A stretch of 64,000 bases of DNA from an uncultured Gammaproteobacteria bacterium (GCA_964486995.1 CAZAOV010000003.1:686-64685); one strand, 5' to 3'. Counted from the stretch's first letter, positions 1-64,000 are shown. Notes: a model not told the origin generated them from the letters alone. Translations and numbers: made by a program.

Positions 1-543
1 AATATCATCGCCCCGAACGATGTCATCGGCGCGGCGTGGTATGTGGATCCGGACGAGCAGGTTCGGCGTCGCCTGGCTACTCCGCATGACGCCTGGTTAA
101 TCATGCAGGATGCGATTCCGGTAACTTCGGTTGATTTGGCCGGCGTACCGATTGAGGGGCTGGAAGACCCACGATTCGAGAGTGTGTCCGTGGCCGAAGT
201 GCTGGATGCCACCACCGTTAGTCTGTGCGATGGTCGCGAGGTGCGGTTGGTCAGCCTAGAGGTGCCGGACAATCCGGACAAGCAGCAGGCGGCCAAATAT
301 CGGTTGATGGACTTGTTGCTGGATCGAGATATTGTCATGGAGCGCGACGGAAAGAGTGAGGACGATGAGGGGCGGTTACTGCGTTTCTTGCATGCCGATG
401 ACGTGAATATGAATGTTGATTTGGTTCAGCAAGGGCTGGCGTTTGACGATATCGCTTTCCCACATTTTCGCTACGCCGAGCAATTAATAGTCGCCCGGCT
501 CGACGCCATGCGGCATGGAAACGGGTTTTGGGCGCAGGAATAG
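1..543 (+). CDS. Thermonuclease (staphylococcal nuclease-like) family protein, 5'-partial (frame is open to window edge)
   Basis: SNase-fold motifs: DGREVRLVSLEVPD resembles DGDT.VRL.GIDTPE, and ERDGKSEDDEGRLLRFLH...VNMNVDLVQQGLA resembles DRYGRLLAY..VN..LV..G.A. The reading frame is open back to base 1. Confidence 0.55.
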   Translation, partial: NIIAPNDVIGAAWYVDPDEQVRRRLATPHDAWLIMQDAIPVTSVDLAGVPIEGLEDPRFESVSVAEVLDATTVSLCDGREVRLVSLEVPDNPDKQQAAKYRLMDLLLDRDIVMERDGKSEDDEGRLLRFLHADDVNMNVDLVQQGLAFDDIAFPHFRYAEQLIVARLDAMRHGNGFWAQE

Positions 544-555
544 ATGGCAAATAAA

Positions 556-654
556 AAAGACCGCTCTAATCAAGGGCGGTTTTTGGTTTTCCTATAAACC
601 CCATCCGCGCTAGGGGTTTATAGGACAAAAAAGAGACCGCCATGAGGGCGGTCT
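556..654. terminator. Cluster of three hairpins in the gap between convergent genes. One is followed by a T-run; another is a perfect 10-bp inverted repeat TATAAACCCC/GGGGTTTATA. Likely bidirectional terminators.
   Basis: Inverted repeats read directly from the sequence: accgc..gcggt+TTTTT; tataaacccc..ggggtttata; gaccgcc..ggcggtc. They lie between the stops of convergent genes. Confidence 0.5.
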
Positions 655-660
655 GAATTG

Positions 661-1746
661 CTAATTTGTGCGCGGGCCGAGCCAGAACTTCTGGAACATC
701 TGGTCCGCCAGTTCGGCCATACGCTTGGTGTGCGGTACGGCCCTAATCCAGCTGGCTGGGATGTTGCCCTCGCCCATGTTGGCGCCGACCATGGCGCCGA
801 CCATGGCGGCGTTAGTGTCGGTGTCGCCGCCGGCGTTCACCGCTTCGAGCACCGCGGTGCGGTAGTCGTTGGGATGACGCAGGAACGTGCAGATGGAGAA
901 CGGCACCGACTCGAGCGAGTAGCAGGACACACCCGCGATTTCGCGGAGCGTTTCCGCGTTGTTTGCTGCCATCAGCGCGTTTTGGAATCGCTCGGAGAAC
1001 GTGTCTTCGGTTACACCCGAACGCATCTCCATGCCATGAGAATTGCAGATGATGGAGCGCGTAAGCTCAGCCAGGCCAAACCCGTCATCGCGGAGCGTGC
1101 CTCTGGCGAACGGCTCGATAATGGCGAGCGCCACACCCATCGCCGCGATCCAGGCGCGGTGGTCGCCGTGCGTCATCAGCCCGATGGACCGGACGTTCTC
1201 GAAGAATTCGGCGATACCATCCGGATAGATAAGCGCGTGATACAACGCGATTGGCGCGATCTTCATCGCCACGCCGTTGCCACAACTCTTGCCGGGTTCG
1301 GTCGGCGGGGGAGTGTCGGTGAGCGGTCTTCGTCCGGGTCGCTCGCCGTCAACCGGTTCACCGTACAGCCAATCAGCATACGCCTGCGCGGCCAGCTTCG
1401 TGGTGCCGCCCCACCCGTGCCTGCTCCGTCGATATTCCTCGACGAATTGCCGCACCTGGTCTTCGCGGTCGTAACCGTCGCAGCGCAGCAGTGACACCAG
1501 CGACGCTTCGGACAACTGCGTGTCATCCGTGATTGCACCAATCGGCCGCCCGCTTAGCCGCCGCTTGATTTGGTCGCTACACCCAGCGGGGTGTCGAATA
1601 AAACTGGTCACACCGTCCGGATCGTTCACACTGTATGCGATTTCCTCCCAGGTCAGGATTTCGTACGGTGCGCCCAAGGCGTCACCGACGGCCAACCCAA
1701 CCAAACAACCGCGAACCCGATTTCTGATAGTTTCAGCTTCGGTCAC
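661..1746 (-). CDS. ADP-ribosylglycohydrolase family protein (DraG/ARH-like)
   Basis: N-terminal GCLVGLAVGDALGAPYE is the canonical ADP-ribosylglycohydrolase signature. Length 361 aa. Confidence 0.85.
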   Translation of the reverse strand: MTEAETIRNRVRGCLVGLAVGDALGAPYEILTWEEIAYSVNDPDGVTSFIRHPAGCSDQIKRRLSGRPIGAITDDTQLSEASLVSLLRCDGYDREDQVRQFVEEYRRSRHGWGGTTKLAAQAYADWLYGEPVDGERPGRRPLTDTPPPTEPGKSCGNGVAMKIAPIALYHALIYPDGIAEFFENVRSIGLMTHGDHRAWIAAMGVALAIIEPFARGTLRDDGFGLAELTRSIICNSHGMEMRSGVTEDTFSERFQNALMAANNAETLREIAGVSCYSLESVPFSICTFLRHPNDYRTAVLEAVNAGGDTDTNAAMVGAMVGANMGEGNIPASWIRAVPHTKRMAELADQMFQKFWLGPRTN

Positions 1747-1840
1747 GTTAACCTCCTTTAAGGTTCATATAAGGCACTAGCCATATAATCCATCCTTGAT
1801 ACACTAGAAATATCGATTTGTCAATGGATTTGGACATAGA

Positions 1841-2962
1841 ATGAGCGATAACAGCCAGAAAAAACGGCCGACACTCGGAATCGACGCGTCGCGGGCCAAC
1901 TCGCAGTCACGAACCGGTACCGAGTGGTATGCGTACCACGTGATTCAGGAGCTGAAGAAAATAATTCCCGATTCGTATCGGGTGGTTTTGTATTCGCGCG
2001 AGGGGTTGCGGGATGGACTGGAGGATTTGCCGGCGGGTTGGGAGAGTCGGGTATTGCGGTGGCGGTGGCGGTTTTGGACGCAGTTGCGGTTGTCATGGGA
2101 GATGCTGCGACGGCCGCCGGATGTATTGTTTGTGCCGGCGCATGTGTTGCCGGTGGTGTTGCCGCGGCGGGCGGTGACTACGTTGCATGATGTTGGTTTT
2201 TTGACCGTGCCGGATGCGTATTCGTGGGGCGAGCGGTTGTATCATCGGTTGGCCGCGCGGTTTGCGGTGCGACGGGCGGCGCGGTTGCTGACTGTGTCCG
2301 AGTTTTCGCGCGGTGAGTTGGTGCGGTTGTTGGGGGTGGAGGAGAGTGATGTGGCGGTGACGCCGATTTCATATGATGCGAAGAGGTTTCGGGCTAGTGT
2401 TGTGCCGACTGCTGATGCCGAGCCATATTTTTTGTTCATCGGTCGGTTGGAGCGGAAGAAGAATTTGCCGGTGTTGCTCGAAGCTTTTTCTGAATACGTG
2501 CGCGCGGGCGGTTCTGCTCGGCTAAAGTTGGCGGGCAAGCGCGGTTTGGGTGCGGACGAAGTGTTGGATAACTTATCCGACGAAGTGTTGGAGCGCGTTG
2601 ATGAGTTGGGGTACGTTGCGGCGAAAGATTTGCCGGCGTTGTATGCGAGCGCTTTGGCATTTGTGTTTCCATCGCGATACGAGGGGTTCGGTATTCCGGT
2701 ATTGGAAGCGTTCGCTTGCGGTGTACCGGTAATCGCTTCCGATGCGACTTCAATTCCCGAGGTGGCTGGCGATGCGGCACTGCTGGTGTCGCCGGATAAT
2801 GTTGCCGGTTTTGCCGTGGCCATGCGAACGGTCGAGAATGATACTGACCGACGTGAACAGATGGTGGCGGCCGGCTTGGCACGAGTCCAACAATATTCGT
2901 GGTCAAAAACGGCTGAGCTGACTTGGGGCGAATTGCGTATTCTTCTTGACAAAGCGCAATAA
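1841..2962 (+). CDS. Glycosyltransferase family 4 (GT-B fold)
   Basis: C-terminal FPSRYEGFGIPVLEAFACGVPVIASD is the GT4/GT1 E-X7-E region. Length 373 aa. Confidence 0.85.
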   Translation: MSDNSQKKRPTLGIDASRANSQSRTGTEWYAYHVIQELKKIIPDSYRVVLYSREGLRDGLEDLPAGWESRVLRWRWRFWTQLRLSWEMLRRPPDVLFVPAHVLPVVLPRRAVTTLHDVGFLTVPDAYSWGERLYHRLAARFAVRRAARLLTVSEFSRGELVRLLGVEESDVAVTPISYDAKRFRASVVPTADAEPYFLFIGRLERKKNLPVLLEAFSEYVRAGGSARLKLAGKRGLGADEVLDNLSDEVLERVDELGYVAAKDLPALYASALAFVFPSRYEGFGIPVLEAFACGVPVIASDATSIPEVAGDAALLVSPDNVAGFAVAMRTVENDTDRREQMVAAGLARVQQYSWSKTAELTWGELRILLDKAQ

Positions 2963-3050
2963 ACAGGGCAGGATAGACTATCAAGAGATAAGTGTCAGTT
3001 GACTGACACATTTGCTGTAACTGCGGAGGTCACCTCCTCTGCCAATCGCT

Positions 3051-3803
3051 ATGGATGAAAATCTAGTCAAAGAATTGAAAGAAATCGGCCTGTCCGAAAA
3101 TGAAGCTAAAGTTTATTTGGCATCATTAGAATTAGGGCCGGCCACCGCCCAGCAGATTGCGGCCAAGGCAGTGGTATCTCGGCCGAATACTTATATAATG
3201 ATAGAGTCGCTGAAAGGGCGCGGTTTGATGAGTTCATCACCCAGAGGAAAAAAACAGCTTTTTTCTGCCTGCAGCCCTAAAAACCTTGAAGACATTATCG
3301 ATGCGCAAGCTAAAAGCCTTGAGCAAAAAAGGATTCGTTTGCCAGCAATTATGAAGTCCGTAGTAGAGGGTATTCCATCCGATCATGAATTAAAAATAAC
3401 CATGGTAGAAGACTTGGGGGGGTTGGTATTTCTTCAGCGAGACTTAGTTGCTGTGGCTAAAAAATGTGGCTGGATTGATAATGTCGCTTCAATTCCCGCT
3501 GCCAGAAAGTTCGTCTCGGAGCAATCGCTTGATCCTCTTTGGAAGGATTTAGGAAAGGCTAATGTCAGAATTCGCTCGTTAACCACAGGCACGAATAAAT
3601 TAGTGTCAGCTAGCCAAGAAAATTGGGAGAATCGAACAATTAAGCATGACCCATTTTCTTTTAAAGGAGAGCTTACAGTTTATGGTGATAGAGTGGCAAT
3701 GCTATCTTTTAGCAATAGAATTTTCGGAGTTTTAATTAGAGATAAAAATATCGCAGAAACAATGCGCACCATGTTTGAAATGGCCTGGCTAAGCACAAAA
3801 TAA
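3051..3803 (+). CDS. TrmB-family transcriptional regulator (N-terminal winged HTH)
   Basis: LKEIGLSENEAKVYLASLELGPATAQQIAAKAVVSRPNTYIMIESLKGRGLMS matches the TrmB HTH. The region is AT-rich (about 40% GC). Confidence 0.65.
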   Translation: MDENLVKELKEIGLSENEAKVYLASLELGPATAQQIAAKAVVSRPNTYIMIESLKGRGLMSSSPRGKKQLFSACSPKNLEDIIDAQAKSLEQKRIRLPAIMKSVVEGIPSDHELKITMVEDLGGLVFLQRDLVAVAKKCGWIDNVASIPAARKFVSEQSLDPLWKDLGKANVRIRSLTTGTNKLVSASQENWENRTIKHDPFSFKGELTVYGDRVAMLSFSNRIFGVLIRDKNIAETMRTMFEMAWLSTK

Positions 3804-3807
3804 TAAT

Positions 3808-4584
3808 ATGACATCCCAATTAGAGAGAGAATTAATCGAATTTGGCCTTAGTGAAAAAGCAGCAAAGGTATATCTTGCCAGCTTGGAATTGGGACCTTCG
3901 GCGGTGCAGGAAATTGCAAAGAAGGCAGATATCAATAGGCCTACATGTTACGTAATGATTGAAGATTTAACGGAAAAAGGTTTGATGAGCTCTTTTGAAA
4001 AAGGCAAGAGAAGATACTTTACAGCTGAGAATCCTGATCATTTCTTAAATATAATTAGAGAGAATAGGCGCGAGATAGAAAAAAAGGAAGAGAGAATTAA
4101 AAACATATTGGGTGACTTAAGGGCACTCAAAGCTTTTTCGGCCTCATCTCCAAACGTTAGCTATTATGAAGGTTTGGAGGGCATCAATGCGCTACGTGAG
4201 GATGTCATTCGTTCAAAAAGTAAAACAATTTATGAGTTAGTGCCGGTGGATGATGTGCGAAAATTTATTCCAGAAGAGCCAGCACCCGATGATTCCAGAA
4301 AAATTATTCGCGAAAAGGTCAGTGTTAAATCGCTCTACTATAGTAAAAAAGGAGCAATTTATCCGGAAAAAGATGGAATTAGCCAAAGACGTTTTGTTCC
4401 TGTAGAATTGTTTCCCATATCTTGTGAAGTGGTGATTTATGGAAATAAGGTCGCATTCCTGTCTTACTCTGGTAAGCCAACAGGTTTTCTAGTTGATAAT
4501 CAATATGTGGCCGATACCATGAAGATGATGTTTCAAGCACTTTGGGAAGCTGTAAAGCTAATGAATAAAAAAACGAAGCGGTAG
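3808..4584 (+). CDS. TrmB-family transcriptional regulator, tandem paralog of the preceding gene
   Basis: LIEFGLSEKAAKVYLASLELGPSAVQEIAKKADINRPTCYVMIEDLTEKGLMS aligns along the full length with the upstream gene. The start codon sits 4 nt after the previous stop. Confidence 0.65.
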   Translation: MTSQLERELIEFGLSEKAAKVYLASLELGPSAVQEIAKKADINRPTCYVMIEDLTEKGLMSSFEKGKRRYFTAENPDHFLNIIRENRREIEKKEERIKNILGDLRALKAFSASSPNVSYYEGLEGINALREDVIRSKSKTIYELVPVDDVRKFIPEEPAPDDSRKIIREKVSVKSLYYSKKGAIYPEKDGISQRRFVPVELFPISCEVVIYGNKVAFLSYSGKPTGFLVDNQYVADTMKMMFQALWEAVKLMNKKTKR

Positions 4585-4859
4585 CTTCGTTATTAAGTAG
4601 TTTCAGTCGTACTGTCACGCACCCTTGTCGCAATGTGCCACCGGACGCAGCTTCCATCGTCTCTGGTAGGTAGGGACATAATCAGCCTTACCATTGTTAG
4701 CTGGACCGCAATCTTTACTGGTCATATCGAACCTCTCTGTCTTTTCTGCATTAATCGCAGTTCACGATAACGTTTGATATTACACGTTAACGAAAAATTT
4801 GTCAAGGTTCAAGCGCGAACTCGCCATCATGGCGGGTTTTTGCTTTATTTAGCCTTATC

Positions 4860-5531
4860 CTAGCCTTCCTTAACTAGATGGCTACGCAGTGACAGCAGTC
4901 CAAGCACCGCGGCAACGAGCATCAGCCCGCTGCCAACCCGCATGAGCGTCAGAGAACTCAGCGCCAAACCCAACAGTACCGCTGACAGAGAAACAACTTC
5001 CGCAATGAGCTTTATCTTACCAGCCGGACGAGCCTTGATGTCCGAATGTCCGTCGGTATCAACATCAACGTCCTCTCGCCGCAGCATTTTCTTTACTCGC
5101 AGACCGGTCAGCAAACCGCCGGTCACAACTACGACACCGAACAGCCACCAACCAAACGGAATCATCGGGGCCAAAACGCCCAACAGCATCCATACGGTGA
5201 TCTTGTCCATCAGCGGATCCAGAAAAGCGCCGCATCTGGTCTTCAAATCCCGAGCTTCGGCCAGCGCACCATCCGCGAAATCCAACAACACGGAAAATGC
5301 GAACAGCACCAGCGCCCACCAGTACGATTGCGACAGCACCAGAATCATCACCGGAATCATCAGCACGGCGCGGAATGCGGTCACACAGTTCGGCGTAATC
5401 CAAATGGGCAGAGCGCACATCGTACGCCGCACCCAATCCTGCTCCTTGAACCGGACCACACGATTCACCAGCGACATCCCCGTGTTTTCAGTGGTCGAAA
5501 CGGTCGTTCTTTGTCCCGTTTGTTCTGTCAT
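4860..5531 (-). CDS. pgsA: CDP-alcohol phosphatidyltransferase (PgsA-like)
   Basis: DFADGALAEARDLKTRCGAFLDPLMDKI matches the D-x2-DG-x2-AR...G-x3-D-x3-D motif. A GGAGGT RBS sits 6 nt before ATG(5531). The track ORF extends upstream without an RBS. Confidence 0.75.
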   Translation of the reverse strand: MTEQTGQRTTVSTTENTGMSLVNRVVRFKEQDWVRRTMCALPIWITPNCVTAFRAVLMIPVMILVLSQSYWWALVLFAFSVLLDFADGALAEARDLKTRCGAFLDPLMDKITVWMLLGVLAPMIPFGWWLFGVVVVTGGLLTGLRVKKMLRREDVDVDTDGHSDIKARPAGKIKLIAEVVSLSAVLLGLALSSLTLMRVGSGLMLVAAVLGLLSLRSHLVKEG

Positions 5532-5894
5532 GTAATGACCTCCGAATGAGAAACGATACAACACCGCTAAAAAAGAGTCAATGTAAAAAGCTTGAATTCG
5601 AACCCGAAACGTAAGATAAGGCACACAAAATGAAAGCGGCACCTCGCTGGGATAAAATGGTCTTGCAAGATCCAATAACCCGGAGAGAGAATGCCGCACT
5701 CACACATTACATCAGAGGACCGTTCGGTCATGGTCGCCCTGCTCCAAGGCGGCAGAGCTCGCCGCTGCCCGTAGGAACAGGCGCTCCCCAAGCCGGACAG
5801 ATGTGATCTCTGCCGCTACGCGCATACAAACATACAAAAGCCCCATACGAGAACCACAAAACAAAAACCCGGCAAATACTGCCGGGTTGAGAGT

Positions 5895-6758
5895 CTAGTC
5901 CTCTGACGGAAACGGCAAGAAACCTTCAAGCTGCAACAGGTCTTCCAGAACAAACGGCGGAACCATCAGCGTGACGTTGCGATTCTCCAGGACGATGATA
6001 ATCATCCCCACGATTTGTCCTTGCTCGTTGAATACCGGTCCGCCGGAGTTACCGCGATTGGCCAGCCCAGTAATTAGGCTAACCTGCAGGACCGGGCAAG
6101 CCAGATCCTCGAACTGCTGCAGATTTCCGGATGCAAACCAGCTCGTCGGACGGTGCCTGGCGATGTATGACCCAGCGTCAGCTTCTCGATTCTCCTCGAA
6201 GCCGTACATATGCAGGGTTTCCAGCAGTTCAGGTTCGCTGGTGCTGAACCGCATCATCGGAGCGTTAGCAACCGGCGAACCCCCCACACGGACAAAGGCC
6301 ACGTCATAATCCGGCGCCCTGTAAACCACCGTGCCGATGTGCTTAGTTGGGTATCTTGGACCTGACGTAAAGCATCGCAGCGTTACCTGATCCGGTGAGT
6401 TATCAACCACATGATTAGCGGTCACCAAGATATTTTTAGTGAAGATAAATCCGCTGCCCGTGTTTTGGTCAGTCGAAATCATGCAAGTGCGGTTCATGAC
6501 CGCCCGCCCGCCAGAGTTTACGTAGCTCAGCTCAGATTCCGGCTGAAAAGCAATCGAGATGCTATCGCCCTCGGACTCGCATTCCACGTCGTTCGAACCG
6601 ATCTCTGGCGTACCGGCGATAACCAGCGCTCGGTGTTCATTCGGTGCACCCATCAAAAGGGCGACACCCAGCAAGACACAGAACGCGATCATCATCGCCG
6701 AGGCCAAAAGTCCGATTAGAATCGTGCGCGCATTACCGGGAAGACTTTCGCCTGCCAT
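5895..6758 (-). CDS. Trypsin-like serine protease, membrane-anchored (S1 family)
   Basis: Catalytic triad context: TANHVV (His), DYDVAFVRV (Asp), GNSGGPVFN (Ser). N-terminal TM helix. Confidence 0.8.
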   Translation of the reverse strand: MAGESLPGNARTILIGLLASAMMIAFCVLLGVALLMGAPNEHRALVIAGTPEIGSNDVECESEGDSISIAFQPESELSYVNSGGRAVMNRTCMISTDQNTGSGFIFTKNILVTANHVVDNSPDQVTLRCFTSGPRYPTKHIGTVVYRAPDYDVAFVRVGGSPVANAPMMRFSTSEPELLETLHMYGFEENREADAGSYIARHRPTSWFASGNLQQFEDLACPVLQVSLITGLANRGNSGGPVFNEQGQIVGMIIIVLENRNVTLMVPPFVLEDLLQLEGFLPFPSED

Positions 6759-6837
6759 TACTTCCTCCCACCTTCTTAATATATAGAAAGGACATTTAAC
6801 TTAAGCATATTCAGGCGATGTTTTCAACCCCTGACCC

Positions 6838-6904
6838 AAAAACTGTCAGACTTGTTTTAGGAGGGAGACGAAGCCTCCGCCTTAAAACAAGTCTGACAGT
6901 TTTT
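6838..6904. repeat. Palindromic repeat element, copy 1: 22-bp arms AAAAACTGTCAGACTTGTTTTA flank a 22-nt GC-rich centre that is itself a hairpin, with T/A-run flanks
   Basis: Perfect arms read from the sequence. A second copy with a different centre lies at 51133-51200. This copy sits in a divergent promoter region, so it is not simply a terminator. Confidence 0.7.
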
Positions 6905-6935
6905 AAACCTCGGTCGTTCGTGATAAGCTCAAGCC

Positions 6936-8276
6936 ATGAAATCCTTGCTTAAAAAGCTGATTCCAGCTCCGATGCTGGACGTTTATCATAGATTGCTGGC
7001 GCGGGTTGCGGCGGTGCGTTTTGGCTATCCGGCGAATCAGATGATTGTGATTGGCGTGACCGGCACTAACGGCAAATCAACGGTCTGCAACATGATTGCA
7101 CACGTGTTCGAAGGCAGGGGACAAAAGGTTGGCATGACCACCACCGCAAATTTCAAAATAGCGGAGCGTGAATGGCTGAACGACAAGAAGATGACCATGC
7201 TCGGGCGTTTTCAACTGCAGCGGCTGCTGCGGCAGATGGTTGATGCCGGCTGCAAATACGCGGTGATAGAAACTTCGTCCGAGGGGATTCGTCAGCATCG
7301 TCATCGCGGCATCAATTACGATATCGCGGTGTTCACCAATCTTACTCCAGAGCATATCGAATCGCACGGTGGTTTTGAGAACTACAAGAAAGCCAAGGGT
7401 GAATTGTTCGCCAAACTGTCAAAAGACAAGCGCAAGAAAATCGCCGGCTCGGAAGTTCCCAAAACGATCGTAGTAAACGCCATGGACGAGCATGCGCCAT
7501 ATTTCGCGTCGTTCACTGCCGACAACAAAATCGGTTACGTCGTGCCGCACGATAACGATGATACGCCCAAGACCACGGCGGAAACCGACGTGCTGAAAGC
7601 GACAGGCGTTTCCTGTTCCGGCCTTGGTTCAACTTGGGAGGTGGATGGCCAGCAGTTCAAACTAAACCTTCCCGGGCAGTTCAACGTAGAGAATGCCATG
7701 GCTGCAATCGTTGTCGGGCAGGTTCTGGGGCTGAAACTCGCGCAAATTTCTGCGGCCCTCGCCACCTTGCCTGTAGTTCCCGGTCGTCTGGAAAGAGTCG
7801 ACCGGGGTCAGGATTTTACGGCCATCGTTGATTACGCACCCGAGCCGGAGTCTTTTAGAAAATTATACGAAGTGGTTGACCGGTTAGAAAAAAACCGCGT
7901 GATTCATGTGCTGGGTTCGTGTGGCGGCGGTCGTGATGCCAGCCGTCGTCCGGTGCTGGGCGGTCTCGCCGCCGAGAAGGCAGATATTATTATCGTCACA
8001 AACGAAGATCCATACGATGACGACCCGATGGAAATAATTCAGGATGTTGCCGAGGGTGCGCGTCAGCACGGTTTTTGCAATCAGGAAAATCTATACACCA
8101 TAGAAGACAGAGGTGAGGCAATCGATTTCGCGGTGTCGCTCGCTGAGGCCAACGACCTGCTGCTGGTGACCGGTAAGGGTTGCGAGCAGGCCATTGCCAT
8201 CGCGAACGGCAAGAAAATTCCTTGGGATGACCGAAAACGTCTTCAATCCGCGATCGAAGCCAAACTTCATAAATAA
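6936..8276 (+). CDS. Mur ligase family protein, MurE-like (UDP-MurNAc-tripeptide synthetase-like), lacking the usual N-terminal domain
   Basis: GVTGTNGKST P-loop near residue 40. DIAVFTNLTPEHIESHGGFENYKKAK matches MurE DxAVFTNLxxDHLDxHG..E.Y..AK. Length 446 aa. Confidence 0.7.
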   Translation: MKSLLKKLIPAPMLDVYHRLLARVAAVRFGYPANQMIVIGVTGTNGKSTVCNMIAHVFEGRGQKVGMTTTANFKIAEREWLNDKKMTMLGRFQLQRLLRQMVDAGCKYAVIETSSEGIRQHRHRGINYDIAVFTNLTPEHIESHGGFENYKKAKGELFAKLSKDKRKKIAGSEVPKTIVVNAMDEHAPYFASFTADNKIGYVVPHDNDDTPKTTAETDVLKATGVSCSGLGSTWEVDGQQFKLNLPGQFNVENAMAAIVVGQVLGLKLAQISAALATLPVVPGRLERVDRGQDFTAIVDYAPEPESFRKLYEVVDRLEKNRVIHVLGSCGGGRDASRRPVLGGLAAEKADIIIVTNEDPYDDDPMEIIQDVAEGARQHGFCNQENLYTIEDRGEAIDFAVSLAEANDLLLVTGKGCEQAIAIANGKKIPWDDRKRLQSAIEAKLHK

Positions 8277-8372
8277 ATAATCAGCTGCGGAGCTTGCCCC
8301 CGCCCAGTCTGTTGAGAACGTGCTTGCCGCTACTTACTTGGCAAAAAGCTATAAAAAATTAACCAACCAACC

Positions 8373-9080
8373 ATGAACGTAAATAGAGTCGTCACAATGA
8401 AAGAGGGGGAGTCGGTGTTGCGTATCGTCCGCCGCTTTGGCCTGACTTACGTCCCTCATGTGCTACTGGCTGCGTTTCTGATTTGCGCACCGTTCTTCTT
8501 TATGGTTCCGCTTTTTTCTATGCGCATGTACGGCCTAGCGGCGTTCATGGTGTCAGTGCTGGTCGGTCTGCTGTTCGCCGCGCGCCTGTATAAAGAATAT
8601 TATTGGAACTCGTTCGTCATTACGACGCGGCGCGTTATCGACATCGATCAGGTTGGCTTTTTCAAACGCACGGTTTCCGAAGCCCCGTACGATCGCGTGC
8701 AGGACGTGTCGTTCACCATTGAAGGCGTGCTTGGAACGATTTTCAAATACGGTACCATTGTGGTTCAAACCGCAGGCACACACGTTAATCTCGAACTGAT
8801 TTACGTGCATCACCCACAAGATGTGCATCATCTAATTACCGAAACTGCGGGTGCACTGCAGGCCGAGTCGAACGGCGGAATCCGTAGTCAGAAAGTTGCG
8901 CACCTGTTGGATACCGCGGCCGACCTGTCTGATTCCGAAGCGCGGGCCTTTCTGGTGGCCCTGCAAGAAGCGGTCAGTCACGGCGGCGAGGAGCACCATC
9001 TTCAGATGCGACCGCTCGAAGTGATTATGAGCCAAGAGGAGGGTGACACCGAAGGGCCGATGGACGAACTGAAGCATTAA
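8373..9080 (+). CDS. Membrane protein with bacterial PH-like (YdbS/YdbT, bPH_2) domain
   Basis: Two TM helices, then FKRTVSEAPYDRVQDVSFTIEGVLGTIFKYGTIVVQTAG, which fits the bPH_2 pattern. Confidence 0.5.
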   Translation: MNVNRVVTMKEGESVLRIVRRFGLTYVPHVLLAAFLICAPFFFMVPLFSMRMYGLAAFMVSVLVGLLFAARLYKEYYWNSFVITTRRVIDIDQVGFFKRTVSEAPYDRVQDVSFTIEGVLGTIFKYGTIVVQTAGTHVNLELIYVHHPQDVHHLITETAGALQAESNGGIRSQKVAHLLDTAADLSDSEARAFLVALQEAVSHGGEEHHLQMRPLEVIMSQEEGDTEGPMDELKH

Positions 9081-9117
9081 AGTTATTGCACCGTATCTGA
9101 TATAATATGTTAACTTC

Positions 9118-9543
9118 ATGAAACAGAAATGCACCGGTATAGTTAGGCTTCTAGCGATGCGCCGTTTCCTAGTCGTAAATTTAGCGCTGCTTTTTTTGAT
9201 GGGCTGGGGTTTTACCAGTGAAATGATGCGCAACGGCTCAATGCAAGAAGAGATTGAGCAACTGGAATTGCAGGCTGAAGCCCTTGAGGGTCGTAACGTG
9301 GAGTTGCGCAATCTGGCACAAAAATATTCCGGTTCAGGCATGCTCGAACGCGAAGCGCGGCTCAAATTGAACCTAAAAAAACCGGGCGAAGAAGTGGTGG
9401 TCGTGCGTGACATAAATTCGCCAGCACTCACGACAGAAGGGGAGAGCCAGAATATATTTCGCGAACTAGCGACCGAAGAGGTCAAACCCCCCGATCAAAG
9501 CTCTAACATTAAGAAATGGATAAGTTATTTTTTTCCTTACTAA
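9118..9543 (+). CDS. Septum formation initiator family protein (FtsB/DivIC-like)
   Basis: Single TM helix, a coiled coil (EEIEQLELQAEALEGRNVELRNL), then EREARLKLNLKKPGEEVVVV, typical of FtsB/DivIC. Confidence 0.55.
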   Translation: MKQKCTGIVRLLAMRRFLVVNLALLFLMGWGFTSEMMRNGSMQEEIEQLELQAEALEGRNVELRNLAQKYSGSGMLEREARLKLNLKKPGEEVVVVRDINSPALTTEGESQNIFRELATEEVKPPDQSSNIKKWISYFFPY

Positions 9544-9561
9544 TTAGTTAACCCATATTTT

Positions 9562-10527
9562 ATGGAAGAAAAAGAGCCCAACAAAATTCCCCGCAAGAGA
9601 AAGACTGACGGCAAGAGCGTCATTAAGATGTTGCTTTTGGGTGTGGCAACCGGCGCAGTGGTAGTTCTGGTCGGTGTTGTTGCGTACTTCGGCTTCGGTA
9701 TTTATTGGCTTGAGTGGGAAGGGCCGATTACCCGAACGGCCGTGGATACGATTCCGTATCCGGTCGCCAAGGTTAACGACGTGACCATTAAATATTCTGA
9801 GTACTTGGATGATTACGATACGTTGCGGCGTTTCTTCGACAATCAAATTGCGGAAGGCGTGCCGGAAGATCAGATGCCGACAGATGATGAGATGCGCGAG
9901 AACGCCATGGAGCGGCTGATTTTTTCTGTCGTTCTGGAACAGGAGGCGGCCAAGCGCGGTATCACGGTCACGGACGAGGAGATTGACCAGGAATTTACCC
10001 AGCTGGAGATGCAGTCCGGTGGCAAAGAAGTAATGGAAGCCGAGCTGGAAACTTTGTATGGCTGGAAACCGGCCAAGTTCAAGGAAAAAGTTCTAGAACC
10101 GTATTTGCTGCAGCTTAAGTTAGCCGAGGCCCTGAACGAAGACATGGAACTCAATGCCGAAGCGCTCGAAAAGATCGAAACCATCAAAGCCCAGCTCGAG
10201 TCCGGCGCCGATTTCGAGGAGTTGGCCACTCAGTACAGTGACGACCCTTCGGTGCAGATGAATCGCGGCGATTTGGGTTGGTTTGAGCGCGGGGTGATGG
10301 TTCCGGCGTTCGAGGAGGCGGCTTTCGCGCTGGAGGTGGGCGAAATTAGCGAACCGGTGCTATCGGATTTCGGCTATCATCTGATTAGAGTTGACGACAC
10401 AGAAGAAGAGGACGGTGAGGTCGTTCGCGTGAGCGCCCATCACATTCTAATCAGTACGATGTCTGTCGAGGAATTCATCGAAGCCAAACTGCAAGAGGCG
10501 GACGTGACCAAATACATCAGCGACTAA
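9562..10527 (+). CDS. Peptidyl-prolyl cis-trans isomerase, parvulin (PpiC/PrsA/SurA-like), membrane-anchored
   Basis: RGDLGWFERGVMVPAFEEAAFALEVGEISEPVLSDFGYHLIRV is the rotamase domain. N-terminal TM helix. Confidence 0.8.
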   Translation: MEEKEPNKIPRKRKTDGKSVIKMLLLGVATGAVVVLVGVVAYFGFGIYWLEWEGPITRTAVDTIPYPVAKVNDVTIKYSEYLDDYDTLRRFFDNQIAEGVPEDQMPTDDEMRENAMERLIFSVVLEQEAAKRGITVTDEEIDQEFTQLEMQSGGKEVMEAELETLYGWKPAKFKEKVLEPYLLQLKLAEALNEDMELNAEALEKIETIKAQLESGADFEELATQYSDDPSVQMNRGDLGWFERGVMVPAFEEAAFALEVGEISEPVLSDFGYHLIRVDDTEEEDGEVVRVSAHHILISTMSVEEFIEAKLQEADVTKYISD

Positions 10528-10544
10528 TCAGCAAACAAAATTTA

Positions 10545-10575
10545 AAAGCCCGGCCACGGTCGGGTTTTTTGGTTG
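10545..10575 (+). terminator. Rho-independent terminator
   Basis: gcccggccacggtcggg followed by TTTTTT, immediately after the PPIase stop. Confidence 0.55.
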
Positions 10576-10709
10576 CCGGGGTTATGGCTCTGGGACAGGC
10601 CAAGAGCCTTAACCCCTTTCGGGTGGTTAATTCGTGAGCATTCCACAACAAAAAAGCATAAATATATGTATAATGAGTGTGTGCGATATTGAGAGCGATA
10701 AAGCTAATT

Positions 10710-11858
10710 ATGAATATTTTCTACTTAATCACCCGAGCTGAGCAGGGCGGGGCGCAGACTAAAGTTTTGACGCTCGCCAAGGCTGGTTTGGCACGCGGCC
10801 ACCAGGTGCGGATCGGCACTGGCGAAGGCGGATGGCTAGTGGAGCAGGCCGCGGCGGCCGGGATTCCGACCGTGGTGTTCAAGAATCTCAAGCGCACTTG
10901 GAGTCCGCTGTCTATACGGCCTTTTTTGCGCGAGCTTAAGCAGGAAATAACCGAACGTCCAACTGACGTTCTGCATATGCACAGTTCGAATACGCTGTTC
11001 GCGGCGTATTTGCGTGGTTGTTTGGACGACTTTCGACCAAAAACCATGGCTACGGTTTGCGGTTTGAGCATCATGAATCCGGGCTGGACCGGTAATCCGA
11101 TCAAGAAAGCGCTTTTCAATTTGGTTTCCAAGAAGATGTGGGCGCGATGCGACCACGTTATTTTTGTCTGTCAGTGGGATCGCGATTTCGCGGTGTCGAA
11201 CGGTTATGCGTCCGAGCGTACTTCCAGCGTGGTCTATAATGGCCTGCCGGACGACGTAAGTTATTTTTTGCGTGAAGAGGCGCGTCGTCGGTTGGAAATT
11301 AAAACTGACTGTTCGGAATTTTTGGTCGGCACGGTCGCGCGGCTTGATTATCAGAAAGACGTGGACTTGTTTATCGACATGGCGAACGAACTGCGCGATG
11401 ACGGCATGAAGTTTCGCGTGGTGGGCGCGGGCGAGGATCTAGAGAAGCTGGAGAAAAAAATCAGCGACCTGAACCTGCGCGATATCGTAAGCATAAAAGC
11501 GCAAGCCAAAGACGCGCGCCGCTATATGACCGGTTTCGACGTGTTCGTGCTCACTTCGCGCTATGAGGGTTTTCCGTGGACACTGCTCGAAGCCGAACAG
11601 GCCTGCACGCCCATGGTCAGTATGGACGTGGCCGGCTGTCCGGAGGTGGTTATCGACGGCGAGACCGGTTGGCTGGTTCACGAACGCGACCCGAAAGTTC
11701 TAGCCCGTATGGTGCGCGAGGTACGAGACAATCCGGACCGCGCCGCTCAATATGCGGACAACGCCTATCATCGCGGGCGGCAAATGTTCACGCAAGAAGT
11801 GCTGGTGAACGGCAACTATTCTACCTACGCTAAATTACTCAAAGATGAGAGCGCGTAA
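10710..11858 (+). CDS. Glycosyltransferase family 4
   Basis: SRYEGFPWTLLEAEQACTPMVSMDVAGCPEVV is the GT4 motif. The track ORF starts at 10677; the ATG at 10710 (MNIFYLITRAEQGG) is more likely the true start. Confidence 0.8.
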   Translation: MNIFYLITRAEQGGAQTKVLTLAKAGLARGHQVRIGTGEGGWLVEQAAAAGIPTVVFKNLKRTWSPLSIRPFLRELKQEITERPTDVLHMHSSNTLFAAYLRGCLDDFRPKTMATVCGLSIMNPGWTGNPIKKALFNLVSKKMWARCDHVIFVCQWDRDFAVSNGYASERTSSVVYNGLPDDVSYFLREEARRRLEIKTDCSEFLVGTVARLDYQKDVDLFIDMANELRDDGMKFRVVGAGEDLEKLEKKISDLNLRDIVSIKAQAKDARRYMTGFDVFVLTSRYEGFPWTLLEAEQACTPMVSMDVAGCPEVVIDGETGWLVHERDPKVLARMVREVRDNPDRAAQYADNAYHRGRQMFTQEVLVNGNYSTYAKLLKDESA

Positions 11859-13203
11859 CTTGATTTTATTTTTCGGTGATGTCGTCGCGATGTATGCGGC
11901 CCTGATTTTTGCGCTGGTAATTCGTGGTCGCTGGGATGCGTTGGCCGAGGATGTGCTTACGCACGTGTCGTCGTTCACGGTTTTGTTCTTGGTTTGGCTG
12001 GTGATTCTATACATTAACGATTTTTATTCACGACGACGGTTGCGGGTGGACATGAATTTTGGTCGGTCGTTGTTTAATGCGACATTGGTCAATCTGGGCG
12101 TGGCGGTGATGTTCTTCTATCTGATTGGGCCGTCGCTCGGTATCGCGCCGAAGACCAATTTGTTTTTGGTGGTGGCGTTGTTTGTCGGGTTGTTCCTGCT
12201 TTGGCGCCGCGCCGCGTCGGGCATGATGGTGAGCGACCGCAGTCGAAAGTCGGTGCTGTTTTTGGAGCCGGATCATCTGGGCGAGACGCTCATCAACCAA
12301 ATGGCGACCGACACGGCAGTTCCGTATCGCGCCGAAGGCGTGGTGCGGGCGAGCGGTGACGCGTCCGGCGTGCCGCATACTGTTCCCGTGCATTCTGACG
12401 TACAAAAAACGCACCACATCGCCAACCAGCTCGGGGTGGAGACCGTGGTCATCGGCAACACCTCGTACACCGATTTGCACCGCCAGCTGTATCGTCTCAC
12501 GTTGAACGGTTCGACCGTGGTGGATGCGGCATCGTTTTGGGAGGAGATAAATCGAGAGATTCCGATTTTTGTTATCGATACGCCGTGGTTGGTAAACAAC
12601 TTCGGCGATATGCATAAGCGCGAGTTTGAAATTCTCAAAAGGTTCCGAGACCTGCTCGGTGCGCTTGCTATTGGCGGTGCGTTGTCGGGATTAATTGTCG
12701 TCGTAGCCGTTGCCGTGCGTTTAAGCAGTTCGGGTCCGGTGTTTTTCCGCCAGACTCGCGTGGGCAAGGACGGTCGGCATTTCACTTTGGTGAAGTTCCG
12801 CACCATGCGCGAAGACGCGGAAAAAGACGGGCCGCAGTGGTCGGTCAAAGACGATAACCGCGTGACATCAGTTGGTAAAATTTTGCGGCATACTCATCTG
12901 GACGAGATACCGCAACTTTGGAATATTATCTGCGGCGACATGTCGTTTATCGGTCCACGTCCGGAACGTCCGGTGTTTGTCGAACAGCTTGAAGAGCAGA
13001 TTCCATACTATTCGATTCGTCACTTGGTGCGCCCGGGCGTGTCCGGTTGGGCGCAGATTAATTATCGCTACGGTGCATCGGTGGAGGATTCGGCTCGAAA
13101 ACTGGCATATGACCTCTACTACATCAAACGCCGTAATCATTTGTTGGATATAAAAATTGGACTTAAGACCGCGGCCACGGTTTTCCGCGGTGAAGGCAGA
13201 TAA
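11845..13203 (+). CDS. Polyprenyl-phosphate glycosyl-1-phosphate transferase (WbaP/bacterial sugar transferase family), initiating enzyme
   Basis: FRQTRVGKDGRHFTLVKFRTMREDAEKDGPQWSVKDDNRVTSVGKILRHTHLDEIPQLWNIICGDMSFIGPRPERP is the signature C-terminal domain. N-terminal TM helices. Confidence 0.85.
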   Translation: MRARNLILFFGDVVAMYAALIFALVIRGRWDALAEDVLTHVSSFTVLFLVWLVILYINDFYSRRRLRVDMNFGRSLFNATLVNLGVAVMFFYLIGPSLGIAPKTNLFLVVALFVGLFLLWRRAASGMMVSDRSRKSVLFLEPDHLGETLINQMATDTAVPYRAEGVVRASGDASGVPHTVPVHSDVQKTHHIANQLGVETVVIGNTSYTDLHRQLYRLTLNGSTVVDAASFWEEINREIPIFVIDTPWLVNNFGDMHKREFEILKRFRDLLGALAIGGALSGLIVVVAVAVRLSSSGPVFFRQTRVGKDGRHFTLVKFRTMREDAEKDGPQWSVKDDNRVTSVGKILRHTHLDEIPQLWNIICGDMSFIGPRPERPVFVEQLEEQIPYYSIRHLVRPGVSGWAQINYRYGASVEDSARKLAYDLYYIKRRNHLLDIKIGLKTAATVFRGEGR

Positions 13204-13208
13204 TAACT

Positions 13209-15494
13209 ATGGGAAAAAAACAGCGCAGAAAAAAACGCGCGTTAGTGCAGGCATCGTTCGAGCGCTATCCGTTTTTGTTTAAGCTGATTGGCTGGCTGGC
13301 GGTATTGTCGTTGGCCGTGCCGCTGCTGAAGCGACCGCATGCCTACTTAGCTTCGTACTACACGCAGTTTACGGTGATGCAGATTTTGATTGAAGTGATG
13401 TTTGCGTGCTGGCTGATACTGGCGATTAAAGACCGGCGCTTCCGCCCGGATTGGCGAAGTCCAGCGTTGTGGGGCTTGCTGGCGTTTATCGGCACCATGC
13501 TCTTGGCGCTGCCGTTTGCGGTTGACCCAGCATATTCTTTTTGGTCGCGGCCGACGCGCATGACCGGTGTGATTAACTACCTGCACTATGGAGCGTGGCT
13601 GTTTGTGCTGTTGGCGACCTTCAAAAAACCGGAGCAGTATCGCAAGCTGTTGATTGCAACGTCCATAGTATCCATCGTGATCGGGTTGATAGGTTTCGCG
13701 GATTGGTGGGTCAATCCGGGGAGTACGGTGCAGTCCTATTTGGGTAACCCGTCGTTTTTCGGCGTGTACATGCTGCTTCATGCCCTAATTGGCGTGTATC
13801 TGCTGGCCGGAACCAAGACTGTTAAGTCGCGAATATTACCGGTGGTCACGATTGTCGTTGCGGTGGTATCAGTGTTTCTGTCCGGAAGTCGCGGTGCGGT
13901 TCTGACGCTGTTCGCTTCTGTTGTGATTGGGGCAATTATCTATTTTTTGTATTCAAAGACCTATCGACCAGTCAAAATATCCGTAATAGTTGCGCTTTTG
14001 GTTTTGGCAATTTCCGCCGTTGCCGGATTCGCACTGCTGCGGTCGGACAGCATGCGCGGCTGGGTGGATGAGCATCTGTCCGGTCCCACGCATCGTCTGA
14101 TCACCCGCGATTTCGGCAGTGACCGTTGGGTGCTTTGGAACTACGGTTGGCGAGGCGTGCTGGAGCGACCGTTATTCGGTTGGGGTATGGAACAATACGA
14201 GGTGTCGTTCTATAAGCATTACGATCCGCTCACTGAGGATGTGGAAATAATGAACGAGCAGTATGCGGATCGCGCGCATAATCAATATCTTGACGTGCTG
14301 ATTGCTTCTGGATTCTTCGGTTTGGTCGGTTATCTGGCGTTCTTGTTGTTGTTATTGCATTCAGCCTGGACAGCAGTCAGGAAATCGGAAAACTCTATCG
14401 CGCTGTTAAAAAATTCCGCCCTGTCCGCAGCCGTGCTCGCTTACTGCGGTTACGGACTGATTATGTTTGATACGCCCATGGCAGTGATGGTGTCGTTTTT
14501 GGCCTATGGAGTAATCGCGGCTAATTATCGAAAGGTGTGCGGGCCTGCTGAGCCGGAAGCCGAGCTGATAATATCCAATAATTCTTTAGCGCTGGCCGCA
14601 CCAATTTTGGTCATGATGTTTGTGGTGGTGCTGTTGGTGAATGTCATGCCAGCCGTAAAAATTTGGCAGACAGAGGAGGCCGTGAAACTCACCGACACCA
14701 ATCGCACGGCCGCGCTAGAGCAGTATAAAATCGCAACCACCGGATACAATCCTTATGCGCTTGATTTGCGGTTGCGCCTGCTCACCAAAATAAAAAAATG
14801 GTCAGAGAACGTATCACTGCAATCGTCGCAGTTGCAAAAGTTGGTTGAATATACGGTGCCACTCATGGAAGACGCGGCGACAAAACGATCCTATAACATG
14901 CGTTTCCAGTTGGCGGCGGCCGCGATGTTTAGGATTTTTGGCGACTACAATCCGGCGGCCTACGCCATAGCCGAGGAATATGCGCAGACAGTTATACAGA
15001 CCGCACCCGGCAGGCCTGAGGCATATATCGAGCAGGGTGAAATCGATATTACGCAGAATGATGCTGATTCAGCGATTCTATACCTAATGAAGGCAATAGA
15101 GCGGGTGCCAATCAAAAACAGGCATGTCAGTCGGTATATCTATTTCCGACTCGCGAGCGCATATGCGCTAAAGTGTGACCATCAAGAATCAAAGAAGAAC
15201 TTTGATATTGCGGCTGAATACGGCCATCCGCATCATAAAGACACGCGGTTCTTGCTTGATTTGGATCGCGGCTGTCGGTCGGACCGGGATTTTTCCTGGG
15301 TCGCCGATCATGTCGATCAGTTGCTGGTGGTGTATCCCGACCATCCCCGAGTTCTGCCGGCCGCCGCGCGCATATATATGCTCTCCGAACAGCCAGACAA
15401 AGCCGTGGAGATGGTCGAAAGATTAGATAAGAGAGACCCAGGTTCTGCCAGACAGCTAGCCGAAGAACTCGAATTAATTAACGAGGAGGAATAA
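13209..15494 (+). CDS. O-antigen ligase/polymerase (Wzy_C) domain membrane protein with C-terminal TPR-like repeats (paralog 1 of 4)
   Basis: Multi-TM N-terminal half with SGSRGAVLTLFASV and HNQYLDVLIASGFFGLVGYLAFL (WaaL/Wzy_C-like). C-terminal helical repeats. Lys-rich N-terminus. Confidence 0.7.
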   Translation: MGKKQRRKKRALVQASFERYPFLFKLIGWLAVLSLAVPLLKRPHAYLASYYTQFTVMQILIEVMFACWLILAIKDRRFRPDWRSPALWGLLAFIGTMLLALPFAVDPAYSFWSRPTRMTGVINYLHYGAWLFVLLATFKKPEQYRKLLIATSIVSIVIGLIGFADWWVNPGSTVQSYLGNPSFFGVYMLLHALIGVYLLAGTKTVKSRILPVVTIVVAVVSVFLSGSRGAVLTLFASVVIGAIIYFLYSKTYRPVKISVIVALLVLAISAVAGFALLRSDSMRGWVDEHLSGPTHRLITRDFGSDRWVLWNYGWRGVLERPLFGWGMEQYEVSFYKHYDPLTEDVEIMNEQYADRAHNQYLDVLIASGFFGLVGYLAFLLLLLHSAWTAVRKSENSIALLKNSALSAAVLAYCGYGLIMFDTPMAVMVSFLAYGVIAANYRKVCGPAEPEAELIISNNSLALAAPILVMMFVVVLLVNVMPAVKIWQTEEAVKLTDTNRTAALEQYKIATTGYNPYALDLRLRLLTKIKKWSENVSLQSSQLQKLVEYTVPLMEDAATKRSYNMRFQLAAAAMFRIFGDYNPAAYAIAEEYAQTVIQTAPGRPEAYIEQGEIDITQNDADSAILYLMKAIERVPIKNRHVSRYIYFRLASAYALKCDHQESKKNFDIAAEYGHPHHKDTRFLLDLDRGCRSDRDFSWVADHVDQLLVVYPDHPRVLPAAARIYMLSEQPDKAVEMVERLDKRDPGSARQLAEELELINEEE

Positions 15495-15495
15495 A

Positions 15496-17742
15496 GTGAC
15501 AGCGATGGGAAAGAAGAAACGCAACAAAAAAAACCTGGCTAATCAAGCTGCGACCAAGAAGAACGACGAGCAACCGTCAATGTTGCCGGCGCTGATATTC
15601 TTTTGCGGATTGCTGGCTTTGGTCGCTCCATTGCTGCCGTCTTCAGCGCCGTCCATACCGGTCACTCTGACACAGGCCTCAGTGTTTCAGGCATTGGTCG
15701 CTGTTATGGTCGCCGCGTGGATTCCGTTGGCGATTACTGATAGGCGCTATCGGCCGCATTGGGGACTGCTTACGTTCGCAGTGCTCGGCTACGGCGTCAT
15801 GATTTTGGTGTCGCTGGCGTTTAGTGCCGACGGAGATCTGTCGTTCTGGTCGCAGCTGTGGCGCATGACCGGTGTTTGGAACATGCTGCATTACGTGGCT
15901 TGGTTTGTTGTGTTGGCGTCGGTAATGAAGAGTCACAAGGATTGGCGGATATTTTTGGCGATAAGTTGCGCGTTTGCCTTATATGCCAGCCTGTACGGAT
16001 TAAAGCAATGGCTCGCCAGTCCGATGTCGGCTAGCGTGCGTTCAACGCTCGGCAATCAGTCATTACTGGCGGCGTACGTGTTACCGCATATTTTTATCGC
16101 TTGGTATTTGAATATCGCTAACCGTGCTTGGTCTAAGTATTTTTATTACACGGTGATGGTCGCATGTTCGGCCACGATAATTGTTTCTGCCAGTCGTGGG
16201 GCGGTGTTGGCCTGGGTGATTAGTGTCGCACTCGCCGTAGCGGCGCTCGTCGCTTTATCTAAGTGGCCGAGAAAGCGGCGGTTGGCGTTGGTCAGTCTGA
16301 TAATTACGTTACCGGTTCTGGCTATCGGTGCGGTACTGTTAATGCGCACGCCGGTTGCCAAAGAAGTGGTTACTTCGAACATAAGGGTACCGCGTTTTTT
16401 CAGTCGTGTGGTTTATCGCGATATCGGCGAGGACCGCAAGCTGCTTTGGTCTTACGCTTGGCGCGGATTCACGGAGCGACCCGTGTACGGATGGGGTAAC
16501 GAGATGTACGGCTATTTGTACGACTATTATTTTGACCATACCGGGGAAGATATCGTGATTTTCAATGAGCGCTGGCAAGACCGAGCGCATAATCAGTATC
16601 TGGATATTCTGGTTTCGTACGGTGTCATAGGAATGCTGTCGGTAATTCTGATTTGGTTCGCGGTCGGCAGGAAGCTGTGGCTGGCGTTTCGGGCGACCGA
16701 TGAGCGTACGGAAAAAAAGAGGTTGGCCATGCTGGCGGTATTTAGTGTTTGCTACCTGACTTATGTGCTGACCATTTTTGACACGCCGGCACAGTTAACC
16801 GTAGTTTTTGCGGTACTGGCCTTAATTGCGACTCTTTCTGTTGATGAGAAACATGATGAGCGGCTGACAAAAACAAACACCAGATTGCGTTTGGCAATTC
16901 TAGCTGTCTGCATTCCAATATCGCTGTATGTGATTTGGCTCAACATGGCGCCGGTGGTTCGGGCGGCAGCGGTGCATGAAGGGCTGATTGCCATTCGTTC
17001 AGATCGGCAGGACATGCGCGCGACTTTTTCCGGGGCGTTCAAGTGGCCCAACGCTTACGTTCACGGCATGCGGTACGCGGCCATATTTGAGGTGCAGAAG
17101 TATATGGAGCTTGCACAGTTGAATTCCGCAGATATGCACGATGGTCTTGAGTATCTAGTCGAGCAGGCGGTCGATTCGGCTGAAGATCGGCCGCTGACGT
17201 CAAGATACCTAATTGGTGCCAGTACAGCTCTGCGACTGCTGGCCATGCACGAGCCAGAGAAACTTGATGACGCCGAGATGTACGCGCAGAAAATTATCGA
17301 TTTGATGCCGAACCGGTTTGACGGTTATGCCGAAATGGCCGAGATCAATATTTTGCGAGGCGAATTCCAGGAGGCGATTGCACAGCTCAAGAAAGCCGAA
17401 GAACGCGTTTATGCCAGGCGCAGAGATTTACAATCCAGAATCTACATGCTGATGGCAACCGCGTACGCCGGATTGGGGCAGATTGATCGGGTGGTCGAAT
17501 GCACCCAAAAAGCCGGCGAGTTGGATCAGAACGCGTTCTTCGATTCTCGGTTGGCGATTATTCTGTCAAAGAATATTCAATTCGGTGACAACATCGTCGG
17601 CTTGGACGGATACCTAAACATATTGCAGAGCCGCTATTCGCAGGTTTCGCCGGTTATGCAGGCTGTGGCAAAGATTATTCAGGCTGGCTCCAGCACGTCA
17701 GTCGATGTTGGAACCACATCCTTAGATGAGTCAGCTAACTAA
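15496..17742 (+). CDS. O-antigen ligase (Wzy_C)-TPR membrane protein (paralog 2 of 4)
   Basis: Aligns along its length with paralog 1 (SASRGAVLAWVISV; HNQYLDILVSYGVIGMLSVILIW). GGAGGA RBS 5 nt before GTG(15496). ATG at 15505 is an alternative start. Confidence 0.7.
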   Translation: MTAMGKKKRNKKNLANQAATKKNDEQPSMLPALIFFCGLLALVAPLLPSSAPSIPVTLTQASVFQALVAVMVAAWIPLAITDRRYRPHWGLLTFAVLGYGVMILVSLAFSADGDLSFWSQLWRMTGVWNMLHYVAWFVVLASVMKSHKDWRIFLAISCAFALYASLYGLKQWLASPMSASVRSTLGNQSLLAAYVLPHIFIAWYLNIANRAWSKYFYYTVMVACSATIIVSASRGAVLAWVISVALAVAALVALSKWPRKRRLALVSLIITLPVLAIGAVLLMRTPVAKEVVTSNIRVPRFFSRVVYRDIGEDRKLLWSYAWRGFTERPVYGWGNEMYGYLYDYYFDHTGEDIVIFNERWQDRAHNQYLDILVSYGVIGMLSVILIWFAVGRKLWLAFRATDERTEKKRLAMLAVFSVCYLTYVLTIFDTPAQLTVVFAVLALIATLSVDEKHDERLTKTNTRLRLAILAVCIPISLYVIWLNMAPVVRAAAVHEGLIAIRSDRQDMRATFSGAFKWPNAYVHGMRYAAIFEVQKYMELAQLNSADMHDGLEYLVEQAVDSAEDRPLTSRYLIGASTALRLLAMHEPEKLDDAEMYAQKIIDLMPNRFDGYAEMAEINILRGEFQEAIAQLKKAEERVYARRRDLQSRIYMLMATAYAGLGQIDRVVECTQKAGELDQNAFFDSRLAIILSKNIQFGDNIVGLDGYLNILQSRYSQVSPVMQAVAKIIQAGSSTSVDVGTTSLDESAN

Positions 17743-17748
17743 ATAAAT

Positions 17749-20043
17749 ATGAGCAAGAAGAAACGACGACAAAAAGCAGTGTCGAATAAGCATTGGCTGT
17801 CGTGGCTGATTTACATTTGCGCATTGCTCGCTGTAGCCACGCCCCTGCTGTCGCCGTACTGGCCGCTGATTAATTACACCCAGATTAAAACTTTCACTTT
17901 TCAGGCACTGGTCGAGATAATGTTCGTGGCTTGGGTCGTCTTGGCGGTGGCGGACAAGCGCTATCGTCCACGCCGGAACGCCTTGTCAATAACGTTGCTG
18001 CTGTTTATGGGCGCGGTGCTCGCTTCCTTACCTTTCAGCATTGATTCATCGCTGTCGTTTTGGCATATCAGCAATCGCATGACCGGAGTGGTGACTTTGC
18101 TGCATATGGCAGCTTGGTTTTTTGTTCTAGCAAATTCGCTGCATCACCGTGACGAATGGATTAAGCTGTTTAAGATAAGCGGGCTGATTTGTTACGCCAT
18201 CTTAGCGGTTGATTTGGTGGTCTGGTCGGGCAATACGCAAACTTCGGCCATGAAAAAAATATTTGGCAACTCGTTCTACATGATTTCCTATGTCATGCCG
18301 CACGTGTTTCTTGGTCTATATCTGTGGCTACGAGAAAAAACCCATAAAAAATATTTTTGGCTTTCCTTGTCTGTGGTGGCGTCGGTGGCGATTGTATTGA
18401 CGGGAAGCCGTTCTGGAATTCTGGCGTTGATAATTTCGGTGTTCATAGCCGTGCTATGCCTGACGTTGATTTCAGACAAAAGCCGGGGGAAGCGAGCGCT
18501 GATAGTGGTCTTGAGTACGGTCCTTACGCTAGCCGCGGTCGGAGGTTTTTTTGGCTTGCGCACAGAAGCCGGTCGAAATTGGGTTGCTGAAGCCAGTTAT
18601 GTCCCAGGCGCATTTCATCGCATGGCTCACCGAGATTTTGGCGGCGATCGGCTGGCGTTATGGAATATGGCGCTCAAAGGTATAGCCGAACGACCGATTT
18701 TCGGTTGGGGCAATCTGCAGTTCCTGCACGTATCTTCGAAGTATCTGGATATCGACAGCAGTGCCCTAGAGGTACTGAACGAAAGCTGGCAGGACTCCTC
18801 GCACAATCAGTATTTGGATCATTTGATGCATTACGGTGTAGTTGGTTTTACGGCGTATTTGGCGATGTGGATTGGTGTGCTGGTGTTGTTGATCCGCACG
18901 TATCGTCGTGCGGAATCGCTGAACGACAAGCGCAGCTTGCTGTTGGTCGGGGTACTGTTCGTTAATTATCTTATATATACGGTGTTTATTTTTGATACAC
19001 CACAGATGCTGATGCTGATGTTTATGATGTTTGCTTGGCTGGTGTTTATGCGAACTGGGCAGCTCCAGACCGAAGATCAGGATATTCTGGTCGGTAATCC
19101 CTCGGTAACGCTGTTCATGGTTTTGTTGATACCCATGTTGATGTTCTGCTGGTTTGCTAACGGCCAGCATTACGTCGCACAAAAACATTGGATTGCCGGA
19201 GCCGCTGCGGTAAGCGGCGGCAACTGGACTAAAGCGGCGGATGAATTTGGTCAGGCATATGGAAATACATCCAATCCGTACATATACGAGCTGCGCACTT
19301 TTGCTATGGAGCCGACCAGGAATTCCGTCGATTATTATTTTTCTGGCGGTCAGGAGAACGAAGAGGGGATTGACCTGTATCTGAAGACAATGGCTGATGC
19401 CACGACCGCCAATGTGGATGATCATCCGACTAACCCCAAAGCACTCTTCTTGGCTGGGCAGACACATCGGTATTTATACAAAGTAGACGATGCCGCCTGG
19501 CAGCAATCATATGATTACGTTCAGCGGTATCTGGAGATGGCGCCTGATAGATTTGACGCACACCTGCAGATGGCCGAGCTGAATGCCTTACGCGGCAATT
19601 ATGAAGAGGCCCACAAATGGTTCGATTCCGCTTACGAGCGACATTTTCGACTTTCAAGGCAATACGGCGGATTCATTCTGTATCGAAAAGCCTGCATCTA
19701 CGCTCGTCAGCGAAATTTTTCCGCGTTGGCCGAGACTATCTCGAAAAGCGCCAAGGTTTTTCCTGGCCATAAAGATGCGCGCTTAATTCTGATAATGGGA
19801 GAGGTGGTGCAAGAAGGTGATAACTTGAGCGGTTTTGAACCGTTCCTTGATCTTGCCATGACTCATTTTCAGCATGATGTAGAAGTGTTGACCGCTGGTG
19901 CGCGGCTGTATCATGTGCTGGGTCATAACGACATGGTTAGTCAGGTTCTCGAAGTTCCGGCCATGGTGGAATGGGGCAATTCCGAGGAAGGACGGGGACA
20001 ATATGATGCCCTAAAGAGAGAATTGGGCTACATTGAGTGGTAA
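17749..20043 (+). CDS. O-antigen ligase (Wzy_C)-TPR membrane protein (paralog 3 of 4)
   Basis: TGSRSGILALIISV; HNQYLDHLMHYGVVGFTAYLAMW; C-terminal RFDAHLQMAELNALRGNYEEAHKWF TPR-like repeat. Confidence 0.7.
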   Translation: MSKKKRRQKAVSNKHWLSWLIYICALLAVATPLLSPYWPLINYTQIKTFTFQALVEIMFVAWVVLAVADKRYRPRRNALSITLLLFMGAVLASLPFSIDSSLSFWHISNRMTGVVTLLHMAAWFFVLANSLHHRDEWIKLFKISGLICYAILAVDLVVWSGNTQTSAMKKIFGNSFYMISYVMPHVFLGLYLWLREKTHKKYFWLSLSVVASVAIVLTGSRSGILALIISVFIAVLCLTLISDKSRGKRALIVVLSTVLTLAAVGGFFGLRTEAGRNWVAEASYVPGAFHRMAHRDFGGDRLALWNMALKGIAERPIFGWGNLQFLHVSSKYLDIDSSALEVLNESWQDSSHNQYLDHLMHYGVVGFTAYLAMWIGVLVLLIRTYRRAESLNDKRSLLLVGVLFVNYLIYTVFIFDTPQMLMLMFMMFAWLVFMRTGQLQTEDQDILVGNPSVTLFMVLLIPMLMFCWFANGQHYVAQKHWIAGAAAVSGGNWTKAADEFGQAYGNTSNPYIYELRTFAMEPTRNSVDYYFSGGQENEEGIDLYLKTMADATTANVDDHPTNPKALFLAGQTHRYLYKVDDAAWQQSYDYVQRYLEMAPDRFDAHLQMAELNALRGNYEEAHKWFDSAYERHFRLSRQYGGFILYRKACIYARQRNFSALAETISKSAKVFPGHKDARLILIMGEVVQEGDNLSGFEPFLDLAMTHFQHDVEVLTAGARLYHVLGHNDMVSQVLEVPAMVEWGNSEEGRGQYDALKRELGYIEW

Positions 20044-20089
20044 GAATAACTTGTTGATGACATGCCGAAGTTATGCCGAAGCGTGTTAA

Positions 20090-22336
20090 GTGAGTACAAC
20101 TATGGTTTACGCAAATAATAAAATCGCCTCTTGGATGCTTTTGGCAGTCGTAGTCAGTATTGCTGCCATAATTGTGGCCGTGCCGTTATTGCCGGCCTGG
20201 ACTAGTTACACAACCTGTATTTTTTCCGAGGCGACTTTTTTTCAAATCGCGGTGGAGGTGATGCTGGCAGCATGGATACCGCTGGCCTTAGCCACACCAA
20301 GGTTTCGACCGCGTCGAAGTTGGCTTACCGGGGCGGTTGTATTTTACGCCGTCGTTATGATGGCATCTTTGTTTTTTGCGGTTGATCCATCTCTGTCAGC
20401 CTGGTCAAAAGTCACTCGCATGACCGGTGTCATCAATATGCTGCATATTGTTGGCTGGTTTTTGGTCTTGTCTTCCTCGCTGCGCGGCATCAGACAGTGG
20501 CGTTTTCTGCTCACTGCCAGCGTCGTTGTCAGCACCCTAATCAGCATAATCGCCATTATCGAAGGTGTGGCCGGATCAGGTCCTGTTGTGGCTACCATGT
20601 GCAACCAATCATTTTTGGCCGCTTATCTTCTGCCTCATGTGGGGATTGCAATGTTTTTGCTGTTCAGGGAGAAGCAATGGTTCTTTCGTGTAGCTCTATT
20701 GACCACCTCGACCATTCTGCATCTGATTGCGATGTATTTTTCTGCCAGTCGGTCGGGCATGCTGGCGTCACTTATTTTGGTGGCATCGTTCTTGGTGGTG
20801 TTGGTAGCTAGAACAAAGTTTAAGGCGCATAACAGGCGCTTTCTTGTCGCCCTGATTATTATTGCGTTTTGTGCGGTCATCGGGGCGGTCATCGGGCTAC
20901 GTTATTTGTCGGCCGTGGGTAAGTTGGACGCAAATCTGCCTCGACCCGTCAGCCGTCTGGTGCTGAAGGATTTTGGTGATGACCGGTTAGTTTTATGGAC
21001 ATATGCTTGGCGCGGTTTTATGGAGCGGCCCATATTCGGCTGGGGTAACGAACAGTTCAGCACGCTTTATAGCCAGCACTACAACCCGGCCGGTTTGGAT
21101 AAATACGTGTTTAATGAACGATGGCAGGATCGAGCGCATAATCAGTATCTAGATTCACTGGTGTCTTATGGAATTTTCGGGTTTTTGGCCTTTGTATTGA
21201 TTTGGGCGCTGGCCATTAAGCGGGTGCGTTCGTTGTATCGTGATGACGTGCTGGATGTTTATCAGTCATCGATGCTGATGTCGGTGTTTGTGGCGTTGAT
21301 GCTGTTTTACGCGTTCAATTTTGATACGCCGGCCGCGCTTATCGTAATTTACATGTTGTTTGCGTTCTGCGTTGGGGTCAGTCCGCCGCGCCGCGACGAT
21401 CGATTGTTCCATTCGGCTATGTTGGGTGCGGCGTTGATTACCATCAGTTTTGCCGTTGTGGGAATTAGGTTCATAAATGTGGTTCCGGCCATGAGCATGA
21501 AGACTTTCAGCGAAGCCGAGTCAACAATTTTGACCGATGGCATGAAATCGTTCGAAAAATATAGCGTGGCGCTGAAGGGTGTCGGCCCATACAGAAATGA
21601 TTTTAGGCTCAACCACCTGTTTGCCATCCAAAAATATGTCGATCACGCCGGAATGCGCGGTATGCCCCTGGAAACTCTAGTCCGTCAGGCAGTGCATGAA
21701 ACCAAAGATATGGTCGGTGATGCGCCGTACGACTATCGATCGCATTTGGCTAATGCGGTAGCTAATCGGCTAATGGCAGAGTTCGGCGAAGACACCATTC
21801 AAACCGCAAAGGTCAGCGCGCAAAAGGCTCTTGAGTTGGCGCCGACGCGATTTGACGCTCACTTTGAGTTGGGTGAGATTAGTTTAGCTGCGCGGAATTA
21901 TAGACAGTCCGAGCATCATTTTATGCGTGCCATTGAGTATTCTTATTGGAATTTGGCCGGTTTTGATGAATTGGTCTATTATCGCTTAGCTCAGCTGTAC
22001 GTTGAGCAAGGTGATTATGCTATGGCTCGGGAGTGGTTGGCACGCAGTCAGGCGGGTGCGGCATATCCGGCCACTCAAGATGCCAGACTGGTCATGGCCA
22101 TGGATAACCTGTTGGAGACGGATCAGGCCGCATCTGCATTTGCGTTCACATCTTATGTTGATGCGACATTGAATAATTTTATCGTTCATCCGGAGTTGCA
22201 CGCCGCTGCGGCAAGGTATTATGCGGCATTGGGCAACAAGAATCGTGCCGCTCAAATCGTAAATGGCATGGTCGCCACTACACCCGCTTTGGCTCGGCAG
22301 TTGGTAGAAGAATTGGACTTGCCGTTTACTGAATAA
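20090..22336 (+). CDS. O-antigen ligase (Wzy_C)-TPR membrane protein (paralog 4 of 4)
   Basis: SASRSGMLASLILV; HNQYLDSLVSYGIFGFLAFVLIW; C-terminal RFDAHFELGEISLAARNYRQSEHHF. Confidence 0.7.
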   Translation: MSTTMVYANNKIASWMLLAVVVSIAAIIVAVPLLPAWTSYTTCIFSEATFFQIAVEVMLAAWIPLALATPRFRPRRSWLTGAVVFYAVVMMASLFFAVDPSLSAWSKVTRMTGVINMLHIVGWFLVLSSSLRGIRQWRFLLTASVVVSTLISIIAIIEGVAGSGPVVATMCNQSFLAAYLLPHVGIAMFLLFREKQWFFRVALLTTSTILHLIAMYFSASRSGMLASLILVASFLVVLVARTKFKAHNRRFLVALIIIAFCAVIGAVIGLRYLSAVGKLDANLPRPVSRLVLKDFGDDRLVLWTYAWRGFMERPIFGWGNEQFSTLYSQHYNPAGLDKYVFNERWQDRAHNQYLDSLVSYGIFGFLAFVLIWALAIKRVRSLYRDDVLDVYQSSMLMSVFVALMLFYAFNFDTPAALIVIYMLFAFCVGVSPPRRDDRLFHSAMLGAALITISFAVVGIRFINVVPAMSMKTFSEAESTILTDGMKSFEKYSVALKGVGPYRNDFRLNHLFAIQKYVDHAGMRGMPLETLVRQAVHETKDMVGDAPYDYRSHLANAVANRLMAEFGEDTIQTAKVSAQKALELAPTRFDAHFELGEISLAARNYRQSEHHFMRAIEYSYWNLAGFDELVYYRLAQLYVEQGDYAMAREWLARSQAGAAYPATQDARLVMAMDNLLETDQAASAFAFTSYVDATLNNFIVHPELHAAAARYYAALGNKNRAAQIVNGMVATTPALARQLVEELDLPFTE

Positions 22337-22354
22337 TTGCTAGACAAATGACCA

Positions 22355-22386
22355 AAACACCCCATCTGCTGATGGGGTGTTTTGGT
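22355..22386 (+). terminator. Rho-independent terminator of the ligase array
   Basis: acacccca-tctgctga-tggggtgt followed by TTTT. Confidence 0.7.
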
Positions 22387-22417
22387 CGCATTCCGCTCCA
22401 AGTCTCTGCTTCCTGAT

Positions 22418-22487
22418 GCGCGGGACAAGGTAGACAGACGCCTGCCCACCTTGTCCCGCGCACCGAAGCCGGATACTTGGAACGGGA
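22418..22487 (-). repeat. Conserved 3' trailer after tRNA-Thr (about 50 nt shared with the tRNA-Gly trailer), containing a 14-bp perfect hairpin gcgcgggacaaggt/accttgtcccgcgc
   Basis: 22438-22487 matches 22635-22684 with 2 mismatches. The hairpin at 22418-22461 was read directly from the sequence. Confidence 0.6.
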
Positions 22488-22563
22488 TGGAGCCACCTCG
22501 CGGATTCGAACCGCGGACCTCTGCTTTACGAAAGCATTGCTCTACCGACTGAGCTAAGGTGGC
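22488..22563 (-). tRNA. tRNA-Thr (anticodon CGU), CCA encoded
   Basis: Reverse complement GCCACCTTAGCTCAGTCGGTAGAGCAATGCTTTCGTAAAGCAGAGGTCCGCGGTTCGAATCCGCGAGGTGGCTCCA folds as a cloverleaf. Anticodon loop TTCGTAA; GTTCGAATC T-loop. Confidence 0.85.
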
Positions 22564-22620
22564 ATGATAACGGCTGTATCGCATCTCGCTCCGGGTTTCT
22601 GTCGCTTGTGTCTTGCAGGA

Positions 22621-22684
22621 CACAGGGTGGATAAACGCCTGCCCACCTTGTCCCGCGCACCGAAGCCCGATACTCGGAACGGGA
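22621..22684 (-). repeat. Conserved 3' trailer after tRNA-Gly (second copy of the trailer element), with a degenerate hairpin
   Basis: acgcctgcccaccttgtcccgcgcaccgaagcccgatactcggaacgggatgg is near-identical to the copy after tRNA-Thr. Confidence 0.6.
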
Positions 22685-22758
22685 TGGAGCGGGGTACGGG
22701 AATCGAACCCGCGTTATTTGCTTGGGAAGCAGACGTACTACCATTGTACTAACCCCGC
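22685..22758 (-). tRNA. tRNA-Gly (anticodon CCC), CCA encoded
   Basis: Reverse complement GCGGGGTTAGTACAATGGTAGTACGTCTGCTTCCCAAGCAGATAACGCGGGTTCGATTCCCGTACCCCGCTCCA. Anticodon stem TCTGC/GCAGA, loop TTCCCAA. Confidence 0.85.
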
Positions 22759-22854
22759 ATTGAGTATATATCGTGGACTTCGACATAGTCCGCTGTACCA
22801 CTAACGCAACATATTATATACTTATTTTGAGGTATTGCAAGTGTTGTTGAAATC

Positions 22855-23535
22855 ATGATTCGGTTCAAAAACGTCTCTAAATACTATCCGCCAAAGGTGG
22901 TCGGAGTCCAAAATGTTAACCTGCATATCCGTCCAGGTGAATTTGTGTCTATTGTTGGGCAAAGCGGAACTGGAAAGACCACCCTAGTAAAGCTGTTGAT
23001 CGCTGAGGAGAAACCCACACGCGGTCAGATTGTAGTTGGCGGGTGGGATATTTCTGGCATCAAGTCCTCAGAGGTTCCGTTGCTGCGCCGGCAGATTGGC
23101 GTAGTGTTTCAGGATTTTAAGCTGCTACCCAAGAAGACCGTTTACGAAAATGTAGCCTTTGCGCTCGAAGTGTCTGGTGCGCGCCCTCGGCGGATTAAGA
23201 ACATCGTTCCGCAGGCGCTCAAGATAGTCGGGCTGACCGATAAGACATCTCGCTATCCGCGTCAATTATCGGGTGGCGAACAGCAACGCGTAGTGATTGC
23301 GCGCGCTTTGGTGCATCGACCGAAGATTATTGTCGCTGATGAGCCTACCGGAAATTTGGATTCGCTCAACACATGGGAGATTATAGATCTGCTGAAACGA
23401 ATAAACGGTTTTGGTACCACGGTCGTTCTGGTAACGCATGACCGCGAAGTCGTTAACGCCCTCAGTCGCCGCGTCATCACTATCGATAATGGCCTGATAG
23501 TGTCAGACGTGGAAGAGGGCAAGTATGTACTATGA
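22855..23535 (+). CDS. ftsE: Cell division ATP-binding protein FtsE
   Basis: Walker A GQSGTGKTT, signature LSGGEQQRV, Walker B IIVADEPTGNLD. Length 226 aa, immediately upstream of ftsX. Confidence 0.9.
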   Translation: MIRFKNVSKYYPPKVVGVQNVNLHIRPGEFVSIVGQSGTGKTTLVKLLIAEEKPTRGQIVVGGWDISGIKSSEVPLLRRQIGVVFQDFKLLPKKTVYENVAFALEVSGARPRRIKNIVPQALKIVGLTDKTSRYPRQLSGGEQQRVVIARALVHRPKIIVADEPTGNLDSLNTWEIIDLLKRINGFGTTVVLVTHDREVVNALSRRVITIDNGLIVSDVEEGKYVL

Positions 23536-24449
23536 GACCGGCACCAATGTTTAGAGTAATCAAATTTGGCTTACAGAATTTCTTTCGAAATATTTGGCTG
23601 TCATTCGCCACGGTAAGTGTTTTGACGCTGACCGTTATTTCGGTGAACGCGATTTTGGTGATGAACGTGCTGGGTCAGGTCGCGGTTTCCGCAGTCGAAT
23701 CTAAAGTGGACGTGAGCGCCCATTTTCGTCCGGACGTTGAGGAGGATCGTGTGCAGACAGTGAAGGTGGCGCTGCTTGGGATGCAGGAAGTACGCGACGT
23801 TGCTTACGTTTCGCCCGAGGATAATTTAACCGAGTTCAAGAGAATTAATGGGCATGATTCTGATTTGGTGGTTGCGCTTGAGGAAATCGATGAGAATCCG
23901 TTCGGTGCAACATTGATCGTGAAAGCTCGTGACGTGGCCGACTATCCGGCTGTGCTGCAGGCGCTGTCTCAGCCGTTGTTTACAAACCTTATTGAGGAAA
24001 AAGATTTTTCGGACTACGAAGCCATGGTGTCCAGATTGAACTACATCACGACACGGGTGGAAATCGTCATGTTGGCGTTAAGTGTGGCGTTTGGTCTGGT
24101 GGCGCTGTTAATCGTCATGAACGCGATTCGCGTTTCAATCTATACGCACAAGGAAGAAATTAGCATCATGCGTCTGGTTGGCGCGTCTAACTGGTTTATT
24201 CGTGGGCCGTTTTATGTTGAAGCGTTGCTGTGGACCGTGATTTCCGTCGGGGCGACCCTAGCTTTGCTTTACCCTTTATTGGTGGTCATTCAACCGTTTT
24301 TGCATCGCTTCTTCAATACTGAATCCATTGACTTGATTGCGTTCTACCAAGTGAATTTCATACAGGTTGTAGGCTTGCAGTTCTTAGGCGTTGCGGTCAT
24401 GACGCTGGTCACCACAAAAATGGCGACGGCGAGATATCTTAAGATATAA
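23532..24449 (+). CDS. ftsX: Cell division permease FtsX
   Basis: Start overlaps the ftsE stop by 4 nt. Four-TM topology with a large first extracellular loop. FtsX-like C-terminal helices. Confidence 0.8.
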   Translation: MRPAPMFRVIKFGLQNFFRNIWLSFATVSVLTLTVISVNAILVMNVLGQVAVSAVESKVDVSAHFRPDVEEDRVQTVKVALLGMQEVRDVAYVSPEDNLTEFKRINGHDSDLVVALEEIDENPFGATLIVKARDVADYPAVLQALSQPLFTNLIEEKDFSDYEAMVSRLNYITTRVEIVMLALSVAFGLVALLIVMNAIRVSIYTHKEEISIMRLVGASNWFIRGPFYVEALLWTVISVGATLALLYPLLVVIQPFLHRFFNTESIDLIAFYQVNFIQVVGLQFLGVAVMTLVTTKMATARYLKI

Positions 24450-24451
24450 CT

Positions 24452-25195
24452 ATGTTCTGGTCTGGGAGGAAAAAGATAAAGTCCGATGCGTCGGTTCTTT
24501 TTATTTTTATCGCGGCGGTAGGTACTTTGATTTTAGCCACTGCAGTTTTAGAAATCAGCTCGGTCAAACGAACTGTCGTTGAGGAAAAAGCGCCGGTGCC
24601 GTTGATGAACAATGATTCATCTTTACCAGAAGGGATTATAGATTCAGCTCGACGAATGGATATAGAGTTATTGGCGGAACCGGCTACCGTTTTGGCCTAT
24701 CGTCAGAACGGCCGTCAGATGTTGGGTCTGATGAAGTGGGACCGGCGTTCTGGGAAGAATGCTCTAAAAACGGAAATCGTATTGCATGGCACGATGAATC
24801 AGGCTGAACTGCCAGAGCTGTCGGTTAAAAAATATGGCTGGAGTCAGGATTTAGAGGTTGAGTTGCGCTGGTCCGCGGCGAACAGCGATCTCGACGTGCT
24901 GACTCATGTAATGGTTGATGGAACGCAATTGAAACAGCTCAAGATTGAACGTGCAGACGGCATCAGTCGGTACGAATTGTTTGAGGAGGGGGATACCGTA
25001 CTCGGCGAAACGTCTATAGAGATAAAAGATATGGATAACGATGGTGTGGCTGAACTACTTGCCGAGACGATCGATTCATACGGCAATCGCGTGGTTGACG
25101 TCTATCTGTGGGCTGGAGATCGGTTAGCCTGGAACGAAAGCTGGAGCAGAGCCATGACAGCGAGAGACGGTCTGTTTCCGGAGCCAGGAGAATAG
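24452..25195 (+). CDS. Hypothetical membrane-anchored protein, cotranscribed with ftsEX
   Basis: Start 3 nt after the ftsX stop. N-terminal TM helix. No recognised motif. Confidence 0.5.
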   Translation: MFWSGRKKIKSDASVLFIFIAAVGTLILATAVLEISSVKRTVVEEKAPVPLMNNDSSLPEGIIDSARRMDIELLAEPATVLAYRQNGRQMLGLMKWDRRSGKNALKTEIVLHGTMNQAELPELSVKKYGWSQDLEVELRWSAANSDLDVLTHVMVDGTQLKQLKIERADGISRYELFEEGDTVLGETSIEIKDMDNDGVAELLAETIDSYGNRVVDVYLWAGDRLAWNESWSRAMTARDGLFPEPGE

Positions 25196-25207
25196 CAAAA
25201 AATAGAA

Positions 25208-25235
25208 AAACAGCACCGATCGGTGCTGTTTTTGG
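25208..25235 (+). terminator. Rho-independent terminator
   Basis: aacagcaccg-atc-ggtgctgtt followed by TTTTT. Confidence 0.8.
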
Positions 25236-25270
25236 TTGTAAGGTGGCTGGCCAGCGAAATCTCAACCCAA

Positions 25271-25531
25271 TTATTTTATGAGCTTCAAATGCGGGGCGTC
25301 ATCAATTGGATAATGGCTGCCCACTTGTCTGATCGGCGTTCTGAAATGCAAGTGAATGATTTTACCGCTTTCGCCCAGGACGCGTTGGCAGATTGGACAA
25401 AATTTATCTGCGTTTCTCGTACCCACTGAATACGAACCGTCGAGATGTTGAAAAGTGAAGACCTTACCTTCTGGGTGCTTTTTGTTTCTTAGTTTTAGCT
25501 GGGCACCGCTGAGCAGTTCAAGTAGCGTCAT
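25271..25531 (-). CDS. Hypothetical small protein (86 aa)
   Basis: Clean ORF between a terminator and tRNA-Gln. No recognisable domain. Weak support. Confidence 0.2.
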   Translation of the reverse strand: MTLLELLSGAQLKLRNKKHPEGKVFTFQHLDGSYSVGTRNADKFCPICQRVLGESGKIIHLHFRTPIRQVGSHYPIDDAPHLKLIK

Positions 25532-25630
25532 TTTTTTTTCGCGCTAAAGGATGTCTCCCCCAAACCCCCTGTTCGAATCCTGGTTTTAGTTGTTGGGACA
25601 AAAAACCACCCTTCGCGGACGGTTAGTTGA

Positions 25631-25704
25631 TGGTTCGGGGACCAGGATTCGAACCTGGATTGACGGCTTCAAAGGCCGCTGTCCTACCATTGGACGATCC
25701 CCGA
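25631..25704 (-). tRNA. tRNA-Gln (anticodon UUG), CCA encoded
   Basis: Reverse complement TCGGGGATCGTCCAATGGTAGGACAGCGGCCTTTGAAGCCGTCAATCCAGGTTCGAATCCTGGTCCCCGAACCA. Anticodon loop CTTTGAA. Confidence 0.85.
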
Positions 25705-25908
25705 ATGCATGAAGTTGGAAATTTACCGATTATTCGGCGCAGGAGTTCTTTATTTGTCACCTGCCTGCCTTCCGCAGCCTTGGCGGAGGCGGGGACGACC
25801 CCCCAAATTAGTGCGTTAGCAGTTTACTTGATGAAAACAATCTAGGCAAGGACTCGGACTCCGTTGGCGATGGTGATATAATAACCACAGATTAATTAAA
25901 GCATTATT

Positions 25909-26439
25909 ATGGTGTCCGGAATAATAGTTCGATTTACAGCAGCCGCCTTTCTCCTGTTCAACATGATCATATTTATCGCTTCGGCTATTCGGTCCGTGCG
26001 GAGCCTGATGGCGCCGTCGGAAGACGAAAATATGATGTTTTCGGTAGTGTTTATGCTGTTGTCGTTGGTGTTTGCGGTCTGGGTGTGGGGGATGCTGAGC
26101 AAGGTATTCAAGAAGGATTGGCCTCGCAAATCGTTCATTCATATCAAGACCGATTGGCGTAAATATGTCGCCACGGTGCTGGTGCTAATAGGTCTGGTGT
26201 TGTTGTTCGGTTCGCCCATCGGGTTCTATGCGAGCATCGGGTACATGGCCGGTTCGCAGTTTGCCCAATTGGCGCAACAAGAATTCGCCGGACTGCTTGG
26301 TTTGGAATTGCCTGAACTCTTACTGAAATCGGTGGCTTGGACATTTCAATGGAATTTTGCCTCATTCATGGCGGGGTTCTGCATATGGATTTATTCGGCC
26401 ATAGCAGGTGCGATGACGCAGAGCAAGGCCTTCAAGTAA
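25909..26439 (+). CDS. Hypothetical integral membrane protein (4-5 TM)
   Basis: Hydrophobic segments throughout. Followed by a terminator at 26453-26480 (aaccgcttt..aaagcggtt+TTTT). Confidence 0.5.
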   Translation: MVSGIIVRFTAAAFLLFNMIIFIASAIRSVRSLMAPSEDENMMFSVVFMLLSLVFAVWVWGMLSKVFKKDWPRKSFIHIKTDWRKYVATVLVLIGLVLLFGSPIGFYASIGYMAGSQFAQLAQQEFAGLLGLELPELLLKSVAWTFQWNFASFMAGFCIWIYSAIAGAMTQSKAFK

Positions 26440-26485
26440 CGTTGACGCAAAGAAAAACCGCTTTTTGAAAGCGGTTTTATTGTTG

Positions 26486-26845
26486 CTAATCTCCGGATTC
26501 ATTAAGGTCTTCCGGAATGTTGGTGCCATACTTGAGAAGCAGCTGCATGGCCTGATCTTCACTGAATCCAGCCTTTATCAATGCCGAAAACCTGTCATGG
26601 AGGTTCGCGGCATGGATTTGGTATAGTGGCTTGGAGAAAAAAGACTGGGCGAATATCGTGATGATATCTACCTGTTCGTTATAGACGATTCGCTCGACTT
26701 TATCGCTCGTTAATTCGCGCCATTTGTCGATTGCCAGCTGAGTGATATCTTCCGCGCTTTCATCATCCGGCGATTGGTCGTTATGATACCGCACCAGTAA
26801 AGCGATAAGTTCTTTCGGTGGTTCCGGAATGTTGAATTGAGTCAT
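26486..26845 (-). CDS. Hypothetical small protein, paralog of 26932-27201 (shared C-terminal FSEDQAMQLLLKYG motif)
   Basis: GGAGGT RBS 3 nt before the internal ATG (MTQFNIPEPP). The C-terminus aligns with the neighbouring gene. Confidence 0.5.
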   Translation of the reverse strand: MTQFNIPEPPKELIALLVRYHNDQSPDDESAEDITQLAIDKWRELTSDKVERIVYNEQVDIITIFAQSFFSKPLYQIHAANLHDRFSALIKAGFSEDQAMQLLLKYGTNIPEDLNESGD

Positions 26846-26931
26846 GTTACCTCCAAAGCAAGTCACCCGAAAGTATAGCGGGCTAATGGATTAATGCAAT
26901 AGAAAACCACCCTCAACGGGTGGTGGCTGCG

Positions 26932-27201
26932 CTAAGTGTCCGTGAGATTGGCTTTTAGGCCCCAGCGCAGAAGCAGCTGCATGGCCTGATCTTCGTTAAA
27001 GCCGACGTTCAGAAACGCATCGAAACGAGCGCGCAGTAGAGTCGCCTGGTCGTGAAATAGTGTCGGATGACAGGCCTTCAGCAGCTGCAGTTCCTTGAAT
27101 TCTTCTGGGATTTGCGGCACATCGCTGTCGATGAGCTTGGTTTTCCCCTCGCAATTTTCGGTGTTGGCTGGAGGCAGGTCGAGACTATTTTTATCACTCA
27201 T
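26932..27201 (-). CDS. Hypothetical small protein, paralog of 26486-26845 (VGFNEDQAMQLLLRWG)
   Basis: Conserved C-terminal block RFDAFLNVGFNEDQAMQLLLRWG matches RFSALIKAGFSEDQAMQLLLKYG in the neighbour. Terminator hairpin at 26897-26925. Confidence 0.5.
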   Translation of the reverse strand: MSDKNSLDLPPANTENCEGKTKLIDSDVPQIPEEFKELQLLKACHPTLFHDQATLLRARFDAFLNVGFNEDQAMQLLLRWGLKANLTDT

Positions 27202-27260
27202 GCTTCCTCTTAAATAAGCTTTAGTAAACGTACTGCTCTAAAAAAAAACAGTCAATCGCC

Positions 27261-27289
27261 TTGACTGTCAGCACGATATAGATTAATAT
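27261..27289 (+). promoter_or_regulatory. Sigma70-like promoter: TTGACT-N17-TAATAT
   Basis: Read directly from the sequence. It lies 14 nt upstream of the ORF start at 27303. Confidence 0.45.
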
Positions 27290-27302
27290 TTCTTCGATAA
27301 GT

Positions 27303-27722
27303 TTGTTCTTTGGAGTCAGCATGGCAATAAAGTTGGTAGCATATGATTGGCTTTTGCGACCGGTGTGGTTGCAAGAGGTTTCGCTGCGTGACGGTGTGAG
27401 ATCAAAAACTCCGCGTCTTAGGAAGTTTTTGCTTATCGAAGACACTGGTGAGTTAGTGCTGGTAGTCGGACCTCGTTTCTCGTGGCCCATGGAGTATCAT
27501 CATTTTCTCCTGCGAGACAAGTATAAGCAGAGATACGGTATGCAGGGTCGGTGTTTGGGCGGTGGAGTGTTGTCTGCCGAACGTAATTGTGACGCTGGGT
27601 ATCAGGCTCAGCTAGCCTTTTGGAAGAATTTTGTCTGCGGAACGTATAACGACGATCTGGCCGGGCTGGAGAATATGCTTAACATCATGCTTAAGTGTCA
27701 GGTCAAAATTACTGTCGAATAA
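27303..27722 (+). CDS. Hypothetical protein (139 aa), orphan gene with its own promoter and terminator
   Basis: The ORF is bounded by the promoter above and by the terminator cagccag-cctgaa-ctggctg+TTTTTT at 27731-27756. Confidence 0.4.
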   Translation: MFFGVSMAIKLVAYDWLLRPVWLQEVSLRDGVRSKTPRLRKFLLIEDTGELVLVVGPRFSWPMEYHHFLLRDKYKQRYGMQGRCLGGGVLSAERNCDAGYQAQLAFWKNFVCGTYNDDLAGLENMLNIMLKCQVKITVE

Positions 27723-27754
27723 GACCGATACAGCCAGCCTGAACTGGCTGTTTT

Positions 27755-27794
27755 TTATCCCCAAATAGGTCCCTGGCACCTATTTTGTGGATAA
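27755..27794. promoter_or_regulatory. 40-bp palindrome TTATCCCCAAATAGGTCCCTGGCACCTATTTTGTGGATAA with DnaA-box-like ends (right end is a perfect TGTGGATAA)
   Basis: A near-identical element lies at 62445-62485. DnaA box consensus is TTATCCACA. Confidence 0.5.
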
Positions 27795-27831
27795 GTTGGT
27801 TGTTGTAGCTGGTCTGCTAAAATATAGACAT

Positions 27832-28626
27832 ATGAACAAAGTCGCAAAAACAACGGCTCAGGCCGATCTCAAAGCCTCGATTCTAGAGGTGATAAATCAG
27901 CTCGGTGGAATGGGGCAGTTTCTCCAAGAAGGGGAGCGGGTTTTAGTGAAGCCGAATTTTAATACAGCCGACCCGCCACCTGCCTCAACCGATCCGGAAT
28001 TTTTGGCGGCGTTCGTTGATTTGTTGAGCGAGCATGGTGCGGCGCAGGTTACGGTGGGGGAGTCGTCCACTTTTTACGACATCACGAATTATGATTTGCA
28101 GAAAGCCGGTGCGACCGCACTTACTGAAGGTCGACCGTGGCTCGAGGTGCTTTCATTCGACGAAGGGGAGTGGGTTAAAAAGAAAATCGAGGGAGGGGAG
28201 TCACTGAAGAGCGTTCGCGTCCCAAAGATGCTAGAGGATTTTGATAAGATGTTTTTTGTTTGTTGTTTGAAAACCCACTGCTATGCGCAGTTTACCGGTG
28301 CGATTAAATTATCGGTCGGACTGATGAAGCCAAATGAACGCATCGCTCTGCATATGCGAAATCTGCAGCTCAAGATTGCGGAGTTGGCATCGGTATTTTC
28401 GCCGGATTTATGCGTGATGGACGGACGGAAATGTTTTATCACTAAGGGGCCGAGTAAGGGTGAGGTGCGCGAGCCGAATTATATTTTCGCTTCTACTGAT
28501 CGCATCGCATTAGATATAGAGGGCATCAAGGAAATTCAAAAATTTGATGGTAACGATTTATCCGATGTGGTTCCAGAAGAGTTACCTCAAATAAAACGAG
28601 CACTGGAGTTGGGGATTGACAGATAA
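27832..28626 (+). CDS. DUF362 domain-containing protein
   Basis: ERVLVKPNFNTADPP matches the DUF362 core. The track ORF starts with GTG inside the palindrome; MNKVAK at 27832 is the more likely start. Confidence 0.55.
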   Translation: MNKVAKTTAQADLKASILEVINQLGGMGQFLQEGERVLVKPNFNTADPPPASTDPEFLAAFVDLLSEHGAAQVTVGESSTFYDITNYDLQKAGATALTEGRPWLEVLSFDEGEWVKKKIEGGESLKSVRVPKMLEDFDKMFFVCCLKTHCYAQFTGAIKLSVGLMKPNERIALHMRNLQLKIAELASVFSPDLCVMDGRKCFITKGPSKGEVREPNYIFASTDRIALDIEGIKEIQKFDGNDLSDVVPEELPQIKRALELGIDR

Positions 28627-28809
28627 CTCACAAAGGACCGTTTCGTCGGAGTCAAGCCTCCTCTGCAGGGGGAGGCCGGGGTGGAGGGTTTCGAATACGA
28701 GTGCATTCCCGAAACCACGCGGATTAATGTTCGTCGCACACATTTTAGGATTGACAGGGACACTTAGTTTTGATATCGTAACTCGCTAATTAAAATACGG
28801 AGGTCAACG

Positions 28810-29253
28810 ATGGACCTGCTGGCCGATTTGTTTAGCGTACTTCATTATATTTGGAGCGCGGCGTCGGTGCTGCTGTTTGTGGGCGCAATAGTGATGGTCA
28901 TCATCCTGTTCGCCAAGCCGTCCGCGGCCATAGTGAAGAAGATTGCTGCAATAACCGTATGGTCGTTCTTCGGCTGGTGTGGCATTACGATTTTTGCGCA
29001 GATGTTGCTCGGTGGTTGCCCGCTCACCATTATCGAAAATGAATTGCGTACGGCCGAGAATCCGCTGTTCGTTCCAATGGAATCGTTCCTGGTCACTTCG
29101 TGTCACCAGCATTTCGGCTGCAATGTGGGGTCGGAGGTTATCACCCACCTTACCTTAATGCTGGCCGGTTTTTCCGTATTGCTTCTGCTGCTCATGATTA
29201 TCATGGGTAAGGTGACGCAATATGCGCTTGAAGCACGGCGAAGAACAAAATAA
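28810..29253 (+). CDS. Small membrane protein, DUF2784-like (GGCPLT motif)
   Basis: Three or four TM segments with a central LLGGCPLTIIENELR. Confidence 0.45.
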   Translation: MDLLADLFSVLHYIWSAASVLLFVGAIVMVIILFAKPSAAIVKKIAAITVWSFFGWCGITIFAQMLLGGCPLTIIENELRTAENPLFVPMESFLVTSCHQHFGCNVGSEVITHLTLMLAGFSVLLLLLMIIMGKVTQYALEARRRTK

Positions 29254-29271
29254 TTAGATAGGCAGCGTTAT

Positions 29272-29306
29272 AAAGCGGCGGCACGGTAGTCCGCCGCTCT
29301 TTTTTT
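29272..29306. terminator. Bidirectional rho-independent terminator
   Basis: aaagcggcgg-cacggtagtc-cgccgctcttt followed by TTTTTTT. Lies between convergent genes. Confidence 0.75.
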
Positions 29307-29363
29307 GAAACCAAACCAGGTTTGTGTGGATAAAAAACCACCCAAACATGGGTGGCGTATGCG

Positions 29364-30173
29364 TTACTCGCTCGAATTGCGGTTTTCGCGCTCCTTGCGA
29401 ATGAGCTCTTTAAGCTCATCAGCGTATCCGATTTCGCTGCCGTCCTTTTCGGTGTCGGCGGGGCTTCCTTCGTTGGTGTCTTCGGTTCGCCCGGACTGCT
29501 GCTTCGGCTTTTTCTCGCCAGGACGAGTTGATATTGGCGCAGGCGGAGGGGTAGGGGCGTCCGATTTCTCGGGCGGCTGTTCCGGCGCCTGCTGCGCCTT
29601 GCGCTTTTCGTCCTCTTGCAGCTTGCGCTTCAGGCGGTCGATTTCTCGGCCTTCTTCCGTGCCGTTGCCAGGAACCGGGCTCGCATCATCGTCGTTTAGT
29701 CCGGTCTCTTCCCTGAGCCAGTCGCCGGCCCTACGACCCCATCGATTGACCCATCCTGCAGCCCGCCTGCTAGCTCGCTTTGACGCTTCATAGCTCAGTC
29801 GAGCGGTTTCCGCTGCGGTTCCGGCCAGGTCAGCTTCGTCTGTTTGCTCAGCCGCGGTCTTGTTCGCCGCGGCTCGCTGAGGGTCCAATGCATCGTCCTC
29901 TACGGCTCCGGCTTTATTCTGCCTAGTTTCAGCCTTCTTCTCAGCCTCGCGAGCAGATGCCTTGGTCTTATACTCCATGAACATCTGCATGATTTTGACC
30001 GGATCCACCTTAGCGGCGATTCCACGCATTACACTATCCACGCGCTTCTTAAACTCCTCGTCCTTTTTGTACTTCTCATGAAAATACTTGAAGACGTTGT
30101 CCAAAATTTTGAGAAGCACAGGCATGATTACAATCTGAACTAGCTTCAGAAGGTAATCGATCACGAGCTTCAT
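29364..30173 (-). CDS. Hypothetical protein, highly charged and low-complexity (K/E/A/D-rich), with a hydrophobic N-terminal helix
   Basis: ORF of 269 aa. No recognised domain. Confidence 0.4.
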   Translation of the reverse strand: MKLVIDYLLKLVQIVIMPVLLKILDNVFKYFHEKYKKDEEFKKRVDSVMRGIAAKVDPVKIMQMFMEYKTKASAREAEKKAETRQNKAGAVEDDALDPQRAAANKTAAEQTDEADLAGTAAETARLSYEASKRASRRAAGWVNRWGRRAGDWLREETGLNDDDASPVPGNGTEEGREIDRLKRKLQEDEKRKAQQAPEQPPEKSDAPTPPPAPISTRPGEKKPKQQSGRTEDTNEGSPADTEKDGSEIGYADELKELIRKERENRNSSE

Positions 30174-30284
30174 GACCCCTCCTTATCCGCAGTTAAACGA
30201 ATCCGATTTATAAAGGGCTTGTTACGTTACCTATTTTGCCATACTAAGTCAAGATATGGGAAGGGTAGGCGACATTCTAGACTG

Positions 30285-31322
30285 GTTGCACCACCCTGTG
30301 GCAGTATGACCCCTTAGAACATGACACCGAACGACATGCAACACAGGGAACTTTCGCTTCCCGAGCGGCAGTTCCTGGAGGTCCGGCTGCTCGGCAAGTG
30401 GAGCCTGCGGCGGACCGCTACAGCCATGGGCCGGGATCACTCGGCCCTCTCGAGGGAGGTCAGGAACAACCGCTGCCCGGACGGCAGGTACCGCGCGGCC
30501 GAGGCACAGCGACGGTCCGAGGCCGGGAAGCGCCGCTCCGGCCGGGGGCGCAAGCTCGACCGGGACCGGGCGCTGGCGGACTGGGTGACGGACAGGCTCC
30601 GGGACGGATGGTCGCCGGAGAGGATCGCCGGGAGGCTGAAGGCCAGTCCGCCGGAGGGCCTCGAGGGCCGGACGTTGAGCCACGAGACGGTCTACCGCTG
30701 GCTGTACGACGGGGACGGGCGGTACGGCGGGCTGTACAAATACCTCTGGTCGAGACGGAAACGGCGGTACGCGAGGAGGGGCAGGAAGCCGAAAATGGCC
30801 ATGACTGAGGGAAAAGTGCCGCTCTCGGAGCGTCCCGCGGACGGCCTGCCGGGGCACCTAGAGACCGACTCGATGGTCTGGTACGGGTCGAGGGGGCTGC
30901 TCTCGGCCCAGGTCGACCGGGCCACGCTCGCCTGCCGGCTGCGGTGGTGCCCGGACCGGACGGCGGAGGAGACGGCGCACGCGCTGCGGCGCGCGGTCGA
31001 GACCCTGCCGCACCGGTTCGTGCGGGACGTGGCCTTCGACAACGGCTCCGAGTCCGCCCGTCACGGAATCCTCGGCGAGGAGTACGGCATACCGACCTAC
31101 TTCTGCGAGCCGTACTCGCCCTGGCAGAAGTCGCAGGTCGAGAACCTGAACCGCACGATTCGGCACTGGGTGCCGAGGAAAACGAAAGCCCACGACCTTG
31201 CGGCCGTGGACTGGAAGACGCTCGAGGACTGGCTGAACAACCTCCCTCGAAAGTCACTGGGATACCTTACGCCGAACGAGGCGATTAATCAATACCTGTC
31301 AGGTGGTGCAACTGAAACTTGA
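30285..31322 (+). mobile_element. IS30-family insertion sequence (about 1.03 kb) with imperfect terminal inverted repeats. GC about 70% versus about 50% in the flanks.
   Basis: IRL GTTGCACCACCCTGTGGCAGTA (30285-30306). IRR TACCTGTCAGGTGGTGCAAC (31293-31312), whose reverse complement is GTTGCACCACCTGACAGGTA. Encloses one transposase ORF. Confidence 0.8.
30321..31322 (+). CDS. IS30-family DDE transposase
   Basis: N-terminal HTH (WSLRRTATAMGRDHSALSREV). DDE triad context: HLETDSMVW, AFDNGSE, PYSPWQKSQVENLNRTIR. The stop codon lies just past the IRR. Confidence 0.9.
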   Translation: MTPNDMQHRELSLPERQFLEVRLLGKWSLRRTATAMGRDHSALSREVRNNRCPDGRYRAAEAQRRSEAGKRRSGRGRKLDRDRALADWVTDRLRDGWSPERIAGRLKASPPEGLEGRTLSHETVYRWLYDGDGRYGGLYKYLWSRRKRRYARRGRKPKMAMTEGKVPLSERPADGLPGHLETDSMVWYGSRGLLSAQVDRATLACRLRWCPDRTAEETAHALRRAVETLPHRFVRDVAFDNGSESARHGILGEEYGIPTYFCEPYSPWQKSQVENLNRTIRHWVPRKTKAHDLAAVDWKTLEDWLNNLPRKSLGYLTPNEAINQYLSGGATET

Positions 31323-31440
31323 ACTTCCGTAGATAATATATTATTTCGCAGTAAGATTGTTGACATTTTTTGCTGGTCATGATACAATCGCGTGCTCTAG
31401 AGGCGGCATGGTGTCGCATCGGAAGCAGGGAGGATGTGAT

Positions 31441-32349
31441 ATGAAGCTTAGGTCTTTCGCTATGTCTATCGTGGTGGCAGTCATCGCGTTCAGCAGCTTT
31501 GGCTGCGGTTCGCAGGATATTCCACCGGCCATGCGCGGGCAGATGTACGACGCTACGGGCGCGGCTGCGCTCTGGATGTCCGGTGGTCAGGGTCTGACCG
31601 GTCCCGTTCTGGGTCCTGGGACCTATTACACCGGTCTTTATGACAGCATCCGCATGGTAGACTGTTCAGAGTCCGTAGAGCACGAGGGTCTCTCCAGTCT
31701 CACCCGCGACGGTATCCAGTTTGGCCTGGAGGCAGAGATTACCTATTCCATCGACTGTTCGGATGATGTGGTTGGCAAGGTGCTGACTACGCTGCGGCCG
31801 AACGAGCAGGGGGTGATTTCCAGCAAGTCAGCCTACTTGCGTTACGTGCGGCCGTCCATTCGTGAGGTGGTTCGTGAGGCTATTGCGCCGCATATGGCCA
31901 ACGAGGTCAACTCCGAGCGTGACGCCATCATCAACGAGATTCAGAGCAGCTTCATCAAGTCCATGCAGGACGGCAACCGGCGCTTCGTTAAGGTGTCGAC
32001 GCTGGCGCTGACCAACATGGATTTCCCGGAGAAGCTCGACCAGGCGAACGTGGACCGAGCTCAGCAGGACATTTTGCGCGAAAAAGCCATTGCCGAGCGC
32101 GAGCGGGTTGAGGCCGAGACCGAGACCGCGCGCATGCGCAAGCAGCTGCGCACTCGTGAAGGTGAAGCCGAGGCCGCTCGTATCGATATCATCGGGAAGG
32201 CGCTTCAGCGTTACCCTGAATATCTGCGTTACGACATGCAGCAGCGGATGAGTGGTATTTATCGTGAGGCCGGCCAACAGGGCAACATGGTCATTACGGC
32301 ACCTGATCCCAATATTATGATTCAGCCGCCAACCAAGTCGGGGCAGTAG
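31441..32349 (+). CDS. SPFH/band-7 (stomatin/prohibitin-like) domain protein with signal peptide/TM and a C-terminal coiled coil
   Basis: LTRDGIQFGLEAEITYSI SPFH core. Coiled coil AQQDILREKAIAERERVEAETETARMRKQ. The track ORF starts at 31357; MKLRSFAMSIVVA at 31441 is the more likely start. GC about 60%. Confidence 0.65.
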   Translation: MKLRSFAMSIVVAVIAFSSFGCGSQDIPPAMRGQMYDATGAAALWMSGGQGLTGPVLGPGTYYTGLYDSIRMVDCSESVEHEGLSSLTRDGIQFGLEAEITYSIDCSDDVVGKVLTTLRPNEQGVISSKSAYLRYVRPSIREVVREAIAPHMANEVNSERDAIINEIQSSFIKSMQDGNRRFVKVSTLALTNMDFPEKLDQANVDRAQQDILREKAIAERERVEAETETARMRKQLRTREGEAEAARIDIIGKALQRYPEYLRYDMQQRMSGIYREAGQQGNMVITAPDPNIMIQPPTKSGQ

Positions 32350-32350
32350 C

Positions 32351-32605
32351 ATGTTGGTGGTGCTGTATATCGTGGTGGCCGGGGGTGTCATCTATGGTCT
32401 TACCCGGATTGGGCTCAGGCTGCTCGACAACCACAAGGAGCTGAAGATGCTTCGCGAGGAGCGCGCCGCACGTCTCGAAACGGCCAAAACCGCTGAGCAC
32501 GTGGTGCATGAGCTGTTGCTCGATAAGGAGATGGCCTGCGAGGTGCAGGAACGTCTCGAGGAGGGGCTTCGGCGAGAGCATCTTTCGTCGAAAGCGGACG
32601 ACTAA
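32351..32605 (+). CDS. Small membrane protein cotranscribed with the SPFH gene (possible NfeD-like partner)
   Basis: Start codon 1 nt after the SPFH stop. One TM helix, then charged helices. Terminator cggtcgcat-t-atgcggccg+TTTTTT at 32608-32640. Confidence 0.45.
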   Translation: MLVVLYIVVAGGVIYGLTRIGLRLLDNHKELKMLREERAARLETAKTAEHVVHELLLDKEMACEVQERLEEGLRREHLSSKADD

Positions 32606-32688
32606 TCTTATGGCGGTCGCATTATGCGGCCGTTTTTTGTTACCAATAATTTCTGTATTATTAATTCATTATTTCTAAATAACTTTCC

Positions 32689-33288
32689 ATGCGCATAACA
32701 TCTCGCATCCAACAGGCGATTGATAAGGCGGCTCAGCTGCACGATGGCCAGCGACGCAAGGCCGATGATTTGCCGTATATTGTTCATCCGATGACCGTAG
32801 CGGCGACGCTGTTGCCGTTTACCGACGACGAGGACGTGATAATTGCGGCGTTATTTCATGATGTGTTGGAGGATGTGGTTGGATATTCGGCGGATGATAT
32901 GCGGCGCGAATGGGGTGAGCGGATTACTGGCATTGTGCAGGCAGTAACCGAGACTGGGAGTCGGCCAGGGATGTCCGATGAAGAGGAGCGGGCGAGCTGG
33001 CGCGCTCGTAAGGACGCGTATTTGGTGGCGATTCAACGGGACAGCACGGATGCGCTGATGATTTGCGCGGCCGATAAGTTGCATAATCTGCGCGCTACGA
33101 TGATTGCCATCGCGCGCGACGGGCATGATGTGGTTGAGTCGAGGTTTAACTCCACGTTTAAACAGCAGTTGTGGTTTTACGGCGAGGTGCTGAAGATTTT
33201 GCAGGAGCGGCTGCCCGGACCGCTTAGCGAGGATGTGGCCGCAGAATACGAACGATCTAAGGTGATGATGAGCCGCTCGGAGCTTTGA
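32689..33288 (+). CDS. HD-domain (p)ppGpp-hydrolase-like protein (small alarmone hydrolase / Mesh1-like)
   Basis: LHDGQRRKADDLPYIVHPMTVAATLL and AALFHDVLEDV match the Rel/SpoT hydrolase HD motif (HxxQxRK...PY..HP..VA). 199 aa with no synthetase domain. Confidence 0.65.
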   Translation: MRITSRIQQAIDKAAQLHDGQRRKADDLPYIVHPMTVAATLLPFTDDEDVIIAALFHDVLEDVVGYSADDMRREWGERITGIVQAVTETGSRPGMSDEEERASWRARKDAYLVAIQRDSTDALMICAADKLHNLRATMIAIARDGHDVVESRFNSTFKQQLWFYGEVLKILQERLPGPLSEDVAAEYERSKVMMSRSEL

Positions 33289-33357
33289 CTCGCGATATAA
33301 TATATGGTAGATTAACGCGCTGACTTTGGTCGGCGTGTTTTCAAAAATGGAGACGAC

Positions 33358-33741
33358 ATGAGTGATGTCTGTGAGGTCGACGCACAGCACTGCTGTGAAG
33401 ATGAGTACTATGAGGAATTTTTCGATGAGGAAGATGTTGCGTTTCCGTTCGAGCCGTGGCCACTGATGCCGTATCCGCCGATGTTGTACACGCGTTGGCG
33501 ATTGCCCAAGCATCTCGAGGAGGGGCATAGGACGGGGGATCCAACCATGAAGCAGGCCACCTGGCTGTTTCGGACTAAGCGCCCGCGACTTCATGTGAGC
33601 TCTTTGCCGGCGGTGTGTCGCGTTGCGCGGAACATGGCTAGGCGGTTAGCGGCCAGACAGAACGTGCTGTTCGCGCGTCGCCCGTTTCGGGATAGGCATA
33701 TCGTCGTTCCGAGTCGTCGGTGTGTTAAAATAAATCTATGA
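33358..33741 (+). CDS. Hypothetical protein (acidic N-terminus, basic C-terminus)
   Basis: GGAGA RBS 5 nt upstream. No domain recognised. An overlapping minus-strand ORF is less convincing. Confidence 0.3.
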   Translation: MSDVCEVDAQHCCEDEYYEEFFDEEDVAFPFEPWPLMPYPPMLYTRWRLPKHLEEGHRTGDPTMKQATWLFRTKRPRLHVSSLPAVCRVARNMARRLAARQNVLFARRPFRDRHIVVPSRRCVKINL

Positions 33742-33843
33742 ATCGAAGCCGTCTGTAAGGGGCGGTTTTTTGTTTTCGTATGGTTGTCCAGCTTTGGTTG
33801 GGTGCTATAGTATTTACGTTTCTATCAATGTACCCACAAACTT

Positions 33844-34041
33844 ATGCGCGACGGAACAAACCGAGCGGACATCTACCCCGGTCTGGCGGTAGCGATTACG
33901 CTTAAAAAAGACCAAGGCACCAACAAGCTAACGCAGGGTTTTGTTAAGGATATCCTCACCAACAAACCGTTTCACCCGCGTGGCATAAAAGTGCGGCTCG
34001 ACACCGGCGAGGTTGGTCGGGTGCAGGTGATTGTTGATTAG
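33844..34041 (+). CDS. YwbE-family small protein (DUF2196)
   Basis: 65 aa with GIKVRLDTGEVGRVQVIV, characteristic of the YwbE family. Confidence 0.55.
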   Translation: MRDGTNRADIYPGLAVAITLKKDQGTNKLTQGFVKDILTNKPFHPRGIKVRLDTGEVGRVQVIVD

Positions 34042-34163
34042 TTGCGTACGAAAAATCGTCAGATAGTCTAATAAAGCACATATCCACATATCGAACCTGT
34101 TTTCGCTTGTGGATATGTGTTTATATTTTGTCATAGCTCATTAAAAAAATAGAGGAGGTTAAA

Positions 34164-35426
34164 ATGACGACTGGCGCTCCGATTGCTGGGGGCAAGACCA
34201 AGATTATTTACGCCGATCCGCTTAATCCGCACCTAGTGACGATTCAATCCAAGGATGATCTTACCGCTGGTGACGGTGCCAAGCACGATGTGATGGCCGG
34301 CAAGGCCGTGATGGCCAATCAGACCACGTGCAATAACTTTCGGTTCTTGAGCAAATGCGGCGTAGAGTCCGCGTTTCTGCAGCAGCTCGGCGACACCGCG
34401 TTTCAGGCCGTTAAATGCGACATGATTCCGCTCGAGGTGGTAACGCGGCGCGAGGCTCACGGGTCGTTTTTGAAGCGCGAACCGCAGTTGCACAAGGGTC
34501 ATCTGTTTCCACGATTGCGCGTTGAGTTTTATCTGAAGACCGCAGGTGGGATGTGGCGAGCACAGCCGCTTCAGAAAGATGATCCGTATATGCTGCTGAG
34601 CGAAGATGGCTTGGCTCATTTGTATCGACCGGATCAGCCGTTCGTTGGTGCGCAGTCGTTTTTGACCATCAGCGACGCGCCGCTCGACGCCGACCCGGCG
34701 AAGTACGCCGAGCTTGATGGTGTTGCACGCCATGTTTTTCTCGCACTCGAGAAAGCCTGGCAGTTGCAGGGGCGGCGGCTGGTGGACATGAAAATCGAAT
34801 TCGGTATCGGGCCGTCCGGAAAAATTATGCTCGCCGACGTTATCGACAATGACTCGTGGCGGGTGCTCGAGGAGGGTCAGTACATCGACAAGCAGGTGTA
34901 TCGCGACGGCGGTGCGCTAGAGGCGGTGTCCTCGCGCCACAAAAAGGTGATGCAGCTTACCGGACAGTTTCAGTGCCCGCCGCAGCAGATAATTATCTGG
35001 CGCGGTTCCGAATCCGACAACGTGGATTTGTATCCAGAGACTTTTTACTCCATCGTCAACGACTGGTCGTGCCGATTGGAGTTTGTTGCCTGCTCGATGC
35101 ACAAGAATCCAGAACGCGGACTGGAACAACTGCGCAACATGCTGCAGGAACGACCAGACTCAGTGGTGATCGCGCACATTGGACGAAGTAACGGCGCCGG
35201 TCCGACCATCGCCGCGCATACCAATGTGCCGGTAATCACCGTACCTGCATCGTATCGCGAGTTTCCGAACGACGTTTGGTCGTCCCTGCGCACGCCGAGC
35301 GATGTGCCGGTCATGACCGTGCTCGAACCGAAAAACGCCACGTTCGCCGCGATTCGTATTCTCGGTCAGCGTAACCCTGCTCTGTATGCGCCCATACGCC
35401 TGCGGACCGAAGATCATTGGGCCTAG
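34164..35426 (+). CDS. Bifunctional PAICS-like fusion: SAICAR synthetase (PurC) N-terminal domain + class II AIR carboxylase (PurE) C-terminal domain
   Basis: PurC domain: GKTKIIYADP..LTAGDGAK, IPLEVVTRREAHGSFLKR, LVDMKIEFG. PurE domain: IIIWRGSESD, SMHK (class II SAHK-type rather than class I SAHR), GRSNGAGP, DVWSSLRTPS (close to the human PAICS C-terminal domain). Confidence 0.8.
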   Translation: MTTGAPIAGGKTKIIYADPLNPHLVTIQSKDDLTAGDGAKHDVMAGKAVMANQTTCNNFRFLSKCGVESAFLQQLGDTAFQAVKCDMIPLEVVTRREAHGSFLKREPQLHKGHLFPRLRVEFYLKTAGGMWRAQPLQKDDPYMLLSEDGLAHLYRPDQPFVGAQSFLTISDAPLDADPAKYAELDGVARHVFLALEKAWQLQGRRLVDMKIEFGIGPSGKIMLADVIDNDSWRVLEEGQYIDKQVYRDGGALEAVSSRHKKVMQLTGQFQCPPQQIIIWRGSESDNVDLYPETFYSIVNDWSCRLEFVACSMHKNPERGLEQLRNMLQERPDSVVIAHIGRSNGAGPTIAAHTNVPVITVPASYREFPNDVWSSLRTPSDVPVMTVLEPKNATFAAIRILGQRNPALYAPIRLRTEDHWA

Positions 35427-35493
35427 CAATAATTTTATGACCGTACGATATGTGCGGTTTTTTGTTTGCTAAACCGGACCGCTCGTAATAGAA

Positions 35494-37227
35494 TTGGCTC
35501 ATCAAATATTAATTATCAAACATATGCCTGGTAGCAAAAATGCCGCACTGACCATGATTCTAATTGCGGCGATAATCGCACTGATTGGATATTTTTTGTT
35601 TAGGGATGATTTCTCGCCGCCGGAGCCCGCTCCATCAGAAGCCGAAGCCGAGGAACAAGTCACCACCTTGGGCGGGCAAATTATTTACGTCGAAGGTGCA
35701 GTCGAATGGCGTCGGGCTGGTGGCGAATGGTTGCGTGCCGGCACCGGCATCAATCTGAGTGAGGGCGATTCGGTGGAAACGCTCATCGGCGGGAGGGTGA
35801 TTGTAAGTTTGGACGACGGTAGTATGTTGCGGTTGGATTCTGAATCCAGGCTCACGTTATCATCAATGGATCCGGAACATATGATTGTTTCCAACAACAG
35901 CGGTTCGGTTTACTCACGCGTCGTGCAGTCCGAACGCGTGTTCGAGGTGCAGGCTGACGACATCATTTACGAATCACTGGGTACGGCCTACCTGACGCAC
36001 AATAAAGAAAAACTCAAAGGTGTAGAGGTGTACCACAGCAAGGTGAAAGTCAAAGACGCCGAAAACAACGAAATTATCGTAGACGAAGGCAAGATGTATT
36101 TCACATTGCATACGGATGAACCGGATTCGGCCGGTAAGGTGTTTGACATCGATAAGGAGCAGGCGCAGAAAGACGATTTCATTAAATGGAACAAGGATGA
36201 GGATTACATCAAGTTTAAAGATCATCTCGGCTATCTGGCTGATAGCGACGAGTCGCTAGTGGAAAGCATCGCGCTCGAAAATAGTGGTGGCAGTCAGGTG
36301 AGTTGGCGGGCATCGAGCGAATCCGTGTCCGGCTACAAGCTGGTCTGGTCCAAGACTTCCGGCCCGACCTATCCGATCCGCGATACCGATCAATACATAT
36401 ATTATGATGACCCGACCGTGAGCAGTGGCGAGGTTTATCCGTTCGACGGGGCCGGCACTTATTACGTACGTGTCTGCGAATATCTTAACGGTCCGTGCGG
36501 GGAGTATTCGAATGAGGTGACGGTAGAATTGGAGACCGAAGAGACAGATTTTAGTTCGGCTAAAGCTGTACCAGAAGACGAGAAATATGAAGTGTCGAAC
36601 GAGAAAAAAAACGAGCCGAAATCCGGCGGTGTAACCTCCATCAGCGCAACCGCAAATGATTCTGGTGCGGTAAGCTGGATTGTTGACGGTTATTCGGCGC
36701 AGGGCTACAAAGTGGTCTGGTCTAAAAATCCAGGTCCAGCCTACCCGACCCGCAGCGGCGACCGCTATGAGTATTATTCAGATTCCTCGCGTCGTTCCGG
36801 TTCGGTGTGGGCTTTTTCCGGTGACGGTACCTACTACGTTCGCGTTTGCGAATATCTCGGCGGCCGATGCGGCGTGTATTCGAATCAGGTGACGGTTGAT
36901 TTAGCTGGAAAAACCAAAGACGTTTCAGACAGTGGTGACGTTGACGGACAAGTGCTCGGGCTAACAATAACCTCAGGAAGCGGCGGTAATGTCAGATGGG
37001 CAGTGAACGGCTATTCAGAAATGGGATTTAAGGTAGTTTGGTCCAAGAACCCCAGCCCCACCTACCCGACCCGCAGCGGCGACCGGTATCTGTATTACGA
37101 CGATCCGTTTCGTGTCGCGGCGCTCGTCGAGGCTTTCGACGGTCCAGGCACTTACTATGTGCGAGTTTGTGAATACCTTGGTGGAAAATGCGGCGTGTAC
37201 TCGAATGAGATTTCAATAGAGATGTAA
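35494..37227 (+). CDS. Membrane-anchored FecR-domain protein with three C-terminal tandem repeats of about 110 aa, each with a conserved Cys pair
   Basis: FecR-like: GGQIIYVEGAVEWRRAGGEWLRAGTGINLSEGDSVETLIGGRVIVSLDDGSMLRL. Repeat unit GYKVVWSKNPGP.YPTRSGDRY.YY...GTYYVRVCEYLGG.CGVYSN occurs three times. Confidence 0.6.
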   Translation: MAHQILIIKHMPGSKNAALTMILIAAIIALIGYFLFRDDFSPPEPAPSEAEAEEQVTTLGGQIIYVEGAVEWRRAGGEWLRAGTGINLSEGDSVETLIGGRVIVSLDDGSMLRLDSESRLTLSSMDPEHMIVSNNSGSVYSRVVQSERVFEVQADDIIYESLGTAYLTHNKEKLKGVEVYHSKVKVKDAENNEIIVDEGKMYFTLHTDEPDSAGKVFDIDKEQAQKDDFIKWNKDEDYIKFKDHLGYLADSDESLVESIALENSGGSQVSWRASSESVSGYKLVWSKTSGPTYPIRDTDQYIYYDDPTVSSGEVYPFDGAGTYYVRVCEYLNGPCGEYSNEVTVELETEETDFSSAKAVPEDEKYEVSNEKKNEPKSGGVTSISATANDSGAVSWIVDGYSAQGYKVVWSKNPGPAYPTRSGDRYEYYSDSSRRSGSVWAFSGDGTYYVRVCEYLGGRCGVYSNQVTVDLAGKTKDVSDSGDVDGQVLGLTITSGSGGNVRWAVNGYSEMGFKVVWSKNPSPTYPTRSGDRYLYYDDPFRVAALVEAFDGPGTYYVRVCEYLGGKCGVYSNEISIEM

Positions 37228-37651
37228 GAGCATAGAAAAAGTTCGAGCGTTCAATGCAGAGTTCTAGAATTAGAATCCGAAAGGCCTAGTAAAGTCGCAA
37301 GCTCCCCAAATCCTCAATCAGCCGCAAAAAGCCAAAAGTGCGGGCCGTAGCTAACACCTGCACCCAAGACCTTCTCGTATGGACAGCCTATACTTGGAGA
37401 TTTGGGTGCAGGATTTAATTATGAGCTCCAGGTGAGGGGATTGAGGTGAGGGCGTCTCGGATTCGAGCGCGTGCAAAGTACAGGCATTCCGTACTCGGAG
37501 GGTTGTGGCACGGGCCTTAGCTGCCATGTTTCGGGTTCTGGTTTATGGTTTGGGGGCGCGTAAGATACAGTTCTGTCGCACGAATGCATTTAAAGCCGAG
37601 CTTGACCAAACCCATACAAACCGTCTTTAATGATACGAGCTTGAGCTGCCT

Positions 37652-37972
37652 ATGTTTTGGAACCGAAGTAAAAAGGCCGATGCGCCTGCCGAGGAGGAAG
37701 AAGCAAGATCCACCCATTGGTACACCTATATGGTCCGGTGCGCGGACGGTTCGCTGTACACTGATGTCACGGACGATATTAGTGCGACTATGCTGACCAT
37801 CAATGCCGGTCACGGACCGGTTTATACTCGTACCCGTTATCCAGTTTTTTTGGTGCATCACGAAGAGTTCATGAACGAAGCTGACGCTGAGCGCCGCGCC
37901 GACCTCATCAGAAAAATGAACAAACGCCGTAAAGAAGTATTTATATCCGACATTATGGTCGGTTCGTTGTAG
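37652..37972 (+). CDS. GIY-YIG nuclease-domain protein (UPF0213/YhbQ-like)
   Basis: WYTYMVRCADGSLYTDVTDDISATMLTINAGHGPVYTRTRYPVFLVHHEEF matches the GIY-YIG core (Y..Y 'GIY', R, E). Confidence 0.75.
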   Translation: MFWNRSKKADAPAEEEEARSTHWYTYMVRCADGSLYTDVTDDISATMLTINAGHGPVYTRTRYPVFLVHHEEFMNEADAERRADLIRKMNKRRKEVFISDIMVGSL

Positions 37973-38060
37973 AGATTTGTGTTAGCGGGGGTATCCCTGC
38001 TATTTTTTATTTTCCGCATCTACCTTATACTTATAGCTAGTGTTGTTAAGGCTGCGTTAA

Positions 38061-38723
38061 ATGTTCAGAATCAGAAAACCAAAAGTTAATCGCATCGTGT
38101 TGATATTGGTTTACGCCGATATGATTTTTTATACCGCGGTCGGGTTGGTTTCTCCGATTGTGGCCATTTTCTATGCCGATCACATCCAAGGTGGAAACAT
38201 CGCCCTGGCTGGCTTGGCCACCGCAGTTTTTTGGGTTGTTAAATCGGGAGTGCAGATTCCGGTTTCTTTGTATGCCGACAACAAAAAGGGTGAGCGAGAT
38301 GATTTCGCCATGATGGTAGTAGGCTTCTTCATATCAGCCTTGGTGCCGTTTTTTTACTTCCTGTTCGTCACCGAGGTTTGGCAGGTGTATCTGATGGAAG
38401 TGATACGCGGTATTGGTTACGCTTTGGCGGTACCAACGTACTTAGCCATATTTACTCGACACATTGATCAGCAAAAAGAAAATTTCGAGTGGACGCTACA
38501 CAGCAATGCGGTTGGTCTGGGATACGCCGCCGCGGCTGCGGTCGGTGGAATATTGGCCGAGCGGTTTGGTTTTGGCGTGATGTTCCTGATTACATCCATA
38601 TTAATGTTCCTCGCCCCGGTGGCGCTTTTATTCATTAAAAAAGACATTGATCGTTCTGACGGCTTCGACGGCGTTAATCCGAGTATCGGAATGAAACGCG
38701 AGAAGCTTCCAAGACATTTATAA
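38061..38723 (+). CDS. Hypothetical 6-TM membrane protein (resembles half of an MFS transporter)
   Basis: Six hydrophobic segments. No upstream half in frame. Confidence 0.45.
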   Translation: MFRIRKPKVNRIVLILVYADMIFYTAVGLVSPIVAIFYADHIQGGNIALAGLATAVFWVVKSGVQIPVSLYADNKKGERDDFAMMVVGFFISALVPFFYFLFVTEVWQVYLMEVIRGIGYALAVPTYLAIFTRHIDQQKENFEWTLHSNAVGLGYAAAAAVGGILAERFGFGVMFLITSILMFLAPVALLFIKKDIDRSDGFDGVNPSIGMKREKLPRHL

Positions 38724-38731
38724 TTATCCAT

Positions 38732-39424
38732 ATGGGCGCACTCTGGCACGACTATCTTTATACACCCCTGTTAAATTTTTTGATTTTTTTGTATAACGGT
38801 CCGGCGTTCGGCAATCTCGGTGTGGCCATTATCGAGCTGACCATTTTATTGCGTCTGTTGCTGCTGCCGTTATCTATCCTGGATGAACGAAATCGGTATC
38901 GTTTTGAGAGGTTGGATCGGTATGTGCAAACCATCAAGCAGGACTTCAAGGATGACCAGATAAAGATGAAAGAGAAGGTGCGTGAGCTGTTACGGCAACA
39001 TAAGGTGAACTATTGGTCTAAGGTTGGTCTGCTCGGCATTCAGCTGTTGGTGCTGGTTTTGTTGTATCAGGTTTTTGTTGGCGGTATTGAATTCACCAAG
39101 CACGAAGAGCTGTTTTCTTGGGTGCAGATACCGGAAAAGATAAACACATTTTTCTTAGGTTTTGATATCGGTAAACGCAGCATGTTTTGGGCCGCAATAG
39201 TGGCAGCGTTATTGTTTACAAAGATATATACTGAGCAAAAGCAACGGGTGCATTTGGTGACTAAGTCCGACATCATGTACCTGTTCACATTTCCGTTGTT
39301 CACATTTGTAATTTTGGCCGTTCTGCCGATGGTCAAGGCACTTTTTATTCTGACCACGATGATATTCACCATGGTAGTGTTCGGTTTGCGAAAGGCGCTG
39401 TTCAAGGTAAAATTACCTGAGTAA
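38732..39424 (+). CDS. yidC: Membrane protein insertase YidC (short Oxa1-type)
   Basis: NFLIFLYNGPAFGNLGVAIIELTILLRLLLLPLSI..IKQDFKDDQIKMKEKVRELLRQHKVNYW matches the YidC signature (GN.G.AII..T..VRL...PL, ..Y.KD.Q......ELY...GVNP). Confidence 0.8.
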   Translation: MGALWHDYLYTPLLNFLIFLYNGPAFGNLGVAIIELTILLRLLLLPLSILDERNRYRFERLDRYVQTIKQDFKDDQIKMKEKVRELLRQHKVNYWSKVGLLGIQLLVLVLLYQVFVGGIEFTKHEELFSWVQIPEKINTFFLGFDIGKRSMFWAAIVAALLFTKIYTEQKQRVHLVTKSDIMYLFTFPLFTFVILAVLPMVKALFILTTMIFTMVVFGLRKALFKVKLPE

Positions 39425-39589
39425 AAAATTAGCTCTAATTAGCCAAGCATAAGTCAAATTTGCAACTAAAACTCTTGACAAATAGGCCGTCCTGTGGCTA
39501 AGCTGATTTATCACGTTAATGCATAAATCAGGGGGATTGTATAATGTGTCGGCGACAGGCTACGCATAGCTAGTTCCCGATTGTAATAT

Positions 39590-40219
39590 ATGTCCGAAAG
39601 TTTGGATAAAATGATGTATTCGTTTGTCGTTGAGGATGTCCTCAAGGGCTTGTTTGTGTACGTGCCGCCGGGCTATGTGGCTTGCGTGTACGATTTAGGT
39701 AGGGGGGTGTTGAAAAAGGTTTATACACCAGGATTGCATTTGAAGATTCCGTTTTGGCAGAAGGCCAAGCTGTTTAACACGCAGACTCTGGAGTACTCGG
39801 TTACCAAATCATTCAACGCCGATAATCTGCAGTCCATGGGTGACGTGCCGATTGTGGCGCAGACTCGCGACGGAAAGCGAATTTCTGTGGAGGGTACGGT
39901 GCTGCTGCGTTTGGACATCAATCAGATTCCGATGATTTGGCAGACCATTGGTGAGGATTTTGTCTCAAAGATTGTGCGGCCTACCATTCGGTCGCGCATG
40001 CGCATGATAGCGTCGCGCTACGATCATAACGATGTCGCTTCCATGCGGCGTGACTCGGTAGAGGTCGAGGCTAAGAATGAACTGGAGCGAATCTTCTACC
40101 CGCGCGGCATTTTTGTGGAGAACGTACTATTGTCAGAAATCAATCATGTGAGCGGTGAAAACGAGAAGAAGGAGGAAGATGATGTGCCGCAGACCACTCG
40201 CGAGATGCATTTCGCGTAA
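39590..40219 (+). CDS. SPFH/band-7 domain protein (soluble, prohibitin-like)
   Basis: VYTPGLHLKIPFWQKAKLFNTQT and IVAQTRDGKRISVEGTVLLRL match the SPFH core. Terminator at 40234-40264. Confidence 0.65.
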   Translation: MSESLDKMMYSFVVEDVLKGLFVYVPPGYVACVYDLGRGVLKKVYTPGLHLKIPFWQKAKLFNTQTLEYSVTKSFNADNLQSMGDVPIVAQTRDGKRISVEGTVLLRLDINQIPMIWQTIGEDFVSKIVRPTIRSRMRMIASRYDHNDVASMRRDSVEVEAKNELERIFYPRGIFVENVLLSEINHVSGENEKKEEDDVPQTTREMHFA

Positions 40220-40291
40220 TGAGCTAGAGATTAAAAAACAGCCTCCGCGAGGAGGTTGTTTTGATAGAATGTTTTTTGCCCTACATGGTTA

Positions 40292-40371
40292 TCATTCCCG
40301 CGAAGGCGGGAATCCATGATTCATCAGCTAGAGCGTTTCCGCACCGTGGATTCCCGCCTTCGCGGGAATGA
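40292..40371. promoter_or_regulatory. Pair of 25-bp palindromic sites in inverted orientation (TCATTCCCGCGAAGGCGGGAATCCA ...30 nt... TGGATTCCCGCCTTCGCGGGAATGA) upstream of the TolB-like gene
   Basis: Exact reverse-complement copies were read from the sequence. Each is itself a hairpin (attcccgc/gcgggaat). Confidence 0.55.
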
Positions 40372-40394
40372 CAGTGTCATCGAGTCATTTTTTT

Positions 40395-41342
40395 ATGAAA
40401 CCACGCACAAAAATTATTGTTTTAATTATCGTCGCGGTTATGGTGATTTGGCTTTCGATTGCTTCAAATCAGGAGGCGTATGTCCCACCGGCGCGCGAAA
40501 GCAAAATTCCAGACGACATCGAAAAGATGACACCGGAGCTGGATCCGCTTCCGCCGATTTTACATTCGGATGAATTCGAGACGCCGGTACCGCTTGCGGT
40601 AATTAATACCGCCGGCGGGGAAGATTCAGCGTTCATCCCAGAAAGCGGCGATGAGTTGTATTTCTTTTTTACACCCGACGTGCGCGTACCGGTCGAACGG
40701 CAGGTTACCGATGAGGTCACCGGAATCTATGTCTCCAGGGACATCGACGGTGCCTGGCAGGAGCCAACCCGAGTCATGCTGCAAAAACCAGGTAAGCCTT
40801 CGCTCGACGGTTGCCAGTTCGTGCAGGGTGACTACATGTTGTTTTGCTCTGTGCGCGAGGGCTATGCCGGAATACATTGGTTTTCCGCCGAGCGTAAGAA
40901 TAATCGGTGGGTGAACTGGCGGCTGGAAGATTTCGATCCAGAATACGACGTCGGCGAACTTCATATCCACGGTGACGAGCTTTATTACCACTCGCACTAT
41001 CCCGGCAACCAAGCTGACTATAATATATGGAAGATGAAGCGCGTTGACGGTGAGTGGCAGAATTCGGTGCTAGTCACAGCAGTGAGTTCTAATGTAAATG
41101 ACGGTTGGCCGTACATCACTCCAGACGGCAGCGAACTCTGGTTCACTCGCTGGCATTCCGGCTCGCCGGCGATATTTCGCTCCAAACGCGTGCAAGACCA
41201 GTGGCAAGAATCTGAACTAATAGTCTCCCAATTCGCCGGCGAACCAACTCTCGATCGCGACGGCAATCTATATTTCACGCATCATTACTACGAGAATGGC
41301 GAGATGCTCGATGCTGATATCTACGTCGCCTACAAAAAATAG
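40395..41342 (+). CDS. Membrane-anchored WD40-like beta-propeller (PD40/TolB-like) repeat protein
   Basis: PD40-type repeats: GGEDSAFIPESGDELYFF, DGWPYITPDGSELWFT, AGEPTLDRDGNLYFT. The TM helix follows MKPRTK (track ORF starts at 40368). Confidence 0.6.
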   Translation: MKPRTKIIVLIIVAVMVIWLSIASNQEAYVPPARESKIPDDIEKMTPELDPLPPILHSDEFETPVPLAVINTAGGEDSAFIPESGDELYFFFTPDVRVPVERQVTDEVTGIYVSRDIDGAWQEPTRVMLQKPGKPSLDGCQFVQGDYMLFCSVREGYAGIHWFSAERKNNRWVNWRLEDFDPEYDVGELHIHGDELYYHSHYPGNQADYNIWKMKRVDGEWQNSVLVTAVSSNVNDGWPYITPDGSELWFTRWHSGSPAIFRSKRVQDQWQESELIVSQFAGEPTLDRDGNLYFTHHYYENGEMLDADIYVAYKK

Positions 41343-41376
41343 TCGGGCAAGACGATTTAGCGCAAGGTATTTTTAA

Positions 41377-42189
41377 GTGTTATTATTGAGTGGTATGCGG
41401 CTAAAGTTATACAACACACAATTCAAGTTGGCGTGGCAGGACGCGCTGGAGTATCGGCTGAACACGCTGGTTTTTTTTGGGATTGCCGCGCTTGGGGTAA
41501 TCTCGATGTATTTTTTGTGGGGTGAGGTGTTTTCAGACCGTGTAAAAATTCTTGGCTATACTCGCAACGAAATAATCACTTACTACATCATGGTGACCTA
41601 TGTGATAAATACGTCCTTTGCCGGAAATCCGATCGGTAATCACATTCGTACGGGGCAATTGTCTTCGGTCTTGGCTGAACCGGTTAATTACCTGTGGTTG
41701 ACATATTTGGAAGGTTTGGGCAATCGTCTTTTTAGACTGCTGGTCGGGTTACCGGTGGTGGTCGCACTGTTTATCGTATTAAGTGATAGCGTTTTTATTC
41801 CGACCGATCCGCGTGGATATATCGCATTGATTGCGGCTGCCTTTAGCGCTCTCAACATTCTATTCTTGATAGACAGCATTGTTTTGTCGATCGAGTTTTG
41901 GGTGCTGAACGCCGGTAACGTGTTTTGGGTAATCGAAATTATAGTTTACCTGTTCTCAGGGTTTATGATTCCACTGGTGTTTTTACCGGATTGGCTGCAG
42001 ACTGTGGCGGCACTGCTGCCGTTTAAATATGTTGCCAGTTTTCCCGTGGATGCGTTTATGGGTCGTTTACCTTGGAATGAGGTGCTGGCTGGATTGGCAA
42101 TTCAGGTGGTTTGGACTCTGGTGCTGATTGTGATTTTGACTTTGATTTGGCGGCGCGGTATTAAGCGTTTTGAATCTTTCAGCGGTTAA
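41377..42189 (+). CDS. ABC-2 family transporter permease
   Basis: Six TM segments, ABC-2 type. First gene of a three-gene transporter operon. Confidence 0.6.
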   Translation: MLLLSGMRLKLYNTQFKLAWQDALEYRLNTLVFFGIAALGVISMYFLWGEVFSDRVKILGYTRNEIITYYIMVTYVINTSFAGNPIGNHIRTGQLSSVLAEPVNYLWLTYLEGLGNRLFRLLVGLPVVVALFIVLSDSVFIPTDPRGYIALIAAAFSALNILFLIDSIVLSIEFWVLNAGNVFWVIEIIVYLFSGFMIPLVFLPDWLQTVAALLPFKYVASFPVDAFMGRLPWNEVLAGLAIQVVWTLVLIVILTLIWRRGIKRFESFSG

Positions 42190-42982
42190 TATGATAGCGG
42201 GATTAAAACATCACAGCATGGTACTGCTACAGACCGTTCGACTACAACTGATGAGTCTGATGGAGGACCGGATATTCTTTGTTGCGTTTACTGTCGGCTC
42301 AATTGCCGGCATTCTGCTGAATGTTGTTTTGTTTCAGGCGATTTGGGGGCAGGTTAATACTTTGGCCGGATGGACATTGCCCGAAGCGTACGTGCTCTTG
42401 GGTACTTGGCAGTTGGTCGAGAACATTTCATGGATGACCTTTTTGCGCGGCTTGAATCGGGTATCATATTGGGTGCGCAACGGAGAGTTTGATAGGTTTC
42501 TAGTGATACCTCTTAAAACTAAGACATATATCTCCTATAGATTTGCAAATGTTACTATGTCGTTGCCCGCCTTGGTAACATCTTGTTTGCTGATTGCTTA
42601 CGGCATAATTCAAGCCGAGATGTCATTGAATCCGCTTGGCTTTGCGGCCTTGTTATTATGTGGACTAGCCATGAATTTTGCGATCCGCACCATTGTTGCG
42701 GCAGTCAGCATCACTAACCCAGTTGAATCGCCGTTTTATCTGACGTCCGAGTTGATGCATCTCGGTAAATATCCGCTGCAAATTTATCGTGGTTTGACCA
42801 AGCACATCCTGACATTTCTGGTTCCGGTTGGAATTATGGTCACCGTTCCGGTCAGAACTCTTTTTGGAACCGCTACCATGACAGAAATAATAACCGCAGT
42901 AATCGTAGCCGCTACTTTTTATCTATTTTCCGATTGGCTGTTCACTCATCAGCTTCGTCGATATGAAAGCTCGCACGGGTAA
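42170..42982 (+). CDS. ABC-2 family transporter permease (second subunit)
   Basis: Overlaps the upstream gene by 20 nt. Six TM segments. Confidence 0.6.
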   Translation: MNLSAVNMIAGLKHHSMVLLQTVRLQLMSLMEDRIFFVAFTVGSIAGILLNVVLFQAIWGQVNTLAGWTLPEAYVLLGTWQLVENISWMTFLRGLNRVSYWVRNGEFDRFLVIPLKTKTYISYRFANVTMSLPALVTSCLLIAYGIIQAEMSLNPLGFAALLLCGLAMNFAIRTIVAAVSITNPVESPFYLTSELMHLGKYPLQIYRGLTKHILTFLVPVGIMVTVPVRTLFGTATMTEIITAVIVAATFYLFSDWLFTHQLRRYESSHG

Positions 42983-42987
42983 ACCAT

Positions 42988-43986
42988 ATGCCTGAAAAAA
43001 GAACAATTATCAGCGTTAAGAATCTCGTGAAGGATTTTCGCTATCACGAGAAAGCCGAAGGCTTGCGCGGGTCTTTGGTCGCGTTGGTGAAACGCAAAAA
43101 GAAGAATAAGCATGCGGTGCGAAATATTTCGTTTAAGATTCGTCGCGGTGAGTTTGTCGGTTTTATCGGGCCCAACGGAGCGGGTAAGACTACCACGCTG
43201 AAGGTGCTGTCTGGAATATTGACCGCGACTTCCGGCGATGTTCGGGTATTGGGTTTTAATCCAGCTAAACGGGAAAACGATTTTCGTCGGCAGATTTCTA
43301 TCGTGCTCGGCACCAAAGAAAATCTATATCCTACTTTGCCGCCAACCGAATCATTCGAACTGCATCGGTTGATATATGGTGTATCCAAAGATGATTACAA
43401 ACGTCGGCTTAAGCGTTTGGCCAAACTGCTGAACGTCGAAGAATATTTACATCGTCAAACTCGTAAACTTTCATTGGGACAGCGCATGAAGTGCGAGCTG
43501 ATTCAGTCTCTGCTCCATGACCCGAAGGTGTTGTTCTTGGATGAACCGACTATCGGTTTGGACGTATTGTCGCAGCGCCGTATTCGAAAATTCTTAACCG
43601 AATACAACCAGCGAAAAGGGACGACCATAATTTTGACTTCGCACAATATGGACGACGTAGAGGACTTGTGCGCGCGGTTGATTATCATTAACGAAGGTGA
43701 GATTGGTTATGATGGATCGCTTGATAAAATCATTCACGATTACAGTAAGGTGAGGTACATTAGTGCGCGTTTTGGGCATGCGGTTCTGCGCGAAAAGTTA
43801 GAGACACTAGGAGATGTGGTCGAGTATTCACCGCTCGAAGTGCAACTGTGTGTACCGACTGCGGACATCCCAAAAAGAATTAATGAATTGACCACACGGT
43901 TTGATGTGAAAGATATTGGACTCCAAGACGTGCATCTGGAAGAAATTGTCAGCGATATTTTCGTCAAAGCCGAACATAATGAATAA
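42988..43986 (+). CDS. ABC transporter ATP-binding protein
   Basis: Walker A GPNGAGKTT, signature LSLGQRMK, Walker B LFLDEPTIGLD, H-loop TSHNMDD. Confidence 0.85.
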   Translation: MPEKRTIISVKNLVKDFRYHEKAEGLRGSLVALVKRKKKNKHAVRNISFKIRRGEFVGFIGPNGAGKTTTLKVLSGILTATSGDVRVLGFNPAKRENDFRRQISIVLGTKENLYPTLPPTESFELHRLIYGVSKDDYKRRLKRLAKLLNVEEYLHRQTRKLSLGQRMKCELIQSLLHDPKVLFLDEPTIGLDVLSQRRIRKFLTEYNQRKGTTIILTSHNMDDVEDLCARLIIINEGEIGYDGSLDKIIHDYSKVRYISARFGHAVLREKLETLGDVVEYSPLEVQLCVPTADIPKRINELTTRFDVKDIGLQDVHLEEIVSDIFVKAEHNE

Positions 43987-44225
43987 TGACAGATCCAGAA
44001 CGCAATCGCGAAAACAAAGAATTACATTGGGAAAAACGCCGGCTGGCCGAACGCATCGAGAAAGACTTGCGAGAGCGGCTGAACGCCGGTAAGGAAACCA
44101 TGCCCGACATGGTGACCTGCCCCAACCAGTCATGTCGCTATCCGTTGCGGGTGAAATTTTTCGGGGACCGTGTCGAAGTCACCTGCCAGAACTGCGACTT
44201 CAGGCGAATCATCAAAAAGGATTAA
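43986..44225 (+). CDS. Small zinc-ribbon protein (CPNQSC...CQNC)
   Basis: 79 aa. ATG overlaps the ATPase stop. Two CxxC pairs. Bidirectional terminator gaccaccg-gcgggtggtc+TTTT at 44227-44256. Confidence 0.45.
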   Translation: MTDPERNRENKELHWEKRRLAERIEKDLRERLNAGKETMPDMVTCPNQSCRYPLRVKFFGDRVEVTCQNCDFRRIIKKD

Positions 44226-44266
44226 TAAAAAAGACCACCGGCGGGTGGTCGTTTTAATGTTGAAGT

Positions 44267-45061
44267 TCATTTTTCGTCAGGTTCGTGACTCCAGCCCCTC
44301 TCGGTCTCGCACATACCGGTTATGGTGGTCATGAAATCGATGGTCAGCTTCATGGCGTGATACATCGGTTCGTTGATGCATACCAGAGTGGCGCAGTCCT
44401 CGTCGTCGCTCGTCTCTTCGGTCGGCAGCATGCCGGCCAGGCAGACACCCACCGCCTTGAGGTTGGTAAACGTATCCTTGTCGAAACCGACTCGAATGTC
44501 CAGACGTTCCACTGGCTCGGTCGGCTCCTCGCAACTGCAGTTTGGTCGGCCACAACCGGTGCCTCCCTTGCTGATGCAGTTGGGTCCGCAGTCGTGACTC
44601 TCGGAGCATTCGTGGTCGTGTGACTCGTCGCAGTCGTCGGCCTGGTCGCAATTGCTGCAATCGCCATCGCATTGATGCTGTTGCGCCGAGTAGGAGAAGA
44701 CCCGCCAGCGCGCATCGATTACGATGTTTACATGGTCCGCGATGTTGTATCGAGTACGTACGGCGCGCTCGAATAGGAACAAGAGCGCATTGATGAGTAG
44801 TGCGTGCGGGCGCATGCGCGGTAGATGGTTGGCATTTGGGTCGTCCGGCTGCCGCGAGATTTCCACCGCCCGCTCACGCGCATCGACGAACAGCGCATAC
44901 AAGCGCTTGATCTCCGGTTCGGTAATCGTGCAGAGCTGCTGAAAATTTGGCTCGTCGTCGAGTTCTGGCGTCTTGGTCGGCGCTACCCCCGTGTCGGCAT
45001 CAAGGCGCAGATTCTGCGCCAGTCGATCAACGGTGGACTTGGTGAGCATCCACATGGACAT
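44267..45061 (-). CDS. Hypothetical Cys/His/Asp-rich protein, paralog C of a three-gene family
   Basis: IKRLYALFVDARERAV...IADHVNIVIDARWRVFSYS, then CDGDCSNCDQADDCDESHDHECSESHDCGPNC...C.C. Aligns with the two upstream genes. Confidence 0.5.
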   Translation of the reverse strand: MSMWMLTKSTVDRLAQNLRLDADTGVAPTKTPELDDEPNFQQLCTITEPEIKRLYALFVDARERAVEISRQPDDPNANHLPRMRPHALLINALLFLFERAVRTRYNIADHVNIVIDARWRVFSYSAQQHQCDGDCSNCDQADDCDESHDHECSESHDCGPNCISKGGTGCGRPNCSCEEPTEPVERLDIRVGFDKDTFTNLKAVGVCLAGMLPTEETSDDEDCATLVCINEPMYHAMKLTIDFMTTITGMCETERGWSHEPDEK

Positions 45062-45157
45062 TCAGCCTCCTTTCAATGAACAGTTTTTAGGTTACGCCCG
45101 CAATGAGGCAACGTCAATAATGACAAAATTACCCGAGTAAATCGGGTGATGTGCTGA

Positions 45158-45532
45158 CTATTTTGTCAGGTCGAGCGCAATCACTTGCCAGCCCTGAACA
45201 GTCCAGATATTTGAATCTTGGACATCGAGAAGTTTGGGCCGGCGTCGGCGGAGGCCGTAGTAGAACGTCGTGCGGATAGCATCGATGGCGAAACTGGCCT
45301 GCTTGATACGACGAACGTCTTCCTCGGGTGGTTGATACTCGCCCGTGCCGACGTCGCAGATGGAAAGGTGTTCGGCGATTTCCGTCCCGCCAAAGTGGTA
45401 GTAGCTATATAGCCGCTTGAGATCGTCGTCGTCGATGGCACCAATCAAGTGACACGTGGGTGATCCACCCGTTGATGCAGTTCTGGTTCTACGATTTTGG
45501 TGCTGGCGACATCTTTTTCGAGATATCGCCAT
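45158..45532 (-). CDS. Hypothetical protein, paralog B (LKRLYSYY...NIWTVQGWQVIALD)
   Basis: Shares the (I/L)KRLY..., RR.....A..I, and (I/V).(V/T)(V/I)...W(R/Q)V blocks with its neighbours. Confidence 0.4.
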   Translation of the reverse strand: MAISRKRCRQHQNRRTRTASTGGSPTCHLIGAIDDDDLKRLYSYYHFGGTEIAEHLSICDVGTGEYQPPEEDVRRIKQASFAIDAIRTTFYYGLRRRRPKLLDVQDSNIWTVQGWQVIALDLTK

Positions 45533-45546
45533 TATTTAAATATGTC

Positions 45547-46017
45547 TTACTCCTTTACTTCTTCGTCAGTGCCTGACGATTGCTCCGGCTTATTCTGTTT
45601 TCCCGCAGCCGGACAAGCCGCCGAGCAGCTGCCACACATCGAGGGCGGGGAAGTGGAATATACTCGCCAACCTTCCACCACCACGATTTCGCGTGAGTCC
45701 GTAATGTCATAAGTGAATCGCATGTCAGCATCGAGCAGAAGCTTGAACGACTGCATGATATTCATCCACCGACGCAAACCAATCGCGTCCGCATCTTCCG
45801 GATTTGTCGCTTGGCGACGCAGGCGATGCATCGTCAATGCCTGCTCGCGCGCTTGCTGTATCAACGAATACATCTGCTGGGCACCGTTCGCATCCAGCAC
45901 TCCATGAAACTGAATATCCGGAATCTTCTCATACTCATCCGGATCATCCGGAGCCAACACAATGTCCGAATCCAACCCATGCATCCCAGCCAACGCCTCA
46001 ACGATGTCCTTGCGCAT
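45547..46017 (-). CDS. Hypothetical protein, paralog A (QQMYSLIQQAREQAL...REIVVVEGWRVYSTS...CGSCSAAC)
   Basis: First gene of the minus-strand operon. Shares conserved blocks with paralogs B and C. Has a C-terminal CxxCxxxC. Confidence 0.45.
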   Translation of the reverse strand: MRKDIVEALAGMHGLDSDIVLAPDDPDEYEKIPDIQFHGVLDANGAQQMYSLIQQAREQALTMHRLRRQATNPEDADAIGLRRWMNIMQSFKLLLDADMRFTYDITDSREIVVVEGWRVYSTSPPSMCGSCSAACPAAGKQNKPEQSSGTDEEVKE

Positions 46018-46169
46018 ATCTCCTCCGTTTTAATGGACGGACTTACATTATATATAAGCGCATTTTGACGTCAAACATCAGGAGATAAAATAACCCGGCT
46101 ATTTTGGGGATTATATAGACAGGCCACCGCATGGGCTTGACGTTTTTATGAGGTGGCCTTATTATGCCA

Positions 46170-46196
46170 TTAGCAGTCCATGGGTTAGACTGCTAA
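46170..46196 (+). promoter_or_regulatory. CIRCE-like HrcA operator variant TTAGCAGTC-N9-GACTGCTAA
   Basis: The consensus CIRCE is TTAGCACTC-N9-GAGTGCTAA. Here the CA(C>G)TC and GA(G>C)TG positions change symmetrically. It lies 80 nt upstream of hrcA. Confidence 0.65.
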
Positions 46197-46207
46197 TCCA
46201 TTAATAT

Positions 46208-46270
46208 CCTGCCTGTCTGTACTTTCTTGAGTACAGACAGGCAGTACTTGAGAAAGTACAGACAGGCAAG
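46208..46270 (+). promoter_or_regulatory. Second N9 inverted repeat CCTGCCTGTCTGTAC-TTTCTTGAG-GTACAGACAGGCAG, followed by a third half-site (TACTTGAGAAA-GTACAGACAGGCAAG) abutting the hrcA start
   Basis: Read directly from the sequence. Same 9-nt-spacer geometry as CIRCE but with unrelated arms. The half-site GTACAGACAGGCA(A)G occurs twice in direct orientation. Confidence 0.55.
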
Positions 46271-46275
46271 AATGC

Positions 46276-46977
46276 ATGAGCGACTCACCAGAAAAAAGAA
46301 AGCTGCGCATACTGAAGGCTGTGGTGCGCGAGTATTTGGAGACGGCCGAACCAGTCAGCTCTGGAGCTTTAGTTTCTAAATACGACTTGGGAGTTTCGCC
46401 GGCGACGGTTCGTAATGATATGGTCGAGCTGACCGAACGCGGATTACTGGAACAGCCGCACACTTCGGCTGGACGTCGGCCGACCGAAGCTGGGTATCGG
46501 CTGTATGTGCAGGAGTTCGTCGGCGACGGCATTCGAATTATGGAAGACGTGATTTGTCAGGTGCAGTTCATGGCTGCGGAACTGGCTCGCCAGCGCAAAG
46601 CCGCAGCGCAGCATTTTGCACGCTATGTGTCCGAGCTTACCGGCGAGACCGCGTTCGTCAGTTATAACGATGCGGTGTTTATGACTGGTGTCAGCAACCT
46701 CTTCCGCAAGCCGGAGTTCCGCACGCTCGAATTAATGCAGGACTTCTCGGTCATGTTCGACCAGATTGATGACTTGGTGCGTGACGTGCGGCCGCGAATG
46801 AACGCCGATATTGCTATTTATATCGGTCGGGAAAACCCTTTCTGTCCACGGCTATCGTCGGTGCTGACCAGTTGGGATCGGGGTGAGGGTCTAATTGGCA
46901 TCATCGGTCCGACTCGTATGGACTATGAATTAAACGTTGGCGTCATGCGTCAGGTGCATGAGGCTTTGGAGACATAA
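46276..46977 (+). CDS. hrcA: Heat-inducible transcription repressor HrcA
   Basis: RKLRILKAVVREYLETAEPVSSGALVSKYDLGVSPATVRNDMVELTERGLLEQPHTSAGRRPTEAGYRLYV is the HrcA N-terminal wHTH. It precedes grpE-dnaK-dnaJ. Confidence 0.9.
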   Translation: MSDSPEKRKLRILKAVVREYLETAEPVSSGALVSKYDLGVSPATVRNDMVELTERGLLEQPHTSAGRRPTEAGYRLYVQEFVGDGIRIMEDVICQVQFMAAELARQRKAAAQHFARYVSELTGETAFVSYNDAVFMTGVSNLFRKPEFRTLELMQDFSVMFDQIDDLVRDVRPRMNADIAIYIGRENPFCPRLSSVLTSWDRGEGLIGIIGPTRMDYELNVGVMRQVHEALET

Positions 46978-46989
46978 CTACTTATATAT

Positions 46990-47529
46990 ATGGACGAGGA
47001 GAATAACAAAAAAGATTCGAGCACTGATGGATCGAGTGAAGGAGTGAAGGAGAAAAAGAGTGAAGGAGATGGGTGTCAGTGCGAGCAGATGACCGAGGTG
47101 AAGATTGTGGAGGAGAACCTCGATTACAAAGACGCTCATGCGCGCGCGGTGGCCGACTACGATAATTTGAAGAAAGAAACCGCTCGGTTGCGTAGCGAAT
47201 ATGCGCGGTATGCGGCTTGTGAGGTGGTCGAACAGATGCTGCCGGTGCTGGATAATCTGAATAAGGCACTCGAGCAGGCTCCGGAAGAATGCGCCCGATG
47301 GGTGGACGGCATCAAGCTCATTCGTGAGCAGTTTCAGAAAGTGATGGAGGCAGCAGGCGTTCAACCGCTTGGCGCGGAAGGCGAGGAGTTCGATCCCGTC
47401 ATTCACGAGGCGCTCATGCGTGAGGAACGTGAGGGCATCAAATCAGACACCGTAGTCCAGGTCATCGAACCCGGCTACAAAATGCACGATAAAACATTAA
47501 GACCCGCCAAGGTAATAGTGGCGGAATAG
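46990..47529 (+). CDS. grpE: Nucleotide exchange factor GrpE
   Basis: DNLKKETARLRSEYARYAA..VVEQMLPVLDNLNKAL...FDPVIHEALMRE...VVQVIEPGYKMHDKTLRPAKVIVA matches GrpE. Confidence 0.85.
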   Translation: MDEENNKKDSSTDGSSEGVKEKKSEGDGCQCEQMTEVKIVEENLDYKDAHARAVADYDNLKKETARLRSEYARYAACEVVEQMLPVLDNLNKALEQAPEECARWVDGIKLIREQFQKVMEAAGVQPLGAEGEEFDPVIHEALMREEREGIKSDTVVQVIEPGYKMHDKTLRPAKVIVAE

Positions 47530-47662
47530 AATAATCATCAATGCTGTCGTCCTGAGCGAAGCGCCAGGATCCCGTTGATTCAAGGTGAGCGTTCATCTTG
47601 CTGTCACGGGATCGTCAGCTACGCTCGCGATGACATATAGAAATGAACGAACAATTAATGAT

Positions 47663-49576
47663 ATGCCAAAGATATTAGGAATCGACCTAGGAACAACCAA
47701 CTCATGCATGGCCGTCATCGAAGGTGGCCAGCCCAAGGTCGTTGAAAATAAAGAGGGTAATCGCACCACCCCGTCAGTGGTCGCGGTGACCAAAACCGGT
47801 GAGCGTCTAGTGGGCCAGATGGCCAAGCGACAGGCGGTCGTTAATCCGCATAACACCCTGTATTCGGTGAAGCGGTTCATTGGTCGTCGTTGGGAGGATA
47901 GTGAAGTGCAGGAGGAAAACGGCATGTTGCCGTTCGAGCTGGTCAAAGCCGGTGACGGCATAAAGGTGAAGATGGCGGACAAGGAATACACTCCGCAGGA
48001 GATTTCCGCCATGGTTCTGCAGAAGATGAAGGCTGATGCCGAGGAGAAACTCGGCGAGACAATCACCGAAGCGGTCATCACCGTTCCGGCGTATTTCGAT
48101 GACGCTCAGCGTCAAGCCACCAAGAACGCGGGTGAGATTGCGGGCCTGACCGTGAAGCGTATCATCAACGAACCTACGGCCGCCGCGCTCGCTTACGGTT
48201 TCGATAAAAAGCAGGGCAAGATTGTGGTGTACGACTTGGGTGGCGGCACGTTCGACGTATCCGTGCTGGACGTTGCCGAGGACACCGTGGAGGTGATGGC
48301 CACCAACGGCGATACCCATTTGGGCGGCGACGATTTCGATCAGAAACTGATTGCCTGGATTATCGGTGAGTTCAAGAAAGCCGAGGGAATCGATCTCTCC
48401 AAGGACACTCTGGCGTTACAGCGCATCAAGGAGTCGGCCGAGAAAGCGAAGATTGAGCTGTCGACCGCACAGCAGACCGAAATCAACCAGCCGTTCATCA
48501 CTTCCGACGAGAACGGCCCGAAGCACCTGGTACTCAATATGACCCGCGCCAAGCTCGAGGAGCTGGTGGGGGATTTGGTGACCAAGACCCTAGAGCCGTG
48601 CAAGAAGGCGTTGGCCGATGCCGGTATCGACAAGGGCGCCATCAACGAGGTGGTCATGGTCGGTGGTATGACCCGCATGCCTCTAGTGCTGAAGATCGTC
48701 GAGGAGTTTTTCGGCAAGAAGCCGAACGTTTCCGTGAATCCGGACGAGGTGGTCGCCATGGGTGCGGCGGTTCAGGCCGGTGTGCTGCAGGGCGACGTGA
48801 AGGACGTGCTGTTGCTGGACGTCACTCCGCTGTCACTCGGTATCGAAACTCTGGGCGGCGTGATGACGAAACTTATTGACCGCAACACTACCATCCCGAC
48901 CTCTAAGACCCAGACTTTCTCCACTGCCGCCGACAATCAGGCGTCGGTCGAGATTCATGTTTTGCAGGGAGAGCGCGAGTTCTCTAAGGACAACAAGACT
49001 TTAGGGCGATTCATCTTGGATGGCATTCCGCCGTCACCGCGCGGCATTCCGCAGATCGAGGTAGCGTTTGATATTGACGCCAATGGCATTCTGTCGGTGA
49101 GCGCCAAGGACAAGGCTTCCGGCAAGGAGCAGAAGATTACCATTACCGCCTCGACCGGCCTGTCCGAGGAAGAAATTGAAAAGATGAAGAAAGACGCCGA
49201 AGCGCACGCCGAAGAGGACAAGAAGAAGAAAGAAATGGTCGAGCTCAAGAACAACGCCGAGAGCATGGTGTATACCACCGAGAAGATGCTCAAGGATTAT
49301 GCCGACAAGGTTGATGAAGAGAAGCTGAAGCCAGTGAAGGAAAAGCTCGAAGCGCTGAAGGCCGTCAAAGACAGCGAAGACGCCGAAGCCATCAAGAAAG
49401 CCGCCGACGAACTCGGCGAGGCCGCCCAAGTTATCGGTACTGAGATGTACCAGAAGGAGCAGGAAGCCGCGGCCGCCGCCGGTGGCGCCGACGCCAAACA
49501 AGAACAACCCGCCGACGGTGAAGCCAAAAAAGACGACGGCCCGATTGATGCGGAGTTTGAGGAGAAGAAAGATTAA
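47663..49576 (+). CDS. dnaK: Molecular chaperone DnaK (Hsp70)
   Basis: [40 protein letters not shown]. The track ORF begins 78 nt upstream in a structured leader; the conserved N-terminus fixes the start at 47663. Confidence 0.95.
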
Positions 49577-49594
49577 ACTTTAATTGAGAAGATC

Positions 49595-49891
49595 ATGCAA
49601 TCTCAACAACAGAACCAAAAACAACTCCAACTAAAAGCCGACGACGCAACCCTCAAAGGCGTGTACACCAACAACATGCAGGTTGCACACACCAAGGAGG
49701 AGTTCATCGTTGACTTCATGAACATGTTCCCGCCGGTGGCGACGCTGAACGCGCGGGTCATCGTGTCGCCCGGACACATGAAGCGCATGCTCGCCGCGCT
49801 TGCCGAGAACGTCAAGCGCTACGAAGAAACCCATGGCGTCATCGAAGCGGCCAACGCCCCGGAGAACGAGATGGGTTTCAAGACTGCGTAG
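49595..49891 (+). CDS. DUF3467 family protein, inserted between dnaK and dnaJ
   Basis: LKGVYTNNMQVAHTKEEFIVDFMNMFPP matches the DUF3467 core (YAN...V.HT.EEF.LDF). 98 aa. Confidence 0.55.
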   Translation: MQSQQQNQKQLQLKADDATLKGVYTNNMQVAHTKEEFIVDFMNMFPPVATLNARVIVSPGHMKRMLAALAENVKRYEETHGVIEAANAPENEMGFKTA

Positions 49892-50035
49892 TTGTTTGAC
49901 ATTTCTGTGACCAAAAGGTAAGTCGTGACCGTAATTAATCTCCCGTGTCATTTCTGCGAAGGCAAGAATGATACGGGGAAGGCAGGTGTAACAGAGAGGG
50001 CAATACATAAAAAGCAAGGAACTAATTAGTGATAG

Positions 50036-51115
50036 ATGGCAGGAGACTACTACGACCTACTAGGAATCCAAAAAAACGCCTCACAAGACGAAGTGAAGCG
50101 TGCTTTTCGTAAACTCGCCAAGGAATATCATCCGGATCGTGGCGGAGACGAGAAGAAGTTCAAGGAAATCAACACGGCCTATCAGACACTGGGCGACGAA
50201 AAGAAGCGCGCTCAATACGACCAGTTTGGTCATTCCGCCTACGAACAGATGGGCGGCATGGGCGGAGGCCCGCAAGGTAATCCGTTCGGCGGCGGTTTCG
50301 GCGGCGCGCAAGGCTTCAACATCAACATGGAAGACTTGGGTGACCTGTTTGGTTCCGCGTTCGGCGGGGCGTTCGGCGGCGGCGGTCGATCGCGCGGCCC
50401 CAAACGCGGACGTCATATCGAAATGGACATCCCGCTCACGTTCGAAGAAGCCGCGTTCGGCGTGGAGAAAAAAATCAATCCATACAAAACCGTCACCTGC
50501 GACGATTGCGAAGGAACCGGGGCCGAGAAAGGCACCAAAATGAATACCTGCACCAACTGCGACGGAGCCGGCCAAGTCAAAACAGTACAGAACACCATTC
50601 TTGGGAGCTTTCAAGCCGTTCGGCCCTGCACCCGCTGCAGCGGTGAGGGCAAGACCCCAGAAAAACTCTGCTCAACCTGCGGCGGTGCCGGCGTCATCAA
50701 GAAAGCCAAAGAAATCGAAGTAAAAATTCCAGCTGGCATCAACGACGGCGAGGTGTTGCGCGTGGGCGGTGAAGGCGAAGCGGTCAAAGGCGGGCGTGCC
50801 GGTGACCTGTATCTCACCATGCACCTAAAGCCACACAATAAATTCGAACGCGACGGTTTTAACGTGTACGCAGAAGAAGAAATTTCTTTTGCCCAAGCCG
50901 CTCTTGGCGACAAAGTAGAAACCGACACTCTAGATGGCAAGGTAGATTTAAAAATCCCAGCCGGCGTCCAACCGGAAACCGTGCTCAGACTCAAGGGTAA
51001 AGGTGTGCCGTTCCTCAAGGGGTCTGGCCGCGGTGATCACTACGTTACTATCAAAGTGAAAGTCCCCGCCAAACTCTCGCGCAAGCAAAAGAAGATTCTC
51101 GAGGAATGGGATTAA
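50036..51115 (+). CDS. dnaJ: Molecular chaperone DnaJ
   Basis: J-domain DYYDLLGIQKNASQDEVKRAFRKLAKEYHPDRGG. Gly/Phe-rich linker. Four CxxCxGxG zinc-finger repeats. Confidence 0.9.
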   Translation: MAGDYYDLLGIQKNASQDEVKRAFRKLAKEYHPDRGGDEKKFKEINTAYQTLGDEKKRAQYDQFGHSAYEQMGGMGGGPQGNPFGGGFGGAQGFNINMEDLGDLFGSAFGGAFGGGGRSRGPKRGRHIEMDIPLTFEEAAFGVEKKINPYKTVTCDDCEGTGAEKGTKMNTCTNCDGAGQVKTVQNTILGSFQAVRPCTRCSGEGKTPEKLCSTCGGAGVIKKAKEIEVKIPAGINDGEVLRVGGEGEAVKGGRAGDLYLTMHLKPHNKFERDGFNVYAEEEISFAQAALGDKVETDTLDGKVDLKIPAGVQPETVLRLKGKGVPFLKGSGRGDHYVTIKVKVPAKLSRKQKKILEEWD

Positions 51116-51132
51116 CAATCACGCGCTCGAGA

Positions 51133-51200
51133 AAAAACCGTCAGACTTGTTTTATGGGAGAGGCGTAGCCGATGCCTTAAAACAAGTCTGACGGTTTTTT
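51133..51200. repeat. Palindromic repeat element, copy 2: arms AAAAACCGTCAGACTTGTTTTA / TAAAACAAGTCTGACGGTTTTT around a variable 22-nt centre. Likely acts here as the terminator of the dnaK operon.
   Basis: Same 22-bp arms as the element at 6838-6904 (1 mismatch). The central loop differs. Flanked by A-run/T-run. Confidence 0.7.
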
Positions 51201-51311
51201 AGAAGGAACCAAAAAATCCTTATTGTGGATATCCGCACGACACTACCCGCATCCCATGCTATACTAACAACGATTAAGGAGGAATAATGCGACATTGTCG
51301 CTAATTGGGCG

Positions 51312-51908
51312 ATGCCCATACTATTAGTTGCAACAGTATCAGCCGATTCAGCTGGCAGCGGTCTAGCAAAGGCCGCCGGCAGTCTTATTGGTTATGTACA
51401 AGCTCAGTTCATGTCTGTTAATTGGGCCTCGCCAACTTGGGACTTATTCATCGTGATGTTCTTCATACTGACCGTTTTCCTATACGGCATGTCACTCGGT
51501 CGCGATCGTATCATTGTGATTTTGGTTTCTATCTATATGGCCATGGCTGTGGTGTCGAACGCACCCATAATCGGCGGCGCCAATCCCAATCATGACGTGC
51601 AGTTCGGCAATATTTTCGCCATGAAAGTATCAGCCTTCCTAGGACTGTTTATTCTGCTGTTCTTTCTGTTGTCACGCTCCGCACTAATGAAAACTTTTGG
51701 CAACATGGCGGCCGGAAAATGGTGGCAAGTTCTGGCGTTTTCGATTTTTCATGTTGGTTTATTGATTAGCATCACGCTGTCTTTTTTGCCGGCCGAGGCG
51801 GTTGGGCAGTTGGCTCCCATCACTCGAAACTTGTTCGCCTCGGATATCGCAAAGTTCGTGTGGGTGGTAGCGCCGATAACCGGCATGATTTTTTTGAAGG
51901 GTGATTGA
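51312..51908 (+). CDS. Hypothetical integral membrane protein
   Basis: Five hydrophobic segments. Terminator agagc-gtcag-gctct+TTTTGTTT at 51944-51968. Confidence 0.45.
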   Translation: MPILLVATVSADSAGSGLAKAAGSLIGYVQAQFMSVNWASPTWDLFIVMFFILTVFLYGMSLGRDRIIVILVSIYMAMAVVSNAPIIGGANPNHDVQFGNIFAMKVSAFLGLFILLFFLLSRSALMKTFGNMAAGKWWQVLAFSIFHVGLLISITLSFLPAEAVGQLAPITRNLFASDIAKFVWVVAPITGMIFLKGD

Positions 51909-52095
51909 GCTGATCGCATTAAATTTAGTGTAATAATTTTACAAGAGCGTCAGGCTCTTTTTGTTTGTATTCAAATCTTGCGGCGTTAGCCCGGGGGTTG
52001 TAAATTTTGTTGATTAACAAAAGATGACAGGTAAGCATGTACGAAAATCACTAAACAAAAATCACCTCGTTGCCGAGGTGATTTTTTATCCAATG

Positions 52096-52818
52096 CTATT
52101 CCGCAGTATCCGGTTCCGGAATCTCATCTACCGGTTGAATATCATCCGGCGGTGGCTCTGGCAGCGGAATGTCACCTGGTGGCGTCGGAGGATTAAATGG
52201 CGCGTCCTCTATCCCTATTTCAGCTGACAGCGATATTTCGGTTGCGTCAAACGAGCTGTTTTCTCGGATATTGACATCCGTTGTGACATTCACAGTCGAG
52301 CCTATTTTCAGGTCTGATAATGACAGCTCTTCTTCCTCGAAGATTTCAGGTGGCTCCGGTGGCGTGCCGTCACTTTCCGGATCGAAGTTCGAAATAGCTT
52401 CATCGAATGCTCGAAAAGCTGCGTTTAACTCTTCCGGATCCTTCGGTGTCTGTTGAACAATCGTGACATCAGACGGGATACTGACACGAAAAGTTCTGGC
52501 GTCCTCAATCGGTGACAAGGCGGCGCTGATTTCGATATAGCCAGATCCGACTTCCGTAATCTCGCCCTCAACGTAATAAACAGTTGAATTAGGATCGAAC
52601 TCCGGCGGCAGGTATCCGGAATTCAGTAGGCGCTGTAAGACCTCGGAGTCTGAACAGTCCGCGCCCCCAGAAATAATGTTTTTTCCAGGGAGTACGCCCT
52701 TTCCGCTACCGACCGTATAGCCAATCAGGAACGATGCGGCAATCAGTATTACCCCAATTAATATCGCCAACACCAGCGTCATCTTACCGCGTGGCGGGCT
52801 TGTTGTGTCTCCATTCAT
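52096..52818 (-). CDS. Hypothetical membrane-anchored acidic Pro/Glu/Asp-rich protein
   Basis: N-terminal TM (LVLAILIGVILIAASFLIGY). C-terminal PEPP/PPTPP low-complexity region. Bidirectional terminator aaatcacctcg-ttgc-cgaggtgattt at 52058-52090. Confidence 0.5.
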   Translation of the reverse strand: MNGDTTSPPRGKMTLVLAILIGVILIAASFLIGYTVGSGKGVLPGKNIISGGADCSDSEVLQRLLNSGYLPPEFDPNSTVYYVEGEITEVGSGYIEISAALSPIEDARTFRVSIPSDVTIVQQTPKDPEELNAAFRAFDEAISNFDPESDGTPPEPPEIFEEEELSLSDLKIGSTVNVTTDVNIRENSSFDATEISLSAEIGIEDAPFNPPTPPGDIPLPEPPPDDIQPVDEIPEPDTAE

Positions 52819-52954
52819 ATAATTTTTTAAAGAATGTTTTAGTTGATTCTATTACATTATAATCCCTTATCGTATGGTTAGTCATTGGTCGTTGTGGATA
52901 AGGAATAATATAAGAAGACAAAATGTGGTAAAATCGAGACAGATTCATTCGATT

Positions 52955-54334
52955 ATGCCAGCAAAGAAAAAGGCATCGAGTAAGCCAGCCACGAAGCGAG
53001 CCGTCAAGAAATCGATTACAGCTCGTTCCGCCAAAGTCGCGCCCAAGAAACGGGCGACGCCTTCTTCTGGTGCCTCAAAGAAGAAAATGACGAGTAAAGC
53101 CAAGACAAGAAAAACCGCGGCCCAGAAGACGGCCAAGAATACAACCACGAAAAAAATCACCAAGAAAACTGCTGAGGTGAAGACCGCTACTGTACCGGTT
53201 AAACATAAACCTCGATACGAGTATGCGCTGGCGTTTATTTTGACGCTCAGCGCAATTTTGTTGATTGGCTATACGGCTCGGATAGTAACCGCCGCGGAAT
53301 TCGCAGAACCGCCAGGCGGTCCGTCTGAAGGCAATATTCCGGTTACGGTTTGGAATCGTGACGCTACGGTCATTGGCAGTGAGGGTGGTATTTGGCCAGA
53401 GAAGCAACAGGACACTTCTATTAACATCGACGGACAAATATATTTTGGCGATGTATCGCTTCAGCTGGCCAATGATGGGGTGCCTCAATACGGACTGTAT
53501 GGACAGATTCATTACTACGATGGTTTGACCGGCATTACTTACATGGGCTCGGAAGATTATTTTATCAAGATGGATGCGACTCATACTAATTATCCTGGGG
53601 CTGGAGACACTAGCAACTACTCACGTTTTTACGTCAACCGTGGCGGGACGCTATATGGTGCCGGCGGCGGTTCCATCGGTAGTTATTTTGTGGTTGGTAG
53701 CTCCAACAAACAAATGCTTGAAAACGGTTCTTCGACTTATATCTATCAAGGCCTAGCCAGATTTGATGAGACAAGTCCCGGCGGAGACTATTATGCCGAC
53801 CCGGACTTAGACTATTTTTTGTGGATGAAGTCGTATGACTATACCGGTAGTCCGGATGTGGGTTATACTGACCGATTTACCGTAGATGTAACCGGAGACG
53901 TTTGGGCCAGCGAAGACATCAAAGCCGACGGCTGCTTCGGTCCAAGTTTTATCGGTCTAACCGTCACCGGCGGACAGGGCGGTGGCGTGTTTCGTCCTCA
54001 AGATGTAGCTGGGTATTACGGGGGCAACAATCGTTGCCAAGTTGATTATCCCGATTACGAAGGCACACATGTTTGTCAGATTTCAGAGCTGCTCGAAAGC
54101 ATCAAGTGTTCCGAACCCGGTGACGCATTTCGTAGCGTACTTGATGGGACTCGAGCTTGGGTAAACGGCGGTCCCCCAGGACATATTTCTAATTACAACG
54201 ATTGTGAAGGCTGGTCCAGTTCGTCCGCGGACAGCTATGCTCGCTATTGGATTTTTGACACGATTACCGGCGGGCGCGGAACAGGGGTTTCTTGTAATAC
54301 CGTAAACGGACTCCAGTTCGCCTGCTGTTACTAG
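52955..54334 (+). CDS. Hypothetical membrane protein with Lys-rich (histone H1-like) cytoplasmic N-terminal tail, one TM helix, and a Gly/Tyr/Asp-rich extracellular domain with a C-terminal Cys cluster
   Basis: MPAKKKASSKPATKRAVKK...KKITKKTAEVK, then the TM helix ALAFILTLSAILLIGY. The track ORF starts at 52874; MPAKKK at 52955 is preferred. Confidence 0.5.
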   Translation: MPAKKKASSKPATKRAVKKSITARSAKVAPKKRATPSSGASKKKMTSKAKTRKTAAQKTAKNTTTKKITKKTAEVKTATVPVKHKPRYEYALAFILTLSAILLIGYTARIVTAAEFAEPPGGPSEGNIPVTVWNRDATVIGSEGGIWPEKQQDTSINIDGQIYFGDVSLQLANDGVPQYGLYGQIHYYDGLTGITYMGSEDYFIKMDATHTNYPGAGDTSNYSRFYVNRGGTLYGAGGGSIGSYFVVGSSNKQMLENGSSTYIYQGLARFDETSPGGDYYADPDLDYFLWMKSYDYTGSPDVGYTDRFTVDVTGDVWASEDIKADGCFGPSFIGLTVTGGQGGGVFRPQDVAGYYGGNNRCQVDYPDYEGTHVCQISELLESIKCSEPGDAFRSVLDGTRAWVNGGPPGHISNYNDCEGWSSSSADSYARYWIFDTITGGRGTGVSCNTVNGLQFACCY

Positions 54335-54584
54335 TCACCAAACCAAAAACAAAATAAAAACAGCTCCGTCTTAGCGGCGCTGAATTTATTTTAGGTTATG
54401 TGATTGATAAAGGTTCACAACTCATAGATTTGAGCGAGCATTTGGCATGTCAGAATATAGATTTTTACCTAAAAATGAAAGATAAACCGTCAGAAATCCC
54501 TGCGGTTCATTTTAAGTTTTGAAACAAAATAGTTATTCACGTGTTAAGACAGCATTTTTTCAATATAATTAAGGCTAGGAAACC

Positions 54585-54604
54585 TGTGGATAATTTGATA
54601 TAAT
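54585..54604 (+). promoter_or_regulatory. DnaA box (TGTGGATAA) immediately upstream of an extended -10 promoter element (TGATATAAT), about 60 nt before the 2573-aa surface-protein gene
   Basis: A perfect 9-mer match to the reverse complement of TTATCCACA at 54585-54593. TG-n-TATAAT at 54596-54604. Confidence 0.4.
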
Positions 54605-54664
54605 ATAAAGGTAGATAAGTTGCTAGATGTGACCGGCATTTAGCACAGTTTAACCCCCGCAACC

Positions 54665-57600
54665 ATGAAGTACGCTGTATCCACCCGAACACATTGGGCG
54701 ATGCTTATTGTGCTGACGGTTGTTTTTGTATTTGTTTCATTTTTTACCTCAGTCGATTTGGTTCGCGCAGTAACGTATTGCCCCTATGACAGCACACAAG
54801 CGACCTGCGAATGTCCCACGTCCGGTCCTGGGGTGACCTGTATTGAGCCGCAGCTCTACGCCCAGGGTTCTTGCTACAACGATGTCCGGCCGTGCGCTTC
54901 GAATCAGCGCATGAATTGCGATACCGGCAGTTGCGTCTGTAACACGCCCGATTATCCGTGTTCCGGCTGTACCGCGGCTCAGACCACAGTGGGCGCGATT
55001 TGCGATCACCGTTCGACCGACGCTGGCGATTGTGCCGACAGCTCTGAATACACTAGCCAGTGCGGAGCATGGACTTGCCCTGCAGGTACGACTCTGTGTA
55101 ATTCTCCGGCCCCCGGGGTATGTGTACCCAACCGCACCTGTCCGCCGGGTATGACTTGGGACGTTTGTAGTGACACTTGCTCAACGTACTACGTTTTGAC
55201 CAATCCAACCCCAGAGGTTTCGCCACAGCCGGCCAACCCAGAAATCGAAGGTAATTTCACCGTGTTTGGTGACGATGCCGGAGAGGGTGATATCTACATG
55301 TCCAACGGCAAGGCATTGCGCGTGGACGGAACCGGTTCCACCACTCTGAATATCGGCAACTGGGGCGGCGGCGGCTTTTCGTTCGAGGCCTTTGGCTCAC
55401 TCAAGGCCGACGATATCACGACTGACACCGGCAACATTGATTCTACGACCGGCACTCTAAATCTTGGAGGCGGCGCATCTTCTAGCGGATGTACGGTTAC
55501 CACCGCTGGAGACTACAGCTGCAGCGGTGATTTTGTCGAAGCCGGTGCGCCACTATCGAACAAGTATTTGGCGTATGACAGTTACGTGCAGAGCAACAAC
55601 CCCTTCAGCCCCAAAGGAAAATTTTTCATCCCGGAAATTAATAACGGATTCTTTCGTGGTGAATCTAGATTTGCCGTAAATCATACTGGATTCGATCATT
55701 TCTGCTCGACCAATTATCTTTTTGATAACAATTATGAAAGTGGGTGCATCATCGGCACTGGCGGTGGACCTGCCGTAGTTACTATTGATTTGACGGCAAA
55801 AACTGAGTTTTCACCGACTTCAGGTATTGTCTATCCTCAAGGCTATATTTACTTCAACATAAATTATACATTTGGCATTCAGAGTGTTAGCGGTCGGATG
55901 TTTTGGTCGCACCCGTCTAATGGCACGTCTGGTTGGGTAACTCTGTCCGCAGAAGATGTTAGTGCAGCCAGTCAGTTACAACAGTGGAGGATGACTGTTC
56001 CGGCAGTTGTGAATTACGTCAAAAAATTTGAATTTACCATCGAAGCACTCCCCACTGCACCCAGTCCACCCAATCCGCAGCATAACGGCTGGATAACCGA
56101 GATTGAATACTTTCAGACGCGTCCAGCTGGCGCTGCTCCGTCGCTTTTTACAAAATACAAGGAAAATAGGACCTATTCGAATTTTTATTTAAATGATGCT
56201 GCCAATTCCCCGGTAGTGACGTTGGACACCTCAGGAAACATCGATGCGGAGGGAGATATTGGAGTGGGTGATGCGCTGTGCCTGCGCGGCGATTGTATCA
56301 CCGATTGGATGGATGGTTTTACGCCAGGCAGCTCTAGCGGTGATACGTTGCGCTGGAACGGCACCGATTGGATTGCGAGTTCCAATCTGACAAATACGGG
56401 TACGCGGGTTGGCATAGGCACGGATACCCCGGCGGGCGCGTTGGATGTTCATCCTGGAGGTGCGCAAACTGCTGGCGACTTGGTGGTCGATACTACCGGC
56501 AAGACAGTATACGTCGGTCGCATTAGCACCACGGGGGGCGACAACAGCAATTTCGTGTTTAGAGATCGGCTGGGCAACGCCAGATTTACGCTGTCCCCTG
56601 GCATGCATCGCTGGAATCCGGAAGTCGGACACATTATGCTGATGCCGTCATCTTCCTATGGTGTTGCGGTTGGTGCGGCAAATGCCGGTACAGCCAAACT
56701 ATATGTAAACGGCAGTCTCGGCGTTAATACCAGCAGTCCGGCATATGATGTCGACATTGACGGAGACGTACGTATCACGGGGCAGTTGATAGTTGAAGGT
56801 GGCGGCGTAATTGGCGGCAGTGGCACGGCTAATACCATACCCAAATTTACCGCCGGTTCGATAATTGGTAATTCTGCCATTACAGAATCTGGCGGAAACG
56901 TTGGTATCGGAGACGTATCCCCAGCCACCATCCTGGATTTGAATAATACCTATGGAGATCCCGGAACAGTTCCAAATAAAATCGCACTGTGGTATGGCGG
57001 AGCCAATAACTATATGGGTTTCGGTGTGAGTGGTGGTGATTTAGATTATTTCTCTCAGGGGAATCATCGTTTCTATACTCAGTACAATGGCACACCCGGC
57101 ACTGAAAAGATGGTGATTGCGGACAACGGTAACGTTGGTATCGGCACATCTAGTCCCGTGCTCAAACTTCAGGTCACGGGTGATATACAGGCCAGTGATG
57201 GAATAGGTTTTGGTGGTCTGTCCCCGGGATATGTTTTAGGCGGGAGGCCGTTTAGCATGGCTGGCCGGAGTCCGCAAGAAGATGCTGGTGCCGCCGTTTT
57301 GTTCGGTAGCGGTGCATACGGACCAAACTATATCGAATTGATGCGGCAAAGTTACGGGATTTTAAGCAATAGCCACATCTACACCACTGCCAATATCTAT
57401 TCGTATGGACATACATACTTAGGCGACGCAGCCACTGATACCGTTTTTTGGCGAAGTGCTAATAGTTACATATATAACGATCACAATTTCCGTGACGCTG
57501 TGACCGGCAGTACGATGTTGTATCTGGACAATGATACGCAATATGTTGGAGTCAATACCACTACGCCGACTCGAACCCTGTCGGTTGCTGGAGATATCGC

Positions 57601-60600
57601 GGTTGGCAGCAACCAATACATAACTGAGTATGGCGCTAGTCTCCGTGTCGGGAACCCCTCGGGATACGTGAGCATTACCCCGCAAAATACTAGCTATGCG
57701 CATTTTTACACTGATAGACCTAAATTCATTTTTAATAAGCCGATAGATGTTATCGGCGGTCGTTACGGCTCCTATACCGGTAACGTAATTTTAAGTGCTG
57801 GGAGCATTCGGGATGATTTGGTCATCGATAATGCTACCGGTGTCACCACCATCAATAATGGCTTGCGTCTGCCGACCGGTGCGGTGGCCGGTCATGCCCT
57901 AGTGTCAGACGCCAGCGGTAACGCTACTTGGCAGGCGTTGAGTGGAATTGGCGGCGGAGGTACACAGAATTACTTGCCGAAGTTTTCGGCGGCGACCACA
58001 TTAGCTGATTCCCAAGTTTATGATAACGGCTCAAATGTTGGTATCGGTACAGCCACCCCCGAGTATAAATTGGACGTTAATGGAGACATCGTTAATCGCG
58101 GCCGACTCTATCAATATACTCAGCTTGGCTCGTCAAACGCAGCACACGGCATCAGCTGGTATCAACCGAGTTACGTGACTTGGATTGACTACATGGCCGC
58201 ACCTGGTACGGTCAACGCACCAAATGGCACGCCGGCACCGGCCGATTCAGATAACGGCGTCACTCATTGGGCGCGTCGATTTAACATCGAAAATCAGGCG
58301 AACTTCGGCTGGGTGTTCGAATCCGGCACAAACAACGCCACACAGCCGAGCGTCAAGCTGTCCATTAACGCCGCTTCTGGAAACTTACATACAGTCGGCT
58401 CCGGTTATTTTGACGATAATGTCGGCGTGGGAACTACGACTCCTAGCGCACCATTGCATGTAGCATCAGCAGATTCGGCAAATCCGGGCATCCAGGTAGG
58501 TGACGGCAGTACCGGTCGAATTCAGATTGGCGTAAACGGCTGGTTTGATGATGGGACATATTTCAGCCCGATTGGCGGCAGATCACTCTATGTACGCTCA
58601 ACTACTCCGGCTACTTACATTTATTCTCCCAATATCTTTCTTGGTTCTACTACCGGTCAGTACGTTCGTGTACGTGACAATCAGTTGTTTGGCGACGATT
58701 GGGTAATCAATAATGGTTTCGGTGGCAATTGGGGGATCGGCACCATCACCCCGGCGTACACCCTAGATGTCAATGGGACCGTTCGTGTTACTGACTCGCT
58801 GATAATCGACGGCAGTAACGCCATTACCGACCCAGACGACACCAAGAACACCATGCTTGGCTATAATGCCGGTCAGAACATCACTACTGGCTGGGGTGTT
58901 ACATTGATTGGTGAATACGCCGGTGCCGAACACACGACCGCTTATGCCAACACATTCGTTGGTTATCAGTCCGGCGAATCGGTGTCGGGTGTGGGAAATG
59001 CAACTTCGAACGTGGTCATGGGTTTTCGCGCTGGTCGATGGCTTACGGGATCAGAAAATACTCTAATCGGTACCGAAGCTGGAGCCGGATATAACGCAGG
59101 AAGTTGTTGCGATTATGTTGGCGGAGAGAATTCTGGCTCAGAGAATACCTTTGTCGGTATTTTTGCTGGAAATCGCAACTCCACCGGCAGCTATAATGTT
59201 GGCCTGGGTAAGCATGCCGGGTACTACAATACCGTCGGTAACCTAAATACCTATCTTGGTTATCAAGCCGGCCTGTATCACCAGGGGAGTCAGAACATCA
59301 TTATCGGCGGGGATGCCGGGGCGCAAACGAGCGGCGATTCCAGTACCGGGAATAACCTAATCTTGATTGGCTACGGAATTCAGCCACGCACCACTGCCGT
59401 CAGCGATTATTTGAACATTGGCGACACTTTGTATGGTGATTTGGCTGCCGGACGAATTGGTATCGGGACAGCTGCTCCTGCCAGGGCGCTTGACTTAAGC
59501 AGTTCTGGCCAAATAACTTTCGGTAACAACGTGACCTTGGATTCGACCGCCGGTATTTATTGGTACAGCGGTTCTGATTACGGCATCTATCGCGGTGCCG
59601 GTGCTTGGTCGAGCCCTGACTATCGGCAACTGTACATGAAGTGGTCCACGGGCCTGGTTTTAGACGGAGGTAGCGCATACGGCAAGAGTGGCACCACTAT
59701 TCAGCCTGGCGCTGGAAATGTTGGTATTGGTACTTATCCCTCGGCGTATAAGTTAGATGTTAATGGTCAGGTAAACGGTACCGAGCTGTGTATCGCCGGT
59801 GACTGTCGTAGCGTTTGGCCCGGTGCCGGTGCGACGAGCGGATCTGGTGTGCAGTATGGCACGACGGTTTGGTCGGGCGGCAGCACCTTGACTTCGGTTG
59901 GCACCGGACAGCCCGGACAGCTGTATATTTCCAAAGGGGCTTCCGCATATCCAGAATTTGTCACGATGAGCGGTGATGCGACCATTTCTTCGACCGGTGT
60001 AGTGACTGTTGCAAACGGTTCACATACGCATAGTGCCGCTAATATCACATCAGGAATATTGGCGGTAGCCCGCGGTGGAACCGGCAGCAGCACCCTGAGC
60101 AATCTCATCACCCTTGGCACGCATACGACCGGCAATTACGTTAACGATATAACCGCTGGCACCGGAATTACGGTCAGTGGAGTGGCCGGCGAAGGCTGGA
60201 GTCCGACCCTTGCGGTGGACGAGGGTGCATTAACCCTCGGTAACATCGGCGGCTCGCTGTCATTGGGAACTAAGACCAGTGGAGACTACGTTGCGTCACT
60301 GATTGCCGGTAGTGGGGTAACCATAACTGGCGGGACGGGTGAAGGTTCCACCCCCACCATCAGCGTGAGCGGTGGCGCAGTGCCAAGCGGACCGGCCGGC
60401 GGAGACTTAAACGGCAACTATCCTAATCCGCAGGTTGATAACAATTCACATACGCACATTTCCAGCAATATTACCGGCTCTGCGGCTGGGCAGTTTATGG
60501 TTTCAAATTCATCAAATGTTCCTACATGGGTAAGTATGAGTGGTGACGCTTCGATGAATTCCGCTGGGAGTGTAACCGTGAGTAACAACTCACACGTCCA

Positions 60601-62386
60601 TACATTGGGGTCATACACCACCGGTGATTATGTCGAGGGCTTGGTTGCCGGCTCCGGAATTAGCATTACTGGAAGCGGTGGTGAGGGTTCGCTTCCGGTC
60701 ATTACTGCCACTGGTGCCCCGCCGTCCGGTAGCGCTGGCGGTGATTTGAGTGGCAGTTATCCTAACCCACAAGTTAATAATAATTCCCACTACCACGTGG
60801 ACTCAAATATCTACGGAGGTGCCAGCGGTCAGGTGCTGATTGCCGACAATAGCGGATACGGTGATTGGAGAACCGTGGGCGGGGACGCGAGCATCAACTA
60901 TGTGGGTACATTGACCATCAATTCCAATGCTGTGGACTTAGGCGGAAACACTACCGGAGACTATGTTAAAGGTCTGCAGGCCGGCTCCGGCATCAGCATC
61001 AGCGGCAGCGGCGGCGAAGGCTCCAGTCCGATTATTAGCTCTACAATCAGTAGTCCGTGGTCGGTCAGCGGTTCAAATGTATATCGTAGTTCTGGCATGG
61101 TCGGAATACTGGACTCTTCACCGAGCTATCCGCTCGACGTCAATGGCATCATCCGTTCAACTAGCAGCATCTACGGAAACTACGGTTCATTCACCACTGG
61201 CTTGTCAGCCGGTACCGAATCATTATTCCTGGTCACCGATTCAAGTGGCCGGGTGGACGTCAATGGCACGTTTTGTATCAATAGTTCTTGTCGCACTACC
61301 TGGCCGTCTGCATCCAGCCCCTGGACCACCAGCGGCAGCAATGTCTATCGATCTTCCGGTAATGTCGGCATAGGCACGTCCGCGCCGTCGTATAATCTGG
61401 ACGTCTCCGGCACCGGACGTTTTACCGGAACAGTCTCGACCGGAGGTGCGAGCGTCTCTTCCTCTTACGGTATCCGCGCGCAGGGTTCAACGATGGGCGG
61501 TTACTTTAACGATACGGACGGTACTTATGTGTATATCGGTTACGGCACCAGTGGAATCTACACGCCCGGCGGAGCGTATTTTGGAGGTCCAGTCGGAATC
61601 AATACCTCGTCTCCAGTCGGTGATTTCCAGGTCATCGGTGACGCGAACGTAAGCGGCAGTCTGTTCGGAAATTTTGTATATGGCAACAGCGCCTCGTTTT
61701 CGGGAACCGTGGAAGGCGACGATTTCTTCTCGCCTGGCAACGCCGCCTTCGGCGGAGCGACAGCCAGCACCAGCTATGGGCTAAAGGCGCAGGGTTCTAC
61801 TATGGGCGGATGGTTTTATGACGAGGGCGGAACGTCAAGAACTTATCTGGCTTACGGTGGTTATGGGGTATATGTTTCGACAGGTAGTGCCGCAAAACCA
61901 GGTGGCGGCAGCTGGACATCTACCTCTGATAGGCGAACCAAGAAGGATATCAGTTCTTTTAACGGGGGGCTAGATCTTGTCGATCAGCTTAATCCCGTCA
62001 ATTACACATATAACGGCTTGGCCGAAACACCGGAGGGATTGGAAGGCATAGGGTTCATCGCACAAGATATCATGGATGTGACTCCGTGGATGGTGGAAAG
62101 CAACTCGATAAAGCTTCATCCGGAAGATGAAGAAGAAAGTGACGTATATTATGTTAATCCCAGTTCCCTGCCTTTCATAAATTTGAATGCTATCAAGGAT
62201 TTGAAGGCGCTGATTGATGATGAGAATGCCGAGTTGGCCTCTTTCAAGATTGACACCGATGGTCGTATGGTTGAGGTGGAAGCGGCGGTGCGGAAGTTGG
62301 AGGAAGAAAATGTAGAGTTAAAAGCTAAGACCGAAGAATTGGAACAGCGATTACAGCAGCTTGAATGGCAGATGTTGAGCAACTAG
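54665..62386 (+). CDS. 2573-aa secreted/surface fibre protein: signal/TM, an N-terminal Cys-rich module of about 150 aa, a long Gly/Thr/Ser-rich beta-helix-like region with phage tail-fibre-type repeats, then a C-terminal Peptidase_S74 (endosialidase-type intramolecular chaperone) domain and a coiled-coil tail
   Basis: N-terminus MKYAVSTRTHWAMLIVLTVVFVFVSFF. About 30 Cys in residues 40-190. Recurrent GNVGIGT..P...LDVNG units (at least 7 copies). Three C(I/L).GDC(R/I)(S/T).W motifs. Recurrent NNSH.H and GDYV..L.AGSGI.I.G units. C-terminal TSDRRTKKDISSFNGGLDLVDQLNPVNYTYNG...GIGFIAQDIMDVTPWMV matches the S74 autoproteolytic chaperone signature (S-D-R-x-K...Y.Y...G.IAQE). Confidence 0.8.
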   Translation: MKYAVSTRTHWAMLIVLTVVFVFVSFFTSVDLVRAVTYCPYDSTQATCECPTSGPGVTCIEPQLYAQGSCYNDVRPCASNQRMNCDTGSCVCNTPDYPCSGCTAAQTTVGAICDHRSTDAGDCADSSEYTSQCGAWTCPAGTTLCNSPAPGVCVPNRTCPPGMTWDVCSDTCSTYYVLTNPTPEVSPQPANPEIEGNFTVFGDDAGEGDIYMSNGKALRVDGTGSTTLNIGNWGGGGFSFEAFGSLKADDITTDTGNIDSTTGTLNLGGGASSSGCTVTTAGDYSCSGDFVEAGAPLSNKYLAYDSYVQSNNPFSPKGKFFIPEINNGFFRGESRFAVNHTGFDHFCSTNYLFDNNYESGCIIGTGGGPAVVTIDLTAKTEFSPTSGIVYPQGYIYFNINYTFGIQSVSGRMFWSHPSNGTSGWVTLSAEDVSAASQLQQWRMTVPAVVNYVKKFEFTIEALPTAPSPPNPQHNGWITEIEYFQTRPAGAAPSLFTKYKENRTYSNFYLNDAANSPVVTLDTSGNIDAEGDIGVGDALCLRGDCITDWMDGFTPGSSSGDTLRWNGTDWIASSNLTNTGTRVGIGTDTPAGALDVHPGGAQTAGDLVVDTTGKTVYVGRISTTGGDNSNFVFRDRLGNARFTLSPGMHRWNPEVGHIMLMPSSSYGVAVGAANAGTAKLYVNGSLGVNTSSPAYDVDIDGDVRITGQLIVEGGGVIGGSGTANTIPKFTAGSIIGNSAITESGGNVGIGDVSPATILDLNNTYGDPGTVPNKIALWYGGANNYMGFGVSGGDLDYFSQGNHRFYTQYNGTPGTEKMVIADNGNVGIGTSSPVLKLQVTGDIQASDGIGFGGLSPGYVLGGRPFSMAGRSPQEDAGAAVLFGSGAYGPNYIELMRQSYGILSNSHIYTTANIYSYGHTYLGDAATDTVFWRSANSYIYNDHNFRDAVTGSTMLYLDNDTQYVGVNTTTPTRTLSVAGDIAVGSNQYITEYGASLRVGNPSGYVSITPQNTSYAHFYTDRPKFIFNKPIDVIGGRYGSYTGNVILSAGSIRDDLVIDNATGVTTINNGLRLPTGAVAGHALVSDASGNATWQALSGIGGGGTQNYLPKFSAATTLADSQVYDNGSNVGIGTATPEYKLDVNGDIVNRGRLYQYTQLGSSNAAHGISWYQPSYVTWIDYMAAPGTVNAPNGTPAPADSDNGVTHWARRFNIENQANFGWVFESGTNNATQPSVKLSINAASGNLHTVGSGYFDDNVGVGTTTPSAPLHVASADSANPGIQVGDGSTGRIQIGVNGWFDDGTYFSPIGGRSLYVRSTTPATYIYSPNIFLGSTTGQYVRVRDNQLFGDDWVINNGFGGNWGIGTITPAYTLDVNGTVRVTDSLIIDGSNAITDPDDTKNTMLGYNAGQNITTGWGVTLIGEYAGAEHTTAYANTFVGYQSGESVSGVGNATSNVVMGFRAGRWLTGSENTLIGTEAGAGYNAGSCCDYVGGENSGSENTFVGIFAGNRNSTGSYNVGLGKHAGYYNTVGNLNTYLGYQAGLYHQGSQNIIIGGDAGAQTSGDSSTGNNLILIGYGIQPRTTAVSDYLNIGDTLYGDLAAGRIGIGTAAPARALDLSSSGQITFGNNVTLDSTAGIYWYSGSDYGIYRGAGAWSSPDYRQLYMKWSTGLVLDGGSAYGKSGTTIQPGAGNVGIGTYPSAYKLDVNGQVNGTELCIAGDCRSVWPGAGATSGSGVQYGTTVWSGGSTLTSVGTGQPGQLYISKGASAYPEFVTMSGDATISSTGVVTVANGSHTHSAANITSGILAVARGGTGSSTLSNLITLGTHTTGNYVNDITAGTGITVSGVAGEGWSPTLAVDEGALTLGNIGGSLSLGTKTSGDYVASLIAGSGVTITGGTGEGSTPTISVSGGAVPSGPAGGDLNGNYPNPQVDNNSHTHISSNITGSAAGQFMVSNSSNVPTWVSMSGDASMNSAGSVTVSNNSHVHTLGSYTTGDYVEGLVAGSGISITGSGGEGSLPVITATGAPPSGSAGGDLSGSYPNPQVNNNSHYHVDSNIYGGASGQVLIADNSGYGDWRTVGGDASINYVGTLTINSNAVDLGGNTTGDYVKGLQAGSGISISGSGGEGSSPIISSTISSPWSVSGSNVYRSSGMVGILDSSPSYPLDVNGIIRSTSSIYGNYGSFTTGLSAGTESLFLVTDSSGRVDVNGTFCINSSCRTTWPSASSPWTTSGSNVYRSSGNVGIGTSAPSYNLDVSGTGRFTGTVSTGGASVSSSYGIRAQGSTMGGYFNDTDGTYVYIGYGTSGIYTPGGAYFGGPVGINTSSPVGDFQVIGDANVSGSLFGNFVYGNSASFSGTVEGDDFFSPGNAAFGGATASTSYGLKAQGSTMGGWFYDEGGTSRTYLAYGGYGVYVSTGSAAKPGGGSWTSTSDRRTKKDISSFNGGLDLVDQLNPVNYTYNGLAETPEGLEGIGFIAQDIMDVTPWMVESNSIKLHPEDEEESDVYYVNPSSLPFINLNAIKDLKALIDDENAELASFKIDTDGRMVEVEAAVRKLEEENVELKAKTEELEQRLQQLEWQMLSN

Positions 62387-62444
62387 GATTTAGCTGCATA
62401 ATATATAGAAGACCCGTCGGGAAACCGGCGGGCTTTTTGAATTA

Positions 62445-62485
62445 TTATCCACAGAATAGGTGCCTGGCACCTATTCTGTGGATAA
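62445..62485. promoter_or_regulatory. 41-bp perfect palindrome TTATCCACAGAATAGGTGCCTGGCACCTATTCTGTGGATAA: two perfect inverted DnaA boxes flanking a 23-bp core. Second member of the family seen at 27755-27794.
   Basis: Read directly from the sequence. It lies between the terminator of the surface-protein gene (62411-62440) and cysS. Confidence 0.6.
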
Positions 62486-62548
62486 CGTAATCAGTCCAAG
62501 GGGCGATAACATTGCAGGGCTAAAAGTGCCGTGTTAGCATTCTTTTGT

Positions 62549-63979
62549 ATGCTAAAACTCTACGACTCATATACCAAAAAGAAGCGGACCTTTAAGCCAC
62601 TAAAGAAGGGGCAGGTTGCGATATATAACTGCGGGCCGACGGTTTACGGCAATATCCATATTGGCAACCTTCGTGCTTTTTTGTTCGCAGATATCTTGCG
62701 GCGGTACTTGGAACACTCTGGCTATGAGGTGACGCAGGTAATGAACATTACCGATGTGGGGCACATGTTGCAGGACGCGGACGAAGGCGAGGACAAGTTG
62801 GAAGTAGCGGCCGAGAAGGAAGGTAAAACTCCGCAAGAAGTGGCGGAGCATTACACGAAATCTTTTTTTCACGATATTGATCGGCTGAATATTCGTCGCG
62901 CACAGGTGTACCCCAAAGCGTCGGAGCATGTCGATGAGATGATAGATATTATTTCTAAACTGCTCGAGAAAGGTCATGCTTATAAGGTGAATCATGATGG
63001 GGGATTCAGCGTTTATTTTGACGTTTCGACCTTTGCGGATTACGGCAAGCTTTCCGGCAACAAGGTGGAAAAGTTAAATCCGGGCGCGCGTATTGAGGTG
63101 CGTGACGACAAGAGAAGTCCGGCCGATTTTGCGTTGTGGATTTACAATCCTAAACATGTGATGCAATGGGAAGCGCCTTGGGGAGCTGGATATCCTGGGT
63201 GGCATATCGAATGTTCGGCTATGGCCATGAAATATCTGGGCAAGACCATCGACATTCATACCGGCGGCGAGGATAATAAATTCCCGCACCATGAATGCGA
63301 AATCGCTCAGTCCGAGTGCTCGAGCGGCGTAGAGTTTGCGCGCTATTGGCTGCACGTTACGCACCTGATGTTCGAAGGCAAGAAAATGTCCAAGTCGCTT
63401 GGCAACGTGCATACTCTAGATAGCTTGATTGATAAAGGTTATGGCGCTCGCGAGATTAGATATCTGCTGTTGTCTTCGCATTATCGTCAGACGTTGAATT
63501 TTACTGAACATGGTTTAGAGTCTTCTCGGTCGGCGCTTGAGCGGCTAGATGCTTTCGCTGACGCTTTGTCGCGTTATGCCCACAAGAAGAAGGGGAGGGG
63601 GAAGGGGCAAGCTGTAGATGTGCTGAAGCAGTTTACCGCGGCGCTTGACGATGACATGAATATTGCCGAAGCTTTGGCCGCTTTGTTCGATTTCGTGAAG
63701 TCAGCCAATGACCGCATGAACAAAGAGGAAATGACCGAAGCAGAGAAAGAGGGCGCAGAAGAGTTGCTCGAGACCATCGGAAAGATTCTAGGCTTCACTT
63801 TTGGTCGGTCCTTGGACGACACCGATATCCCGCATAGCATTCGAGAAATGGTCGAGCGTCGCGAGCAGGCGCGCAAGAATAAGAGTTTCAAAGAAGCCGA
63901 TCGCATACGCGGTGAGTTGTTGGAAAAAGGGTTCGAAGTGGAGGATACTTCCGACGGGCCGGTTATTAAGAGAAAATAG
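62549..63979 (+). CDS. cysS: Cysteine--tRNA ligase
   Basis: CGPTVYGNIHIGNLRAFLFADILRRYLE (HIGH motif), Zn-binding Cys/His, KMSKSLGNV (KMSKS), and an anticodon-binding C-terminal domain. The track ORF starts at 62531; MLKLYDSY at 62549 is preferred. Confidence 0.9.
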   Translation: MLKLYDSYTKKKRTFKPLKKGQVAIYNCGPTVYGNIHIGNLRAFLFADILRRYLEHSGYEVTQVMNITDVGHMLQDADEGEDKLEVAAEKEGKTPQEVAEHYTKSFFHDIDRLNIRRAQVYPKASEHVDEMIDIISKLLEKGHAYKVNHDGGFSVYFDVSTFADYGKLSGNKVEKLNPGARIEVRDDKRSPADFALWIYNPKHVMQWEAPWGAGYPGWHIECSAMAMKYLGKTIDIHTGGEDNKFPHHECEIAQSECSSGVEFARYWLHVTHLMFEGKKMSKSLGNVHTLDSLIDKGYGAREIRYLLLSSHYRQTLNFTEHGLESSRSALERLDAFADALSRYAHKKKGRGKGQAVDVLKQFTAALDDDMNIAEALAALFDFVKSANDRMNKEEMTEAEKEGAEELLETIGKILGFTFGRSLDDTDIPHSIREMVERREQARKNKSFKEADRIRGELLEKGFEVEDTSDGPVIKRK

Positions 63980-64000
63980 AGTCTTGCTTTAAAAACAGTC

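Follow-up and report, generated by a model that had tools for sequence, protein, structure and literature searches.

The giant gene of the window, the whole 64-kb stretch of DNA analysed here, probably encodes a surface fibre that a Patescibacterium exports and that is very probably a homotrimer, apparently constructed on the same principle as the mosaic adhesive trimer (MAT) and phage receptor-binding fibres. The gene is a single ORF at 54665..62386 (+ strand), comprising 2573 aa plus a stop codon, and NCBI holds an identical protein (P0001) on an 81.5-kb contig. From the N- to the C-terminus, the protein consists of a Sec-type signal peptide, a 20-Cys module, a CBM32/discoidin-like β-sandwich, ~1700 aa of fibre repeats, and a Peptidase_S74 chaperone. 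Domain, motif, and ORF analyses bore out the three-part architecture described in the initial annotation; the start coordinate given there, 54585, is that of an upstream 9-mer, and the ATG lies at 54665. We assign the host to Patescibacteria, a group of ultrasmall bacteria, from its relatives, which bear the NCBI name 'Patescibacteria group bacterium'. A surface fibre is a reasonable reading for such an organism.

Domain architecture of the giant protein

The protein is divided as follows:

54665..54769 (+), signal peptide, aa 1–35; Sec-type, with cleavage predicted between VRA and VTY
54770..55474 (+), Ncys, aa 36–270; 20-Cys module and GKAIRVD...LNxGNWG segment, the family-defining and most conserved portion
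55538..56233 (+), D2, aa 292–523; β-sandwich with a galactose-binding-like fold (F5/8 type C, CBM32-like), confident core at aa ~321–491
56234..61303 (+), fibre shaft, aa 524–2213; diverged repeats with GNVGIGTxxPxxKLDVxG loops, C-x4-C-x3-W motifs, and a Gly/Asn-rich short-repeat block at aa ~1380–1560
59900..61270 (+), shaft sub-region; four ~113-aa units, 41–54% identical to one another, with GDLxGxYPNPQV-NNSHxH motifs (HxH triplets)
61304..61924 (+), distal tip, aa 2214–2420; exposed after cleavage in the proposed model
61925..62383 (+), Peptidase_S74 chaperone (PF13884) and C-terminal coiled coil, aa 2421–2573
61925-61927 and 61940-61942 (+), codons of the catalytic Ser2421 and Lys2426 in the SDRRTK motif

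By inspection, the signal peptide has a basic n-region (K2/R8), a hydrophobic stretch (aa 11–27), and an A-x-A-type site (V-R-A35/V36). Of 45 family members inspected, nearly all have such a site at or just ahead of the first Cys. The protein therefore appears to be exported, a trait of MAT fibres.

The C-terminus had been read as a Peptidase_S74 domain with a Ser-Lys dyad, and this identification held. PF13884 matched aa 2421–2474 with E = 9.7e-11 and 42.2 bits (curated cut-off, 22 bits), and S2421, D2422, and K2426 of the SDxxxK motif were invariant in a 32-sequence alignment. The structural model of the domain reached a pLDDT of ~90 or above over most residues and placed helices at aa ~2499–2526 and 2536–2572. 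Foldseek matched this model with a probability of 1.0 to 7dc3, 3gw6, and 3gud, the chaperones of MyRF, endoNF, and phi29 gp12. In Bd3182 of Bdellovibrio bacteriovorus, the mature chain ends at A781 and S782 is the catalytic residue (PMC10769870). By analogy, autocleavage is expected just ahead of Ser2421, rather than after the Ser of TSDRR as had been proposed.

In the giant protein, 7–10 NVGIGT..P-type motifs were counted, depending on pattern strictness, together with three C-x4-C-x3-W motifs (aa 539, 1709, and 2204) and four N[NG]SHxH motifs (aa 1784, 1926, 1974, and 2039). The ~113-aa units at aa ~1746–2200 showed 52–54% mutual identity, and PHROG 28023 matched aa 2008–2044 within the shaft. 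A segment of ~800 aa (aa 1379–2213) is not shared by the closest orthologue, P0002, and this unshared part of the shaft consists of fibre-type repeats. The distal tip together with the S74 domain is 41% identical to P0002, and the match to PHROG tail-fibre family 1980 (aa 2249–2530) extends into the tip. The monomer model of shaft and tip had a pLDDT below 50. At the distal end, no receptor-binding domain with a known specificity was detected.

At the other end of the protein, 20 Cys residues lie within aa 39–172, and all of them (20/20) are invariant in the two closest orthologues, to which Ncys is 76% and 60% identical. Ncys matched nothing in Pfam or among PDB sequences; its best PDB match, the S-layer protein Sap, was not significant (E = 0.47). 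Downstream of it, aa ~321–491 of D2 have a galactose-binding-like β-sandwich fold. By sequence profile, no Pfam match to D2 was found at E <= 1, including CBM32 and F5/8 type C, and nothing significant was found among PDB sequences. D2 is part of a fibre rather than of a glycosidase.

Phage fibres and cellular relatives

It is highly improbable that the giant gene is a phage or prophage tail fibre, or a remnant or tailocin fibre, that lies in the chromosome by chance and is assembled on a phage-like particle. Its C-terminal ~300 aa contain the S74 domain and matches to PHROG tail-fibre families 1980 and 5481 (aa 2249–2530), and the orthologue P0002 is named 'tail fiber domain-containing protein' by NCBI. 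HxH and YPNP are motifs characteristic of phage fibres. Phage fibres and spikes with an intramolecular chaperone (K1F endosialidase, 3gw6; phi29 gp12, 3gud; tail-fibre chains 6f45 and 8jov) likewise have the S74 fold and the Ser-Lys dyad, and HxH and NVGIGT-type motifs add to the likeness.

Against a phage origin, no phage gene was found among the ~30 larger ORFs scanned in the 64-kb window, and the composition of the giant gene is no different from that of its flanks. The same dnaJ-cysS slot is occupied in the window and eight other contigs, whose housekeeping proteins have diverged to ~60–88% identity, so the cellular, non-prophage location proposed initially stands. A virion tail fibre was rejected both by location, with no phage structural neighbours and conserved cellular synteny, and by mode of assembly, as the protein carries a Sec-type signal peptide, which does not fit virion assembly in the cytoplasm. 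No relative of the N-module was found in viral collections; known phages share only the ~120-aa S74 domain, at ~32% identity. Moreover, the first ~520 aa (Cys module and CBM32-like domain) matched no PHROG family, with matches only further along. Unlike phage fibres, the protein is vertically inherited.

The closest characterised relatives are the MAT fibres with which Bdellovibrio bacteriovorus recognises its prey (S74 subgroup, e.g. Bd3182; also Bd2133, Bd1334, and Bd2439). A distal-fibre profile matched the PDB entries of Bd2133 (8ond, E = 8.8e-24) and Bd3182 (8ojn, E = 1.4e-15), as well as the MAT structures 8oml, 8ol4, and 8on4, with Bd1334 and Bd2439 among the matches. Like the giant protein, MATs are chromosomal, cellular, and signal-peptide-bearing, with a conserved N-terminal end, a diversified C-terminal end, a repeated V-G-x-G-x-x-x-P-x-x-x-L shaft loop, and a C-terminus that carries an S74 chaperone with the SDxxxK motif in some members and a non-S74 domain in others. 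The GNVGIGTxxPxxKLxV loops of the giant fibre align with the capping loops of the MAT shaft but are one residue longer than the MAT consensus, V-G-G/N-π-x-x-P-x-x-x-L.

The two differ in several respects. The giant protein is ~2.5x as long as a typical MAT (~1000 aa), and its host belongs to a phylum other than that of Bdellovibrio, presumably one that is monoderm-like. The genes here share one fixed position between dnaJ and cysS, next to a conserved membrane-anchored partner, which may set them apart from MAT genes. A ~130-aa β-rich N-terminal domain is conserved in all 21 MATs (PMC10769870), whereas the N-module here is a ~235-aa 20-Cys domain without known relatives. Given its high Cys content and the lack of any Pfam or PDB match, Ncys is unlikely to be identical with the MAT domain. 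The supplementary tables of the MAT paper contain no example from Patescibacteria (PMC10769870).

The ICA domain of MyRF (7dc3) was both the best sequence-profile match (E = 1.3e-24) and the best fold match of the chaperone, and the match takes in a VGIxTxxP loop ahead of the chaperone domain. MyRF differs in being a eukaryotic membrane-bound transcription factor without a fibre; its example demonstrates that an S74 domain can function in a cellular protein. Judged by sequence, cellular MATs and eukaryotic MyRF appear to be as close to the giant fibre as phage proteins are. No Pfam family of YadA-type trimeric autotransporters was found on the giant protein, whose C-terminus is S74. As a separate observation, the syntenic paralogue in L018 gave only a weak YadA_head match.

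A mosaic family at the dnaJ-cysS locus and its possible roles

The gene order at the locus is hrcA-grpE-dnaK-dnaJ, two small membrane proteins, a Lys-tailed membrane protein (the partner), the giant gene, and cysS. The three genes between dnaJ and the giant gene are:

51312..51908 (+), 198-aa multi-pass membrane protein, conserved at the locus (65–83% identity across six orthologous loci compared)
52096..52818 (−), 240-aa protein with one TM helix and an acidic/Pro-rich tail, conserved at the locus (26–51% identity in orthologous loci)
52955..54334 (+), partner; its translation has a cytoplasmic tail rich in Lys, a single TM helix, the segment PPGGxxxGNIPVTxWN, and at the C-terminus a Cys-rich domain (CFGP...HVC...NDCxGW...FACC[YKR])

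The 198-aa and 240-aa proteins matched no Pfam family. Synteny was compared in ten Patescibacteria contigs, namely the window and nine fetched contigs. The window and eight of these (L001, L002, L013, L014, L015, L016, L018, and L019) use the dnaJ...cysS slot, and in L003 a related fibre lies directly upstream of cysS. The number of Ncys-type genes in the slot varies among genomes from one to at least four, with tandem paralogue arrays (two to at least four) in some. In all ten contigs, the window included, the partner is directly upstream of the first fibre gene, and the suggested searches for orthologues and for their synteny with the Lys-tailed neighbour were both positive.

Ncys forms the N-terminus of 70 cluster representatives and is the defining part of a family that numbers at least 70 protein clusters. 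Lengths range from 189 to 2573 aa, the giant protein being the longest. As in MATs, one end is conserved and the other is mosaic: 13 of the 70 clusters end in S74 and 19 in the C-terminal domain of the partner, while the remainder end otherwise. In other genomes (L003, L004, and P0136), partner domains are fused to fibre modules; in L003, it is the N-terminal anchor of the partner that is joined to an S74 fibre. Identity to orthologues is 60–76% in the N-module, whereas the rest is 41–49% identical or replaced; DnaK is 88% identical. The giant gene is therefore not the one-off domesticated phage fibre initially envisaged but belongs to a cellular family passed on by vertical inheritance, of which it is the longest member. 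This Ncys-defined, mix-and-match fibre family is new and undescribed, and it is held at a fixed chromosomal site.

From these features, we propose how the fibre might be made. Sec would export the protein, and the signal peptide would be removed after Ala35. The S74 domains of three chains would then associate and nucleate folding of an intertwined β-helical shaft, and the Ser2421/Lys2426 dyad would cut just ahead of Ser2421, releasing the 153-aa chaperone and uncovering the tip (aa ~2214–2420). The 20-Cys N-module would remain on the cell surface, acting as the end that retains the fibre, and may bind the membrane-anchored product of the gene just upstream. Near the base, the CBM32-like domain would provide a putative glycan-binding site, and the variable distal part would touch another cell. 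Homology makes trimerisation very probable and also suggests autocleavage and surface display; retention at the surface and adhesion to a host or partner cell may follow the same pattern. Scaled from Bd3182 (922 aa for ~55 nm), the fibre would extrapolate to ~150–200 nm. In Bdellovibrio, MAT fibres form trimers displayed at the surface, and their S74 domain cleaves itself (Caulton et al. 2024, PMC10769870). End swapping, fast divergence beyond the N-module, and tandem paralogues suggest adhesin-like evolution. As an S74-capped, probably trimeric fibre and the longest of a mix-and-match family, the giant fibre is therefore a good candidate for the attachment of these bacteria to other cells.

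A structural envelope part, S-layer-associated or glycocalyx-organising and serving mainly surface architecture or protection rather than cell recognition, seems an unlikely alternative, even though an S-layer-like or purely structural role would give identical sequence signals. It would suit a core gene at a fixed locus with conserved membrane-protein neighbours, in a window with many genes for envelope glycans, including glycosyltransferases and four Wzy_C/TPR proteins in tandem. The proximal CBM32-like domain could bind the cell's own glycan, and the non-significant Sap match of the N-module points weakly in the same direction. However, swapped C-terminal ends, tandem paralogues, and the wide range of lengths are typical of receptor-binding proteins, although S-layer proteins are likewise fast-evolving, and the characterised homologues (MAT and phage fibres) are adhesins.

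The earliest descriptions of S74 chaperones came from endosialidases and other tailspike enzymes (structure 3gw6), and a CBM32-like fold is usually found alongside glycoside hydrolases. Given also the great length of the protein and the ~800 aa that it does not share with the closest orthologue, it could be viewed as a stalk that delivers an antagonistic or enzymatic activity, such as a depolymerase-type tailspike or a contact-dependent toxin. We regard this as improbable, as no catalytic or toxin domain was detected in the giant protein by Pfam, NCBIfam, PHROGs, or a single-sequence search of PDB sequences, and the unshared middle consists of fibre-type repeats.

Returning to the surface-fibre reading, we tentatively raise the possibility that this lineage recognises its host through the dnaJ-cysS 'fibre island', a cellular counterpart of the phage receptor-binding module with interchangeable anchors, swapped tips, and the partner as a dock. 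Two interchangeable anchors, either the secreted 20-Cys module or a basic tail, TM helix, and GNIPVTxWN segment, would recombine with five or more types of distal end, among them S74-capped fibres and the CFGP...FACC domain, and the membrane-anchored partner would serve as the dock for secreted fibres. If so, a swap of the tip or a change in fibre length, up to the extrapolated 150–200 nm, would reset the host cell to which the epibiont can attach.

Promoter elements and terminator

The regulatory elements read around the giant gene and its partner are:

52893..52934 (+), partner promoter region; TGTGGATAA at 52893-52901 and extended -10 box TGgTAAAAT at 52926-52934
54585..54593 (+), 9-mer TGTGGATAA upstream of the giant gene, the reverse complement of the DnaA-box consensus TTATCCACA
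54596..54604 (+), extended -10 box TGaTATAAT, read from the sequence
62413..62432 (+), terminator-like GC-rich hairpin followed by a T-run, downstream of the giant gene

The promoter had been described as a DnaA box plus an extended -10 element. Both elements are present, but the 9-mer recurs at promoters of the lineage. It occurs six times in the window against 0.6 expected, a ten-fold enrichment, and it is kept upstream of the partner gene in 7/7 loci checked; it is therefore a recurrent lineage promoter motif and not special to the giant gene. In six of these seven loci, it lies 62–69 nt ahead of the annotated ATG of the partner, and in L013 it is 159 nt from the annotated start. At most other promoters inspected in the lineage, extended -10 boxes (TGnTAnnnT) come after the 9-mer at variable spacing.

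Architecture and chaperone end of the giant protein

The giant gene was confirmed as a single ORF, and the following features were assigned to it:
54665-62386, + strand: ORF encoding the 2573-aa fibre protein
aa 36-270: N-terminal module with 20 Cys (N-module)
aa 292-523: CBM32-like domain

The initial annotation had started this gene at 54585; the gene and its product length stand, but that position belongs to an upstream 9-mer and not to a start codon. Its proposed layout of an N-terminal Cys module, repeats and an S74 end (Peptidase_S74 intramolecular chaperone, PF13884) held. By inspection, the N-terminus has the appearance of a Sec-type signal peptide (MKYAVSTRTHWAMLIVLTVVFVFVSFFTSVDLVRA, followed by VTYC...), and all 20 cysteines lie within aa 39-172. 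Gly, Ser and Thr abound in the body, which contains every repeat motif listed previously: 7-10 loops of the GNVGIGTxxP type, three C-x4-C-x3-W motifs and four N[NG]SHxH motifs. In a tiled self-comparison, the internal repeats were many, old and diverged, with ~113-aa units at aa ~1746-2200 being 52-54% identical to one another. DNA-level identity among the repeats was just 65-76%, and tandem arrays were absent from the DNA of the gene. For these reasons, we rejected phase variation or cassette recombination via near-identical DNA repeats.

At the C-terminus, the Pfam Peptidase_S74 model matched with E = 9.7e-11 (42.2 bits against a cut-off of 22), and PHROG tail-fibre families covered aa 2249-2530; the domain is already flagged by automated annotation. 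When the last 444 aa were aligned with 31 database relatives, only four columns were invariant, three of which were S2421, D2422 and K2426 of the SDxxxK catalytic motif. An AlphaFold2 model of aa 2130-2573 was confident for the chaperone and coiled coil (pLDDT mostly about 90 or above), and a Foldseek search with this part retrieved MyRF (7dc3), K1F endosialidase (3gw6) and phi29 gp12 (3gud) with probability 1.0. The preceding fibre part was modelled poorly, as is expected when one chain of an intertwined trimer is modelled alone. The match above cut-off, the invariant motif and the fold thus agree with the Ser-Lys dyad chaperone reported earlier. A small correction concerns cleavage, which had been placed after the Ser. 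In Bdellovibrio Bd3182, A781 is the last residue of the mature chain and S782 is catalytic (PMC10769870); by this analogy, the scissile bond should lie before S2421, between T2420 and S2421.

Bdellovibrio relatives and a mosaic protein family

Searched as a single sequence against PDB sequences, the whole giant protein gave no match, and NCBIfam yielded nothing useful. A profile of the C-terminal alignment was required; run against all PDB sequences, it matched both phage and cellular proteins.

Matches of the C-terminal alignment profile in the PDB
MyRF (7dc3): E 1e-24
Bdellovibrio Bd2133 (8ond): E 9e-24
Phage tail-fibre chain 6f45: E 6e-21
Phage tail-fibre chain 8jov: E 8e-19
Bdellovibrio Bd3182 (8ojn): E 1e-15
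Bd1334 (8oml), Bd2439 (8ol4) and 8on4: weaker, still significant

The mosaic adhesive trimers (MATs) of Bdellovibrio are surface-displayed prey-recognition fibres made with a signal peptide (PMC10769870). These β-helical trimers have a conserved domain at the N-terminus and a V-G-G/N-π-x-x-P-x-x-x-L capping loop; their ends are formed by a self-cleaving S74 chaperone or by other tip domains, and binding to the glycans of a prey species is described for one member (PMC10769870). The GNVGIGTxxPxxKLxV loops of our query aligned with GNLGLGTAAPTSALHV, GLVGINTAAPLQKLHV and GNVGIGATAPTAKLEV of Bd2133. Judged from its sequence, the giant fibre resembles MATs in its predicted signal peptide, this type of loop and its S74 end. 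It is improbable that the fibre also carries an enzymatic or toxic payload, as Pfam, PHROGs, NCBIfam and the single-sequence PDB search gave no match supporting one. Patescibacteria are absent from the MAT-like proteins of other organisms that the MAT paper lists in its supplement (PMC10769870), and a full-text literature search found no paper on such fibres in this phylum. The principle is known from Bdellovibrio; what is new is the phylum, the N-module, the domain of the upstream partner, a fibre island at a fixed site whose ends are combined in different ways, and a protein of exceptional length.

We then searched 1.84 billion cluster representatives exhaustively with HMMER, using aa 30-520 as the query. 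This search found 119 proteins and so revealed the family, while a word-indexed protein search for the N-module alignment had returned three short proteins only. The Cys-rich module was present in 70 of the 119, always N-terminally (median start aa 40), and a signal peptide with an A-x-A-type site preceded it in nearly all of the 45 inspected. Family members with the module ranged from 189 to 2573 aa (median 849), the window protein being the longest. S74 with SDxxxK formed the C-terminal end of 13 of the 70, and another Cys-rich domain, CFGP...HVC...NDCxGW...FACC[KRY], formed that of 19; the upstream neighbour in the window has a domain homologous to the latter at its own C-terminus. Other ends differed, for example in the relatives P0126, P0130 and P0003. 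The N-module was the best-conserved part, with 76% and 60% identity in the closest orthologues and all 20 Cys invariant. Neither the N-module nor the partner C-domain had Pfam or PDB sequence relatives. N-module pattern scans of GTDB species genomes, IMG/VR and JGI metagenome contigs found no relatives, and a scan of IMG/VR with the C-terminal 444 aa likewise found no close one.

P0003, a syntenic orthologue (contig L002, 10001-16126), lacks SDxxxK and a Pfam S74 match. Its aa ~1800-2041 form a different ~200-aa domain (…TFTGSHPAW…GDFLISSSTAGHARLD…), and the terminal coiled coil is kept (…QLEWQLLGR versus …QLEWQMLSN in the window). This domain may be an alternative, undescribed chaperone or tip.

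The chromosomal fibre locus

The giant gene is flanked by hrcA, grpE, dnaK and dnaJ upstream and by cysS downstream. Elsewhere, the window encodes glycosyltransferases, a Mur ligase, four tandem Wzy_C/TPR proteins, FtsEX, purine biosynthesis and tRNAs. Of the ~30 larger ORFs scanned in the window, none was assigned a phage function, and the base composition of the giant gene was no different from that of its flanks. Its upstream neighbours are as follows:
51312-51908: small membrane protein, 198 aa
52096-52818, - strand: small membrane protein
52955-54334: partner, comprising a Lys-rich tail, one TM helix, a conserved PPGGxxxGNIPVTxWN segment and a CFGP...FACC domain

The same gene order was repeated in eight other assemblies or contigs (L001, L002, L013, L014, L015, L016, L018 and L019): hrcA-grpE-dnaK-(DUF3467)-dnaJ, a ~195-aa membrane protein, a ~240-aa minus-strand protein, the partner, the fibre gene(s) and cysS. 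Where a contig reached beyond cysS, corA, a VirD4-like gene and dnaX usually followed. In L003, a related S74 fibre gene lay immediately upstream of cysS. Two of the encoded proteins carry the NCBI name 'Patescibacteria group bacterium'.

This synteny was decisive for the status of the gene as cellular. Matches to phage tail fibres invite the reading of a phage or tailocin fibre; however, what known phage genomes share with the protein was confined to the ~120-aa chaperone domain (about 32% identity). With a signal peptide, conserved cellular synteny and no phage genes among the scanned ORFs, a phage or tailocin fibre is very unlikely, and we rejected a prophage on the same points. The ORF scan and the eight contigs bear out the earlier statement that the gene sits among housekeeping genes with no phage genes nearby, and its suggested check for orthologues syntenic with the Lys-tailed neighbour was positive in ten contigs, counting the window. 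Of the proposed 'domesticated phage fibre', the cellular part stands; the protein is better described as a Patescibacterial counterpart of MAT-type cellular fibres.

Conservation was uneven across the locus.

Identity to the window proteins in the two closest genomes
DnaK: 88-89%
CysS: 74-82%
Partner: 40-64%
Fibre, shared parts: 41-49% (aa 1379-2213 not common to P0002, an orthologue)

A partner homologue preceded the first fibre gene in all ten contigs. In L003, its basic-tail/TM/GNIPVTIWN anchor was fused to the S74 fibre, and in L004 and L013 (P0136), a secreted Cys-module was fused to the neighbour-type C-domain. Two tandem fibre genes occupied the slot between dnaJ and cysS in L013 and in L018 (one of 2585 aa), and L019 had four genes bearing Ncys (N-module) or S74, their array broken by a single 208-aa ORF that lacks fibre modules. 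The locus thus acts as a 'fibre island' that shuffles two types of anchor and several distal ends. The fusions, as Rosetta-stone-type evidence, suggest that neighbour and fibre work together; that the neighbour might be a dock for the secreted fibre is speculation.

The 2585-aa protein of L018 (12172-19929, immediately upstream of cysS on a metagenomic contig of 1.5 Mb) has the Cys-rich N-module, a weak YadA_head match and a further Cys-rich C-terminal domain of the HVCTxxE…CC type. With this different end, giant size has arisen in the slot more than once. The two small membrane proteins have no Pfam family and were kept between dnaJ and the partner in every locus examined, the 198-aa protein at 65-83% identity; they may be part of the same surface system. 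Beyond the window end, a gene for a VirD4/TraG-like coupling protein (DUF8128, DUF87, TrwB) lay 1-3 genes downstream of cysS in all six loci reaching that far, so that in this lineage a type IV secretion component is encoded close to the fibre island.

Positions of the VirD4/TraG-like gene
L001: 21111-23648
L002: 20044-22599
L013: 14886-17387
L014: 13975-16485
L015: 11655-14150
L016: 13566-16109

At 13209-22336 in the window, directly after a sugar-transferase/glycosyltransferase cluster (10677-13203), four tandem paralogues of 748-764 aa with O-antigen-ligase-like Wzy_C and C-terminal TPR repeats form an expanded surface-glycan polymerase or ligase array.

Domain identities, catalytic residues, context and family mosaicism were observed here; the steps that follow are proposed from the established behaviour of S74 domains and MAT fibres, or by inference. 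The fibre would be exported by Sec and lose its signal peptide; the C-terminal chaperone would nucleate trimerisation, the shaft would fold, and Ser2421/Lys2426 autocleavage would release 153 aa. The N-module would retain the fibre at the surface, where its exposed distal part could contact another cell, with the CBM32-like domain possibly adding glycan binding. A role in envelope structure, like that of an S-layer, in place of such contact is less probable but would leave the same signals in the sequence. Bd3182 has 922 aa for about 55 nm (PMC10769870), and rough extrapolation would give the giant fibre a length of 150-200 nm.

The means by which ultrasmall Patescibacteria locate and attach to their hosts are described as largely unknown (PMC12206443), and studies to date have focused on type IV pili and a handful of adhesins in Saccharibacteria (PMC10633639). 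The fibre locus offers a concrete, sequence-recognisable candidate: a secreted chaperone-capped fibre, homologous to Bdellovibrio prey-recognition fibres, at a fixed chromosomal site that is simple to find, with distal ends and copy number varying between genomes. If this is true, host range could be read from the fibre island by comparative genomics, the MAT principle would reach from predatory Proteobacteria to the candidate phyla radiation, and the 20-Cys N-module and the CFGP...FACC domain, both undescribed, would gain a functional context.

A recurring 9-mer and a palindrome

The promoter of the giant gene had been described as a DnaA box plus an extended -10 element. Both are present, but they are not specific to this gene, as the window holds six copies of TGTGGATAA against 0.6 expected, a ten-fold over-representation.

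Sites of TGTGGATAA (DnaA-box consensus)
Window, upstream of + strand genes: 27786, 29325, 52893, 54585, 62445, 62477
L001: 8238
L002: 6421, 8365
L013: 5686, 7163
L014: 6837
L015: 2307, 3825
L016: 6481

The 9-mer lay 62-69 nt upstream of the partner's annotated ATG in six of seven loci checked and 159 nt upstream of its annotated start in L013; in three loci it also preceded the ~195-aa gene. At most sites inspected, an extended -10 (TGnTAnnnT) followed at a variable 5-32 nt. The 9-mer is therefore a regulatory motif used repeatedly in the lineage, whether DnaA or another factor binds it, and is not particular to the giant gene. In most other genomes, the fibre gene has no TGTGGATAA copy of its own and lies close behind the partner, which suggests that the two are co-transcribed.

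A fixed -35-like role for TGTGGATAA was rejected because of the variable distance to the -10 hexamer. No recognisable -35 element accompanied the TGTGGATAA sites, which suggests that promoters of the lineage combine an extended -10 with a common site for an upstream factor. The stretch from the terminator of the giant gene to cysS contains a perfect 41-nt palindrome (62445-62485; TTATCCACAGAATAGGTGCC-T-GGCACCTATTCTGTGGATAA), which consists of two inverted TGTGGATAA boxes around a AATAGGTGCCWGGCACCTATT core and looks like an operator. Upstream of the DUF362 gene, at about 27757-27794, there is a similar half-site, ATAGGTcCCTGGCACCTATTtTGTGGATAA.
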